Source: an uncultured Oscillospiraceae bacterium
GTDB taxonomy: Bacteria; Bacillota; Clostridia; Peptostreptococcales; Anaerovoracaceae
Reading direction: 5' to 3'
Assembly: GCA_964613315.1 (NCBI GenBank)
Contig: CAZTHD010000001.1
Location: 1-34,601, forward strand
DNA length: 34,601 nt
Part shown: piece after piece, positions 1-34,601 of the stretch
How the letters are laid out: the number at the start of each line of letters is the position of its first letter
Numbering within the stretch: position 1 is the first letter of the stretch
Position numbers and translations under genes: made by a program
The notes under the pieces: model-generated
Database searches by the model: none
Told to the model about the DNA's origin: nothing
The model's input: only the letters and a program-made list of their open reading frames with translations

Positions 1-17
1 AAGAAGCACACCGCAGA

Positions 18-1196
18 ATGCAAAACATCGGAAGGATCGTCAAAGACGCAGGAGAGCTTCATAATCACGGAGATAATCCTGTAAGCAAAGCTTTCAGAAC
101 CGTAAAGACTACTGCTGGGAAGGCTATTGCCGCTCTTAAGGATCAGATTACTGCTATCGGGGCAGGCAGTTCTGTTGCAGTTACTGTGGTCATGATTATT
201 CTTCTCATTTGCCTTATAGCCGGTTCTTCTTTCGGTATATTCTTTTCGGGAGAGGATTCCGGAAGCGGTATGACAATGAGATCAGTCGTTAAGGAGATCA
301 ACGATGAGTATCAGAATAAGATCGAAAGGATAAAGGCGCAGAATCCTCATGATGATCTGGAGCTTTCAGGATCCCGTGCTGTATGGCCGCAGGTTCTGTC
401 GGTCTATGCGGTTAAGACGACTACCGATCCCGACAACCCTGCGGAAGTGGCGACCATGGATGAGGATAAGAAGCAGCTGCTTTCTGATATCTTCTGGGCC
501 ATGAATGATATCTCTTATAGCACTAAAACCGTGACAGAGACCGTTATCGTTGAAAGTGATGACGGGCACGGGAACATCCTGGAAGAGGAAGTTGAAAAAA
601 CGCATACCGTCCTTTATATCAACGTCAGTCATAAAAGTTCAAAAGAAATGGCATCCCTGTATAAGTTTGATGACGATCAGAACGAGCAACTGGGTGAACT
701 TCTGTCTGCTGATTCTTCTATGTGGTTTTCAGTTCTGTACGGAGTCTACGGGTCAGACGATATGATTGTTAAGGTGGCTCGTTCACAGCTCGGCAACATC
801 GGCGGTGAGCCATACTGGTCATGGTACGGCTTCAGTTCGCGTGTTGAGTGGTGTGCCTGTTTTGTTTCCTGGTGTGCAGACCAGTGCGGATATATTGAAG
901 ACGGAATCATCCCTAAGTATGCGGGATGTGTCAGCGGAATGAACTGGTTCAAAGCAAGAGGAAGATGGATTGACAACTCAATTGAGCCTTCTCCCGGAAT
1001 GATCATTTTCTTTGATTGGGATAACAAGGGTGGATCCGGGAATCAGAACGGGATCCCAAATCACACCGGCATAGTAGAAAAGGTCGTAAACAGCCTGGTT
1101 TATACCATTGAAGGAAACAGTGATGACAGCTGTGCCGAGAGGTGTTATCCGATCGGATATTACGAAATCCTTGGTTATGGAATCCCTGCATACTGA
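18..1196 (+). CDS. Membrane-anchored cell-wall hydrolase with C-terminal CHAP domain (conjugative-element type)
   Basis: 392-aa ORF with hydrophobic segment AVTVVMIILLICLIAGSSFGIFF near the N-terminus. C-terminal EWCACFVSWCADQCGY ... NHTGIVEKV ... YTIEGNS fits the CHAP Cys...His arrangement. Confidence 0.8.
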   Translation: MQNIGRIVKDAGELHNHGDNPVSKAFRTVKTTAGKAIAALKDQITAIGAGSSVAVTVVMIILLICLIAGSSFGIFFSGEDSGSGMTMRSVVKEINDEYQNKIERIKAQNPHDDLELSGSRAVWPQVLSVYAVKTTTDPDNPAEVATMDEDKKQLLSDIFWAMNDISYSTKTVTETVIVESDDGHGNILEEEVEKTHTVLYINVSHKSSKEMASLYKFDDDQNEQLGELLSADSSMWFSVLYGVYGSDDMIVKVARSQLGNIGGEPYWSWYGFSSRVEWCACFVSWCADQCGYIEDGIIPKYAGCVSGMNWFKARGRWIDNSIEPSPGMIIFFDWDNKGGSGNQNGIPNHTGIVEKVVNSLVYTIEGNSDDSCAERCYPIGYYEILGYGIPAY

Positions 1197-1204
1197 TAAT
1201 AGCA

Positions 1205-1239
1205 TCCCTGATATCATCTCTAAACGATGATATCAGGGA
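1205..1239 (+). terminator. Terminator-like hairpin after the hydrolase gene
   Basis: Perfect 14-bp stem tccctgatatcatc / gatgatatcaggga with 7-nt loop, 9 nt after the stop codon. The downstream T-run is weak (ttatatacattt). Confidence 0.5.
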
Positions 1240-1249
1240 TTATATACAT

Positions 1250-1278
1250 TTGTACTTGAAAGGATTAATGTATACAAT
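1250..1278 (+). promoter_or_regulatory. Candidate sigma-A promoter of the methyltransferase operon
   Basis: TTGTAC (1250-1255), 17-nt spacer, TACAAT (1273-1278), upstream of the 1356 ORF. Confidence 0.4.
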
Positions 1279-1301
1279 CGGATGTAAGCAAGCATTGATT
1301 C

Positions 1302-1344
1302 TAGTCTATAATTATGCTATTATAAGACTATATTTAGTCTATAA
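1302..1344. promoter_or_regulatory. Operator-like repeat set upstream of the AbrB-like ORF
   Basis: TAGTCTATAA at 1302-1311 and 1335-1344, plus inverted near-copy TTATAAGACTA at 1320-1330. The last copy abuts the AAGGAGG ribosome-binding site. Confidence 0.35.
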
Positions 1345-1355
1345 GGAGGATAAAT

Positions 1356-1538
1356 ATGGGCTCTGAATCCATTTACCTGGATACATATGTATTGCAGCAA
1401 GATATGAGAATTAGACTTCCAAAATCTATTTTAACGAATATGAATGTCGAAAAGGGTATTACTAAGTTCGATATTTATTATGACACTAAGAATAAGACAT
1501 TGATTCTTAAACTTAGCTGTAAACCGGAGGGCGTGTAA
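1356..1538 (+). CDS. Small AbrB/SpoVT-like DNA-binding protein (possible controller of the R-M operon)
   Basis: 60 aa. MRIRLPKSILTNMNVEKGITKFDIYYDTKNKTLILK fits the swapped-hairpin pattern. Strong RBS AAGGAGG; the stop is 3 nt before the first methyltransferase. Confidence 0.5.
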   Translation: MGSESIYLDTYVLQQDMRIRLPKSILTNMNVEKGITKFDIYYDTKNKTLILKLSCKPEGV

Positions 1539-1541
1539 TAG

Positions 1542-2582
1542 ATGAGATTTATCGGAAACAAAACTCAATTACTAGATAATATTAAAGCGGTTGTTGATAA
1601 ACATGCGGCAAACTCCTCTTCATTTTGCGATATTTTTTCTGGTACAGCGTCGGTAGCGAGATTTTTTAAAGAATGGTATGAAGTTTACTCAAATGATATT
1701 CTTTATTTCTCATATTGCCTTCAGCGGGGTACAATTGAAATCCCCAGTAAACCATCATTTGACATATTAAGAGAGTATACAGGTATTTCAGATCCTATTC
1801 GATTTTTTAATTCCCTGATAACGGAAGATATGGAATCACTCGAAAAAGAGAAACGGCTTTTTCAAAACAACTATTCGCCAATCGGAGGGCGGATGTATCT
1901 TACAGATGCAAATGCATTAAGAATTGATTATGCGAGAAATAAAATAGAAACATGGCATAACGAAGGATTGCTTTCTGAAGACGAATATTACTATTTAATC
2001 GCTTCTGTAATAGAAGGAATCCCTTTCGTATCAAATATTTCTGGGACATATGGGGCATTTAATAAGACGTGGGATCGTCGTTCTTACAAGCGATTTGAAT
2101 TAATAGACCTTCCAGTTGTATTCAACGGACGAAATAACAAGTCCTACAACACAGATGGCGCTTCACTCTTGCAGACGATAAATGGGGATATTTTATATAT
2201 TGATCCCCCTTACAATGAACGTCAATATCTTCCTAACTATCATGTACTAGAAACTGCAGCAAAATATGATTTTCCAGAATTACACGGTGTTACAGGTCAA
2301 CGACCCTATGAAATGCAACGTTCAGATTTTTGTTCTAGGAGGACTGTAGTAAAGGCTTTTGATGAATTGATAAAAAAAGCTCAGTTTCGTCATATTATTC
2401 TGAGCTACAACACAGATGGAATCATGACGTTAGATGAAATTGAAACGACTATGAAAAAATATGGAATAACATCTTCTTTCGAGGTGAACTATATACCCTA
2501 CAGAAGGTTTAAAAGCAGAAGTGATGCTTCAAAAACAGATGATTTAAAAGAAATGTTAATCTATATTAAGAAAGATGTGTAA
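1542..2582 (+). CDS. N6-adenine DNA methyltransferase, D12 (Dam-like) class
   Basis: N-terminal RFIGNKTQLL, SAM motif FCDIFSGTASV, catalytic ILYIDPPYNERQY. Motif I precedes DPPY, the alpha-class order. Confidence 0.85.
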   Translation: MRFIGNKTQLLDNIKAVVDKHAANSSSFCDIFSGTASVARFFKEWYEVYSNDILYFSYCLQRGTIEIPSKPSFDILREYTGISDPIRFFNSLITEDMESLEKEKRLFQNNYSPIGGRMYLTDANALRIDYARNKIETWHNEGLLSEDEYYYLIASVIEGIPFVSNISGTYGAFNKTWDRRSYKRFELIDLPVVFNGRNNKSYNTDGASLLQTINGDILYIDPPYNERQYLPNYHVLETAAKYDFPELHGVTGQRPYEMQRSDFCSRRTVVKAFDELIKKAQFRHIILSYNTDGIMTLDEIETTMKKYGITSSFEVNYIPYRRFKSRSDASKTDDLKEMLIYIKKDV

Positions 2583-2584
2583 GT

Positions 2585-3466
2585 ATGGCAGAGTATATAA
2601 AAAGCCCAATGAATTACACAGGCGGGAAATATAAGATTCTTCAACATATCATTCCGTCTTTTCCGGATAAAATGCACAGCTTTGTTGATTTGTTTGCAGG
2701 GGGCTTCAATGTTGGAATAAATGTTGATGCTGAAATAATATACGCAAATGATCAGATTTCTTATTTAATAGAACTATATAAGCTATTTCAAGATACTGAT
2801 ACAGCAAGCCTATTATCATCTATCAAAGAGATAATAAAGAGATATAATCTGTCTCAAAGCAACCTTGCTGGATATAATGAATTAAGATCGGATTATAACA
2901 GGACACATTATTTGTTGGATTTGTTTGTATTAACATGCTATTCCTTTAATCATCAAATACGATTTAATAGTCATCACGAATTCAATACACCATTTGGGAG
3001 AGATAGAAGTTCATATAATGATACTATAGAAAAGAATCTCATTTCATTCTGTGATGCACTTCATAGAAAGCACATAGTTTTCTCAACCGGAGACTTTAGG
3101 TCTTTTGATTTTAGTTTGTTACAACCTGGAGATTTAGTATATTGTGATCCGCCATATTTAATTACTACTGGCTCATATAATGATGGTAAACGCGGGTTTA
3201 AAGATTGGACAATTGAAGAAGATACGGCTTTATTAGAACTTTTGGATTTACTTAATAGCCGTGGCATATGGTTTGCACTTTCAAATGTGTTTACACATAA
3301 AGGCATGACGAATGAAGCGCTAGTTGAATGGAGTAAGCAGTATACTGTGAACTACATTGATAAAACTTATTCGAACTGTAGTTATCATTTCAAAGATAGG
3401 GACACCAAGACCGTGGAGGTTCTTATTACAAATTATGACGGGGGGATAAAAAGTGGGAGCGAATAA
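2585..3466 (+). CDS. N6-adenine DNA methyltransferase, D12 (Dam-like) class, second copy
   Basis: NYTGGKYKIL (Dam KWAGGK-type motif), FVDLFAGGFNVG, LVYCDPPYLITTGSYNDG. Starts 2 nt after the previous stop. Confidence 0.85.
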   Translation: MAEYIKSPMNYTGGKYKILQHIIPSFPDKMHSFVDLFAGGFNVGINVDAEIIYANDQISYLIELYKLFQDTDTASLLSSIKEIIKRYNLSQSNLAGYNELRSDYNRTHYLLDLFVLTCYSFNHQIRFNSHHEFNTPFGRDRSSYNDTIEKNLISFCDALHRKHIVFSTGDFRSFDFSLLQPGDLVYCDPPYLITTGSYNDGKRGFKDWTIEEDTALLELLDLLNSRGIWFALSNVFTHKGMTNEALVEWSKQYTVNYIDKTYSNCSYHFKDRDTKTVEVLITNYDGGIKSGSE

Positions 3467-4469
3467 TACCTCTGCTAATGTGAATAAGGAATTATATGAA
3501 AAATCGGAGCCTTTTTTACAAGCGCATCCGGATTACGATATATCTATGTTGCCTAAATGGGTGTCTGACAACATAGAGGTGGCTCGTGTCTATGGATATA
3601 GAAAAAAGGGGATCATTCTTCCAGACGGACGGAAATATCACCTAGATAATCATTTGAATGATTTGTCTGGTAGAGAATGGACGTTCTTCATCAACTCTGT
3701 ATTTTCTACCCATTATCCAACGAGCGGGAAAGAAGCGTATGCTCATCATATTAGAAAAGTGCACCCTACACCAAAGCCACCGCAATTAATGAGAGATATA
3801 ATATATTTTTTTACGAAAGAAGGTGAATTAGTTTTTGATTCCTTTATGGGAGTTGGAGGATCTTTGTTGGGTGCAGCGCTGGCTAATCGTATTGCAGCTG
3901 GAATCGAGATAAACCAGTTATATATAGATGCATATAAAGACGCTGCAACAGAACTAGGCTTACCTGTTTTTAATACAGTGTGTGGCGACTCATTAACTAT
4001 CTTGCAAAATGATGGCATTATGAGCGATTTACTCGCCGATCAAGAGATCAGTTTATTATTAATTGATCCACCATATTCGAATATGATGAGCAAGGAAAAG
4101 ACAGGGGCTGACATATCGGTGTATGGAAAAATAGCTACACCTTTTTCATCTTCCGATCTTGATCTTGGAAATATGGATAGGAATCAGTTCCTTGGGAAAC
4201 TTAAAGAATCGGTAGAACTCACACTTCCGTATATAAAGAAACGCGGATATATCATAGTGTTTATAAAGGATCTTCAGCCAAATAAAAAGGATACCAACTT
4301 GCTCCATGCCGAGGTCGTTGATATCCTAAATCAGATTCCAAATATTTATTATAAGGGAATGAAGATATGGGCTGATGAATCCACTAAACTATATCCCTAC
4401 GGATATCCGTTTAGCTTTGTTGCAAATCAGATTCACCAGTATATATTAGTATTCAGGAAGGAGAAGTGA
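3453..4469 (+). CDS. N4/N6 DNA methyltransferase (DPPY type), third methyltransferase
   Basis: HPTPKPPQLMRDII..LVFDSFMGVGGS..GIEIN, then LLLIDPPYSNMM. Putative GTG start overlaps the previous gene by 14 nt and is preceded by GGGGGGA. Confidence 0.75.
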   Translation: MGANNTSANVNKELYEKSEPFLQAHPDYDISMLPKWVSDNIEVARVYGYRKKGIILPDGRKYHLDNHLNDLSGREWTFFINSVFSTHYPTSGKEAYAHHIRKVHPTPKPPQLMRDIIYFFTKEGELVFDSFMGVGGSLLGAALANRIAAGIEINQLYIDAYKDAATELGLPVFNTVCGDSLTILQNDGIMSDLLADQEISLLLIDPPYSNMMSKEKTGADISVYGKIATPFSSSDLDLGNMDRNQFLGKLKESVELTLPYIKKRGYIIVFIKDLQPNKKDTNLLHAEVVDILNQIPNIYYKGMKIWADESTKLYPYGYPFSFVANQIHQYILVFRKEK

Positions 4470-4503
4470 TCCGGTACCGCTCCTTCCTGAAGGTAAGCAT
4501 TTA

Positions 4504-5895
4504 CTAGATTCTTACTCCTGTTCCCTCAAAGCATCGCTTAATACAAAGAGGAGCATTATGATTTATAATTATTTGTCCGTCACTTGCTAAGTAGAACAAA
4601 ACTCTCTCGTCTGGGACAGAGGTACAAGCCCCACCGAATATACTCACACAACGCAGAATGGTCGCCTTGGGATATTCTGGGTAGATGTACTCTTGCTCTA
4701 TACTATCGTAGTTCTCGATTTCCCGAAGCCCTTGGTCTAGAGTTGTTAGCATCTTTCCTTCTACAAGAATTACATAATTTGTTTTCTCATCATAGAGAAC
4801 AACATCTGGAAGATAGAGATTAACTCCATTACGGTCCTTCTTTGGTAAAGTAATAAGCTGCCCGGATTTCGTTCTAAAGTAACCTCTCTCGCAACCTGCA
4901 TGATTTTCATATACGCAGTACATACCGTGATACATGGTTTGAATATGTAATAATATATCTGCCATTTTTTCAGATCTTTTCTCATAATGCCAATATAAAT
5001 CTGGTAAAGTAACGTTTTTTGGCATATTAATATCGGATAAACGCATACCTAATATACTACAGATGTAAAGGAACTTGTTTTTTCCATGTGTATGATCAAC
5101 ATACTCTTGCGTGACGCCGTGTAAGGTTATAACAATATCTTTATCCCAACCAAGTTTGCGAATACACGCAGAAATCATTGATAAAGCGCCAATATTTGGG
5201 TCATGGCCTATATTCCCTGCGTCTGCTGGTTTTGCTAGGCGACCAGATACTTCGATTCTGTCCTGGTATTTTTTTATAGTAATAGGAACATTGCCAGCTG
5301 GAGGCTGCCGCATTCCTGCTTTAAAAGCAATCAGATCGTCTAGCGAAGTAAAAGGTTTAAACCAACGACTTACATCTTTTCCAACAATTGTGACGCCAAG
5401 GGTAAGGAGTATATTTGTTCCAAATACGCTGGTGTCAGAAGGCTTTTTCTCTTCGCGCGCTTCAAGTTCTTCGTTGTATAACATATATAGTTTGACGTTT
5501 CGATAATAAGGAGTGATATAGACAAATTTTGACCCTCTTTGATAAACTCCCGTGTTTCGAGATTCGTCATCACTGGTCTTTGTTTCCTCGATAGCCATTA
5601 TAAGATTATCGGAAGGGTTCCCTTCTATCGGAGCTTCCGCTTGTTTAAAAAGTAAAAAATCTAGGAAACTTGAATTCCCGCTGACTGTTTTAATAAAAAT
5701 ATCAGCCGCATTCGCAACGCGTAATCCCTCCACTTGATACACAAACCTAAAAATACCATCTTTGATTATTGGCTTGATCTTTACTTCTTCTCGAAAGGTT
5801 ATTTTATCGTTAAAATCAGAGCAATACATGTCGACTATTTGACAAATAACCGAAGGTTTGGGCCTTTCTTCAGTTAGTAACCATAAGTTATCCAA
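4504..5895 (-). CDS. Putative restriction endonuclease (PD-(D/E)xK candidate) convergent with the three methyltransferases
   Basis: Long ORF (track 4504-5925). Candidate motif LPDVVLYDEKTNYVILVEGK near the C-terminus. I prefer TTG at 5895 because AGGAGG lies 6 nt upstream on the minus strand. No family recognised. Confidence 0.5.
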   Translation of the reverse strand: MDNLWLLTEERPKPSVICQIVDMYCSDFNDKITFREEVKIKPIIKDGIFRFVYQVEGLRVANAADIFIKTVSGNSSFLDFLLFKQAEAPIEGNPSDNLIMAIEETKTSDDESRNTGVYQRGSKFVYITPYYRNVKLYMLYNEELEAREEKKPSDTSVFGTNILLTLGVTIVGKDVSRWFKPFTSLDDLIAFKAGMRQPPAGNVPITIKKYQDRIEVSGRLAKPADAGNIGHDPNIGALSMISACIRKLGWDKDIVITLHGVTQEYVDHTHGKNKFLYICSILGMRLSDINMPKNVTLPDLYWHYEKRSEKMADILLHIQTMYHGMYCVYENHAGCERGYFRTKSGQLITLPKKDRNGVNLYLPDVVLYDEKTNYVILVEGKMLTTLDQGLREIENYDSIEQEYIYPEYPKATILRCVSIFGGACTSVPDERVLFYLASDGQIIINHNAPLCIKRCFEGTGVRI

Positions 5896-5937
5896 AATAC
5901 ACCTCCTATGTTTATGCTGGTACAATTCTACAAGGAG

Positions 5938-5969
5938 TGATATAATATATACACCGCATATATGCGGTG
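5938..5969 (+). promoter_or_regulatory. Extended -10 promoter plus perfect 18-bp palindrome in the divergent nuclease/HTH intergenic region
   Basis: TGaTATAAT at 5938-5946, followed by CACCGCATATATGCGGTG (5952-5969, self-complementary), then RBS AGAGGGGA and ATG at 5990. Confidence 0.5.
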
Positions 5970-5989
5970 ATTAACAAGAGGGGATCTGA

Positions 5990-6718
5990 ATGTCTTTATT
6001 TCACCGAATCAAAACATATAGAAAAGCATTGGTAATATCGCAAGAAGAATTAGCAAGAAAAGCAGGAATAAATGAAAAGTATTATGGTCGAATAGAGAGA
6101 GGAGAGAGCTCACCAACTATTGACTGTTATCAAAAAATATGTTCCGCACTTGAAATATCGCCAGCCGAGCCTTTTCTTGTTGCGTTGACCTTCGGAAACA
6201 GTGAATCGCAGACTGCATATAGAATTACAGGACAGTTTATTAAAAATCTAGAAAAGGATATTGACATACACATCAATAGAGATCTTTTCTTTGATGATTG
6301 CGAGAATACATTATGGTTTCACGGGTTTGTCGGATCGATGAGCTTTGATGAATTTGAGCTATTATTTTATGCAGAAGGAAATATCAGAGGGGAATTGTAT
6401 CTTGATAATCAATTGATTCTTCAAATAAACGGAGAGGATGTTTCCTCAGAATTACGAAAGTATATATCAAACGATATCCAATTACATTATCTTCTTGAAT
6501 ATATGAGCTATGATCCTGATGTGCTGCAAAATAAGAATGGTAACGCGTTATTTCTTAGTGAATCAAATTGGTTATCTGTGAGTATAATTGATAGAAGAAC
6601 AAATAGTACGCTTTTTCAGGATATCGTTTTAGAAGTAGATAATGTTGTAGATGCTTTCTCTAATTCTTCACTTTTTTTCGATTTAATATTTAATTCAAAC
6701 GGGCTAAGTAATGAATAG
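5990..6718 (+). CDS. XRE-family HTH protein with ~170-aa C-terminal domain of unknown function
   Basis: N-terminus IKTYRKALVISQEELARKAGINEKYYGRIERGESSPTIDCYQKICSALEISPAEPF is a typical XRE HTH. No recognisable motif in the remainder. Confidence 0.75.
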   Translation: MSLFHRIKTYRKALVISQEELARKAGINEKYYGRIERGESSPTIDCYQKICSALEISPAEPFLVALTFGNSESQTAYRITGQFIKNLEKDIDIHINRDLFFDDCENTLWFHGFVGSMSFDEFELLFYAEGNIRGELYLDNQLILQINGEDVSSELRKYISNDIQLHYLLEYMSYDPDVLQNKNGNALFLSESNWLSVSIIDRRTNSTLFQDIVLEVDNVVDAFSNSSLFFDLIFNSNGLSNE

Positions 6719-6779
6719 AAATGCATTTTGGGCTCGAAATAAATGGTAAAGTGAATTGTCATATATTTGGTGAACACAG

Positions 6780-7352
6780 ATGATTGGTTTTAAGACAGAA
6801 CACATTGGATTAAGAGTTATAGTTGGGAAAGTCTTTGCTGATTTAAAAATAGCAAAAAATACATGTATTTATGAGCTTAAAACGGACGCAGGTCTCATGG
6901 ATTATGCCTTTACAACTTTTGAAAACACTGGGAATATGCAGGAATTGAAGTGTAGTGATTTTGAGTTGTATTTGCACTTACTTGCATGGGCTATGTTCGA
7001 ACAAGGGGTACTTACGGCTTATCTAACTTTAAAATACGGCAGGCCTCTGCTCGATGTTTTAAAGGAGGATATTCAAAGAGAAATGGAAACCTATTATAGC
7101 AAGGAGTATATTCATAGAACCTTAGAGCTTCTAAATTCTTCAACTAACAAAGTCGCCGAAGCAAAACTAGTCGAGTTTATAAAGGAATATATAAAACGAG
7201 TAGAAGGTGATGATTTCATAGAACTATATAATCATGATCATCTAGAATGGTTCGCAACGATGGCTTTTTATGCAGGAAACAGCGTTTACATACAATTACA
7301 AGGAGATAATGAGAGATTCTTCCCTGTCAACTGGTGCTTTGCTTGTTTCTAG
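6780..7352 (+). CDS. Hypothetical protein
   Basis: 190-aa ORF co-directional with the HTH gene, 61 nt downstream. No motif recognised and the RBS is weak. Confidence 0.45.
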   Translation: MIGFKTEHIGLRVIVGKVFADLKIAKNTCIYELKTDAGLMDYAFTTFENTGNMQELKCSDFELYLHLLAWAMFEQGVLTAYLTLKYGRPLLDVLKEDIQREMETYYSKEYIHRTLELLNSSTNKVAEAKLVEFIKEYIKRVEGDDFIELYNHDHLEWFATMAFYAGNSVYIQLQGDNERFFPVNWCFACF

Positions 7353-7393
7353 TGGTTATTTCAGTAATCAATCAAATAGGAGTCTAGAACGAG

Positions 7394-8086
7394 ATGGAAG
7401 AGAAAAAAGGATACGTATATATATTGACAAACCCCAGCTTTAGGGAAGACTGGGTTAAAATAGGTAAGTCTTCACGTCCGGTTGATATTAGATCTAAGGA
7501 ATTATACAACACAGCGATCCCACTTCCTTATGAGATTTACGCAACAGTAAAGACGTCAAAGTATAACGAACTTGAAAAGAATATTCATAAAATGCTAACA
7601 GAATTAGCTGACAAGAGGATAAACCCGAGTCGTGAGTTTTTTAACATTAAACCGGATAAGGCTCTTGAGTATTTAACTGATTTGGCTAACCTTATAGATG
7701 ATGCAGAAATTGATGCGCCTGATGATTCAGTGAATTTCAAAAAGAGTCGAAAGAATAAAGGAAAATACATTGTCGAGACAGATGAATTGTTCTATTTGGA
7801 TAATGGTATTTGTAAAGGGCAAATGAAGGTCGTTGATTCAAATAAATTTGTATTATTGGAAGGATCAGTAATTGATCCAAAGATTTATTCAAATGAATCT
7901 CAGATAAAAAATCTTAGAAAAAAATATTCGGGGTATATTAAAAACGACGTTGTTATTAAAGATATTGAATTTAGTTCTCCATCTACAGCAGGCGAGATTA
8001 TTCGTGGTGGAGCTGTAAATGGGAAACGTTACTGGCGTACTAAAGATAACAAACCGTTAATTGATTTTATTAAATACATAGAATAA
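7394..8086 (+). CDS. T5orf172 (GIY-YIG-like) domain protein with C-terminal DUF4357-like domain
   Basis: GYVYILTNPSFREDWVKIGKSSRPVDIRSKELY..LEKNIHKML matches the T5orf172/MUG113 pattern. C-terminal FSSPSTAGEIIRGGAVNGKRYWRTKDNKPL matches the DUF4357 pattern. Confidence 0.7.
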   Translation: MEEKKGYVYILTNPSFREDWVKIGKSSRPVDIRSKELYNTAIPLPYEIYATVKTSKYNELEKNIHKMLTELADKRINPSREFFNIKPDKALEYLTDLANLIDDAEIDAPDDSVNFKKSRKNKGKYIVETDELFYLDNGICKGQMKVVDSNKFVLLEGSVIDPKIYSNESQIKNLRKKYSGYIKNDVVIKDIEFSSPSTAGEIIRGGAVNGKRYWRTKDNKPLIDFIKYIE

Positions 8087-8193
8087 AGGAAGCCAGTTTT
8101 ACAACTTTCTATTGTTATAGCCCACAACGAACTAGATTTAGATTTTCTATTTAGCTTCTGCTATCCTTATAATCGGAAAGGAGGATAGCACTC

Positions 8194-8394
8194 ATGGAAT
8201 ATAAGCTTTTAGAACGGCTTATGCCGGGAACAGAGAATCCGGAGTTTGTGCAGGCAAAGATCGATACCTTTCTTGCAGCAGATCCAGGGATCGATGAAAA
8301 TGCTTTCAATGAAATTCTCGGATACATTGAACTTTCAGGATTTCAGAAAGGTATGAAAATAGGATTTGAGCTGATAAAAGAGATTAATAGTTAA
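8194..8394 (+). CDS. Small hypothetical protein
   Basis: 66-aa ORF with RBS GGAAAGGAGG, followed by a strong terminator. Confidence 0.5.
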   Translation: MEYKLLERLMPGTENPEFVQAKIDTFLAADPGIDENAFNEILGYIELSGFQKGMKIGFELIKEINS

Positions 8395-8411
8395 TATGCG
8401 ATGAATCCTAT

Positions 8412-8444
8412 GAGGTGTCGGTCAAGACCGACACCTCTTTTGTT
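8412..8444 (+). terminator. Rho-independent terminator
   Basis: gaggtgtcggtc / gaccgacacctc perfect 12-bp inverted repeat, followed by ttttgtt. Confidence 0.8.
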
Positions 8445-8525
8445 GCAATCCTTTAGGCAGCAGGGGATAGACCCACCCAATTCACCCTGGTAAAAAATAC
8501 ATGTCGACATTTTTGGATTTTAGTA

Positions 8526-8553
8526 TTGAAAACATTTGTTCGAGGTGTATAAT
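8526..8553 (+). promoter_or_regulatory. Near-consensus sigma-A promoter driving a ~145-nt leader
   Basis: TTGAAA (8526-8531), 16-nt spacer, TATAAT (8548-8553). The first downstream start codon with an RBS is at 8704. Confidence 0.55.
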
Positions 8554-8703
8554 GATGGCGTGATTGGGGAAGATACGCAGGTGCCCGGTGATTCTTTGGG
8601 GATATAGTCCCTGCGGATCTGACTTCTGCGACGGGAAAAGGGATGCCGCCGGGAAGGACTTCTTGGTCATGATAAAAGGGAAAACAATTGGGAGACACGA
8701 AAA

Positions 8704-8892
8704 ATGAGAAGAGAAAATGTGAGGTGCCCGGTATGCGGCACGGTGAACAGATCGCTGGATCTGGATGAGACTATGGGCTCTATGGAATGCATAAAGTGCG
8801 GGAACGCCTTTCAGCTTGTAAGGTATTCCGGTCAGTGGCATATCCCGAAGAGCCTTTCTGAAGGAAGTATTACGCTCTTTCCCGCTGTCTGA
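8704..8892 (+). CDS. Small zinc-ribbon protein
   Basis: 62 aa with CPVCG...CIKCG. RBS GGGAGA. Confidence 0.6.
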   Translation: MRRENVRCPVCGTVNRSLDLDETMGSMECIKCGNAFQLVRYSGQWHIPKSLSEGSITLFPAV

Positions 8893-8907
8893 AAGGAGAG
8901 TGAGGCG

Positions 8908-9102
8908 ATGCAGGACTATAACGTATATTCCTGGTATTGCCCGAACTGCAGCCTGAAGCTTTCGGGAAGGAGGAACGCAGAGAATCTTATAAGAGTAAGA
9001 TGCGCAAGGTGCGGATCCGAGATGATTCGCAAACTGAAGAACCGCCGGTGCGATGTACTGTACATCTACGCTTCTGAAGGGGAGGAGCGTATAGGCGGAT
9101 AA
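8908..9102 (+). CDS. Small zinc-ribbon protein
   Basis: 64 aa with CPNCS...CARCGS. RBS AGGAGAG. Confidence 0.6.
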   Translation: MQDYNVYSWYCPNCSLKLSGRRNAENLIRVRCARCGSEMIRKLKNRRCDVLYIYASEGEERIGG

Positions 9103-9243
9103 TAAAAACTAAATCAGCGGCAGAAAGACGGGAAGGCCGGGATGAAACAGAGCCTATGCTAAGTCCTTTTCCAGATCGTCTGACCGTGCAGCTATAAAAA
9201 ATGCTGCGAACATGACCGGTTGGTTTGACCAGACATACGTGAG

Positions 9244-9316
9244 AGGCCGCCGGCAGCGCTTATGCGCCATTGCTTTTGCTTTGGCGCATGGGACTGCCGC
9301 GCGGCCTTTTTGTTTT
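9244..9316 (+). terminator. Strong compound hairpin terminator/attenuator upstream of the sigma-like gene
   Basis: Outer stem aggccgccggcag (9244-9256) / ctgccgCgcggcct (9294-9307, one bulge), inner stem atgcgcca / tggcgcat, then tttttgtttt. Confidence 0.75.
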
Positions 9317-9354
9317 ACCCAGCCGGAGAAAAACAAAAGGGGTTTAGGAGATAA

Positions 9355-9909
9355 ATGAAAGAAAAAAAGATAAAAAGCCTTGAAGGCTACGGGGAGTTCA
9401 GGGAAATGTGTTTCCCTTTTCTCCTTGAGGAGGAATATCCCGGATGGACGGGAGAGGAAAAGTGGGGGATCGTAACAGATCTTAGCGAGGATGCGCTCCT
9501 TGAGGAGTATCCGAAGATAATGGAGGCTCTTTCTCCCTATCTGATGCTTCCTTCCGGATACGGGGAGATCAGAAGGGAATACGAAAACAATGAAAGAAGA
9601 AGTAGAAGAGCAAAGGAGAGCGAAAGCCTCTTCGGATACGACGAAGATACGGAGGTCTGTCATCCGGCGCTTGTATCAGAAGATTTTACACAGGAGCTTG
9701 CGGACAGGGAGCTTCTTAAAGAAGCCTTTGCCTGCCTTACGGGGATTCAGAAAGAAAGAGTGTATAAGCATTATTTCCTTGGCATGAGCCTTAAGGAGAT
9801 CGCGGAAAGCGAAGGAGAAGGAGCGAGCAAAAACGCAGTATGGGAAAGCATTCGCACTGCTCTTAAAAAAATGAGAGACTTCATTGAAGGATTCGGAGGG
9901 GAAATATGA
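9355..9909 (+). CDS. Sigma-70 region-4-like HTH protein (Tn916 Orf7-type regulator)
   Basis: C-terminal LTGIQKERVYKHYFLGMSLKEIAESEGEGASKNAVWESIRTALKKMRDF resembles sigma region 4 / LuxR-type HTH. It sits upstream of xis-int, as in Tn916-family elements. Confidence 0.6.
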   Translation: MKEKKIKSLEGYGEFREMCFPFLLEEEYPGWTGEEKWGIVTDLSEDALLEEYPKIMEALSPYLMLPSGYGEIRREYENNERRSRRAKESESLFGYDEDTEVCHPALVSEDFTQELADRELLKEAFACLTGIQKERVYKHYFLGMSLKEIAESEGEGASKNAVWESIRTALKKMRDFIEGFGGEI

Positions 9910-10442
9910 GGAGAGAGAGAAATATAAGAAGAGGGGAGATCTGGCTCTGCGACTTAGGAGAGGAAAGGGGCAGCATCCAGGGAGGCATGAGGCCCGTGCT
10001 TGTAATAGAATCGGAAAGGATCTCAAGGAATGCTCCCACCGTCATAGTTGCCGCGATCACCTCGGTTATAAAAAAGGCTTATATGCCGTCCCATGTTATA
10101 CTGCCCGATTCCGCAGGGCTTGACAGAACCTCCATGGTCATGCTTGAGCAGGTCATGACTGTAAACAAGTATGATCTTGTAAGTTATATAGGCTTCCTTA
10201 CGGATCAGAAGACCTGGAGGATCATAAACAGCGGCCTTAAGAAAGTTTTCGGCATGTGGATATACAGAGAAGGAAGCCCTGCGGATATACGCTGCCTGTG
10301 CCCAAGTTGCGCACATGACTATATGGAGGCCGGCTACACAATAAAGCGCCTTGATCCCTTTGCACATTCAAAGGAGCGCTGCACAAAGTGCGAAGGTTTC
10401 GGCTACGACTATATCGTTTACGATCCGAGGCAGAAGGTATAG
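9906..10442 (+). CDS. PemK/MazF-family toxin-like protein with C-terminal Cys4 zinc-ribbon extension
   Basis: RRGEIWLCDLGEERGSIQGGMRPVLVIESERI..TVIVAAITS is the MazF pattern. The tail carries CLCPSC...CTKCEG. ATGA overlap with the sigma-like gene. Confidence 0.75.
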   Translation: MRRERNIRRGEIWLCDLGEERGSIQGGMRPVLVIESERISRNAPTVIVAAITSVIKKAYMPSHVILPDSAGLDRTSMVMLEQVMTVNKYDLVSYIGFLTDQKTWRIINSGLKKVFGMWIYREGSPADIRCLCPSCAHDYMEAGYTIKRLDPFAHSKERCTKCEGFGYDYIVYDPRQKV

Positions 10443-10451
10443 GAGGACGTC

Positions 10452-10661
10452 ATGGATATGGTAAATGAAATGTACGTTCCTCTCTGGGAAAGAAGCCTTC
10501 TTACTGTGGAGGAGGCAGCGAGCTATTTCGGGATAGGAAGAGACAAGATCAAGGAGATATCAAACGACGACAGGTGTCCCTTCGTACTGTGGGTAGGCAC
10601 AAAGAGGATGATCAAGAGAAAAAAGTTCGAGGAATACCTCGAAGAAATGTACTCGATATAA
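10452..10661 (+). CDS. xis: Tn916-type excisionase (Xis)
   Basis: VPLWERSLLTVEEAASYFGIGRDKIKEI...MIKRKKFEEYL resembles Tn916 Xis (IPIWER..LTIEEASKYFRIG...IKRKQFEK, from memory). Lies immediately upstream of int. Confidence 0.8.
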   Translation: MDMVNEMYVPLWERSLLTVEEAASYFGIGRDKIKEISNDDRCPFVLWVGTKRMIKRKKFEEYLEEMYSI

Positions 10662-10673
10662 GGTTTGTCAAGT

Positions 10674-10705
10674 GTGCGATTTATAGAATTTTGGGTAAAT
10701 CGCAC
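10674..10705. promoter_or_regulatory. Perfect 10-bp inverted repeat between xis and int
   Basis: gtgcgattta (10674-10683) / taaatcgcac (10696-10705) with 12-nt spacer. A second hairpin ttcctgcag/ctgcaggaa follows at ~10724-10746. Confidence 0.4.
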
Positions 10706-10783
10706 ATTTGAAAAGGATTCTCTTTTCCTGCAGAATACTGCAGGAAGAGAGATCCCAGATGCTTAGAAAGGGGAGGATTAAGA

Positions 10784-12016
10784 ATGGGACAGAAAAGAAT
10801 GGCCGGAAGGCAGGTCCTTAAAAAAGGCGAGGGCCAAAGATCAAACGGTACGTTTTACTACCGCTGGGTGGACAGAAAAGGCGAACGCCGGGTGATCTAC
10901 TCAAAGACCCTTACGGCTTTAAGGGAACGTGAGAAGGAAATGAATAAAGACCTTGCCGACGGGATCAAGTACGAGGCAAGGTATACCACGGTAAACGATA
11001 TGTATAAGGCATGGAAAGATATCAAACGGGGCCTTCGAGACAGCACCTTCATGAACTATACGTATATGTACGAGACCTTTGTTGAGCCGACCTTCGGAAG
11101 GTCGCGCATAAGCCAGGTGAAAAAGTCGGATGTGAAGCACTTCTACAATACCCTTGCGGACGAAAGGAATCTGAAAGCGGCAACTATTGACAGTATACAC
11201 ACCGTCATCCATCAGGTGTTCGAGATGGCAGTCGAGGATATGTATATCAGAGCCAATCCGGCAGACAACGCTCTCAAGGAACTCAAGAGATCCCATGTGT
11301 ATAAGTCTGAAAAAAGAAGGGGACTTACACTGCCGGAGCAGGAGCTGCTTCTAAGCTTTCTTAAGAAATCAAAATACGTGCACTGGTATCCTGTGATCGC
11401 GGTGATGGCCGGTACGGGAATGAGAGTGGGAGAAGTGACAGGCCTTCGCTGGCAGGACATAGATCTTGATAAGGGGATCATAGACGTAAACCACTCCCTC
11501 ATCTATTACAACCACAGGGAGGAAGGGTACAGGAACGGAAGCTATTTCAACGTCCATGAGCCTAAGACCGAAGCCGGCATAAGGCAGGTTCCTATGATCG
11601 GGTTTGTAAAGGAAGCCTTCCTTATGGAAAGGGAATACCAGAAGGAACTTGGTATAACGTGCAATTCCGTTATTGACGGTTACACGGACTTCATATTCCT
11701 TAACCGCAACGGCGAAGTGTACGGGTATTCGCAGATCAACAAGGCGATAAAGAGGATCATAAGGGACTGCAATGACGAGCAGTTCCTTAAAAGTGAGACC
11801 CCGGATGTTCTGCTTCCGAACTTCAGCTGCCATAATCTCCGTCACACCTTCACGACCAGGATGTGCGAAGCCGGAGTGAATATAAAGCTGATGCAGGACA
11901 TACTGGGGCATACGGATATTTCAACGACCCTGAATATCTACGCTGATGCCACAAAAGAACTGAGAGAAAAGGAGATGGAGAATCTTGAGCAGTATTTTGC
12001 GGGGATGGGAGCATGA
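10784..12016 (+). CDS. int: Tyrosine recombinase/integrase, Tn916 family
   Basis: 410 aa. TGMRVGEVTGLRWQDID, HNLRHTFTTRMCEAG, LGHTDISTTLNIYAD supply the R...HxxR...Y catalytic pattern. RBS GGGGAGGA. Confidence 0.9.
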   Translation: MGQKRMAGRQVLKKGEGQRSNGTFYYRWVDRKGERRVIYSKTLTALREREKEMNKDLADGIKYEARYTTVNDMYKAWKDIKRGLRDSTFMNYTYMYETFVEPTFGRSRISQVKKSDVKHFYNTLADERNLKAATIDSIHTVIHQVFEMAVEDMYIRANPADNALKELKRSHVYKSEKRRGLTLPEQELLLSFLKKSKYVHWYPVIAVMAGTGMRVGEVTGLRWQDIDLDKGIIDVNHSLIYYNHREEGYRNGSYFNVHEPKTEAGIRQVPMIGFVKEAFLMEREYQKELGITCNSVIDGYTDFIFLNRNGEVYGYSQINKAIKRIIRDCNDEQFLKSETPDVLLPNFSCHNLRHTFTTRMCEAGVNIKLMQDILGHTDISTTLNIYADATKELREKEMENLEQYFAGMGA

Positions 12017-13806
12017 GCTACGAAAGTATAAACAGTGAAGACGCAAGGACCTTCATACCGGCAAAACCTAAGATCAATCTGACCGAAAAGGACCGTTTCT
12101 TCCGGGTCTGCGCATACTGCCGCGTCTCCACGGACAACGATGAGCAGCTCACATCCTTCGAGCTTCAGCAGGCCCACTATATGCAGCTCATGCAGGATCA
12201 TCCCAACTGGGAGCTTAAGCATATCTTTGCAGACCAGGGTATTTCAGGAACCTCCCTTAAGAACCGCGACGAGTTCAATGAGATGATAGCGGCCTGCAGG
12301 AGGGGCGAATACGATCTGATCGTGACAAAGAGCGTATCCCGTTTCGCAAGAAACCTTGTGGACTGCATCTCGCTCATACGTATGCTGAAGGGCCTTGATC
12401 CGCCCGTCGGGGTGTACTTCGAGACGGACAATCTCTATACGCTTGGGGAGAATACGGAGTTCATGCTTTCCTTCCTTGCGACCTTCGCCCAGGAGGAATC
12501 GGTGAAGAAGAGCGAGGCCATGAACTGGTCCCTCCACCAGCGCTTCAAGGACGGAAAGCTTCTTACTCCCGCGCTTCTGGGCTACGACCGCCCCAGAGAC
12601 AGCGCCGGGCACTATATAAAATATGCGCCGCTGATCGTGAACGAGGAGGAGGCCAGGATAGTCCGCTTTATATATGATGCATACCTCTCCGGATGGTCCT
12701 CGGAGCAGATAGCGTCGTTTCTCAGAGACATAGAATGCAGGACAAAAAGGGGAAGCTGCGACTGGACCGCAACGTCCGTCGGATACATCCTGTCCAACGA
12801 GCGCTACTGCGGAAGCGTTCTGACCTGGAAGACATTTACGGCGGATCTTTATGAGCATAAGCATAAGAAGAACAGGCAGGACAGGGACCAGTACCTCTAC
12901 AGGGACAGGCATCCGGCTATAATCAGCGTTGAGACTTTTGAAGCGGTCCAGGTGCTTATTGAAAACAGAAAGCATCACATAAGAGGCCCCATGCCGTCCC
13001 TTCAGGTGATAGAAGAAGGGATCTTCAGGGGATACGTTCCTGTAAACCATCACTGGGTGAACGACGATCCTAATATTTATTACGACGTCTCAAATTCGGT
13101 GGCGGGAAGAGCAAGGGCAAGGACCATTGCAAAGGCTGCCTTGAGCGTCTTTGATCTTTCAGGATACCAGGTCGTGAGAAACCAGTTTACCCAGGTCAGG
13201 TATGAAGGACCTGCGATCACGGTAACAGACCGCAGGATTACCTTCAATACCTTCTGCATGAGGACTTTCGGTGACGTCGGATACATCCAGCTCCTTCTGC
13301 ATCCCGCCGAAAGAAGGATAGCGATACGTCCCTGCAGGGAGCGCGATACGCACAGCATAAGGTGGAGACCGGATCCTTCCGCTTCCGTATATCCGAAAAC
13401 CCTTTCCTGCCCCCATTTCGGGACCGCGCTGTTCAGCATAATGGGATGGGATCCTGATTACGTCTACAAGGTGCGCGGCGTATGGGCGAAAAGAGGAAAG
13501 GAACAGATAATGGTCTTCAGCCTCGGTGCAGCGGTCCCTTCAGTGCAGCTTTCAGGTGATGAGGAAACCAGGAGGAAGAGAAGGGTGGAAATGTGCCCGG
13601 AGGAGTGGGAGGACGATTTCGGGGAGGAGTTCTATGAGCACGCTCTTGACAACGGCTTCTATTACCTCTCGCCTGGATCCGGATGGCATGCCGATGCAGA
13701 AAGCATCCCGGCTCCCGGAATGGAGCAGTTCCCCGTGCCGGGCATGGATGACCTCAAGGAAACAATGATGATGCTTACAGGAGAAAGGGAGAATGAAGAT
13801 GAATGA
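12013..13806 (+). CDS. Large serine recombinase with non-canonical C-terminal domain
   Basis: CAYCRVSTDNDEQ and VTKSVSRFARN (resolvase catalytic domain), then a recombinase domain (YCGSVLTWK...). No CxxC zinc-ribbon follows. Start ATG overlaps the int stop (ATGA). Confidence 0.9.
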   Translation: MSYESINSEDARTFIPAKPKINLTEKDRFFRVCAYCRVSTDNDEQLTSFELQQAHYMQLMQDHPNWELKHIFADQGISGTSLKNRDEFNEMIAACRRGEYDLIVTKSVSRFARNLVDCISLIRMLKGLDPPVGVYFETDNLYTLGENTEFMLSFLATFAQEESVKKSEAMNWSLHQRFKDGKLLTPALLGYDRPRDSAGHYIKYAPLIVNEEEARIVRFIYDAYLSGWSSEQIASFLRDIECRTKRGSCDWTATSVGYILSNERYCGSVLTWKTFTADLYEHKHKKNRQDRDQYLYRDRHPAIISVETFEAVQVLIENRKHHIRGPMPSLQVIEEGIFRGYVPVNHHWVNDDPNIYYDVSNSVAGRARARTIAKAALSVFDLSGYQVVRNQFTQVRYEGPAITVTDRRITFNTFCMRTFGDVGYIQLLLHPAERRIAIRPCRERDTHSIRWRPDPSASVYPKTLSCPHFGTALFSIMGWDPDYVYKVRGVWAKRGKEQIMVFSLGAAVPSVQLSGDEETRRKRRVEMCPEEWEDDFGEEFYEHALDNGFYYLSPGSGWHADAESIPAPGMEQFPVPGMDDLKETMMMLTGERENEDE

Positions 13807-14404
13807 CAGCGAAGCGGAAAGGATAATCGAGGGAGCAAGGATCATAACTAATGCGGACGATGAACCGGAGATCATTGCGGACCTTGCAGGATATCAGGTC
13901 ACAAAGGCGGAGCTCTTTGCACACTCAAGGGAACCGGCCGTGACCATATGGGAATCGAGGATCAAGTTCAATATGGCGTGCCTTAGGAAGTTTCCGGGAG
14001 TCACACATATCCAGATACTGATACATCCGGAGCAGAAAAGACTGATTATAAGGCCATGCGAAGCCGATGCTCCGGATTCGCTCCGCTGGGCAAAAGGCGG
14101 CGGAGAAAAGGAGCTTTCAAACAGGGATCTTCGCTGCAAGATCTTTGCGGCAAAGGTCTTCGAGCTCATGGGCTGGGATCCCCAGTATCACTACAAAATG
14201 ATGGGAAAGCCCGCCGTCTACAACGGGGAGATACTCTTTCTTTTCAAGCTCACGGATTTCGAGCTGTTTGTAAGCAACGGAAGGAAGAGAAAATCATACC
14301 TTCCTGAGGAGTGGAGAGACTATTTCGGAATACCTGCAGATCAGCACGAGGAGTCGTACAAGGTCGATCTTGCGGATGGATATATAACGACTGATAAAGC
14401 ATAG
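13793..14404 (+). CDS. Stand-alone paralog 1 of the serine-recombinase C-terminal domain
   Basis: 203 aa, aligning with recombinase residues ~378-545 (e.g. PAVTIWESRIKFNMACLRKFPGVTHIQILIHPEQKRLIIRPC vs PAITVTDRRITFNTFCMRTFGDVGYIQLLLHPAERRIAIRPC). 14-nt overlap with the recombinase gene. Confidence 0.75.
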   Translation: MKMNDSEAERIIEGARIITNADDEPEIIADLAGYQVTKAELFAHSREPAVTIWESRIKFNMACLRKFPGVTHIQILIHPEQKRLIIRPCEADAPDSLRWAKGGGEKELSNRDLRCKIFAAKVFELMGWDPQYHYKMMGKPAVYNGEILFLFKLTDFELFVSNGRKRKSYLPEEWRDYFGIPADQHEESYKVDLADGYITTDKA

Positions 14405-14415
14405 GAGGTTAAACG

Positions 14416-14877
14416 ATGGATCAGATAAACAGCATCAAAGAAATAAGTATGGACGGATTTCAGGTGGTGAGCGGCAGCATGTTCCGGCACAGGACTCAGT
14501 TTACTTCGCCGACGGCAACTATCTGGCCGGACTACATCGGCTTCAACAAAAATGCGCTTCTTTCTCTTAACAACTGCGAGAGGGTGCGCATAGAGGTAAA
14601 TACGGCAAAGCGCTGCATTCTCGTGGTTCCGGTCACGGAAAGTGACAGGGACGGAATCAGATGGGCAAAAAACACCCAGATCCCGGCGCAGCGGAAGATG
14701 TGGTGCGAGGCGTTTGCAGCCCAGCTTTACGACATATGGGAGCTTGACAGTCAGATGGCTTACAAAGCTACCGGAAAACCTGTTTCAGCGGACGGAAAGA
14801 TAATGCTGCTCTTTGATTTCAGCAATCCGGACTGCTGGATGATACACAAGAAGGAGAAGAAGGAAGATGGCAAGTGA
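14416..14877 (+). CDS. Stand-alone paralog 2 of the same domain
   Basis: 153 aa. PTATIWPDYIGFNKNALLSL..RVRIEVNTAKRCILVVPV..DGIRWAK..WELDSQMAYKATGKP shows the same blocks in the same order. Confidence 0.7.
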   Translation: MDQINSIKEISMDGFQVVSGSMFRHRTQFTSPTATIWPDYIGFNKNALLSLNNCERVRIEVNTAKRCILVVPVTESDRDGIRWAKNTQIPAQRKMWCEAFAAQLYDIWELDSQMAYKATGKPVSADGKIMLLFDFSNPDCWMIHKKEKKEDGK

Positions 14878-15214
14878 TATCACGATCTCTTTCTATCTTA
14901 AGGATACAAGGATCTGCATCTATTCAGCCGTGCTTAAGGGAATAGGGAGCCCCTCAAGGATATGTTTCATGATAAGTGATAACGGTGACAACCTTCTCGT
15001 ATCACCTTATGAGAAGAAGGATCTTAAATCCCACAGCGTTCCTGCAAGGGTATACGCAGGAGAGGACTCCATGAGAGTGAATAGCTACGTTCTCTGCCGT
15101 ATCATAGCGGAGTTGCACGGATGGGATCTGAACCGTTCCTACAGGGTCCCGGGAGAGATCATCCCGGAAAGAGAAGTTGCAGTGTTTTTTCTGAAGGAAG
15201 CAAAGGTGATCTGA
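14867..15214 (+). CDS. Stand-alone paralog 3 (most divergent) of the same domain
   Basis: 115 aa. ICFMISDNGDNLLVSPY and LHGWDLNRSYRVPGE correspond to the IQILIHP..LIIRP and MGWDP.Y.YK..G blocks. 11-nt overlap with the previous gene. Confidence 0.55.
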   Translation: MASDITISFYLKDTRICIYSAVLKGIGSPSRICFMISDNGDNLLVSPYEKKDLKSHSVPARVYAGEDSMRVNSYVLCRIIAELHGWDLNRSYRVPGEIIPEREVAVFFLKEAKVI

Positions 15215-15217
15215 ATT

Positions 15218-15445
15218 ATGCAGGCCTATTATATTAAAATATTGAAAAATCACATCAGGTATTACCGTGAGATAGCGGGGCTGTCTCAGTCGGAACTGGC
15301 CCGCGCGATCGGCGTTTCTCAGCAGTCTGTAAACAAATATGAGCACGGTGTGATGAATCCGGGCCTTGCCACTGCGGTAAGGCTGTCGGATCTGTTCGAC
15401 GTATCCGTAAGGGATCTGTTTGAGTTTGAAGAGGGGTATTACTGA
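15218..15445 (+). CDS. XRE-family HTH transcriptional regulator
   Basis: 75 aa. IRYYREIAGLSQSELARAIGVSQQSVNKYEHGVMNPGLATAVRLSDLFDVSVRDLF. Confidence 0.8.
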   Translation: MQAYYIKILKNHIRYYREIAGLSQSELARAIGVSQQSVNKYEHGVMNPGLATAVRLSDLFDVSVRDLFEFEEGYY

Positions 15446-15487
15446 AAAGGCATATCAGCTGTATATAATCTGCAGACAACCGGGAGA

Positions 15488-15509
15488 GCAGTACAAAATT
15501 TTGTACTGC
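15488..15509. promoter_or_regulatory. Perfect 22-bp palindrome (operator or weak terminator)
   Basis: GCAGTACAAAATTTTGTACTGC, self-complementary, followed by ctttctg. Lies between the XRE gene and the 15592 ORF. Confidence 0.4.
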
Positions 15510-15591
15510 CTTTCTGATAGAATGCATACTGGAAGGAGGCCTTAAGGCTTCCGCAGCAGAGAATTAATATCAGGACCGGGAGGGAATCGGA

Positions 15592-15894
15592 ATGGCAACA
15601 GTATACTGCAGATCGACAGGACACAACGTCCACAGCTTTTATATCAGGACCGGAAGAGAGGAATTCTTCCTCTTCAGCCAGACATTCAGGAAAGGGGTCC
15701 ACGAGTACTACGCAGGCGGCGTAAACTTAAGCGGAGCCATGGACTGCTCCAGGGGAAGACACGACAGTCAGCTCCTCAGGACCATGAACAAGATCCCGAA
15801 ATACATAGCATATGTGGAGAAGGAATACGATACCGTAATACTGGACAGGACCAGAAAGAACAGGGAAAAGCACAGACTTGCCCTGGCAAACTGA
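15592..15894 (+). CDS. Hypothetical protein
   Basis: 100-aa ORF with RBS GGGAGGGA. No motif recognised. Confidence 0.5.
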   Translation: MATVYCRSTGHNVHSFYIRTGREEFFLFSQTFRKGVHEYYAGGVNLSGAMDCSRGRHDSQLLRTMNKIPKYIAYVEKEYDTVILDRTRKNREKHRLALAN

Positions 15895-15912
15895 TAAGGA
15901 TAAGAAAGGGGA

Positions 15913-16338
15913 TTGATATATATGAATAAGGTTATGCTTATAGGAAGACTTACTAAGGATCCGGAGGTCAGGTATACCAATGCGTCACAGACGGCAGTGG
16001 CAAGATTCTCTCTTGCCATAGACAGAGGGAAGAAAGCAAACGGAGAAGACGCCGGAACGGACTTTCCCACCGTAGTTGCATTCGGAAAGACTGCGGAACT
16101 CATTGAGAAATATGTATCAAAGGGGCAGCAGATTGCAGTCGAGGGAAGAATTCAGACAGGTTCTTACGAACGGGATGGCGTAAAACACTACACCACCGAT
16201 GTAGTTGCCGAAAGGGTTGAGTTCCTCGGCAAAAAGGAAAGCACGGACGATCTTCCGAAAGGGCTTGGGAAGACGGAAGATGCAAGCGATGCCCTCAGTG
16301 TGTTCTCGAGTATTACGGATGACGATATACCGTTCTGA
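15913..16338 (+). CDS. ssb: Single-stranded DNA-binding protein
   Basis: MNKVMLIGRLTKDPEVRYT...VARFSLA OB-fold N-terminus and the acidic C-terminal tail DDDIPF characteristic of bacterial SSB. Confidence 0.9.
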   Translation: MIYMNKVMLIGRLTKDPEVRYTNASQTAVARFSLAIDRGKKANGEDAGTDFPTVVAFGKTAELIEKYVSKGQQIAVEGRIQTGSYERDGVKHYTTDVVAERVEFLGKKESTDDLPKGLGKTEDASDALSVFSSITDDDIPF

Positions 16339-16354
16339 AGGGAGGTTTAGGAAG

Positions 16355-16525
16355 ATGAGTTTACTCTTTTTCACAAAGGAAAGATACAAAGACCCTGAGT
16401 ATTACAAGGCTCTGGGCGAATGCGATTATGACTGCCTTGCATGCAGGCATCTGGATGTCGACTGTGAGGGGGATGAACTGGAGGATCCGGAACTCTTCCA
16501 GGAACTGTTTGATGAAGACTTGTAA
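16355..16525 (+). CDS. Small acidic Cys-containing protein
   Basis: 56 aa from the ATG at 16355 (RBS GGGAGG). CDYDCLACRHLDVDCEGDELEDPELFQELFDEDL. The longer track ORF (16205) overlaps ssb. Confidence 0.5.
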   Translation: MSLLFFTKERYKDPEYYKALGECDYDCLACRHLDVDCEGDELEDPELFQELFDEDL

Positions 16526-16548
16526 TGGGAAGAATGAGAGGGGTAGAT

Positions 16549-16761
16549 ATGAAAAAAGCAACAAAAACGGAACAGAAGCAGATGAGGGACTTTGCACTCA
16601 TATTCGGTAAGGATTCATACCTCAGCATGGCTGATGACGGAGCCAGACTTATTTCCACCCTTGCCGGTGCGGAGGGTCACACTATTATTGCCAGGTACGA
16701 TTTGAAGAATGATATGGTAGAGAGTCTCATCCGAGAAAGAGATGATATCGGCGCAAGATAG
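16549..16761 (+). CDS. Hypothetical protein
   Basis: In-frame ATG at 16549 is preceded by GAGAGGGG (the track ORF starts at 16525). No motif recognised. Confidence 0.45.
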   Translation: MKKATKTEQKQMRDFALIFGKDSYLSMADDGARLISTLAGAEGHTIIARYDLKNDMVESLIRERDDIGAR

Positions 16762-16931
16762 GAATCGTGAATGGTGGTATACTATTATTGAAATTGATTT
16801 TACAAAGGAATCATAGGAGAATGATGATCGCCCGCTCATATGGCGTTAAACCTGGAGTATGTGAAAGGAAGCGATGTTAGAAATCCGAGTAGCAATAAAT
16901 ATCAGCACTATGGTATCGCTTTCCGGTGCTG

Positions 16932-16940
16932 TGGTATAAT
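16932..16940 (+). promoter_or_regulatory. Extended -10 element (TGgTATAAT)
   Basis: TGGTATAAT at 16932-16940, about 30 nt upstream of the ATG at 16972. Confidence 0.4.
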
Positions 16941-16971
16941 AAAGCGAAGTACCGACAGAGAGGAATGTAAG

Positions 16972-17604
16972 ATGCCAATATATGAACTGGACTATGGAAA
17001 AGAAGTAGACTTTTCTCGCAAGATGGCTAAGGTCGTAACTAAAGCCCAGGAAGAGCTCCCTGAAGATGTTTCTTCCAAGTTATTCTGTGGAACCAACATT
17101 TTAGTGGACTATTCGTGCTTTGAAAAAGAACAGATCATCCTTATGGTCGTTTACGATAATTGGGATGAGCAGTATTCATTAAAAAAGAAAGGTTTGGATT
17201 TAGCAAAGAAAACTTTAACTCCAATTATCAAGGATGTTTTCGGTGAGAAATATCGTCTCATGGCTATGTTTGCGAACAATAAGTACAGGATGTGGATTCC
17301 CAAGTATTACCTAATTAATAAATCAGGTCATAAGGAACTGGCTGCAGAGCTTCATGACCATGTATTCAGGTACTACAAGGGTAAATGGCATAAAACAAAG
17401 GATCAGGACTATATCAGTAATTACTTATTCGGTATTGATCCAACCCAACCGGAAAGTTTAGAGAATTTCGGTAATCAGGAAATACAGGATATGATTAGAG
17501 AATTATCCAAAAAGGAAGCAGAAGTGTTTTTAAATGGCAAAATCGATGAAGACTGGTTCTACGACGAGTTTTTGAAATCATATGAAAAGGAGGAGTATTT
17601 GTAA
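16972..17604 (+). CDS. Hypothetical protein (orphan, 210 aa)
   Basis: ATG at 16972 has RBS AGAGAGGA and lies downstream of the extended -10; the track ORF start 16840 lies upstream of it. No motif recognised. Confidence 0.6.
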   Translation: MPIYELDYGKEVDFSRKMAKVVTKAQEELPEDVSSKLFCGTNILVDYSCFEKEQIILMVVYDNWDEQYSLKKKGLDLAKKTLTPIIKDVFGEKYRLMAMFANNKYRMWIPKYYLINKSGHKELAAELHDHVFRYYKGKWHKTKDQDYISNYLFGIDPTQPESLENFGNQEIQDMIRELSKKEAEVFLNGKIDEDWFYDEFLKSYEKEEYL

Positions 17605-17831
17605 TGTCAGATGAAGAGATTTTGATTGCGTATTTTGGTGGCAGACCGCAGTGGACTGGTAATAAGCTCTACAAGATTGGCGATATGCGTGTGGAGTATT
17701 CTGGCGCTAAGCTTTATAAGGTTGGAGGCGCAAGAATCGAGTATTCGGGCAACAAACTGTATAAGATCAACGGAGAGCGTGTTGAGTGGAGCGGGACTAA
17801 GGTAACAAAAATAGGCAACAGAAGGATGTAA
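17604..17831 (+). CDS. Small protein made of four tandem ~15-residue repeats
   Basis: GNKLYKIGDMRVEYS / GAKLYKVGGARIEYS / GNKLYKINGERVEWS / GTKVTKIGNRRM. Start overlaps the upstream stop (TAATG). Confidence 0.6.
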   Translation: MSDEEILIAYFGGRPQWTGNKLYKIGDMRVEYSGAKLYKVGGARIEYSGNKLYKINGERVEWSGTKVTKIGNRRM

Positions 17832-17865
17832 CGTGTTTTTGTAAAAAGTGCAGATGTGCGATTAA

Positions 17866-17897
17866 CATAAAAATGAGGCTATTGCCTCATTTTTATG
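17866..17897. terminator. Bidirectional rho-independent terminator
   Basis: cataaaaatgaggc tatt gcctcatttttatg, a perfect 14-bp inverted repeat with an A-run before and T-run after. Lies between convergent genes. Confidence 0.8.
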
Positions 17898-17902
17898 TTA
17901 GT

Positions 17903-18769
17903 TTAATTCAGGTTATTACCGTGCTCGTTTCTGGAATCAAAGACTTTTTTCCAGTAGTTTTCCCTATCTAATATATATTTGGAATCGTTACTGAAAAAAA
18001 CCTCTAATAAAGAAAACTGGAAATACTGCGCATAATTATCGTTTTCCTGCAAAAGATTAATCAGCCCTTTATTATTCCCGGTTCCACCGGTATAAACATA
18101 GGTTGACCATCTTTGCCAAATACCTTCTTCCCCATATGCGCTTCCGATATAGAGTTTTCCTGTTGATGTGTCTGTTATGACATAAATACCATAAACATTA
18201 GAAAGGGCTTGTCTCCAATTATCTGTATTTTGTGTAACGAGAAGTTCAAGTTCTTTAAATGAAAGTCGGACTTTATCATAGCCGGGAAATACTTTATTAG
18301 TCTTAATGTAAGGCTTATTTAGTATCTCTATCACTTCAATAGTTTCTATATTCTGAATATCGATTTTTGCCTGTTTGTCTCCCTGGTGTTTCTGATATTT
18401 AATTATGAGCCTTTCCTTGTAGCATGAGAAACGGTCAAGTTCCTGGAGGTCATATAGCTCTGCTCCATCACCTCTATTTATGATCCCGTTTACTTTGAAC
18501 GCTCCAAGAAAAAGCCAATTGTCCCACTTTTTATCTTGATCTAGTCGTATGAATTGCAGGCAATAATCGGTATTGATGACTCTAAAGCTCTTTTTTCCTG
18601 GGCTTTTTTTCCATGATATGTGTTCTATCAAACGTGCGTGGTTCTCACTGTTAAAAGAATATACACCGTCTTTTGACTCTGTCGCATTGTTTAAGCACAA
18701 AGTCCAGTCATTGTATTCTTCCTGGTTCAGGTTTAATATATCCGACAGATGTATACATTTGGTACTCAT
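17903..18769 (-). CDS. GIY-YIG nuclease (I-TevI-like catalytic domain at the C-terminus) with ~190-aa unknown N-terminal domain
   Basis: VYGIYVITDTSTGKLYIGSAYGEEGIWQRWSTY ... LDRENYWKKVFDSRNEHGNNLN gives GIY-x10-YIG plus the conserved Arg, Glu and Asn. Confidence 0.8.
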   Translation of the reverse strand: MSTKCIHLSDILNLNQEEYNDWTLCLNNATESKDGVYSFNSENHARLIEHISWKKSPGKKSFRVINTDYCLQFIRLDQDKKWDNWLFLGAFKVNGIINRGDGAELYDLQELDRFSCYKERLIIKYQKHQGDKQAKIDIQNIETIEVIEILNKPYIKTNKVFPGYDKVRLSFKELELLVTQNTDNWRQALSNVYGIYVITDTSTGKLYIGSAYGEEGIWQRWSTYVYTGGTGNNKGLINLLQENDNYAQYFQFSLLEVFFSNDSKYILDRENYWKKVFDSRNEHGNNLN

Positions 18770-18808
18770 TTTTCATTCCTCCGGTTATAGTACTTCGAGT
18801 TGTTATAG

Positions 18809-19396
18809 TTAATCTTTTGTGTAAATCCATTGCTCAGGTCCTGTATCTCTCATCAGAGTAGCGGGATCTTTGAACTTCGTTAGAAATAATGCTGTCATAT
18901 ACATATCTCCGATACATCCGGAAAAGTGTAATGAAAAAATAATCCCTATTACCAGATACCAGCCTTGATCAACTCGGTATAGCCAGACCAAGAGTGGAAT
19001 CAGGATGACTGAAAAGAGTGTGAGCGGTGCGACCAGAGATTTAAGAGCAGTATTCCTATAGGTGTATATGTCCGGCACTCCGCAAAAGGCTGCGGACCAG
19101 GTTATACCGAAGCGCAGTTTCTCCTTTGTCAAAATCTTATATACTGCTCCGTGAGTAAGTTCGTGAAGGATGATATAAGCAATCATCGATATCAGCAAAA
19201 CCAGATTGTACTTCATTAGTTTACCCAAATTTATGGTGATGTTATCCAGAGTCTTGAAAAAGAAGAAGATAAGTGCTGCTGCAATAATAAGAGAACCCAG
19301 TGTAAATAAGATCCCGGTTTTCTTGTTGGCAGCATCGATGTGATACGCTTCCTTATATCCATCAGGTATTGTTCGTTCAAATGTGATATGTTCCAT
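18809..19396 (-). CDS. Multi-pass membrane zincin-like peptidase (DUF3267-like)
   Basis: 195 aa with several hydrophobic helices and HELTHG (HExxH) adjacent to a helix. 39 nt upstream of the GIY-YIG gene on the same strand. Confidence 0.65.
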   Translation of the reverse strand: MEHITFERTIPDGYKEAYHIDAANKKTGILFTLGSLIIAAALIFFFFKTLDNITINLGKLMKYNLVLLISMIAYIILHELTHGAVYKILTKEKLRFGITWSAAFCGVPDIYTYRNTALKSLVAPLTLFSVILIPLLVWLYRVDQGWYLVIGIIFSLHFSGCIGDMYMTALFLTKFKDPATLMRDTGPEQWIYTKD

Positions 19397-19695
19397 AATC
19401 TAATCTATGTCCTACAAAAATTCTGAAATCATTACAGTATGGTATTGTATCACATACTGTCAAATGATATCATAGTCATGTTCTGGATATGGACAATCTT
19501 TCGAAGTAATTCAATAATGTGTATCATTTGTCCCGTTTATGCAAGTGGGCGGTCAAGTGAAAAGCCTTATAAAAACTATTTTGACTGATTGGACCGTAAC
19601 GGTTGAAGTGATGCAATGCGTTGCATTTTCTTTAATAACCGGAGCAGGTCTTTTTTCGTGTCCGGAATGAGAATAATCATAACGGAGGCAATAGT

Positions 19696-20580
19696 ATGAA
19701 AACAAAAAAACCATTAAAACCAAATGAGATTGGTGCTATCCGCAAGACGATTGCGGAAAAAACAGGAGTGAATCTGAAGTCGTATCTTATAGAGCAGGCT
19801 TTTACCAGGAGCTCATACTCCAGGAGATACGGTGGTGGAAATAATGAGAACTTTGAGTACATAGGAGACACTTTTCTCTCTTTCTGTGTAGTGCGCCTGC
19901 TTTGTAATCATTACGGCACTATCCATTCAGATGATGAGGAATGTATTTACACTTTTCGTGCACACGAAAAGGATTTTACAACCCTTAAGAGCAGACTTGT
20001 CAGTAACCATACACTTGCAGAGATTATAGATGAATGGGATTTGTGTCAGTATCTGATTGTCGGGCAGTCTGACATTGATAATGAGATCGATAAGCAGGAG
20101 AAAATAAAAGCAGATCTTCTCGAGGCGATAATCGGTGCCATGGCTATTCAGCTTCAGTGGAATGTAGAAAGAATGGAAGAAGTGATTTCGAATATTCTGC
20201 CGGTTGAAGAGTATATTCTGGATTATGAAAAGACCCAGTTTAGGCCGCCTGAGTATAGTGCTGAGAACGCAATAAACACATTGAAGGAACTGGCAGAACA
20301 CGAAAGATGTTCGTTCCCGCAGTATGATATAGATGGGCCTGAGAACCTTGGATATAACGATAATGGTGATCCCATTTGGGCATGCCACTGTACCGTTCAG
20401 AACTATGGTTTATCGAAAGTTGTATTTGCACACTCAAAAAAGGATGCAAAAAAATATGCAGCGTATCTGGTTCTGTGCGACATGTTTGAAATGCCAAATG
20501 AATATGGTCCAAGTAAAAGCCTGGCATGCTGGCAATGGGATGGAAACAGACTGGATATAAATACATCCAGGGACTTCTAA
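19696..20580 (+). CDS. RNase III family protein (catalytic domain + dsRBD), divergent accessory copy
   Basis: LIEQAFTRSSYS, NENFEYIGDTFL (cf. NERLEFLGDA), KADLLEAIIGAMAI (cf. DxFEAxxGA). C-terminal dsRBD-like INTLKELAE...AHSKKDAKKYAAYLVL. At 294 aa it is longer than a typical Rnc. Confidence 0.8.
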   Translation: MKTKKPLKPNEIGAIRKTIAEKTGVNLKSYLIEQAFTRSSYSRRYGGGNNENFEYIGDTFLSFCVVRLLCNHYGTIHSDDEECIYTFRAHEKDFTTLKSRLVSNHTLAEIIDEWDLCQYLIVGQSDIDNEIDKQEKIKADLLEAIIGAMAIQLQWNVERMEEVISNILPVEEYILDYEKTQFRPPEYSAENAINTLKELAEHERCSFPQYDIDGPENLGYNDNGDPIWACHCTVQNYGLSKVVFAHSKKDAKKYAAYLVLCDMFEMPNEYGPSKSLACWQWDGNRLDINTSRDF

Positions 20581-20641
20581 ACAATGGCCAGGAACAAATA
20601 ACAGTATCGAAAACCAGAGTGCTCGCATGTGGCCGGACGAA

Positions 20642-20674
20642 GGGTAGTACAAATTTAAGTACTACCCTTTTGTT
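20642..20674 (+). terminator. Rho-independent terminator after the RNase III gene
   Basis: gggtagtac / gtactaccc stem followed by ttttgtt. Confidence 0.75.
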
Positions 20675-20755
20675 ATAATGTATGATGAAAGACATGCCCC
20701 TTGACAACTGAATATAGTAAAAATATCACTTAAGTCCTATTAGAGAGGTAAATCA

Positions 20756-21106
20756 ATGGAGTTAAAAGAAGTTCCGAATTATATTCTCGATTCTCAGACA
20801 AAAAGCGGGTCTCGTATGACATCATTTGCCGTAGATCTGACAGAAGCCGTTCTGGATTTCCAGAATTGGGTTGAAGAGGCAAACTTAACTGAAAAAGAGA
20901 TGTGGTATACAGATGTGTTTGAATTTATGTCGAAAAAGCATATAGCCACAATACGTATTAATGAAAATGGACTGGCAATAATAATCCCTGCCCCTGAAAA
21001 ATCTAGGGTGAAACTGTTTTCAAGAAATCGATTTGTTGCAAGAATGAAGGGCGAATTGAAAATACGAGGGAAAGATAAGTCTGATAGTAGGAAAGAATGG
21101 AAATAA
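20756..21106 (+). CDS. Hypothetical protein
   Basis: 116-aa ORF with RBS AGAGAGG. No motif recognised. Confidence 0.5.
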   Translation: MELKEVPNYILDSQTKSGSRMTSFAVDLTEAVLDFQNWVEEANLTEKEMWYTDVFEFMSKKHIATIRINENGLAIIIPAPEKSRVKLFSRNRFVARMKGELKIRGKDKSDSRKEWK

Positions 21107-21117
21107 TAAGGTATATC

Positions 21118-21154
21118 ATGCTATTATGCAATATGTGGGATTGCATAATAGCAT
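21118..21154. promoter_or_regulatory. Perfect 15-bp-stem hairpin between the 116-aa ORF and the PD-(D/E)xK ORF
   Basis: atgctattatgcaat (21118-21132) / attgcataatagcat (21140-21154) with 7-nt loop. The downstream agtgtttta is only weakly T-rich, so it could be a terminator or an operator. Confidence 0.5.
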
Positions 21155-21175
21155 AGTGTTTTATGGAGGCTAGAT

Positions 21176-21790
21176 TTGAATTATTGTTACTGTGGGCAAA
21201 TCCATAACTTTTTGAAGATTAGCGAAGATGAGTGGATGGGACAAATGTCTCGAAATCTATACGAACGATACAAAACGGCAGCCAATCAACCACTTATGGA
21301 TTCATGGAGAGACTGTTTTCAGCATCTACAAAGGGAGTTTTCAAAACTGCCGAATGACTATTTAAACCTATATATTGTTTTTGAATATGGGGTTCCTTCC
21401 GCGGATCCAAGATATGCAACTCGCCGATATCCACGAGATAGGGCAGATGTTATTATATGGGACAAAAAAACTGCACTCGTTCTTGAGTTTAAGCGTGAAC
21501 AGTATTTGCCTAAAAATGATTACCGAGAATATGAAAGGCAATTACACAATTACTACAAAATGATTAATGAGGTTCACAGATATGGAAAGAATCAGAAGGT
21601 GGAATCTGCCTTTGTTTTCACAAACTGTCAAGACGAGATGAATATCATCCCAAGGGAGTGGGATTATGGTGGAACATATTATATATGCTCACAAAGCGGT
21701 GTATCTGATTTGATATGTAAAATTTTTGATTGTGTCGAGACCATGTCGGCAAAAGAGTTTTCTATGTGGATTGGGTATTGTTTTAATTAG
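21176..21790 (+). CDS. Stand-alone PD-(D/E)xK nuclease-fold protein resembling the N-terminal module of DUF2075/NERD-type proteins
   Basis: IVFEYGVP...RADVIIWDKKTALVLEFKRE gives E...D...ExK. TTG start is preceded by GGAGG at 6 nt. Confidence 0.5.
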   Translation: MNYCYCGQIHNFLKISEDEWMGQMSRNLYERYKTAANQPLMDSWRDCFQHLQREFSKLPNDYLNLYIVFEYGVPSADPRYATRRYPRDRADVIIWDKKTALVLEFKREQYLPKNDYREYERQLHNYYKMINEVHRYGKNQKVESAFVFTNCQDEMNIIPREWDYGGTYYICSQSGVSDLICKIFDCVETMSAKEFSMWIGYCFN

Positions 21791-21928
21791 ATATTATTTG
21801 TTTGTAGGACTCTTAAGACATAGTGTTTTGAAGTCATGGTAAGATCTGTATGAACGTTGGTTTGTTACTGTTAGGAAACCTTCATTAAAGGTAATAACTC
21901 AAAAAAAACACCAAAAGTTATTTATCAA

Positions 21929-21937
21929 TGGTATAAT
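21929..21937 (+). promoter_or_regulatory. Extended -10 element (TGgTATAAT)
   Basis: TGGTATAAT about 43 nt upstream of the ATG at 21980. Confidence 0.4.
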
Positions 21938-21979
21938 TAGTAAAAATATAAATTAAGATTGATGATAGGAGGAGTCATT

Positions 21980-22813
21980 ATGCCAAAAAGTTGGAAGACT
22001 GCTGAAGAAAAGGAAGAAAGCCCAAAGAAAAAAGGGATATTATGGAAAATATTATTAGCGTTGGTTGTTATTGGTTTACTTGGTTCTACGATGAATAAGG
22101 ATCCGAAGGATTCGAATTCTTCTTCCGGAAAAAGCAACACAGATAATACTGCTAGTGTTATCGTTGCAGATTTTAGCACAATGACATTGGATGAAATTAC
22201 TAAGTGGGCTGAAGATAATAATGTTACTGTCAAGTTCGTACAAGAGTATTCAGAATCAGTACCAGATGGAGAGTATATTAAACAGAACAAAGATGTAAAC
22301 GCTACGGTAAAACCTGGAACAACAATTTCAGTTTCATACTCAATGGGTCCCGAACCATCAACAGAGTATAAAAATGCATTAAAGCGAGCTGAAACCTATT
22401 CAAAAACATTGCACATGTCAAAAGAAGGGATATACCAGCAGCTTGTTTCAGAATATGGAGAAGGATTTCCGGCAGATGCTGCAAAATGGGCAATTGAGCA
22501 TCTTAATGCAGATTACAAATACAATGCACTAAAAAAGGCAGAATCCTATTCAAATTCTATGTATATGTCAAAGAAAGGCATATACAATCAGTTGATTTCT
22601 GCTTATGGCGAAAATTTCACTAAAGAAGAAGCACAATATGCAATTGATAATTTAGATGCAGATTACAATAAAAATGCACTTATGAAAGCAAAGACATATG
22701 AGAGCAGTATGAATATGTCGAGGAGTGCTATTTATGATCAACTAGTGTCGGAATATGGTGAGGCATTTACTCCGGAAGAAGCACAATATGCTATTGATCA
22801 TTTGAGTGACTGA
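21980..22813 (+). CDS. Membrane-anchored PASTA-like domain protein with three Ltp-family (superinfection-exclusion type) repeats
   Basis: TM segment ILWKILLALVVIGLLG and a PASTA-like VADFSTMTLDEITKWAEDNNVTVKF..VKPGTTISVSYSMG. Three repeats of YKNALKRAETYSKTLHMSKEGIYQQLVSEYGEGF..EAQYAIDHL, the Ltp pattern. Confidence 0.75.
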   Translation: MPKSWKTAEEKEESPKKKGILWKILLALVVIGLLGSTMNKDPKDSNSSSGKSNTDNTASVIVADFSTMTLDEITKWAEDNNVTVKFVQEYSESVPDGEYIKQNKDVNATVKPGTTISVSYSMGPEPSTEYKNALKRAETYSKTLHMSKEGIYQQLVSEYGEGFPADAAKWAIEHLNADYKYNALKKAESYSNSMYMSKKGIYNQLISAYGENFTKEEAQYAIDNLDADYNKNALMKAKTYESSMNMSRSAIYDQLVSEYGEAFTPEEAQYAIDHLSD

Positions 22814-22874
22814 TTTAGTGTTTCGTTTAATCATTTATACGCTAATCAACAGGTAATTGGAATATAGCATTGTT

Positions 22875-22900
22875 GGCCCTGCATTGTGCAGGGCCTTTTT
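22875..22900 (+). terminator. Rho-independent terminator
   Basis: ggccctgca ttg tgcagggcc followed by ttttt. Confidence 0.8.
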
Positions 22901-22901
22901 G

Positions 22902-22910
22902 TGATATAAT
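22902..22910 (+). promoter_or_regulatory. Extended -10 element (TGaTATAAT)
   Basis: Lies immediately after the terminator and upstream of the nucleotidyltransferase gene. Confidence 0.4.
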
Positions 22911-22962
22911 GAAGAGAGTTTTTTCCAGGAGAAGAAAGCAATATGTGTTAGCTAGTATAGGA

Positions 22963-23748
22963 ATGGGCATACAAGAAGAAATAGGTGAAAAACTTAAAGA
23001 GATAGAGGAAAAAGAAAACGTCAAGATCCTTTACTGTGTAGAGTCGGGAAGCAGAGCATGGGGCTTTGCTTCACCGGACAGCGATTATGATGTCCGTTTC
23101 ATCTATGTGCATCAGGCGGATTGGTACCTCAAGCTCGAAAAGACAAGAGATGTTATAGAGTGGCAGCTTGATGATGTCCTCGACATAAACGGATGGGATT
23201 TTAAAAAGACCCTGACGCTTCTTCACTCTTCCAACCCTACTATTTTCGAGTGGAACCAGTCACCGATAGTGTACAAGACAACTTCGGAGTGGAAGGTTGT
23301 TTCCGACATTATAAATAACTACTTCGTACAGAAGTCGGGGCTGCATCACTATCTGAGTACTGCTAAGAGCAATTACAGGGAGTATCTTAAAGGAGATATC
23401 GTCAGGGTGAAAAAGTATTTTTATGTGTTAAGGCCTATTTTGGCATGCAAATGGATACTTAAGAATCAGACACCGCCCCCTATGCTTTTTTCGGAATTGA
23501 CAGAGGCTTGTCTTGAAGAAGAAATGAAAGAACCTGTGCGGGAACTCCTAAGGATAAAAACGGAGACTCCCGAGATCGGCGAGGCAAAGAGGATAGACGT
23601 TATAAACGAATATATTGACAGAACTATCCCGGAGATCGAAAAGCTCATCGAGGACCTTCCTGCAGAACAAACTGCAGGATGGGAAGATCTCGATGCTGTA
23701 TTTATGGACATATTGAAGGGATTGAGATCATCGTGGCGACAACAGTAA
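22963..23748 (+). CDS. Pol-beta superfamily nucleotidyltransferase (RlaP-like)
   Basis: VKILYCVESGSRAWGFASPDSDYDVRFIYV gives the GS...DxD signature. I chose the ATG at 22963 because the track ORF start (22870) lies inside the upstream terminator. Confidence 0.7.
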   Translation: MGIQEEIGEKLKEIEEKENVKILYCVESGSRAWGFASPDSDYDVRFIYVHQADWYLKLEKTRDVIEWQLDDVLDINGWDFKKTLTLLHSSNPTIFEWNQSPIVYKTTSEWKVVSDIINNYFVQKSGLHHYLSTAKSNYREYLKGDIVRVKKYFYVLRPILACKWILKNQTPPPMLFSELTEACLEEEMKEPVRELLRIKTETPEIGEAKRIDVINEYIDRTIPEIEKLIEDLPAEQTAGWEDLDAVFMDILKGLRSSWRQQ

Positions 23749-23814
23749 TAACAAGAAAAATATATGATTTGGAATTAGAAGTATACAGTGCTCAATAGTA
23801 TTATTTGAAAAATT

Positions 23815-25116
23815 ATGACATTAAAGCAATCATTTCATAATTTCAACCACAGACTATACCTGGCACTGCTGATCTTGGGGCTTTGTCCGACGATCTATAC
23901 GACTGCCAGGGTGTTTTTTCTTGGACAGCTTCCGGGCGACTGGTCTTTTTCTATTGCGGGACAGCTGTCCTGGGTCAATCTTATATATGAAGTAATAAAC
24001 GAGGCGATCATTTTGCCTCTGTTCTTTTTCTTGGGTAAGGATAAAAAAGATAAATATGTATTTTCGAACAGGGTAAGGACAGGTCTTTTGATCACGTTCT
24101 TTGTGTATGTGGTGCTCTTCGCTCTGATCATGATATTTGCAAGACCACTGCTTTTTCTGATGGCTGCTGATGAAAGCATACTTGAGCCTTCTGTTTCATA
24201 TATACGCATAGAAAGCATCGCAAATATCTTTTCTGTACTTTCTCAGTTTTCGCTTGTGGCTTTGGTCTCGGTGAATAAGAGCAGGTACATCTATATCATA
24301 ACTTTCTTAAGGCTCATTTTATCTCTTGTGACCGATACGTTCCTTGTATCCTCTCTTCCGATCTCCTTAAATCTCGGAGTTGACGGTATAGGGTATTCCA
24401 ATATCATAGTGAACCTAATACTATTTATTCTAACTGTTGTCCTGCTTGAGAAAGAGAACATACGGGTATGGAGAAAAGAGAGACCTGATTTCAGATGGAC
24501 GAAGGAATTCTTTAAGATCGGAGGGATATCAGGTCTTGAATCCTTTGTCAGAAATCTTGCATATATGGTAATGATCTCCCGCATGGTAAATGTAGTAGGA
24601 GAACAGGGCACATATTGGGTCGCAAATAATTTCATCTGGGGATGGCTTTTGCTTCCGGTGATACAGCTCGGAGAGCTCATAAAAGAAGAAGTTGCAGAAA
24701 ATATAGAAAACGTTAAGAAGAAATCTCTGGGATACTTTGCAGTCACCGGTGTTATTTGCGTACTTTGGTTTTTAAGCATTCCGCTTTGGAAACCGTTCAT
24801 GATACATATACTGCAGTTCGCGGAAGCAGATAAACTGTACGATTTAGTCCTTGTACTGATAGGCTTTTACGTTCTTTATGCTTTTCAGAATGTATTCGAT
24901 GCAACTTTCTACGGCCTCGGAAAAACGGGATATATGCTTTTCGAGTCTGTAGTGACAAATACGGTATATTACGGGATAGCGTTCATCCTATATATCAAGG
25001 GTATATGGATCCCAACGCTTACAGGTATAGCATTGCTCTTCGGTATAGGAATGGCATTTGACAGTATAGTATCCTTTGGTGCATATTGGTACATGGTGAG
25101 AAAAGAACTAGGCTAG
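23815..25116 (+). CDS. Polytopic membrane protein, MATE/MOP-superfamily-like transporter (tentative)
   Basis: 433 aa with about 12 hydrophobic segments. The family call rests on overall resemblance only. Confidence 0.45.
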   Translation: MTLKQSFHNFNHRLYLALLILGLCPTIYTTARVFFLGQLPGDWSFSIAGQLSWVNLIYEVINEAIILPLFFFLGKDKKDKYVFSNRVRTGLLITFFVYVVLFALIMIFARPLLFLMAADESILEPSVSYIRIESIANIFSVLSQFSLVALVSVNKSRYIYIITFLRLILSLVTDTFLVSSLPISLNLGVDGIGYSNIIVNLILFILTVVLLEKENIRVWRKERPDFRWTKEFFKIGGISGLESFVRNLAYMVMISRMVNVVGEQGTYWVANNFIWGWLLLPVIQLGELIKEEVAENIENVKKKSLGYFAVTGVICVLWFLSIPLWKPFMIHILQFAEADKLYDLVLVLIGFYVLYAFQNVFDATFYGLGKTGYMLFESVVTNTVYYGIAFILYIKGIWIPTLTGIALLFGIGMAFDSIVSFGAYWYMVRKELG

Positions 25117-25124
25117 ATACAAAG

Positions 25125-25517
25125 ATGTCAAAAAAGAAAAAGAGATCTTCAAAATGGAATATGCCTAAGAATGCAGGAGAGTATTTCAGTCCGGGATACA
25201 ACGCAAAATTTATGAAGGAGCACCGCTTCCTTACAGTGCTCGTCGTTATCGTGGATCTCATTGTAGTCTTAGTTCCTATGGGCGGATATATTTTTCTTGT
25301 AGGAAAGGTCATTGGTTTTGAGACTCGTATGAACTTGCTTGAAGTGTTGATCTTCAGCATAGGTCTAATAGGTTCAGCAGGTATAGTGATTGCCGTAGCC
25401 AATGTCTGGATGTCTGTATTGGATCAATATCTCGGTCATAAGGTCACGATATATTCTTTGCTTTTCGGGATCGTTGTTTCCGGAGCATCTCTATGGCTTT
25501 TAGCTCTTGTTCATTAA
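25125..25517 (+). CDS. Small membrane protein
   Basis: 130 aa from the ATG at 25125, after the upstream stop. Basic N-terminus MSKKKKRSSKW, then 3-4 hydrophobic helices. Confidence 0.5.
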   Translation: MSKKKKRSSKWNMPKNAGEYFSPGYNAKFMKEHRFLTVLVVIVDLIVVLVPMGGYIFLVGKVIGFETRMNLLEVLIFSIGLIGSAGIVIAVANVWMSVLDQYLGHKVTIYSLLFGIVVSGASLWLLALVH

Positions 25518-25549
25518 ACTCAATGTAAAAAAGACTCTTTTAAATGAGT

Positions 25550-25724
25550 AATAAGGTATGAGATGGTACATTTACACCAGTACACCAAAAATTACACCAT
25601 TTTTGCAGTGAGATATAGTGACTTACAGTGAGATATAGTGGGTAAGTAATAGTGAAACGCCTTGAAATAGTTAGATATAGTGACTTATAGTGAGTTACAG
25701 CGACTAAGTCCTCCTATTCCCCAC
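25550..25724. repeat. Direct repeat copy 1 (att-like), containing TACACCA x3 and AGTGAGATATAGTG x3 sub-repeats
   Basis: Core 25580-25724 matches 32552-32696 at 139/145 positions with no indels (hand alignment). Weaker similarity extends ~30 nt further left. Confidence 0.85.
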
Positions 25725-25740
25725 CTGTCGCCCGTTATGA

Positions 25741-25840
25741 TCATAGGTCTTCACAAGCCTTCATAAGTCTTCACGGCAAAACCATAAAGCCAGAATTAAG
25801 GTTTTTTCCTTCATATCTTTTCATAACTCTTCATAAGTCT
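25741..25840. repeat. Two clusters of helically phased 10-bp tandem repeats (consensus TCAYAAGYCT)
   Basis: tcataggtct|tcacaagcct|tcataagtct|tcac.. at 25741-25774 and tcatatcttt|tcataactct|tcataagtct at 25811-25840. Confidence 0.7.
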
Positions 25841-25870
25841 GTATAAATTGATATGAAAAACAGAATATAG

Positions 25871-25918
25871 CTGACCCTCAATACTAGACGAAGAACTGGC
25901 ACAGAGGGTCAGTTTTTT
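25871..25918 (+). terminator. Hairpin plus T-run upstream of xis
   Basis: ctgaccctc (25871-25879) / gagggtcag (25904-25912) followed by tttttt. The 24-nt loop is long. Confidence 0.5.
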
Positions 25919-26015
25919 ATCGCATAAAGTACCATAACAGTGCATTTTTGACATCCATCGGTTAGATTCATGTTGTTTTATATATCTCGTGTATTTGTGA
26001 AAGGAAAGAAACGAC

Positions 26016-26213
26016 ATGAAAAAGGAAGTACCGATTTGGGAGCGAACTGCTTTGACGCTGGAAGAGGCATCTGCATACTCAGGAATAGGGATTGCAAAAC
26101 TCCGGTCCATTTCGGAATCAGAAAACTGTCCGTTCGTACTGTGGAACGGTGGTAAAAGGCTCATCAAAAGAAGATTGCTGGATGAGTATCTTGAGAAGTC
26201 TTACAGTATTTGA
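26016..26213 (+). CDS. xis: Tn916-type excisionase (second copy)
   Basis: VPIWERTALTLEEASAYSGIGIAKLRSI...LIKRRLLDEYL is a paralog of the 10452 ORF. Confidence 0.8.
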   Translation: MKKEVPIWERTALTLEEASAYSGIGIAKLRSISESENCPFVLWNGGKRLIKRRLLDEYLEKSYSI

Positions 26214-26226
26214 GGAGGTTTTGAAA

Positions 26227-27447
26227 ATGAGAAGAAAAGACGAATACGGACGCATCTTAAAGAAAGGAGAGACACAGCTTGAGGATGGTTCTTATGAATT
26301 CCGGATCACTGTTGGTGAAAGGCGATACAGCATCTGTTGTCCTTCTTTAGATGAACTTAGATTAGAGGAAACAGCGCTTATTGATTCAAAAAATACCGGC
26401 AAGGTTTGTCTTAGTATGATGAAAACAGTCAATGACGCATATTATGAATGGCTGAAGCGCAAAGTCAATCTCAAAGGAAATACAATGATCAATTACAGGT
26501 ATTCATATGAGTATTATGTTAAAAACTCCGGTATCGGCAGAATGCTTCTTAAAGATGTAAAGAGGGCGGATATCAAAAAGTTCTACAACCGTCTTGCAGA
26601 TCAGCGAAGGCTTAAAGCATCCACCATAGATTCTATTCATACGGTGCTGCATCAAGTCTTTGATATTGCTGTTGATGAGGGAGTGATTATGAACAATCCT
26701 TCAGACAAGGCGATTTACGAACTCAGGAGATCACACTGCTACGACGGTGAGAAGAGAAAGGCTCTTACAAGAGAAGAGCAGCAACTGTTGCTTGATTTCA
26801 TACAAGGCCACGACATCTATTCCCGTTGGTATAACGTAATCTATATTCTTTTGAACACCGGAATGCGTATAGGAGAAGCTTGTGGACTTACATGGGATGA
26901 TATAGACTTTGATAAAGAGCTGATATACATTAATCGAACGCTGGTCTACTATTCCAAGGGTGGCACCTCCACCTATAGCATAAGTACTCCGAAAACGGAA
27001 GCAGGGAAACGTGTTATACCGATGTTTTGTGACGTAAAAGAGGTCCTTCTTGAATTAAAACTGTATCAGGAAGATAACGAACTACAATGCAGCAGTATTG
27101 TGGATGGTATCAGTGGCTTTATATTAATGAATCGAGAATGCAGGGTGTTGAATTTCAGCAGTATCAATAAAGCGATCAAAAGGATCATCAGAGATTGTAA
27201 CGATGAGATACTGCTTAAGGAAGAACTTACGGAAGATACGGTGCTTCTTCCGATGTTCAGCTGTCATTCCCTGAGGCATTCCTTTGCAACTAATATGGTC
27301 GAATCCGGAGTGGACATCAAAACTTGCCAGAGCATACTCGGACATTGCGATATATCCACTACTTATAACATATATGTTGATGTTACCAAGGCAATGCTGG
27401 ATAAGTCCGTGCAGGAGTATAATGCCATGCTGACAAAGTGTAATTGA
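26227..27447 (+). CDS. int: Tyrosine recombinase/integrase, Tn916 family (second copy)
   Basis: ATG at 26227 with RBS GAGGAGG. TGMRIGEACGLTWDDID, HSLRHSFATNMVESG, LGHCDISTTYNIYVD. Long collinear similarity to the 10784 integrase. Confidence 0.9.
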   Translation: MRRKDEYGRILKKGETQLEDGSYEFRITVGERRYSICCPSLDELRLEETALIDSKNTGKVCLSMMKTVNDAYYEWLKRKVNLKGNTMINYRYSYEYYVKNSGIGRMLLKDVKRADIKKFYNRLADQRRLKASTIDSIHTVLHQVFDIAVDEGVIMNNPSDKAIYELRRSHCYDGEKRKALTREEQQLLLDFIQGHDIYSRWYNVIYILLNTGMRIGEACGLTWDDIDFDKELIYINRTLVYYSKGGTSTYSISTPKTEAGKRVIPMFCDVKEVLLELKLYQEDNELQCSSIVDGISGFILMNRECRVLNFSSINKAIKRIIRDCNDEILLKEELTEDTVLLPMFSCHSLRHSFATNMVESGVDIKTCQSILGHCDISTTYNIYVDVTKAMLDKSVQEYNAMLTKCN

Positions 27448-27513
27448 ACAAGCAAGTCTGAACTAGCCGGCTCAGCATATTGATTATTATAATAAAAGTT
27501 ATATTCGGAAAAA

Positions 27514-27554
27514 GGGGCTGAATTACTGATTGCTGCAGCATTCAACCCCTTTTT
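27514..27554 (+). terminator. Rho-independent terminator after int
   Basis: ggggctgaat / attcaacccc stem (one mismatch) with inner palindrome tgctgcagca, then ttttt. Confidence 0.7.
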
Positions 27555-27726
27555 GAATCTTTAAGTATAGGTGTTCGTTAAGCGTTTTGCTTTTTGAGAC
27601 AAGCACTATATAGATCAATAGAGACGCTATAAGGACAATTCCATATTTCAGCATCTCATTGAAATTCAGAGTACCGAAACGGATTCCCTTAAAAACCTTT
27701 CGGCAGCACAGCAGGAAAACGAATAA

Positions 27727-28368
27727 TCAAAATGTAAATCCTGTTACGTCCACATCTTTTAACATTTCTTTAGCCTTTTTGAATGCTTTATCTATATCTT
27801 CTTCAGGCACTCCTATATATACAGGCAATATGCTCTCGATAAAATACAGAAAAACGTCGTCTTCATACATTTCACTTTTAAAGCGTTTGATGATCTCTAC
27901 TTCAGAAGCCGTTTCCATAGACGCGTAGTATTCTTTCGGATATCTTTTTTTCAGTTTATATTGGGCAAATATAGCTTCATAAGAATCCCATATACCTGGA
28001 ATAGTCAGGAATACATTATGCAGAAAATCGGAAGTCACAGCTTCCAAATAGAACCTGAATACTTTGGGATTGCGCGCAAGAATCTTGTAATGCAGTCTGT
28101 TCTTAAGAGCATAATAGCATATGGAATCGATATTCTTTCCTGAAATGATTTTGCTGAGTATATTATCTTCCTCAATGAAAAAGTCCACTAAAATCTGCTC
28201 TGCAAGCGATTGTTTGCCTGAAAAATAATAGGTGACAAGATTGTGGTTGATTCCGAGTTCTTCACCTATCTTCCTGAAGGTGGTTGCCTCGTATCCTGTT
28301 TCAAAAAACAGCTTTTTTGCAGTCCGCAGAATGGCTTCTTTTGTTTCTATTCCTTTTTTATATGCCAT
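27727..28368 (-). CDS. TetR/AcrR-family transcriptional regulator
   Basis: KEAILRTAKKLFFETGYEATTFRKIGEELGINHNLVTYYFSGKQSL is the TetR N-terminal HTH. I prefer the start at MAYKKG (28368) over the track start 28446. Confidence 0.8.
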   Translation of the reverse strand: MAYKKGIETKEAILRTAKKLFFETGYEATTFRKIGEELGINHNLVTYYFSGKQSLAEQILVDFFIEEDNILSKIISGKNIDSICYYALKNRLHYKILARNPKVFRFYLEAVTSDFLHNVFLTIPGIWDSYEAIFAQYKLKKRYPKEYYASMETASEVEIIKRFKSEMYEDDVFLYFIESILPVYIGVPEEDIDKAFKKAKEMLKDVDVTGFTF

Positions 28369-28548
28369 ATCGTCATAGTCCTTTTCTTTCTGGTTCGGTA
28401 TACCAGTGTATAAACAAGTATATGATAAACCAAAGATTTTGTACACACATAAAATAATATATTGACAGTATGTATCATATCATATAAACTATACACGCAC
28501 AATATTATGCATGTATAAAATATACAAAACAACATAGAGGAATTATTC

Positions 28549-29706
28549 ATGGGATTAAAGGAAGAGAAAAGAGAGTTGCTTAAGGACGTTATGACTCGCG
28601 GTAAGAAAGTACCGCGCGTGCCTTTGTATCTCAATCTCCAGGGATGGATAGTATATCACGGTGCGGGATACGGTTATGAGGAGTCTGTATACAGCAGTGA
28701 AAAACTGCTTGGTGCCTATGAAATGGCATTTTCCGAATATCCTGCAGATCTGTATTACGATACTGGCGGATATGCTTTCATGGGATTTTCAAGGCTGCTT
28801 GGATCCGAGGACTATTATCTCAACGAGGAAAAGTACAGCATGAACTTCAAGGACATCTGCTATCTTACGGAAGACGATCAGCTCAGAATGCTTGCGGATG
28901 ATCCCAAGAACTTCCTTTGGAATCATTTCTACGTAAATAAATTTAAAAATCTCAATCCTGAAAATGCGGAAAAAATCATCGGCACATATCTGGAGGCTTC
29001 CGGCAGACATTTCGAAATGGTTGGGAAAACGAAGGAAAGGGTAGAGTCTGAAAAAGGATGTCTGTTCCTTTCAGACGTACCCATGTACCAGCCGGCATTC
29101 GATTACCTGTTCCAGTACATAATAGGGATGAAAGGGATCTCCATGGCAATGAGAAGGAAGGGCGATCTTCTGATTTCGGCGCTCGACGGTTTCGAAGACC
29201 TCTTCGGCAGATATATGGACGAAATAACGCCTCCGCTTTCTGCTGATATGCCTTTCCAAAATCAGATATGTCTTCTCGGACAGACCATAACAAATCCCAG
29301 GCAATTCGAGCCGTTCATCTGGAATTACATGAAAAAGCGCATAGGGAAAATGGCTCGGCAGGGCAACTTCTACTTTATGGTTGAAGGAGCCGGCGGAGCG
29401 CTTCTTGACAGTCTTGAGGATATCCCTGAAGGCGTGTGCGCTCTCCATATAGAAAAAGACGATATAAAAGATCTGGTTTCAAGATTTGATGACAGATTCA
29501 CCTATGTCGGGGGCATGCCCGTGTCCCTCCTTGGTGGCGGATCCGAAGAAGAGTGCTGCAGCTTCGCAAGAAAGCTTATGGACGATTACGGTGCTGCCGG
29601 AAACTATATATTCAGCACAGACAAAGGAATAGTATTTGAGACCGATGCAAAACCGGAGAATCTCAGAGCCCTGTGCAGGACCGTTGCTGAATACAGACAG
29701 AACTGA
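28549..29706 (+). CDS. Uroporphyrinogen-decarboxylase (URO-D)-like family protein (tentative)
   Basis: 385 aa. N-terminal RELLKDVMTRGKKVPRVPLY and overall size resemble URO-D/MtaA-like proteins often found next to TetR and MFS genes. Recognised by resemblance only. Confidence 0.35.
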   Translation: MGLKEEKRELLKDVMTRGKKVPRVPLYLNLQGWIVYHGAGYGYEESVYSSEKLLGAYEMAFSEYPADLYYDTGGYAFMGFSRLLGSEDYYLNEEKYSMNFKDICYLTEDDQLRMLADDPKNFLWNHFYVNKFKNLNPENAEKIIGTYLEASGRHFEMVGKTKERVESEKGCLFLSDVPMYQPAFDYLFQYIIGMKGISMAMRRKGDLLISALDGFEDLFGRYMDEITPPLSADMPFQNQICLLGQTITNPRQFEPFIWNYMKKRIGKMARQGNFYFMVEGAGGALLDSLEDIPEGVCALHIEKDDIKDLVSRFDDRFTYVGGMPVSLLGGGSEEECCSFARKLMDDYGAAGNYIFSTDKGIVFETDAKPENLRALCRTVAEYRQN

Positions 29707-29915
29707 TTTTGTGAATCTATTGACATTGAGGTATACATCCATGGAATCAAAAGAAAAAAAGCCGCTCTATCCTCAGCGGCTTAAAGAGATATTGAAAGCG
29801 GAAGGCGTTCCGGAGAGAGAAATAGACGGGACCGTCGATCTGCTCACGTTTTCGCTCATAGCACATTTGTAGTGTTTTGAATAAAGGTAGATGTTTTTAC
29901 GAAAGGAGTAAGGAA

Positions 29916-31157
29916 ATGTATAAATCAAAAAGGAATCTTGTCCTTGTGTTCGTTAGTTTCTGCGTTGGAATGCTTTTCTTCATTCCATATATCAGATTCT
30001 CATTTTATGACCAGACCCTGAGCGTTTTCGGTATCAACCACACTCAGATGGGTCTTCTTGGAAGCGTGTACGGAGCCGTTGCCATTGCGGGTTACTTCGT
30101 ATCCGGTCTTCTGGCAAATCGTTTTGAGCCTAAACGTCTGATCGCTCTTTCATGTTTTGCGACAGGCGGCATCACTGTATGGCTTGCTCTTATTCCGTCG
30201 TTTACGCAGATGGTCGTCATTTACGTTCTGTATTCGATTTTCACCATCGCCACCCTCTGGTCTCCTTACCTTGTAATTATCAGAGAGCTTGGAGGGGATG
30301 AAGAGCAGGGAAGACTCTTCGGTCTGAGCGATTCAATGAGAAACGTTTTCAGCACTATTGCCGGTTTTGCATTCGTTTACATTTTCAGCCTCTTCGCAAA
30401 TGAAGTATCCGGATACCAGGGTATGCTTTACGTATCCGTTGGTCTTTATGCGCTTTTCGGTATCCTGTCTCTTGTGATCATACCGAAGGTTCATTCAGGG
30501 AAAAATACAGATGAAAAAACTGTATCCGTAAATGCGGAAGAAAAAGTGTCTCTCAAAGAGACTTTCAAGATTCCCGGAGTATGGATCATGGGAATATTCA
30601 TTTTTGCATGCTACAGCGCCATCATCACACAGACTAATTATCTCGGAACTTTTACAACTATAGTCCTCGGTTTCGACGAAAGCGTATCAAGCGCTCTTGC
30701 AGTGACCAGAAACTACCTTATCCCGATTTTCGCAGGCATTGTAGGAGGATTCCTCGTTGATAAGGCAAAGTCACGTATACGCGCCTTTATCGTGCTTCTT
30801 GCTCTTATGGCTGCCGTATGTGTAGCTATCCTCTTTACAAGAGAAACACCGGCAGTGTGCAATATACTCACCATGTGTCTTTCCGCAGTCGCTATGATGA
30901 TACTTGCTACGTACTGGTCCATAATGCCCGATTGCGGCATTCCTGAAAGGAACACTGCAGTCGCTACGGGTATAGTCTCCTGCATCTGCTACCTCCCCGA
31001 TGCGTTTATAACCATCATAATAGGAAGATGGATAGATGCAGATCTTTCCGGCGGCTTTACAAAAATGTTCATTTGGATGATAGTATGGGTAGCAGTTGCA
31101 GTCGCAGTCGCTGCCGTGATGCTCGTAAAGAACGCAAAGGCAAAGAAGCAGGCTTAG
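29916..31157 (+). CDS. MFS transporter
   Basis: About 12 hydrophobic helices and loop motif SGLLANRFEPKRLIAL (MFS G-x-L-a-D/N-R-x-G-r-r type). ATG at 29916 with RBS AAAGGAG. Confidence 0.75.
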   Translation: MYKSKRNLVLVFVSFCVGMLFFIPYIRFSFYDQTLSVFGINHTQMGLLGSVYGAVAIAGYFVSGLLANRFEPKRLIALSCFATGGITVWLALIPSFTQMVVIYVLYSIFTIATLWSPYLVIIRELGGDEEQGRLFGLSDSMRNVFSTIAGFAFVYIFSLFANEVSGYQGMLYVSVGLYALFGILSLVIIPKVHSGKNTDEKTVSVNAEEKVSLKETFKIPGVWIMGIFIFACYSAIITQTNYLGTFTTIVLGFDESVSSALAVTRNYLIPIFAGIVGGFLVDKAKSRIRAFIVLLALMAAVCVAILFTRETPAVCNILTMCLSAVAMMILATYWSIMPDCGIPERNTAVATGIVSCICYLPDAFITIIIGRWIDADLSGGFTKMFIWMIVWVAVAVAVAAVMLVKNAKAKKQA

Positions 31158-31176
31158 GATTTCAAAGGTCACTGCC

Positions 31177-32373
31177 ATGAAAAAGATTAAAGGATTATTG
31201 ACAAAAATCGCGCTTATCTCTTGCGGATACGGAATATTCTCAGATTCTGTGATAGTGCCCGTATTCTCAAAGATATGCGCTGAATATCCCGAGGCAGGCG
31301 TCGGCATAACAGGATTCGTTTTGACCGGCGGATATATTTTCAGTCTGCTGGCTTCCCTTTTGACAGGCTATTTACTCAAAAAAGTCTCGGCAAGGAAAAT
31401 GCTCCTTGCCGGGACTATCCTATTTACTGCAGGAGGAGTAGGGGCGTATTTCACGAACTCTATGGAATTTCTGGCTTTTTGCAGGATCTTGGACGGACTG
31501 TCCGACGGGATACTGGCGGTGGCAGCGCTTTCCGTAATAACGGCTCTTTACGAAGGACAGGTAAGGGTAAGGATGGTAGGCATGTATTCAGCCGTGAGCG
31601 CAGCATTCGGTGTACTGCTTTCATTCTTTTCGGGGATCATCGGTGAAACGGCAGCGGATTGGAGATATTGTTTCCTCCTGAATCTCATATCAGCCGTATC
31701 CATTATCCTTGTATTCATATCTGTGCCCGGCAACGTCAAAGAAGATAAAAGCGGGGACGCTGTTGACGTAAAGGGAGGAAAGAAGAATTCTTTTGCTGCA
31801 GCCTTCAGCTTTAAAGGAGCCTGGTCCATATACATAGAGTTTTTCATTTCAAGCGCTCTTTACTGTATACTGTTCGTCTTTGTGGATATCTACGTGCAGG
31901 AAAAAGCTCTTGGCAGCAGTGTCCTTTCCGGGACCATTTCGTCTCTCGGATCCATACTCACTTTCGTTACAGGAGTGATATTTACAGTGATATATGCAAA
32001 GGTAAAAGGCTTTGCCAGGTTCCTTTGCTTCCTTGGACTCGGACTTTCTTTCATTGGGCTCAGGATCGCAACACAAAGCGCGGGAGCGGTTCTTTTCTAT
32101 GCCTTTGCAACCGTGTTCTATTCTTTCCTTAATCCGTATTATCAGATGGAGATCGGTCTGGCTGCACCGGAAGAAGTAAGGGAGCAGTCGATAGGAGTAC
32201 TGAACGGATGGTATAACATCGCGTGTTTCGTATCTGCATATATTCCTACCGCTGTTATGCTGCTTCTGAAAACTGATAAGGTTTATCTCACTTTCTCACC
32301 GCTTGGCATCATGCTTTTGGTGATAGCAGTTTTGATACTGCTTTTCCCAAAAGAAAGGAAAAGGGAAGCATAG
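31177..32373 (+). CDS. MFS transporter (second)
   Basis: About 12 hydrophobic helices and loop TGYLLKKVSARKMLLAG. Starts 19 nt after the previous stop. Confidence 0.7.
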   Translation: MKKIKGLLTKIALISCGYGIFSDSVIVPVFSKICAEYPEAGVGITGFVLTGGYIFSLLASLLTGYLLKKVSARKMLLAGTILFTAGGVGAYFTNSMEFLAFCRILDGLSDGILAVAALSVITALYEGQVRVRMVGMYSAVSAAFGVLLSFFSGIIGETAADWRYCFLLNLISAVSIILVFISVPGNVKEDKSGDAVDVKGGKKNSFAAAFSFKGAWSIYIEFFISSALYCILFVFVDIYVQEKALGSSVLSGTISSLGSILTFVTGVIFTVIYAKVKGFARFLCFLGLGLSFIGLRIATQSAGAVLFYAFATVFYSFLNPYYQMEIGLAAPEEVREQSIGVLNGWYNIACFVSAYIPTAVMLLLKTDKVYLTFSPLGIMLLVIAVLILLFPKERKREA

Positions 32374-32519
32374 ACTTAGCTGTGAATGGAACCATCAACA
32401 ATACGTGACATGATGGTGCATTTAAATCATTACCATTACTCATTAACGTTTCTCAATTAACATTGAGAAACTGAAAAAAAGAAAAATACAAGAGATTGAA
32501 AGATATATGCAATCTTTAG

Positions 32520-32696
32520 ATAATAAGAAATGATATAGCTTTGTACACCATGTACACCAAAACCTACACCATTTTTGCAGTGAGATATAGTGACTTATAG
32601 TGAGATATAGTGGGTGAGTAATAGTGAAACACCTTGAAATAGTGAGATATAGTGACTTATAGTGAGTTACAGCGACTAAGTCCTCCTATTCCCCAC
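32520..32696. repeat. Direct repeat copy 2 (att-like)
   Basis: See copy 1. The right edge of identity is sharp (ccccac|gatgaa versus ccccac|ctgtcg). Confidence 0.85.
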
Positions 32697-32926
32697 GATG
32701 AAACCCTTATAGCCACTTTTTGAAAAAATGGTGTATTGAAAAACGTGGGTTTCCAACCTTAGAGAAATTGCAGTTTTTAGCGAACTATACGACCCTTGAG
32801 AATGCTGAATTTTCAGGGGTTTTGCTTTGTATGGATGACTTCAATAATGTACACCATTTGACAGGGGCGGTTTGCCTAAAAACCGCGACGTCCTTCATTT
32901 TGTGATTTTTGCCGAAATTCGCAAAA

Positions 32927-32954
32927 GTACACCAAACTTACACCATTTTTGCAG
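32927..32954. repeat. Third, partial copy of the left part of the direct repeat
   Basis: gtacaccaaacttacaccatttttgcag matches the first 28 nt of the DR core, then diverges into aaatcgcagaaaat. Confidence 0.6.
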
Positions 32955-32990
32955 AAATCGCAGAAAATGTGAAAAAATCGCACATTTTTG
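32946..32990. repeat. ~45-bp repeat, copy A (contains two AAATCGCA half-sites)
   Basis: ttttgcagaaatcgcagaaaatgtgaaaaaatcgcacatttttg matches 33922-33965 at 40/44 positions (hand alignment). Confidence 0.7.
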
Positions 32991-33137
32991 AGTTGAGCGT
33001 TTTTGAAATATTGGAATCTATTTTGTGTTGCAAAGATTCTTTGCGGTATTATTTCATTGATTGTCAATGTTCTTTGATAGACGCTGATGTACAATAAAGT
33101 TACACTGACCTCACAAATTAAACAAAGGAGCATTTAG

Positions 33138-33896
33138 ATGGAACTGGGAAAGAGGATCGCTGAAATAAGGAAGGAACATAACCTTACACAAGAGGATTTG
33201 GCAGAAATCTGCAGTGTGACACGGCAGACTATATCAAATTGGGAAAACGGAAAAAGTTATCCTGATCTTGAGACCCTTGTGCTTATCAGTGATACATATG
33301 GCGTTTCTCTGGATGCAATGATGAAAGGAGACAGAAAGATGGTCAGTAAAATCACAAAAGAACAGAAACAAGGCAGAAGCAATGCAGTTAAAATCATCAT
33401 TGGAGTTATAATTGTAATTGCGATCGTGTTTGGTGGTATATGCTATGACGAGACACACGAGAGCTATATATCATATGACAAATCCGGTATTACGGTGTCA
33501 GAAAAAGGAGAATTGTTTACGGATAAGAATTATAAACGTTATGTCAGTTACCGTTTCGTAACAGAAACTGTTAACGAGGAAAACCACGAAGTTGTGTTCA
33601 TATATCTTACCGGAAATATTTCTACAAATTACTTCAATCAAAAACATGACAGTAAGACACCATTCGTCGGATATGGAGAAAGTAACGGACAAAGTCTTGG
33701 TGACAATGGTGAGATGCTCAATAATGTCGTGACCGAAGTATACTATTTATCCGATATATACGTGGGTGATCAGGGACTGCATAATTCAAAACATTCGACA
33801 TTGGTCCCTTTAGATGCATCGGAACAGGAAATGAAAGAGATTGTTCAGAAGATGAAATCGGATTCGATACTAATATGGGAAAGGAAGGAAAACTGA
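33138..33896 (+). CDS. XRE-family HTH protein with a transmembrane segment and extracytoplasmic C-terminal domain
   Basis: IAEIRKEHNLTQEDLAEICSVTRQTISNWENGKSYPDLETLVLISDTYGVSLDAMM, then TM segment VKIIIGVIIVIAIVFGGICY. RBS AAAGGAG. Confidence 0.8.
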   Translation: MELGKRIAEIRKEHNLTQEDLAEICSVTRQTISNWENGKSYPDLETLVLISDTYGVSLDAMMKGDRKMVSKITKEQKQGRSNAVKIIIGVIIVIAIVFGGICYDETHESYISYDKSGITVSEKGELFTDKNYKRYVSYRFVTETVNEENHEVVFIYLTGNISTNYFNQKHDSKTPFVGYGESNGQSLGDNGEMLNNVVTEVYYLSDIYVGDQGLHNSKHSTLVPLDASEQEMKEIVQKMKSDSILIWERKEN

Positions 33897-33921
33897 CCGT
33901 ATATTTGCTTAAATCATTCCC

Positions 33922-33965
33922 TTTTGCAGAAATCGCAGAAAATCAAGAAAAATCGCACATTTTTG
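33922..33965. repeat. ~45-bp repeat, copy B
   Basis: ttttgcagaaatcgcagaaaatcaagaaaaatcgcacatttttg, lying 26 nt after the XRE-TM gene stop. Confidence 0.7.
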
Positions 33966-34064
33966 TATATGTGTTTCTGAATCAGCACTTGCTGCAGAGA
34001 TTGCGAATTATTGCTTTTGATGTAATAATGAAACATACAAATCGGAGTTTTTGGAGGTATTACC

Positions 34065-34553
34065 ATGGTCCGTCTGGAAGAGCTAAACAAATATAACGTA
34101 TGGGATATCATGGAGCTGAGCGTAAAGGAGGAACAGGAGCGCTTTCTCGCAAGCAATGTATGGAGTCTTGTTCATGCTTACGTCGGAAACAAGACCAATG
34201 GGGCCGTATATCCGTTCGGAATCTATGACGACGACACGCCGGTCGGCTTTCTGATGCTCGCCTATGACTATGGAGAGGTTTGCGACGACGAAAATGCACC
34301 TGAGATATCAAAAGACAATTACTTCTTTTGGCGCCTGATGATTGATGAGGAGTTTCAGGGAAAAGGTTATGGACGTGAGGCTGTCAGACTCGCGTTGGAT
34401 TATATCAGGACGTTTCCCCACGGGAGAGCGGAGTATTGCTGGATCTGCTATGATCGGGAGAATACGGTGGCGAGAAAGATATACCGTTCATTTGGTTTTG
34501 AGGAGATAGGAGAAGACAAAGACGGCGACATTGATGCCGTTCTGAAGCTGTGA
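34065..34553 (+). CDS. GNAT-family N-acetyltransferase
   Basis: FQGKGYGREAVRLALDYI is the acetyl-CoA binding motif A (Q/R-x-x-G-x-G/A). 162 aa with RBS GGAGG. Confidence 0.8.
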   Translation: MVRLEELNKYNVWDIMELSVKEEQERFLASNVWSLVHAYVGNKTNGAVYPFGIYDDDTPVGFLMLAYDYGEVCDDENAPEISKDNYFFWRLMIDEEFQGKGYGREAVRLALDYIRTFPHGRAEYCWICYDRENTVARKIYRSFGFEEIGEDKDGDIDAVLKL

Positions 34554-34566
34554 GGAGAATTTGATC

Positions 34567-34601
34567 ATGGATAAAAAGACCACTATGGAAAACCTTGTCC
34601 G
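34567..34601 (+). CDS. 5-prime end of a CDS running off the window
   Basis: ATG preceded by GAGGAG at 9 nt. Only 11 codons are visible. Confidence 0.25.
   Translation, partial: MDKKTTMENLV

Follow-up and report, generated by a model that had tools for sequence, protein, structure and literature searches.

A serine recombinase with an undescribed C-terminal domain in place of the zinc-ribbon/coiled-coil module, followed by three genes encoding stand-alone copies of that domain

A 34,601-nt stretch of DNA from an uncultured Oscillospiraceae bacterium (GCA_964613315.1, CAZTHD010000001.1:1–34601), referred to here as the window, encodes a 597-residue serine recombinase, SR-X (12013..13806, + strand), in which a domain of ~130 residues, X, stands where large serine recombinases (LSRs) carry a zinc-ribbon/coiled-coil module. 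Directly downstream, on the same strand, lie three genes, ORFs A (13793..14404), B (14416..14877), and C (14867..15214), each of which encodes a stand-alone paralogue of X, so that the window contains exactly four copies of the domain. Together, SR-X, A, B, and C most likely represent a conserved four-gene recombination module that Clostridia of the gut and rumen carry on their mobile elements and in their temperate phages.

The SR-X gene was defined by its open reading frame, Pfam matches, catalytic motifs, and homologue searches. Residues 33 to 182 (12109..12558, +) form a Resolvase catalytic domain (PF00239, E = 2.2e-25), which also matches PDB entry 3g13 (E = 5.9e-33), and residues 211 to 319 (12643..12969, +) form a Recombinase domain (PF07508, E = 5.3e-24). 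The catalytic site is intact, with S39 within YCRVSTD and the motif SRFARN at residue 109. This order, Resolvase with a nucleophilic serine and then PF07508, is that of the PhiC31, Bxb1, LI, and SPbeta (SprA/YokA) LSRs, and HTH_7, a feature of small serine recombinases, had no Pfam match in SR-X, a protein of 597 residues with a Recombinase domain. Foldseek aligned SR-X with the SPbeta and PhiC31 integrases over ~300 to 360 columns (~310 to 360 for the SPbeta structures), and a PDB sequence match to the SPbeta integrase (9dxh) was confined to SR residues 77 to 319. Homologues at E ≤ 1e-10 numbered 6,249, the best 120 of which matched Resolvase and Recombinase only. Beyond the Recombinase domain lies a linker conserved as invariant alignment columns (GxFRGYxPxNHHWxNDDP...YYDxSN; residues 320 to 375, 12970..13137, +) and modeled by AF2 with low confidence (pLDDT <50 at residues 328 to 340 and 349 to 379). 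It is followed by the first copy of X (residues ~376 to 510, 13138..13542, +), delimited by BLASTP, hhalign, the AF2 model, and charge, and by an acidic C-terminal tail (residues 511 to 597, 13543..13803, +; net charge −17). The tail harbors the motif PEEWEDDFG (nt 13597–13623), in which P529, W532, F536, and G537 are invariant in the family alignment; it has a counterpart in ORF A, and a PEEWxDxFG-type motif is also present in a phage SR-X and a phage A-like protein.

An earlier, sequence-only reading of this DNA had proposed that the zinc-ribbon/coiled-coil module is missing after the Resolvase and Recombinase domains and that a noncanonical C-terminal domain occupies its place, and our data bear out both points. 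Pfam searches of SR-X gave no match to Zn_ribbon_recom (PF13408) at E ≤ 1 and none to DUF4368 (PF14287). CxxC motifs are absent from residues 320 to 597 and number zero or one in 44 relatives. As to the coiled-coil, the AF2 model contains no helix of more than 12 residues beyond residue 320, the X core being modeled confidently and the linker and tail with low confidence. In addition, hhalign comparison of the SR C terminus with canonical LSR C-terminal regions gave probabilities of ≤0.3%.

ORF A (203 residues) has an X core (residues ~28 to 165) flanked by acidic N- and C-terminal tails and carries the tail motif as PEEWRDYFG, ORF B (153 residues) lacks the motif, and ORF C (115 residues) is the most divergent copy, recognized as X by profile–profile comparison (96–98%). 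The block-by-block homology previously suggested between the SR C-terminal segment and ORF A was evident in BLASTP (SR 379–549 versus A 28–197; 35% identity over 178 residues, E = 2e-32), although one SR block, given then as DSIRW, reads HSIRW. BLASTP also related A to B (E = 1.6e-21) and SR to B (E = 2e-10); at the sequence level, these three similarities are far beyond chance. ORF C was matched pairwise by ORF A only (E = 1.4e-4), the SR–C and B–C comparisons not being significant. With family profiles built from 44 to 48 homologues each (45 unique homologues for ORF C), all six hhalign pairs were significant: 99.9% for SR–A, 99.7% for SR–B, 99.9% for A–B, 98.1% for SR–C (E = 7e-14), 97.8% for B–C, and 96.4% for A–C. 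Identity of A, B, and C to the SR copy of X is 22–35%. As had been read from the sequence, the four copies are codirectional, with overlaps of 14 nt (SR/A) and 11 nt (B/C); A and B are separated by 11 nt. A Shine–Dalgarno-like sequence precedes each of A, B, and C.

The cassette is conserved well beyond the window. All 56 nonredundant SR-X loci encode at least one free X paralogue directly downstream, and the order A-B-C was found at 38 of the 56 with a crude ORF filter. Most adjacent cassette genes overlap or sit a few bases apart. When the window was compared with 59 related loci, only SR-X, A, B, and C were held in common and the flanks differed. All four genes are under purifying selection, with dN/dS values of 0.07 for A, 0.14 for the SR C terminus, 0.23 for B, and 0.24 for C. 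In related loci the three ORFs are likewise conserved and protein-coding; ORF A is the most conserved cassette gene, its constraint exceeding that on the X region of SR-X itself. ORF A has 835 homologues and belongs to no Pfam family. Among the best 150 of 1,990 X-domain clusters, 48 were SR C termini, 97 were A-like, and 5 were B-like, with nothing else present; thus, X appears to be specific to the SR-X system. Complete genomes of "Ca. Heliusvirales" gut phages encode an SR-X (37–40% identity) together with an A-like and a C-like gene, ORF B being missing from this clade, which has a two-paralogue version of the cassette. The retention of A-like and C-like genes in these phages indicates that A and C are old, distinct lineages.

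The reading that we favor, and to which we give an even chance, is that X has taken over outer DNA binding from the zinc-ribbon/coiled-coil and that A, B, and C serve as trans-acting subunits. In this scheme, X would contact the outer portion of every half-site, as the zinc ribbon does in canonical LSRs; A, B, and C would join SR-X through X–X contacts and/or on the adjoining DNA; and the choice of site, synapsis, or directionality would be governed by the four proteins jointly. In keeping with nucleic-acid binding, the cores of X are basic, with net charges of +7 in SR-X (pI 9.7) and +5 in ORF A and family median pIs of ~9.0 for ORF B and ~9.2 for ORF C. Their acidic tails nevertheless make ORF A as a whole, and likewise the C-terminal region of SR-X, acidic overall, which counts against the proposed mechanism. 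The overlapping or nearly abutting arrangement of genes 2 to 4 is as expected for translational coupling. Canonical LSRs are controlled in cis by the coiled-coil and in trans by an unrelated directionality factor, and the gene position and co-conservation of A, B, and C are compatible with such a role. To our knowledge, directionality factors share no common sequence family, and we know of none that is a paralogue of an integrase domain.

Like the genes of LSRs, which border the phages and elements that they integrate, the cassette is located at element edges, adjoining host genes or near contig ends. In the window, it follows a Tn916-type Xis gene (10452–10661, +; Pfam Tn916-Xis, 3.5e-21) and a tyrosine integrase gene (10784–12016, +; Phage_integrase, 7.7e-30; Integrase_DNA, 4.2e-13), whose stop codon overlaps the SR-X start (ATGA). 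DNA alignment and a nucleotide-homology profile revealed a recombination junction at 12013..12046 (+): upstream of it is the 3′ end of the tyrosine integrase gene in the window and that of an AAA_25 gene in relatives, and over the first ~11 SR codons the window shows no relationship to the relatives, with homology starting at ...TFIPAKPK. On the other side, an Xre-type HTH gene (15218–15445, +; HTH_3, 4.9e-17) begins 4 nt past ORF C, and the terminator-like hairpin found downstream of it by a terminator scan (15488–15509, +) is probably the end of the transcription unit.

This context raises the possibility, which we consider unlikely, that the cassette is an auxiliary site-specific system, for multimer resolution, an inversion switch, or regulatory excision, beside a separate integrase, supplied either by a pair of LSRs or by a tyrosine Int/Xis. 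Other LSRs lie within ~8 kb of SR-X at 15 of 30 well-flanked loci and a tyrosine recombinase at 2 of 30; the canonical LSRs at these loci, together with the Int/Xis genes directly upstream in the window, mean that SR-X may not be the main integrase. The phage genomes carry an LSR pair at the classical position beside the endolysin, and cassette neighbors include replication- and partition-like genes (AAA_25/DnaB-like, ParB-like DUF6551, ParA/ParB). However, at 13 of the 30 loci SR-X is the sole recombinase within 8–10 kb, and inverted or direct repeats that could serve as candidate sites were not found inside the cassette region of the window. Moreover, in a deletion derivative lacking LSR1 and with a truncated LSR2, SR-X, the only intact serine recombinase, is retained with A, B, and C; this derivative occurs in two different contexts with the same termini, inverted repeats matching at 17 of 23 positions, and its right end was found in two further contexts, although it could have been moved in trans. 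The L005–L008/L080 lineage has discrete inverted termini in several insertion contexts, suggesting low target specificity, although in L005/L006 an adjacent IS21 copy could be the source of the left terminus.

The free X proteins might instead be negative regulators or decoys, inhibiting recombination by occupying the DNA sites of SR-X or by capping its X domain; they would then be comparable to IS1 InsA, IS911 OrfA, or the Tn5 inhibitor. We likewise hold this reading to be improbable. They are paralogues of the putative DNA-binding end of SR-X without its catalytic domain, and the tail motif common to A and SR-X would allow A to compete for the same partner. But a decoy is expected to track the specificity of SR-X, and A, B, and C have diverged to the 22–35% identity noted above; three different decoys also seem more than the role needs, and A is under tighter constraint than the SR X region. 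The ancient divergence of A and C and their separate conservation down to the phage clade further argue against simple decoys.

It is more doubtful that X is a protein–protein module, with A, B, and C forming a hetero-oligomeric scaffold that couples SR-X to the AAA_25 ATPase or to LSR1/LSR2. The restriction of the conserved tail motif to SR-X and A, the overlapping or near-abutting genes, which suggest stoichiometric co-production, and the AAA_25 gene upstream of SR-X at 21 loci are in keeping with such a scaffold. Yet the paralogues are kept in the window and the phage clade, where AAA_25 is absent, and the basic X cores favor nucleic-acid binding. In addition, given the mechanism of LSRs (compare PMC3783163), one without a zinc ribbon would still require a module that binds outer-site DNA.

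The structural evidence on X came from AF2 models of moderate overall quality (mean pLDDT 58–64) with a confident α/β core (pLDDT 77–91 in ORF A and 73–86 in the SR copy, which has the same strand and helix order). The first half of the core is β-β-α-β-β (A residues 49–88) and the second half β-α-β-β-β. X had no match in Pfam, NCBIfam, PHROGs, or PADLOC; its profile matched no PDB sequence at E ≤ 10, and Foldseek found no PDB match to its model at E ≤ 0.001. The best Foldseek matches to the ORF A model were uncharacterized phage proteins (E = 2.7e-5, TM 0.68; E = 6.9e-4, TM 0.61, target-normalized), of the type of Lactococcus phage KSY1 Gp105 and Bacillus phage Mgbh1 proteins, which are about the size of ORF C, share 11–14% sequence identity, and are unannotated and without a known recombinase link. 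The sequence-only reading had suggested that X is an AbrB/SpoVT-like swapped-hairpin DNA binder, which would make A, B, and C AbrB-like regulators, and the β-β-α-β-β order of the first half and an I-x-F-N...I-x-I-x-P pattern are compatible with an AbrB N-domain. We now regard this AbrB/SpoVT/MazE-type assignment as very improbable: PF04014 was not matched at E ≤ 1, no AbrB, MazE, or SpoVT chain was among the 50 Foldseek PDB matches listed, hhalign against AbrB/Abh/SpoVT gave 0.3% (a weak test, with a three-sequence profile), and the second half of X has no AbrB counterpart. The recurrent sub-threshold matches for both models were instead sliding-clamp chains (DnaN/PCNA; E = 2e-3 to 0.1, probability ≤0.28, rmsd ~15 Å), and in the models the strand and helix order of X is compatible with the two β-α-β-β-β motifs of a DNA-clamp fold. 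Finally, the notion that A, B, and C have no function, being either the decaying leftovers of a tandem duplication or ORFs that arose by chance, prompted by the shortness and weak pairwise similarity of ORF C, is effectively refuted by the conservation of order, length, and sequence in dozens of divergent loci and phages, by the dN/dS values, and by a ribosome-binding site for each ORF.

The suggestion that this is not a described architecture held up, as neither the curated families nor the literature searched yielded a prior description of an SR-X with free X paralogues. Relative to known LSRs, SR-X has no zinc ribbon, Cys4 site, or coiled-coil but an unrelated domain, with two or three free paralogues of it downstream. 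Triplets of serine integrases are known from Firmicute ICEs, and the available portion of the study describing them also reports 10 serine integrases without a Pfam zinc-ribbon match and does not mention free X paralogues (Ambroset et al. 2016, PMC4701971). Many SR-X relatives are arranged alike, with codirectional LSR1, LSR2, HTH, AAA_25, and SR-X as the third recombinase at the element edge (for example, L008, L011, L043, L045, L049, L072–L075, L078–L082, L084, and L089); in the window, SR-X is the sole serine recombinase, with no LSR1 or LSR2. The multi-targeting LSRs of the TnpX/TndX type (Tn4451, Tn5397; Durrant et al. 2022, PMC10083194) resemble SR-X in their occurrence in Clostridia, their nonstandard C terminus, and a low target specificity similar to that suggested by the L005–L008/L080 insertions, but they contain DUF4368, whereas SR-X has neither DUF4368 nor a zinc ribbon. 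DUF4368 recombinases proper are present as separate genes in L060–L066, and in L063 and L065 TnpX-type transposons form separate insertions within the cassette or next to it. IS1 InsA, IS911 OrfA, and the Tn5 inhibitor are regulatory products consisting of a DNA-binding domain only, and Tn3/γδ resolvases bind accessory sites at res sites II and III. By analogy only, the InsA/OrfA and Tn3/γδ systems share with the cassette the concept of extra noncatalytic DNA-binding copies that regulate or shape a synaptic complex; InsA and OrfA are frameshift or truncation products and the resolvases are further copies of the same protein, whereas A, B, and C are genes in their own right that diverged long ago.

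Thus, in a recombinase common in gut phages and mobile elements, the usual DNA-gripping end has been exchanged for an undescribed domain. The presence of two or three stand-alone copies of that domain as neighboring genes points to a recombinase made of several parts, a type that has not been studied.

The serine recombinase gene, SR (12013-13806; 597 amino acids), is followed by three genes, ORF A (13793-14404; 203 amino acids), ORF B (14416-14877; 153 amino acids) and ORF C (14867-15214; 115 amino acids), all on the plus strand, that encode free-standing copies of the recombinase C-terminal domain, here termed domain X. SR and A overlap by 14 nt and B and C by 11 nt, an 11-nt gap lies between A and B, and a Shine-Dalgarno-like sequence precedes each of A, B and C; the ORF coordinates thus confirm the positions, strand and overlaps proposed in the sequence-only reading. 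Pairwise BLASTP aligned SR residues 379-549 with A residues 28-197 (E = 2e-32, 35% identity, 178 amino acids) and related A to B (E = 1.6e-21), SR to B (E = 2e-10) and A to C (E = 1.4e-4), while SR-C and B-C were not significant by this method. Profile-profile comparison of families of 44-48 unique homologues per gene, drawn from related loci, revealed significant similarity in all six pairs among the SR C-terminus, A, B and C, bearing out the similarity that had been claimed. Specifically, the C family matched the SR C-terminus with 98.1% probability (E = 7e-14), B with 97.8% and A with 96.4%. The shared sequence blocks quoted in that reading were correct except that one SR block reads HSIRW, not DSIRW. 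A six-frame scan with the family profiles located exactly four copies of domain X in the window.

The catalytic part of SR is intact. A Pfam search returned Resolvase (residues 33-182) and Recombinase (residues 211-319) and no other domain, and both the catalytic serine (S39, in YCRVSTD) and the SRFARN motif are preserved. Matches to the NCBIfam CcrA/B/C and XisF models were limited to the first ~280 profile positions, the PHROG "integrase" match was limited to residues 22-324, and the solved structures of the SPbeta and PhiC31 integrases align to SR over only ~300-360 columns. No CxxC was found in SR residues 320-597, with 0-1 in 44 relatives, the AF2 model has no long helix beyond residue 320, and none of the four families resembled a profile of canonical large serine recombinase (LSR) C-termini from the same loci (probability ≤0.3%). 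Thus, as had been supposed from the sequence, SR genuinely lacks the zinc-ribbon/coiled-coil, which is not just beyond the reach of Pfam; a degenerate zinc-ribbon domain was ruled out by the lack of Cys pairs and of profile similarity. In this serine recombinase, which belongs to the LSR lineage, the new domain X has therefore taken the place of the zinc-ribbon/coiled-coil. This protein, SR-X, remains a serine recombinase; what is new is domain X and the module that SR forms with A, B and C.

In its AF2 model, ORF A has a confident core at residues ~45-160 (pLDDT 77-91 except for one loop), in the order β49-52, β56-59, α61-65, β72-78, β83-88, β111-114, α116-126, β132-143, β146-152 and β157-160, between disordered N- and C-terminal tails. 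The same order of strands and helices recurs in the SR model at residues 401-510 (pLDDT 73-86). A PDB profile search with domain X was empty even at E ≤ 10, phmmer against the PDB gave no credible match (SdhE/YgfY chains only, E = 0.6-0.7), and Foldseek of the A model against the PDB returned none at E ≤ 0.001. The only recurring Foldseek matches of both models were sliding-clamp domains, which stayed below threshold (probability ≤0.28, rmsd ~15 Å); we therefore treat this resemblance of the predicted fold as a lead only and do not claim it. In a viral structure library the best matches of ORF A were uncharacterised small phage proteins, among them Lactococcus phage KSY1 Gp105 (E = 2.7e-5, TM 0.68). 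The sequence-only reading had suggested an assignment of X to the AbrB/SpoVT swapped-hairpin fold, which would make A, B and C AbrB-like regulators. Indeed, the first half of X follows the β-β-α-β-β order of an AbrB-type half-barrel, but its second half has no AbrB counterpart, Pfam gave no AbrB match, the PDB profile search returned nothing, and no AbrB-type chain was among the 50 best Foldseek PDB matches listed. Comparison by hhalign with validated AbrB, Abh and SpoVT N-domains gave 0.3% probability, a weak test because that profile is narrow. With every search negative, we keep the assignment as a very improbable alternative only.

The X core is basic in SR (net charge +7) and A (+5), the B and C families have median pIs of 9.0 and 9.2, and acidic tails are present in SR (net charge −17) and at both ends of A. 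A conserved P-E-E-W-x-D-x-F-G motif after the core is common to SR and A, with distant phage versions reading PPDWADTFG and PEEWQNQFG, and is missing from B and C. Pfam, NCBIfam, PHROGs and PADLOC hold no family for A, B or C, and a known defence system was rejected as a candidate, PADLOC having no match for SR, A, B or C. Public databases name the paralogues "hypothetical protein", and some A homologues are called "integrase".

Searches recovered 6249 SR homologues at E ≤ 1e-10 and 835 ORF A homologues at E ≤ 0.001. A scan of one genome per species yielded 51 loci, nearly all from Clostridia (Oscillospiraceae, Lachnospiraceae, Ruminococcus, Eubacterium), with two MAG bins labelled Actinomyces and Bacteroides. 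When the window was compared with 59 loci, SR, A, B and C were the only common genes (identity 54-77%, 64-79%, 31-55% and 31-59%, respectively). The neighbourhood census suggested by the sequence-only reading found a free paralogue next to SR in every non-redundant SR-X locus with at least 1.5 kb downstream (56/56), and the full A-B-C set in 38 of these 56 by a crude ORF filter. Estimates of dN/dS were 0.07 for A, 0.14 for the SR C-terminus, 0.23 for B and 0.24 for C. Hence, two or three X paralogues lacking a catalytic domain are conserved under purifying selection as overlapping or closely abutting neighbours of SR. A profile search of 1.84 billion representatives placed domain X in 1990 clusters at 50% identity, 999 of them at E ≤ 1e-10. 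The best 150 of the 1990 clusters comprised 97 A-like, 48 SR C-terminal and 5 B-like clusters, and apparent multi-domain X proteins were read-through fusions with unchanged gene order; judged from those 150, domain X appears confined to the SR-X/A/B/C system. One cluster mixing 233- and 625-amino-acid proteins was ruled out as a fusion, being a clustering artefact.

A two-paralogue cassette is carried by complete "Ca. Heliusvirales" gut phage genomes (PV0364xx) of 49-59 kb. The gene order starts with an HTH repressor, followed by SR-X (622-625 amino acids, 37-40% identical over its full length), an A-like protein (233-261 amino acids), a C-like protein (130-133 amino acids), a further unannotated gene (317-338 amino acids) and a ParB-like DUF6551 gene, the last two together located at 2955-4866 in phage locus L090 and at 5807-7686 in phage locus L091. 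In GenBank all of these genes except the repressor are labelled "hypothetical protein", and the recombination-gene passages of the Heliusvirales paper name only "a DNA invertase" (PMC11283538). A canonical LSR pair lies beside the endolysin, convergent to the cassette genes, and the phage A-like protein is present on at least 1000 contigs. B was not found in the Heliusvirales clade. Because this clade keeps A-like and C-like proteins without B, A and C represent old lineages separate from each other, and B seems to have been added later.

Upstream of the cassette, relatives recurrently carry an Xre-type HTH gene and an AAA_25 (DnaB/RepA-like) ATPase gene, the latter in 21 loci. Many loci read LSR1 (~430-490 amino acids), LSR2 (~525-545 amino acids), HTH, AAA_25, SR-X, A, B and C, LSR1 and LSR2 being canonical LSRs; this arrangement is a serine-recombinase triplet such as has been reported from streptococcal ICEs (PMC4701971). 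Among 30 well-flanked non-redundant loci, another LSR was nearby in 15, a tyrosine recombinase in 2 and neither in 13. The cassette is located at the edges of elements: ordinary host genes begin within ~1.8 kb after it in the variant P0136 lineage (loci L060-L069), and several IMG/VR contigs have it within ~1-3.5 kb of one end. In the P0136 lineage a ~171-bp unit (L060 14714-14884; also L061, L062 and L067) separates the island from host two-component genes, in 1-3 copies that vary among otherwise near-identical contigs. The island also carries BrxA, BrxB, Fic, phage portal and ClpP-protease genes upstream of the cassette, a BrxC/PglY_N gene fused to TerL_nuclease, and a hybrid ORF with holin, Recombinase and Zn_ribbon matches, likely an LSR gene remnant. 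Its AAA_25 ATPase (L060 9014-9988), the usual predecessor of SR-X, matches DnaB/primase-helicase PHROGs, and its C-terminal ~65 residues match the PHROG "DNA transposition protein" (E = 1.9e-14). Insertions of Tn4451-like mobilisable transposons, which encode MobC, a relaxase, TnpW and a TnpX-like, DUF4368-containing recombinase, separate A from B in L063 (8943-17800) and directly follow C in L065 (13152-16497); the cassette region is a target of other serine-recombinase transposons.

Two related loci, L005 (nt 1475-11344) and L006 (1475-13632), share a ~9.9-kb block whose flanks differ on both sides. Its left terminus is TGCTATATAATACCCTCGGAGGTG, and the reverse complement of its right terminus, TGCTATATTACTCCCAAAAGGTG, matches the left at 17 of 23 positions, the two termini being imperfect inverted repeats. 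The right end recurs with other flanks in L008 (10490) and, slightly diverged, in L080 (~10887), a 36-kb viral contig with the full serine-recombinase triplet. Every junction of this type, in at least four contexts, lies 0-8 nt from a terminator-like hairpin, and no target duplication was seen at these junctions. In L005/L006 LSR2, which is intact in L008 and L080, is interrupted by an IS21-family copy (IstA, IstB; L005 1513-3933) and LSR1 is missing, which leaves SR-X, with A, B and C, as the sole serine recombinase still intact between the termini; this suggests that SR-X is able to mobilise the element. Alternatively, the left terminus might be part of the IS21 copy, or LSR1/LSR2 could have moved the element in trans. 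Between L005 and L006 the IS21 copy shows just 93.5% identity, against 97.9% for the whole common block (1475-10833). Exact-pattern scans of viral contigs did not find the left terminus and matched the right terminus only in L080 itself, and in other lineages inverted termini bracketing the module were limited to chance-level 11-13-mers. Between its right end and the flank it has in common with L005, L080 contains a tRNA 3'-end-like sequence (GGTTCGAATCC...CCA; 10940-11014).

In the window, homology to relatives begins at SR codon ~12 (nt ~12046), and the upstream place that AAA_25 occupies in relatives is taken by the 3'-terminal part of a tyrosine integrase gene of Tn916 type, whose stop overlaps the SR start (ATGA). 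The ~11 codons that open SR have no relation to the corresponding ones in relatives, which puts a recombination junction near nt 12046. In the stretch 10452-12046, Tn916-type Xis and the tyrosine integrase run directly into SR, with no visible element end between these two unrelated recombination modules. To the left lie genes for Xis, a PemK toxin and a sigma-region-4-like protein, and a restriction-modification cluster; a longer sister contig has sortase and CHAP genes ahead of all these, suggesting that the genes left of the cassette belong to a conjugative element. The PemK/MazF-like toxin (9906-10442; 178 amino acids) has its Pfam domain at residues 8-115 only, a C-terminal extension and no obvious antitoxin; the gene overlapping it upstream (9355-9909) weakly resembles sigma-70 region 4. 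Three adjoining DNA methyltransferase genes (1542-4469; two MethyltransfD12, one N6_N4_Mtase) are probably restriction-modification or anti-restriction cargo, and beside them the minus strand carries a gene for 473 amino acids (4504-5925) with no family match on record. An HTH gene begins 4 nt beyond ORF C, and a terminator-like hairpin follows it at 15488. GC content is 0.46-0.53 at ~8900-17000, compared with 0.34-0.40 in the adjacent flanks; this GC-rich block holds the sigma-region-4-like, PemK, Xis and Int genes, the cassette, the HTH gene and an SSB gene, and is flanked by a T5orf172/MUG113/DUF4357 gene (7394-8086) and a GIY-YIG-domain gene (17903-18769). The cassette genes are intact and identical on sister contigs. 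The homology start at codon ~12, the replaced upstream gene and the GC shift thus mark the window cassette as a recombined copy within a mosaic. A search for an empty site of the block through its flanking genes found none, nor relatives in viral contigs; exact-protein look-up of these genes returned the same context only, megablast of the region against plasmids gave no match, and no RNA genes or tRNA target were found in the window. Repeats inside the cassette (D1, D6), from a search of 8-18 kb, reflect paralogous coding sequence only, and the other repeat pairs there were judged likely chance matches rather than recombination sites.

We infer, giving it an even chance, that X is an outer-site DNA-binding module, which would contact each recombination half-site at its outer part, and that A, B and C would act in trans as subunits for site choice, synapsis or directionality. 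More tentatively, SR-X, A, C and, where present, B may constitute an obligate multi-subunit serine recombinase, with catalysis in one polypeptide and with site recognition, synapsis control and directionality divided among divergent copies of a new DNA-binding fold, each copy encoded by its own gene. This case is plausible but unproven; if true, it departs from the logic of zinc-ribbon/coiled-coil plus directionality factor of all characterised serine integrases, and target choice could change through subunit exchange. That the cassette serves as an auxiliary system, for resolution or as a switch, next to a different integrase is unlikely; this alternative addresses the purpose of the cassette and is compatible with any role of the paralogues. 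Decoys or inhibitors are a distinctly unlikely role for A, B and C, against which stands the ancient and separate conservation of A and C, and a purely protein-protein scaffold formed by X, A, B and C is improbable. That A, B and C are non-functional remnants has a negligible probability. Each of these estimates stands on its own, and together they do not partition the probability.

Serine integrases rank among the major tools of genome engineering and, to our knowledge, how they recognise sites and are confined to one direction is understood only where the architecture is zinc-ribbon/coiled-coil. We found no family or paper describing domain X or the module in the literature and curated databases. 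The family is very large and occurs both in Heliusvirales, phages prevalent in the human gut, and in clostridial mobile elements; for all its size, the C-terminal half of SR and its obligatory neighbours are without family, structure or annotation. On a conservative reading too, the findings define a protein domain family that is new and supply four genes as a marker by which mobile elements can be recognised. Pipelines now label the downstream genes of this marker "hypothetical protein" or, wrongly, "integrase". If the paralogues are subunits, the module would represent a new way of building and regulating a serine recombinase and would account for how widespread gut prophages and islands integrate or move.

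Follow-up and report, generated by a model that had tools for sequence, protein, structure and literature searches.

RNase III is usually viewed as a single housekeeping gene, and in Escherichia coli the enzyme acts on the leader of its own rnc transcript, which results in negative feedback. Synechococcus PCC 7002 has been described as having several RNase III homologues (excerpts of PMC5829567), and a virus-encoded class-1 RNase III, CSR3 of SPCSV, is described as an RNA-silencing suppressor (excerpts of PMC7280029 and PMC8315922). In Nhi (SERP2475) a PD-(D/E)xK nuclease is fused to a DUF2075 helicase; according to excerpts of the report (bioRxiv 10.1101/776245), the first 230 aa, taken by themselves, have 3'-5' exonuclease and nickase activity, and the full-length protein is nearly inactive. 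In literature listings and abstracts, neither a bacterial RNase III family carried by prophages or mobile elements nor the leader of such a family is described.

The locus compared here with these systems lies in a stretch of 34,601 nt from an uncultured Oscillospiraceae bacterium (GCA_964613315.1, contig CAZTHD010000001.1), which is called the window throughout and to which all coordinates refer. A preliminary description, made from the letters alone, had singled out an RNase III paralog of 294 aa and had joined it with two downstream genes in one system. The best explanation of the results presented below, and one that we consider probable, is that this protein is a horizontally acquired accessory RNase III in a single-gene cassette with a leader of its own, and that the neighbouring genes are not its partners.

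The RNase III protein, its clade and its setting

19696-20580, + strand: accessory class-1 RNase III, 294 aa (Pfam, TIGR02191, family alignment, AF2 model)
20639-20675, + strand: terminator-like hairpin after the RNase III gene, arms 20639-20650 and 20659-20669, then U-rich sequence

The motifs on which the assignment had first been based are NENFEYIGD (aa 50-58) and DLLEAIIGA (aa 140-148). Pfam recognises the RNase III catalytic domain in the ORF (PF14622, 4.1e-16; PF00636, 5.7e-15), and the motif residues E51, E54, D58, D140, and E143 are invariant in the alignment of 21 family members. The dsRBD that had also been read from the letters is supported by three comparisons: the TIGR02191 alignment spans residues 24-257, the family profile aligns with T. 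maritima RNase III (1o0w) over 8-258, through the dsRBD, and an alpha-beta-beta-beta-alpha module is predicted at 189-264 in the AF2 model (pLDDT 89.7). Pfam dsrm gave no match to the 294-aa copy; PF00035 is present in some relatives. As judged from the alignments and the model, active-site residues and dsRBD are intact, and the protein belongs to class 1 (bacterial type). Its extra parts are a beta-hairpin inserted into the catalytic domain around residues 75-86 and, at the C-terminus, a tail of ~30 aa that is conserved in the family. The divergence from housekeeping Rnc noted earlier was confirmed, with a score of 76.1 bits vs a cut-off of 166.25 for TIGR02191 (housekeeping Rnc equivalog) and 22.8% identity over 193 aa to the Rnc of the same genome. 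No PADLOC model matches the protein; a PHROG family of unknown function does (1.7e-12).

In the phylogeny that the preliminary description had proposed, 30 canonical rnc rows are grouped (SH-aLRT 100) apart from 95 family rows, and the window copy is placed outside the former and within the latter. Protein clusters matching the family at E<=1e-3 number 463, the best 120 of the 463 being mostly 288-306 aa long. By sequence, the 294-aa RNase III is a member of a distinct, metagenome-rich, and so far unnamed clade. The type was absent at E<=1e-30 from all 400 other genomes of the order that were searched; in the class a clear member was found in one of 398 other scored genomes (G558), which has a canonical rnc as well.

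The AT-rich setting proposed for the gene was borne out, the region 16.6-28.5 kb having 38.5% GC vs 46.4% for the genome (about the 5th percentile of 2-kb windows). Neighbours of the gene in the window include UzuA (2.4e-57), a type II REase, a PDC-S57-like protein, and an Ltp superinfection-exclusion lipoprotein; those in other family loci include BREX, type I REase, PDC-S04, PDC-S30, PDC-M42C, a GajA/OLD-like ATPase, and WYL proteins. Many family members are found at the lysis-to-integrase junction of prophage-like contigs, some of them between holin and recombinase genes; in the 94 loci outside the window's subclade, large serine recombinases occur within 5 kb in 37 and holins in 17. The clade behaves like mobile cargo: its members occur at prophage lysis-integrase junctions, within islands that resemble ICEs, and next to BREX and restriction systems. 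In the window's own subclade (15 loci) the fetched flanks hold no recombinase or holin, and several members sit between housekeeping genes (his, thi, metH, addAB); for this subclade we infer mobility from the patchy distribution alone. Cultured-phage records gave no DNA match to 16500-23800 and three weak protein matches (24-30% identity), and PLSDB plasmids gave no protein match at 1e-10.

Four DNA runs were compared with the region through their contigs; two of the runs, from one study, contained pieces of this element, with no joints. Short sequences resembling the leader, and others resembling a conserved stretch of RlaP, came from other gut metagenomes. A search for RNA runs containing 19400-21800 returned none.

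On the explanation favoured here, the gene would have been acquired horizontally and would move as a self-contained single-gene cassette, made up of its own promoter, a structured leader of ~200 nt, the ORF, and a terminator; cassette and two independent neighbours would share the AT-rich cargo or defence island of an integrative element. As to its role in trans, we tentatively suggest that the enzyme may take part in conflicts between phage, mobile element, and host by cutting duplex RNA, either protecting the host or serving the element. Service to the element might consist in maturing or stabilising its transcripts, in controlling antisense-RNA circuits, or in destroying duplex RNAs of host immunity (counter-defence). 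The many prophage junctions, the PHROG match, and the precedent of a viral class-1 RNase III that suppresses host RNA silencing (PMC7280029, PMC8315922, as excerpted) point this way, but cargo for lysogenic conversion or defence usually sits at the same junction, the gene has BREX, type I restriction, or other defence candidates as direct neighbours in several loci, and the window copy itself lies among host-protective genes (UzuA, the R-M system, Ltp); we regard an element-serving enzyme as possible but somewhat doubtful.

The leader RNA

19445-19473, + strand: promoter-like site, by consensus only; -35 TTGTAT (19445-19450), 17-nt spacer, TG-extended -10 TATCAT (19468-19473)
19501-19584, + strand: leader hairpin, 29 bp divided among 5 helices, with a GCAA (GNRA) tetraloop at its tip (RNAalifold, covariance model)
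19591-19656, + strand: terminator-like element of the leader, stem ~19591-19650, T6 run 19651-19656 (predicted fold)
19658-19689, + strand: possible SD-masking helix, Shine-Dalgarno GGAGG 19684-19688 (MFE fold; support weaker than for the hairpin)

Structured RNA that could serve as substrate had been suggested as something to look for in 19397-19695, and a conserved leader RNA was found there, belonging to the RNase III gene. The promoter-like site lies ~28 nt upstream of the hairpin, and hexamers resembling TTGAnn and TATAAT occur at the aligned position upstream of the leader in seven other family loci with differing flanking genes. The segment 19500-19700 has a folding z of -4.03. RNAalifold on MAFFT alignments of 8 and 16 loci gave the same hairpin de novo, with compensated pairs at 18 of 43 and 14 of 27, respectively. 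In the model-fitted alignment, which is biased towards structure, double changes were counted at 20 of the 29 hairpin pairs, observed values that were reached by none of 500 shuffles; 94.0% of its cells pair vs 41.9-55.7% in slid controls. Pairs of the G-U type are frequent in the hairpin, which points to an RNA of the sense strand. Pairing is not all that is conserved: the basal half of the hairpin is kept in sequence, beyond pairing alone, and leader DNA is 80-90% identical over ~90 nt between loci with proteins 60-68% identical and with differing flanking genes.

The hairpin covariance model (R1), which matches the window at 19496-19592, has matches at E<=0.01 in the upstream sequence of 81 of 110 family genes, on the gene strand in every case; 11 more matches, weak or cut, have the same relative position upstream of family genes, and in 11 family loci whose upstream sequence was long enough the model was not matched even at E<=1. 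An independently found RNase III locus (L159) has the hairpin at 67.4 bits. The controls, 38 loci in all, comprised 36 loci with canonical rnc, that of the third paralog of the source genome, and locus L170; none of them gave a match, and in the source genome the hairpin occurs once. Further downstream, the terminator-like stem is conserved at its base (GACC...GGTC) and variable towards the apex, its flanks being kept in both subclades; a GACC..GGTC+T pattern is present in 54 of 67 distinct leaders, and a run of T5 or more follows 25-68 nt (median 58) 3' of the hairpin in 63 of the 67. The possible SD-masking helix has double changes at 3 of 6 pairs (8-sequence alifold). Rfam gave no matches in the window at gathering score, and at E<=10 matches in 19380-19720 were at chance level only (mir-144, mir-192, SAM-SAH). 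On this comparative reading the leader (~200 nt) of the family is a conserved, structured, and strongly covarying RNA outside all Rfam families.

By likeness to the E. coli rnc leader, the hairpin may be the enzyme's own autoregulatory substrate in cis, a proposal for which we see about as much to be said as against it. Cleavage would yield negative feedback, and through such self-cleavage a mobile gene could keep its dose constant in any host. Other functions that have been considered for the leader are a riboswitch-like or protein-controlled attenuator, a small RNA in its own right, ~170 nt long and terminated at the leader terminator, and a site for the canonical host RNase III. A conserved terminator-like stem with its U-run, followed by a possible SD-masking helix, is typical of attenuators; these two elements could equally serve one controlled by a ligand or by a protein, and the sequence-conserved basal half of the hairpin suggests specific recognition. 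The hairpin is, however, a single long rod with neither multi-helix junction nor obvious pocket, and matches no Rfam riboswitch; moreover, the element is restricted to this RNase III family and occurs once per genome, which ties it to the enzyme. Taken together, these other functions are unlikely, and autoregulation by cleavage of the hairpin is the reading we prefer.

An extension of the autoregulatory proposal, speculative and rather improbable in our judgement, is that the cassette could be a single-gene innate immune module sensing dsRNA. The enzyme would normally cut its own leader hairpin and so be held at a low level; duplex RNA of a phage or of a convergently transcribed element would titrate it off the leader, synthesis would rise, and the raised enzyme would degrade the invader's duplex RNAs, the leader being both built-in decoy and sensor. 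If true, this would make the cassette a bacterial counterpart, spread by prophages, to antiviral RNase III of the Drosha/Dicer type.

The neighbouring genes and the housekeeping copy

20756-21106, + strand: 116-aa orphan ORF, a neighbour outside the RNase III cassette (real gene uncertain)
21118-21154, + strand: hairpin, AT-rich, stem of 15 bp, separating the orphan ORF from the 204-aa ORF
21176-21790, + strand: stand-alone PD-(D/E)xK nuclease-fold protein, 204 aa, TTG start, a neighbour outside the RNase III cassette

The description of the 116-aa ORF as an orphan was upheld, its sole match among 5.8 billion protein clusters being itself. Pfam, PADLOC, and other profile sets gave no family matches, the ESM Atlas gave no usable match, and the ORF is dissimilar to the one upstream of a stand-alone PD-(D/E)xK relative in locus L156.

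The 204-aa protein had been likened to a DUF2075-type protein reduced to its N-terminal nuclease module, with no ATPase, and this likeness stands. E70, D91, E104, and K106 are invariant in the alignment of 30 relatives; the AF2 model (pLDDT 90.2) retrieved the PD-(D/E)xK nucleases McrC, Card1, Can2, R.BspD6I, and the AddAB nuclease with Foldseek; and the protein matches positions 3-169 of the PADLOC profile PDC-S41 (657 positions) at 1.6e-11. The helicase domain PF09848 (SLFN-g3 helicase, formerly DUF2075) is C-terminal to the module in 8 of 22 scanned relatives and missing from the 204-aa protein, whose ORF stops at 21790, Ltp beginning at 21959. Alignment and model together place it in the PD-(D/E)xK superfamily, related to the N-terminal module of PDC-S41/DUF2075 nuclease-helicases. 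A word-index homologue search returned the protein itself only, and the exhaustive search gave relatives. Stand-alone relatives of ~200 aa exist; the one such copy from a reference genome has an IS3 transposase after it, so that some of these proteins may be truncated. An IP3-receptor returned as PDB sequence match to the PD-(D/E)xK alignment was discarded as spurious.

The claim that RNase III, orphan, and PD-(D/E)xK protein form one three-gene system of defence or anti-defence, joining an RNA nuclease with a DNA nuclease, had been made dependent on their co-occurrence elsewhere. It fails on this point: in the 109 related RNase III loci, tblastn found homologues of neither the 116-aa nor the 204-aa protein. 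The three genes lie side by side in one orientation, and known defence genes share their AT-rich island, but the hairpins reported between them are indeed present and terminator-like, and the orphan is without relatives. In the opposite direction, the PD-(D/E)xK profile was found in 7 other genomes of the class and 6 of the phylum, mostly fused in frames of ~600-720 aa, and tblastn found the RNase III in none of the 7 class loci (within flanks of only ~1.5 kb). Neither the RNase III nor the orphan is matched by any PADLOC model, and no neighbour gene cluster is common to the whole RNase III family. A three-gene system is very improbable; the orphan and the 204-aa protein are independent neighbours, and neither should be annotated as an RNase III partner.

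The paralog had further been called accessory, and a search for a separate canonical rnc had been advised. The source genome gave three RNase III matches: a canonical one (125 bits), the 294-aa window copy, and, as the third, an RNase III-like gene for a 493-aa protein. The canonical gene adjoins smc on another contig (C20), and the 294-aa copy is therefore accessory, as had been claimed; absence of the type from 30 relatives and from the genomes of the order agrees with this. Canonical rnc was found in 31 of 31 genomes searched (the 30 relatives and the source genome), the window type in the source genome only. A housekeeping rnc would be expected to be a single conserved copy, next to smc in this lineage, which the 294-aa gene is not. 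That it is merely the organism's relocated housekeeping rnc, as its RNase III domain and dsRBD alone would allow, can be dismissed as next to impossible given the canonical gene beside smc, the low identity to it, the score far under the TIGR02191 cut-off, and the presence of the canonical gene in all 30 relatives vs the window type in none.

Comparison with known systems

With Nhi and PDC-S41 the 204-aa protein shares the E...D...ExK motif and the fold; it differs from them in having no helicase or ATPase domain, and PADLOC gave no Nhi model match for it.

With E. coli rnc and its leader element rncO the window locus shares a class-1 enzyme with one catalytic domain, one dsRBD, and intact acidic motif residues, and a long hairpin in the 5' leader of the enzyme's own gene, here 29 bp at 19501-19584 and covarying. 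Unlike in rncO, the leader also bears a predicted terminator-like stem and SD-masking helix, and it is matched by no Rfam family, rncO included. The enzyme differs from E. coli Rnc in belonging to a separate clade below the TIGR02191 cut-off, in being accessory and patchily distributed, and in its beta-hairpin insert and C-terminal tail. The cassette may offer a compact model for how a potentially toxic nuclease is dosed as it moves between hosts, and it is a candidate player in phage-host conflict, with dsRNA as its target.

The likeness to SPCSV CSR3 is that of a small class-1 RNase III on a mobile or viral genome; the plant-virus enzymes are eukaryotic-virus proteins that act on siRNAs, and the two are likened by description in the excerpted sources, not by sequence.

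With Synechococcus PCC 7002, as excerpted, and with bacteria that have Mini-III, the source genome shares the possession of more than one RNase III-type gene. Mini-III was considered as an identity for the window enzyme and excluded, since Mini-III is without a dsRBD and the 294-aa protein has one (1o0w alignment, AF2). From both cases the window family is set apart by its ties to prophage ends and defence islands and by its dedicated leader RNA.

An intact accessory RNase III of class 1

The three open reading frames and the separating hairpins of the preliminary description were recovered as follows.

19696-20580: RNase III gene, 294 aa, co-oriented with the two downstream frames
20639-20669: stem of a terminator-like hairpin 3' of the RNase III gene
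20756-21106: ORF of 116 aa, co-oriented with RNase III
21118-21154: terminator-like hairpin 3' of the 116-aa ORF
21176-21790: ORF of 204 aa, TTG start, co-oriented with RNase III

The 294-aa protein is an intact, accessory class-1 RNase III. It matches the Pfam RNase III models PF14622 (4.1e-16) and PF00636 (5.7e-15); a profile of 21 members of its family aligns with Thermotoga maritima RNase III (1o0w) over a stretch that starts at the N-terminus and includes the dsRBD; and the motif residues E51, E54, D58, D140, and E143 are invariant across the family alignment. The AlphaFold2 model (pLDDT 89.7) comprises the following parts.

Helical catalytic domain
Residues ~75-86: beta-hairpin insert, modeled with low confidence
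Residues 189-264: dsRBD, alpha-beta-beta-beta-alpha
Short C-terminal tail

These data uphold the RNase III signatures and dsRBD that had been read from the sequence, as well as the claimed divergence from housekeeping Rnc: the NCBIfam equivalog TIGR02191 gives 76.1 bits (residues 24-257), below its cut-off of 166.25, and identity to the genome's own Rnc is 22.8%.

The source assembly (completeness 66.7%, 401 contigs) has three RNase III-type matches: besides the window copy there are a canonical rnc (125 bits) adjoining smc and, on a third contig, a 493-aa protein. Canonical rnc was present in all 30 relatives searched; the window type was found in none of them, nor in 400 other genomes of the order at E<=1e-30. 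The family profile identified a clear member (4.6e-113) in one genome, G558, among 398 others scored in the class; G558 has a canonical rnc as well. Metagenomes commonly carry the family (463 protein clusters at E<=1e-3); among the matches listed, few clusters have a name; these derive from MAGs of Clostridia and Erysipelotrichaceae and are annotated as 'hypothetical protein' or 'ribonuclease III family protein'. A maximum-likelihood tree from a quick search (LG+G4) groups the 30 canonical sequences in a single clade (SH-aLRT 100), separated by a long branch from 95 family sequences; the window copy lies within a 29-row subclade (SH-aLRT 100), whose sister group of 64 rows includes most prophage-linked members. 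The proposal of an accessory paralog is thus borne out by the separate rnc next to smc, by the absence of the window type from the relatives and order genomes searched, and by the tree.

The third RNase III-type gene of the source genome (contig C200, L003:853-2334, minus strand) encodes an RNase III domain and a Pfam dsrm domain behind a long N-terminal extension; in the tree it falls between the accessory family and the canonical clade. Directly after it comes a 283-aa Cys-rich ORF, for which Pfam gave no match. In some contigs the family gene itself is broken: in L081 into pieces of 107 and 155 aa with three ORFs between them, and in L076 and L077 into two adjacent frames. Such genes may be decaying or may have been targets of insertion.

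A conserved, covarying leader RNA

An alignment of the window gene's upstream region with those of seven relatives from its subclade shows conservation of a promoter-like site and of a leader of ~200 nt. Leader DNA identity is 80-90% over ~90 nt, the encoded proteins of the same loci being 60-68% identical, and flanking genes differ among the loci (ppdK/HipA-like/LexA, addAB/thi, his/PHP, VanZ/Macro-NADAR/WYL, BioY/metH, TraG/ParE). The structured RNA for which the intergenic region 19397-19695 had been singled out is present; in the window it is arranged as follows (helices by RNAalifold).

19501-19584: rod-like hairpin of 29 bp
~19591-19650: stem with conserved GACC/GGTC base and variable top
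19651-19656: T6 after this stem
19658-19689: helix pairing with the Shine-Dalgarno sequence
19696: start codon of the RNase III gene

The apical loop of the hairpin is a GNRA tetraloop (GCAA, GCGA, GAAA, GGAA) in most of a 16-locus alignment, L007 with GCCG being an exception, and 63 of 67 distinct leaders have a T5+ run after the hairpin.

The structure is supported by covariation. Over 50 distinct rows of the model-fitted alignment, 94.0% of cells pair, versus 41.9-55.7% with slid partners; two-sided changes occur at 20 of 29 pairs, and compensated cells number 184, the slid controls giving 9-48. On each of the five measures, the observed value was reached by none of 500 shuffles. Aligning 16 loci of the two subclades with MAFFT, blind to structure, again yielded this hairpin, with compensation at 14 of 27 pairs. 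Rfam returned no match to the leader.

The leader is tied to the accessory family. With a covariance model built on 8 sequences, 80 of 98 sources gave hits at E<=0.01, each of them full length, on the gene strand, and equally far upstream, and two weak reverse-strand echoes were also seen; the remaining, more distant viral loci added one strong and eleven weak or cut matches at the homologous position. No match was obtained in 31 control loci (30 canonical rnc and the third paralog) or in seven further controls from the class search, six of them canonical rnc; the one further family member from that independent search (L159) has the leader upstream (67.4 bits). The source genome contains one copy. 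Nineteen family loci have no match or a cut match only, eight being short of upstream sequence and 11 having enough.

Four intermediate RNase III relatives (L160-L163, from G470, G724, G478, and G752; open frames 336-397 aa) match the family profile at 1e-39 to 1e-47. Three of them (381-397 aa) have weak gene-strand leader matches upstream, which suggests that the leader predates the 294-aa clade.

Neighboring genes and genomic setting

The preliminary description had treated the three genes as one cluster. This was rejected: tblastn against 109 loci with RNase III relatives (2 reference genomes, 80 metagenomes, 27 IMG/VR) found no homologue of the 116-aa or 204-aa protein, and clustering of 858 neighbor ORFs gave no partner common to the whole family. 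The family RNase III has no conserved partner gene. The proteins of the DUF3267, Ltp, RlaP, 254-aa, and 75-aa genes of the window likewise had no match in these loci, and UzuA had a single weak one. The 116-aa ORF is an orphan, as first described: among 5.8 billion clusters only itself was found, with no family match and no usable Atlas lead.

The 204-aa protein does carry the predicted DUF2075/NERD-type nuclease module. An exhaustive search gave 92 relatives at E<=1e-3, many of ~200 aa and some of 590-713 aa, and the residues E70, D91, E104, and K106 do not vary among 30 stand-alone relatives that were aligned. It resembles the N-terminal part (3-169) of PADLOC PDC-S41 (1.6e-11), and its AF2 model (pLDDT 90.2, pTM 0.88) resembles McrC, Card1, Can2, R.BspD6I, and the AddAB and DdmD nuclease domains. 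An SLFN-g3/DUF2075 helicase domain follows the module in 8 of 22 scanned relatives, three of them having sub-threshold NERD matches. Reference genomes mostly have the module in fused form: the seven other matches in the class search all lie within open frames of 658-724 aa, and a search of 400 phylum genomes gave six others, one of them stand-alone (G1141, 192 aa). As a frameshifted IS3-family transposase follows that copy (L156:1486-3533 for the pair), some 'stand-alone' forms may be truncations. Nhi, a nuclease-helicase of the DUF2075 type, has exonuclease and nickase activity in its N-terminal 230 residues alone and is nearly inactive at full length, according to a preprint (bioRxiv 10.1101/776245); by analogy, the free 204-aa module could be an active nuclease. 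The window protein, unlike Nhi, is a nuclease module only, and since PADLOC returned no Nhi match the likeness is one of analogy, not membership.

The window resembles the cargo of an integrative element. The AT-rich setting was confirmed (16.6-28.5 kb, 38.5% GC; genome, 46.4%), and the gene content includes a CHAP-domain protein, a MazF-family toxin, two tyrosine integrases, a serine recombinase, SSB, Ltp, RlaP, and the following.

1542-5925: three DNA methyltransferases (two D12-class N6-adenine, one N6_N4) and a divergent type II restriction endonuclease (PADLOC REase_II, 3.6e-67)
7394-8086, +: T5orf172/MUG113 and DUF4357 protein (PADLOC candidate PDC-S57, 5e-49; PD-Lambda-1 weaker)
16840-17831, +: 254-aa ORF (weak PDC-M37B match, 0.0012), its stop overlapping the start of a 75-aa ORF
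17903-18769, -: GIY-YIG protein, full-length PADLOC UzuA (Uzume) match, 2.4e-57
18809-19396, -: DUF3267 putative zincin, adjoining the UzuA-like gene

Neither ORF of the 16840-17831 pair has a Pfam match; the 75-aa product consists of about four KLYK-x-G-x-R-x-E-[YW]-SG-like units. A higher-GC block (~8400-16600, 49.1%) between two AT-rich stretches, possibly an element that is nested or separate, encodes a sigma-70 region-4-like protein, the MazF/PemK toxin, SSB, and a 597-aa large serine recombinase whose gene overlaps that of a Tn916-type tyrosine integrase. Within the RlaP gene, ~70 nt (23040-23110) have many diverged short matches in unrelated contigs of other gut metagenomes, probably the conserved active-site region only.

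Elsewhere, Pfam searches found large serine recombinases within 5 kb at 37, and holin genes at 17, of the 94 loci outside the window's subclade; among non-IMG/VR loci, 20 of 67 have either. In several contigs the family gene stands between holin and recombinases, which places it inside a mobile element. In the window's own subclade neither was within reach in 15 loci, and some members are flanked by housekeeping operons. Direct neighbors of family genes include BrxA/B/C, type I REase, PDC-S04, PDC-S30, Macro-NADAR (PDC-M42C), and WYL regulators. In L021, L025, and L089 the BREX genes brxA, brxB, and brxC lie directly 3' of the family RNase III and a 69-aa ORF (L021, ~6094-10732, with phage holin genes upstream). 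In an ICE-like metagenome locus with a TraG-type coupling protein and ParE toxin (L013:5001-7663), a 585-aa AAA_15 ATPase (GajA/AriA/OLD type) has a start that overlaps the stop of the RNase III gene, and the pair may represent a two-gene variant.

Proposed role and comparison with known systems

RNase III needs roughly two helical turns, and the E. coli rnc leader is a cis substrate of RNase III in negative feedback. The 29-bp hairpin is well over this length, and by analogy with E. coli its most probable role, at about even odds, is as the enzyme's own cis substrate, cleavage of which would exert negative feedback on the RNase III gene; the terminator-like stem with its T6 and the possible helix masking the Shine-Dalgarno sequence would add low basal output. 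A role in trans, in phage or mobile-element conflict, is a more tentative suggestion, based on the genomic contexts; it may protect the host or serve the element.

A literature search, covering its sources in part, gave no account of this clade, of how it is distributed, or of its leader. Both paralogs and autoregulation are already known for RNase III; this RNase III clade, its cargo-like distribution, and its dedicated leader RNA appear to be new.
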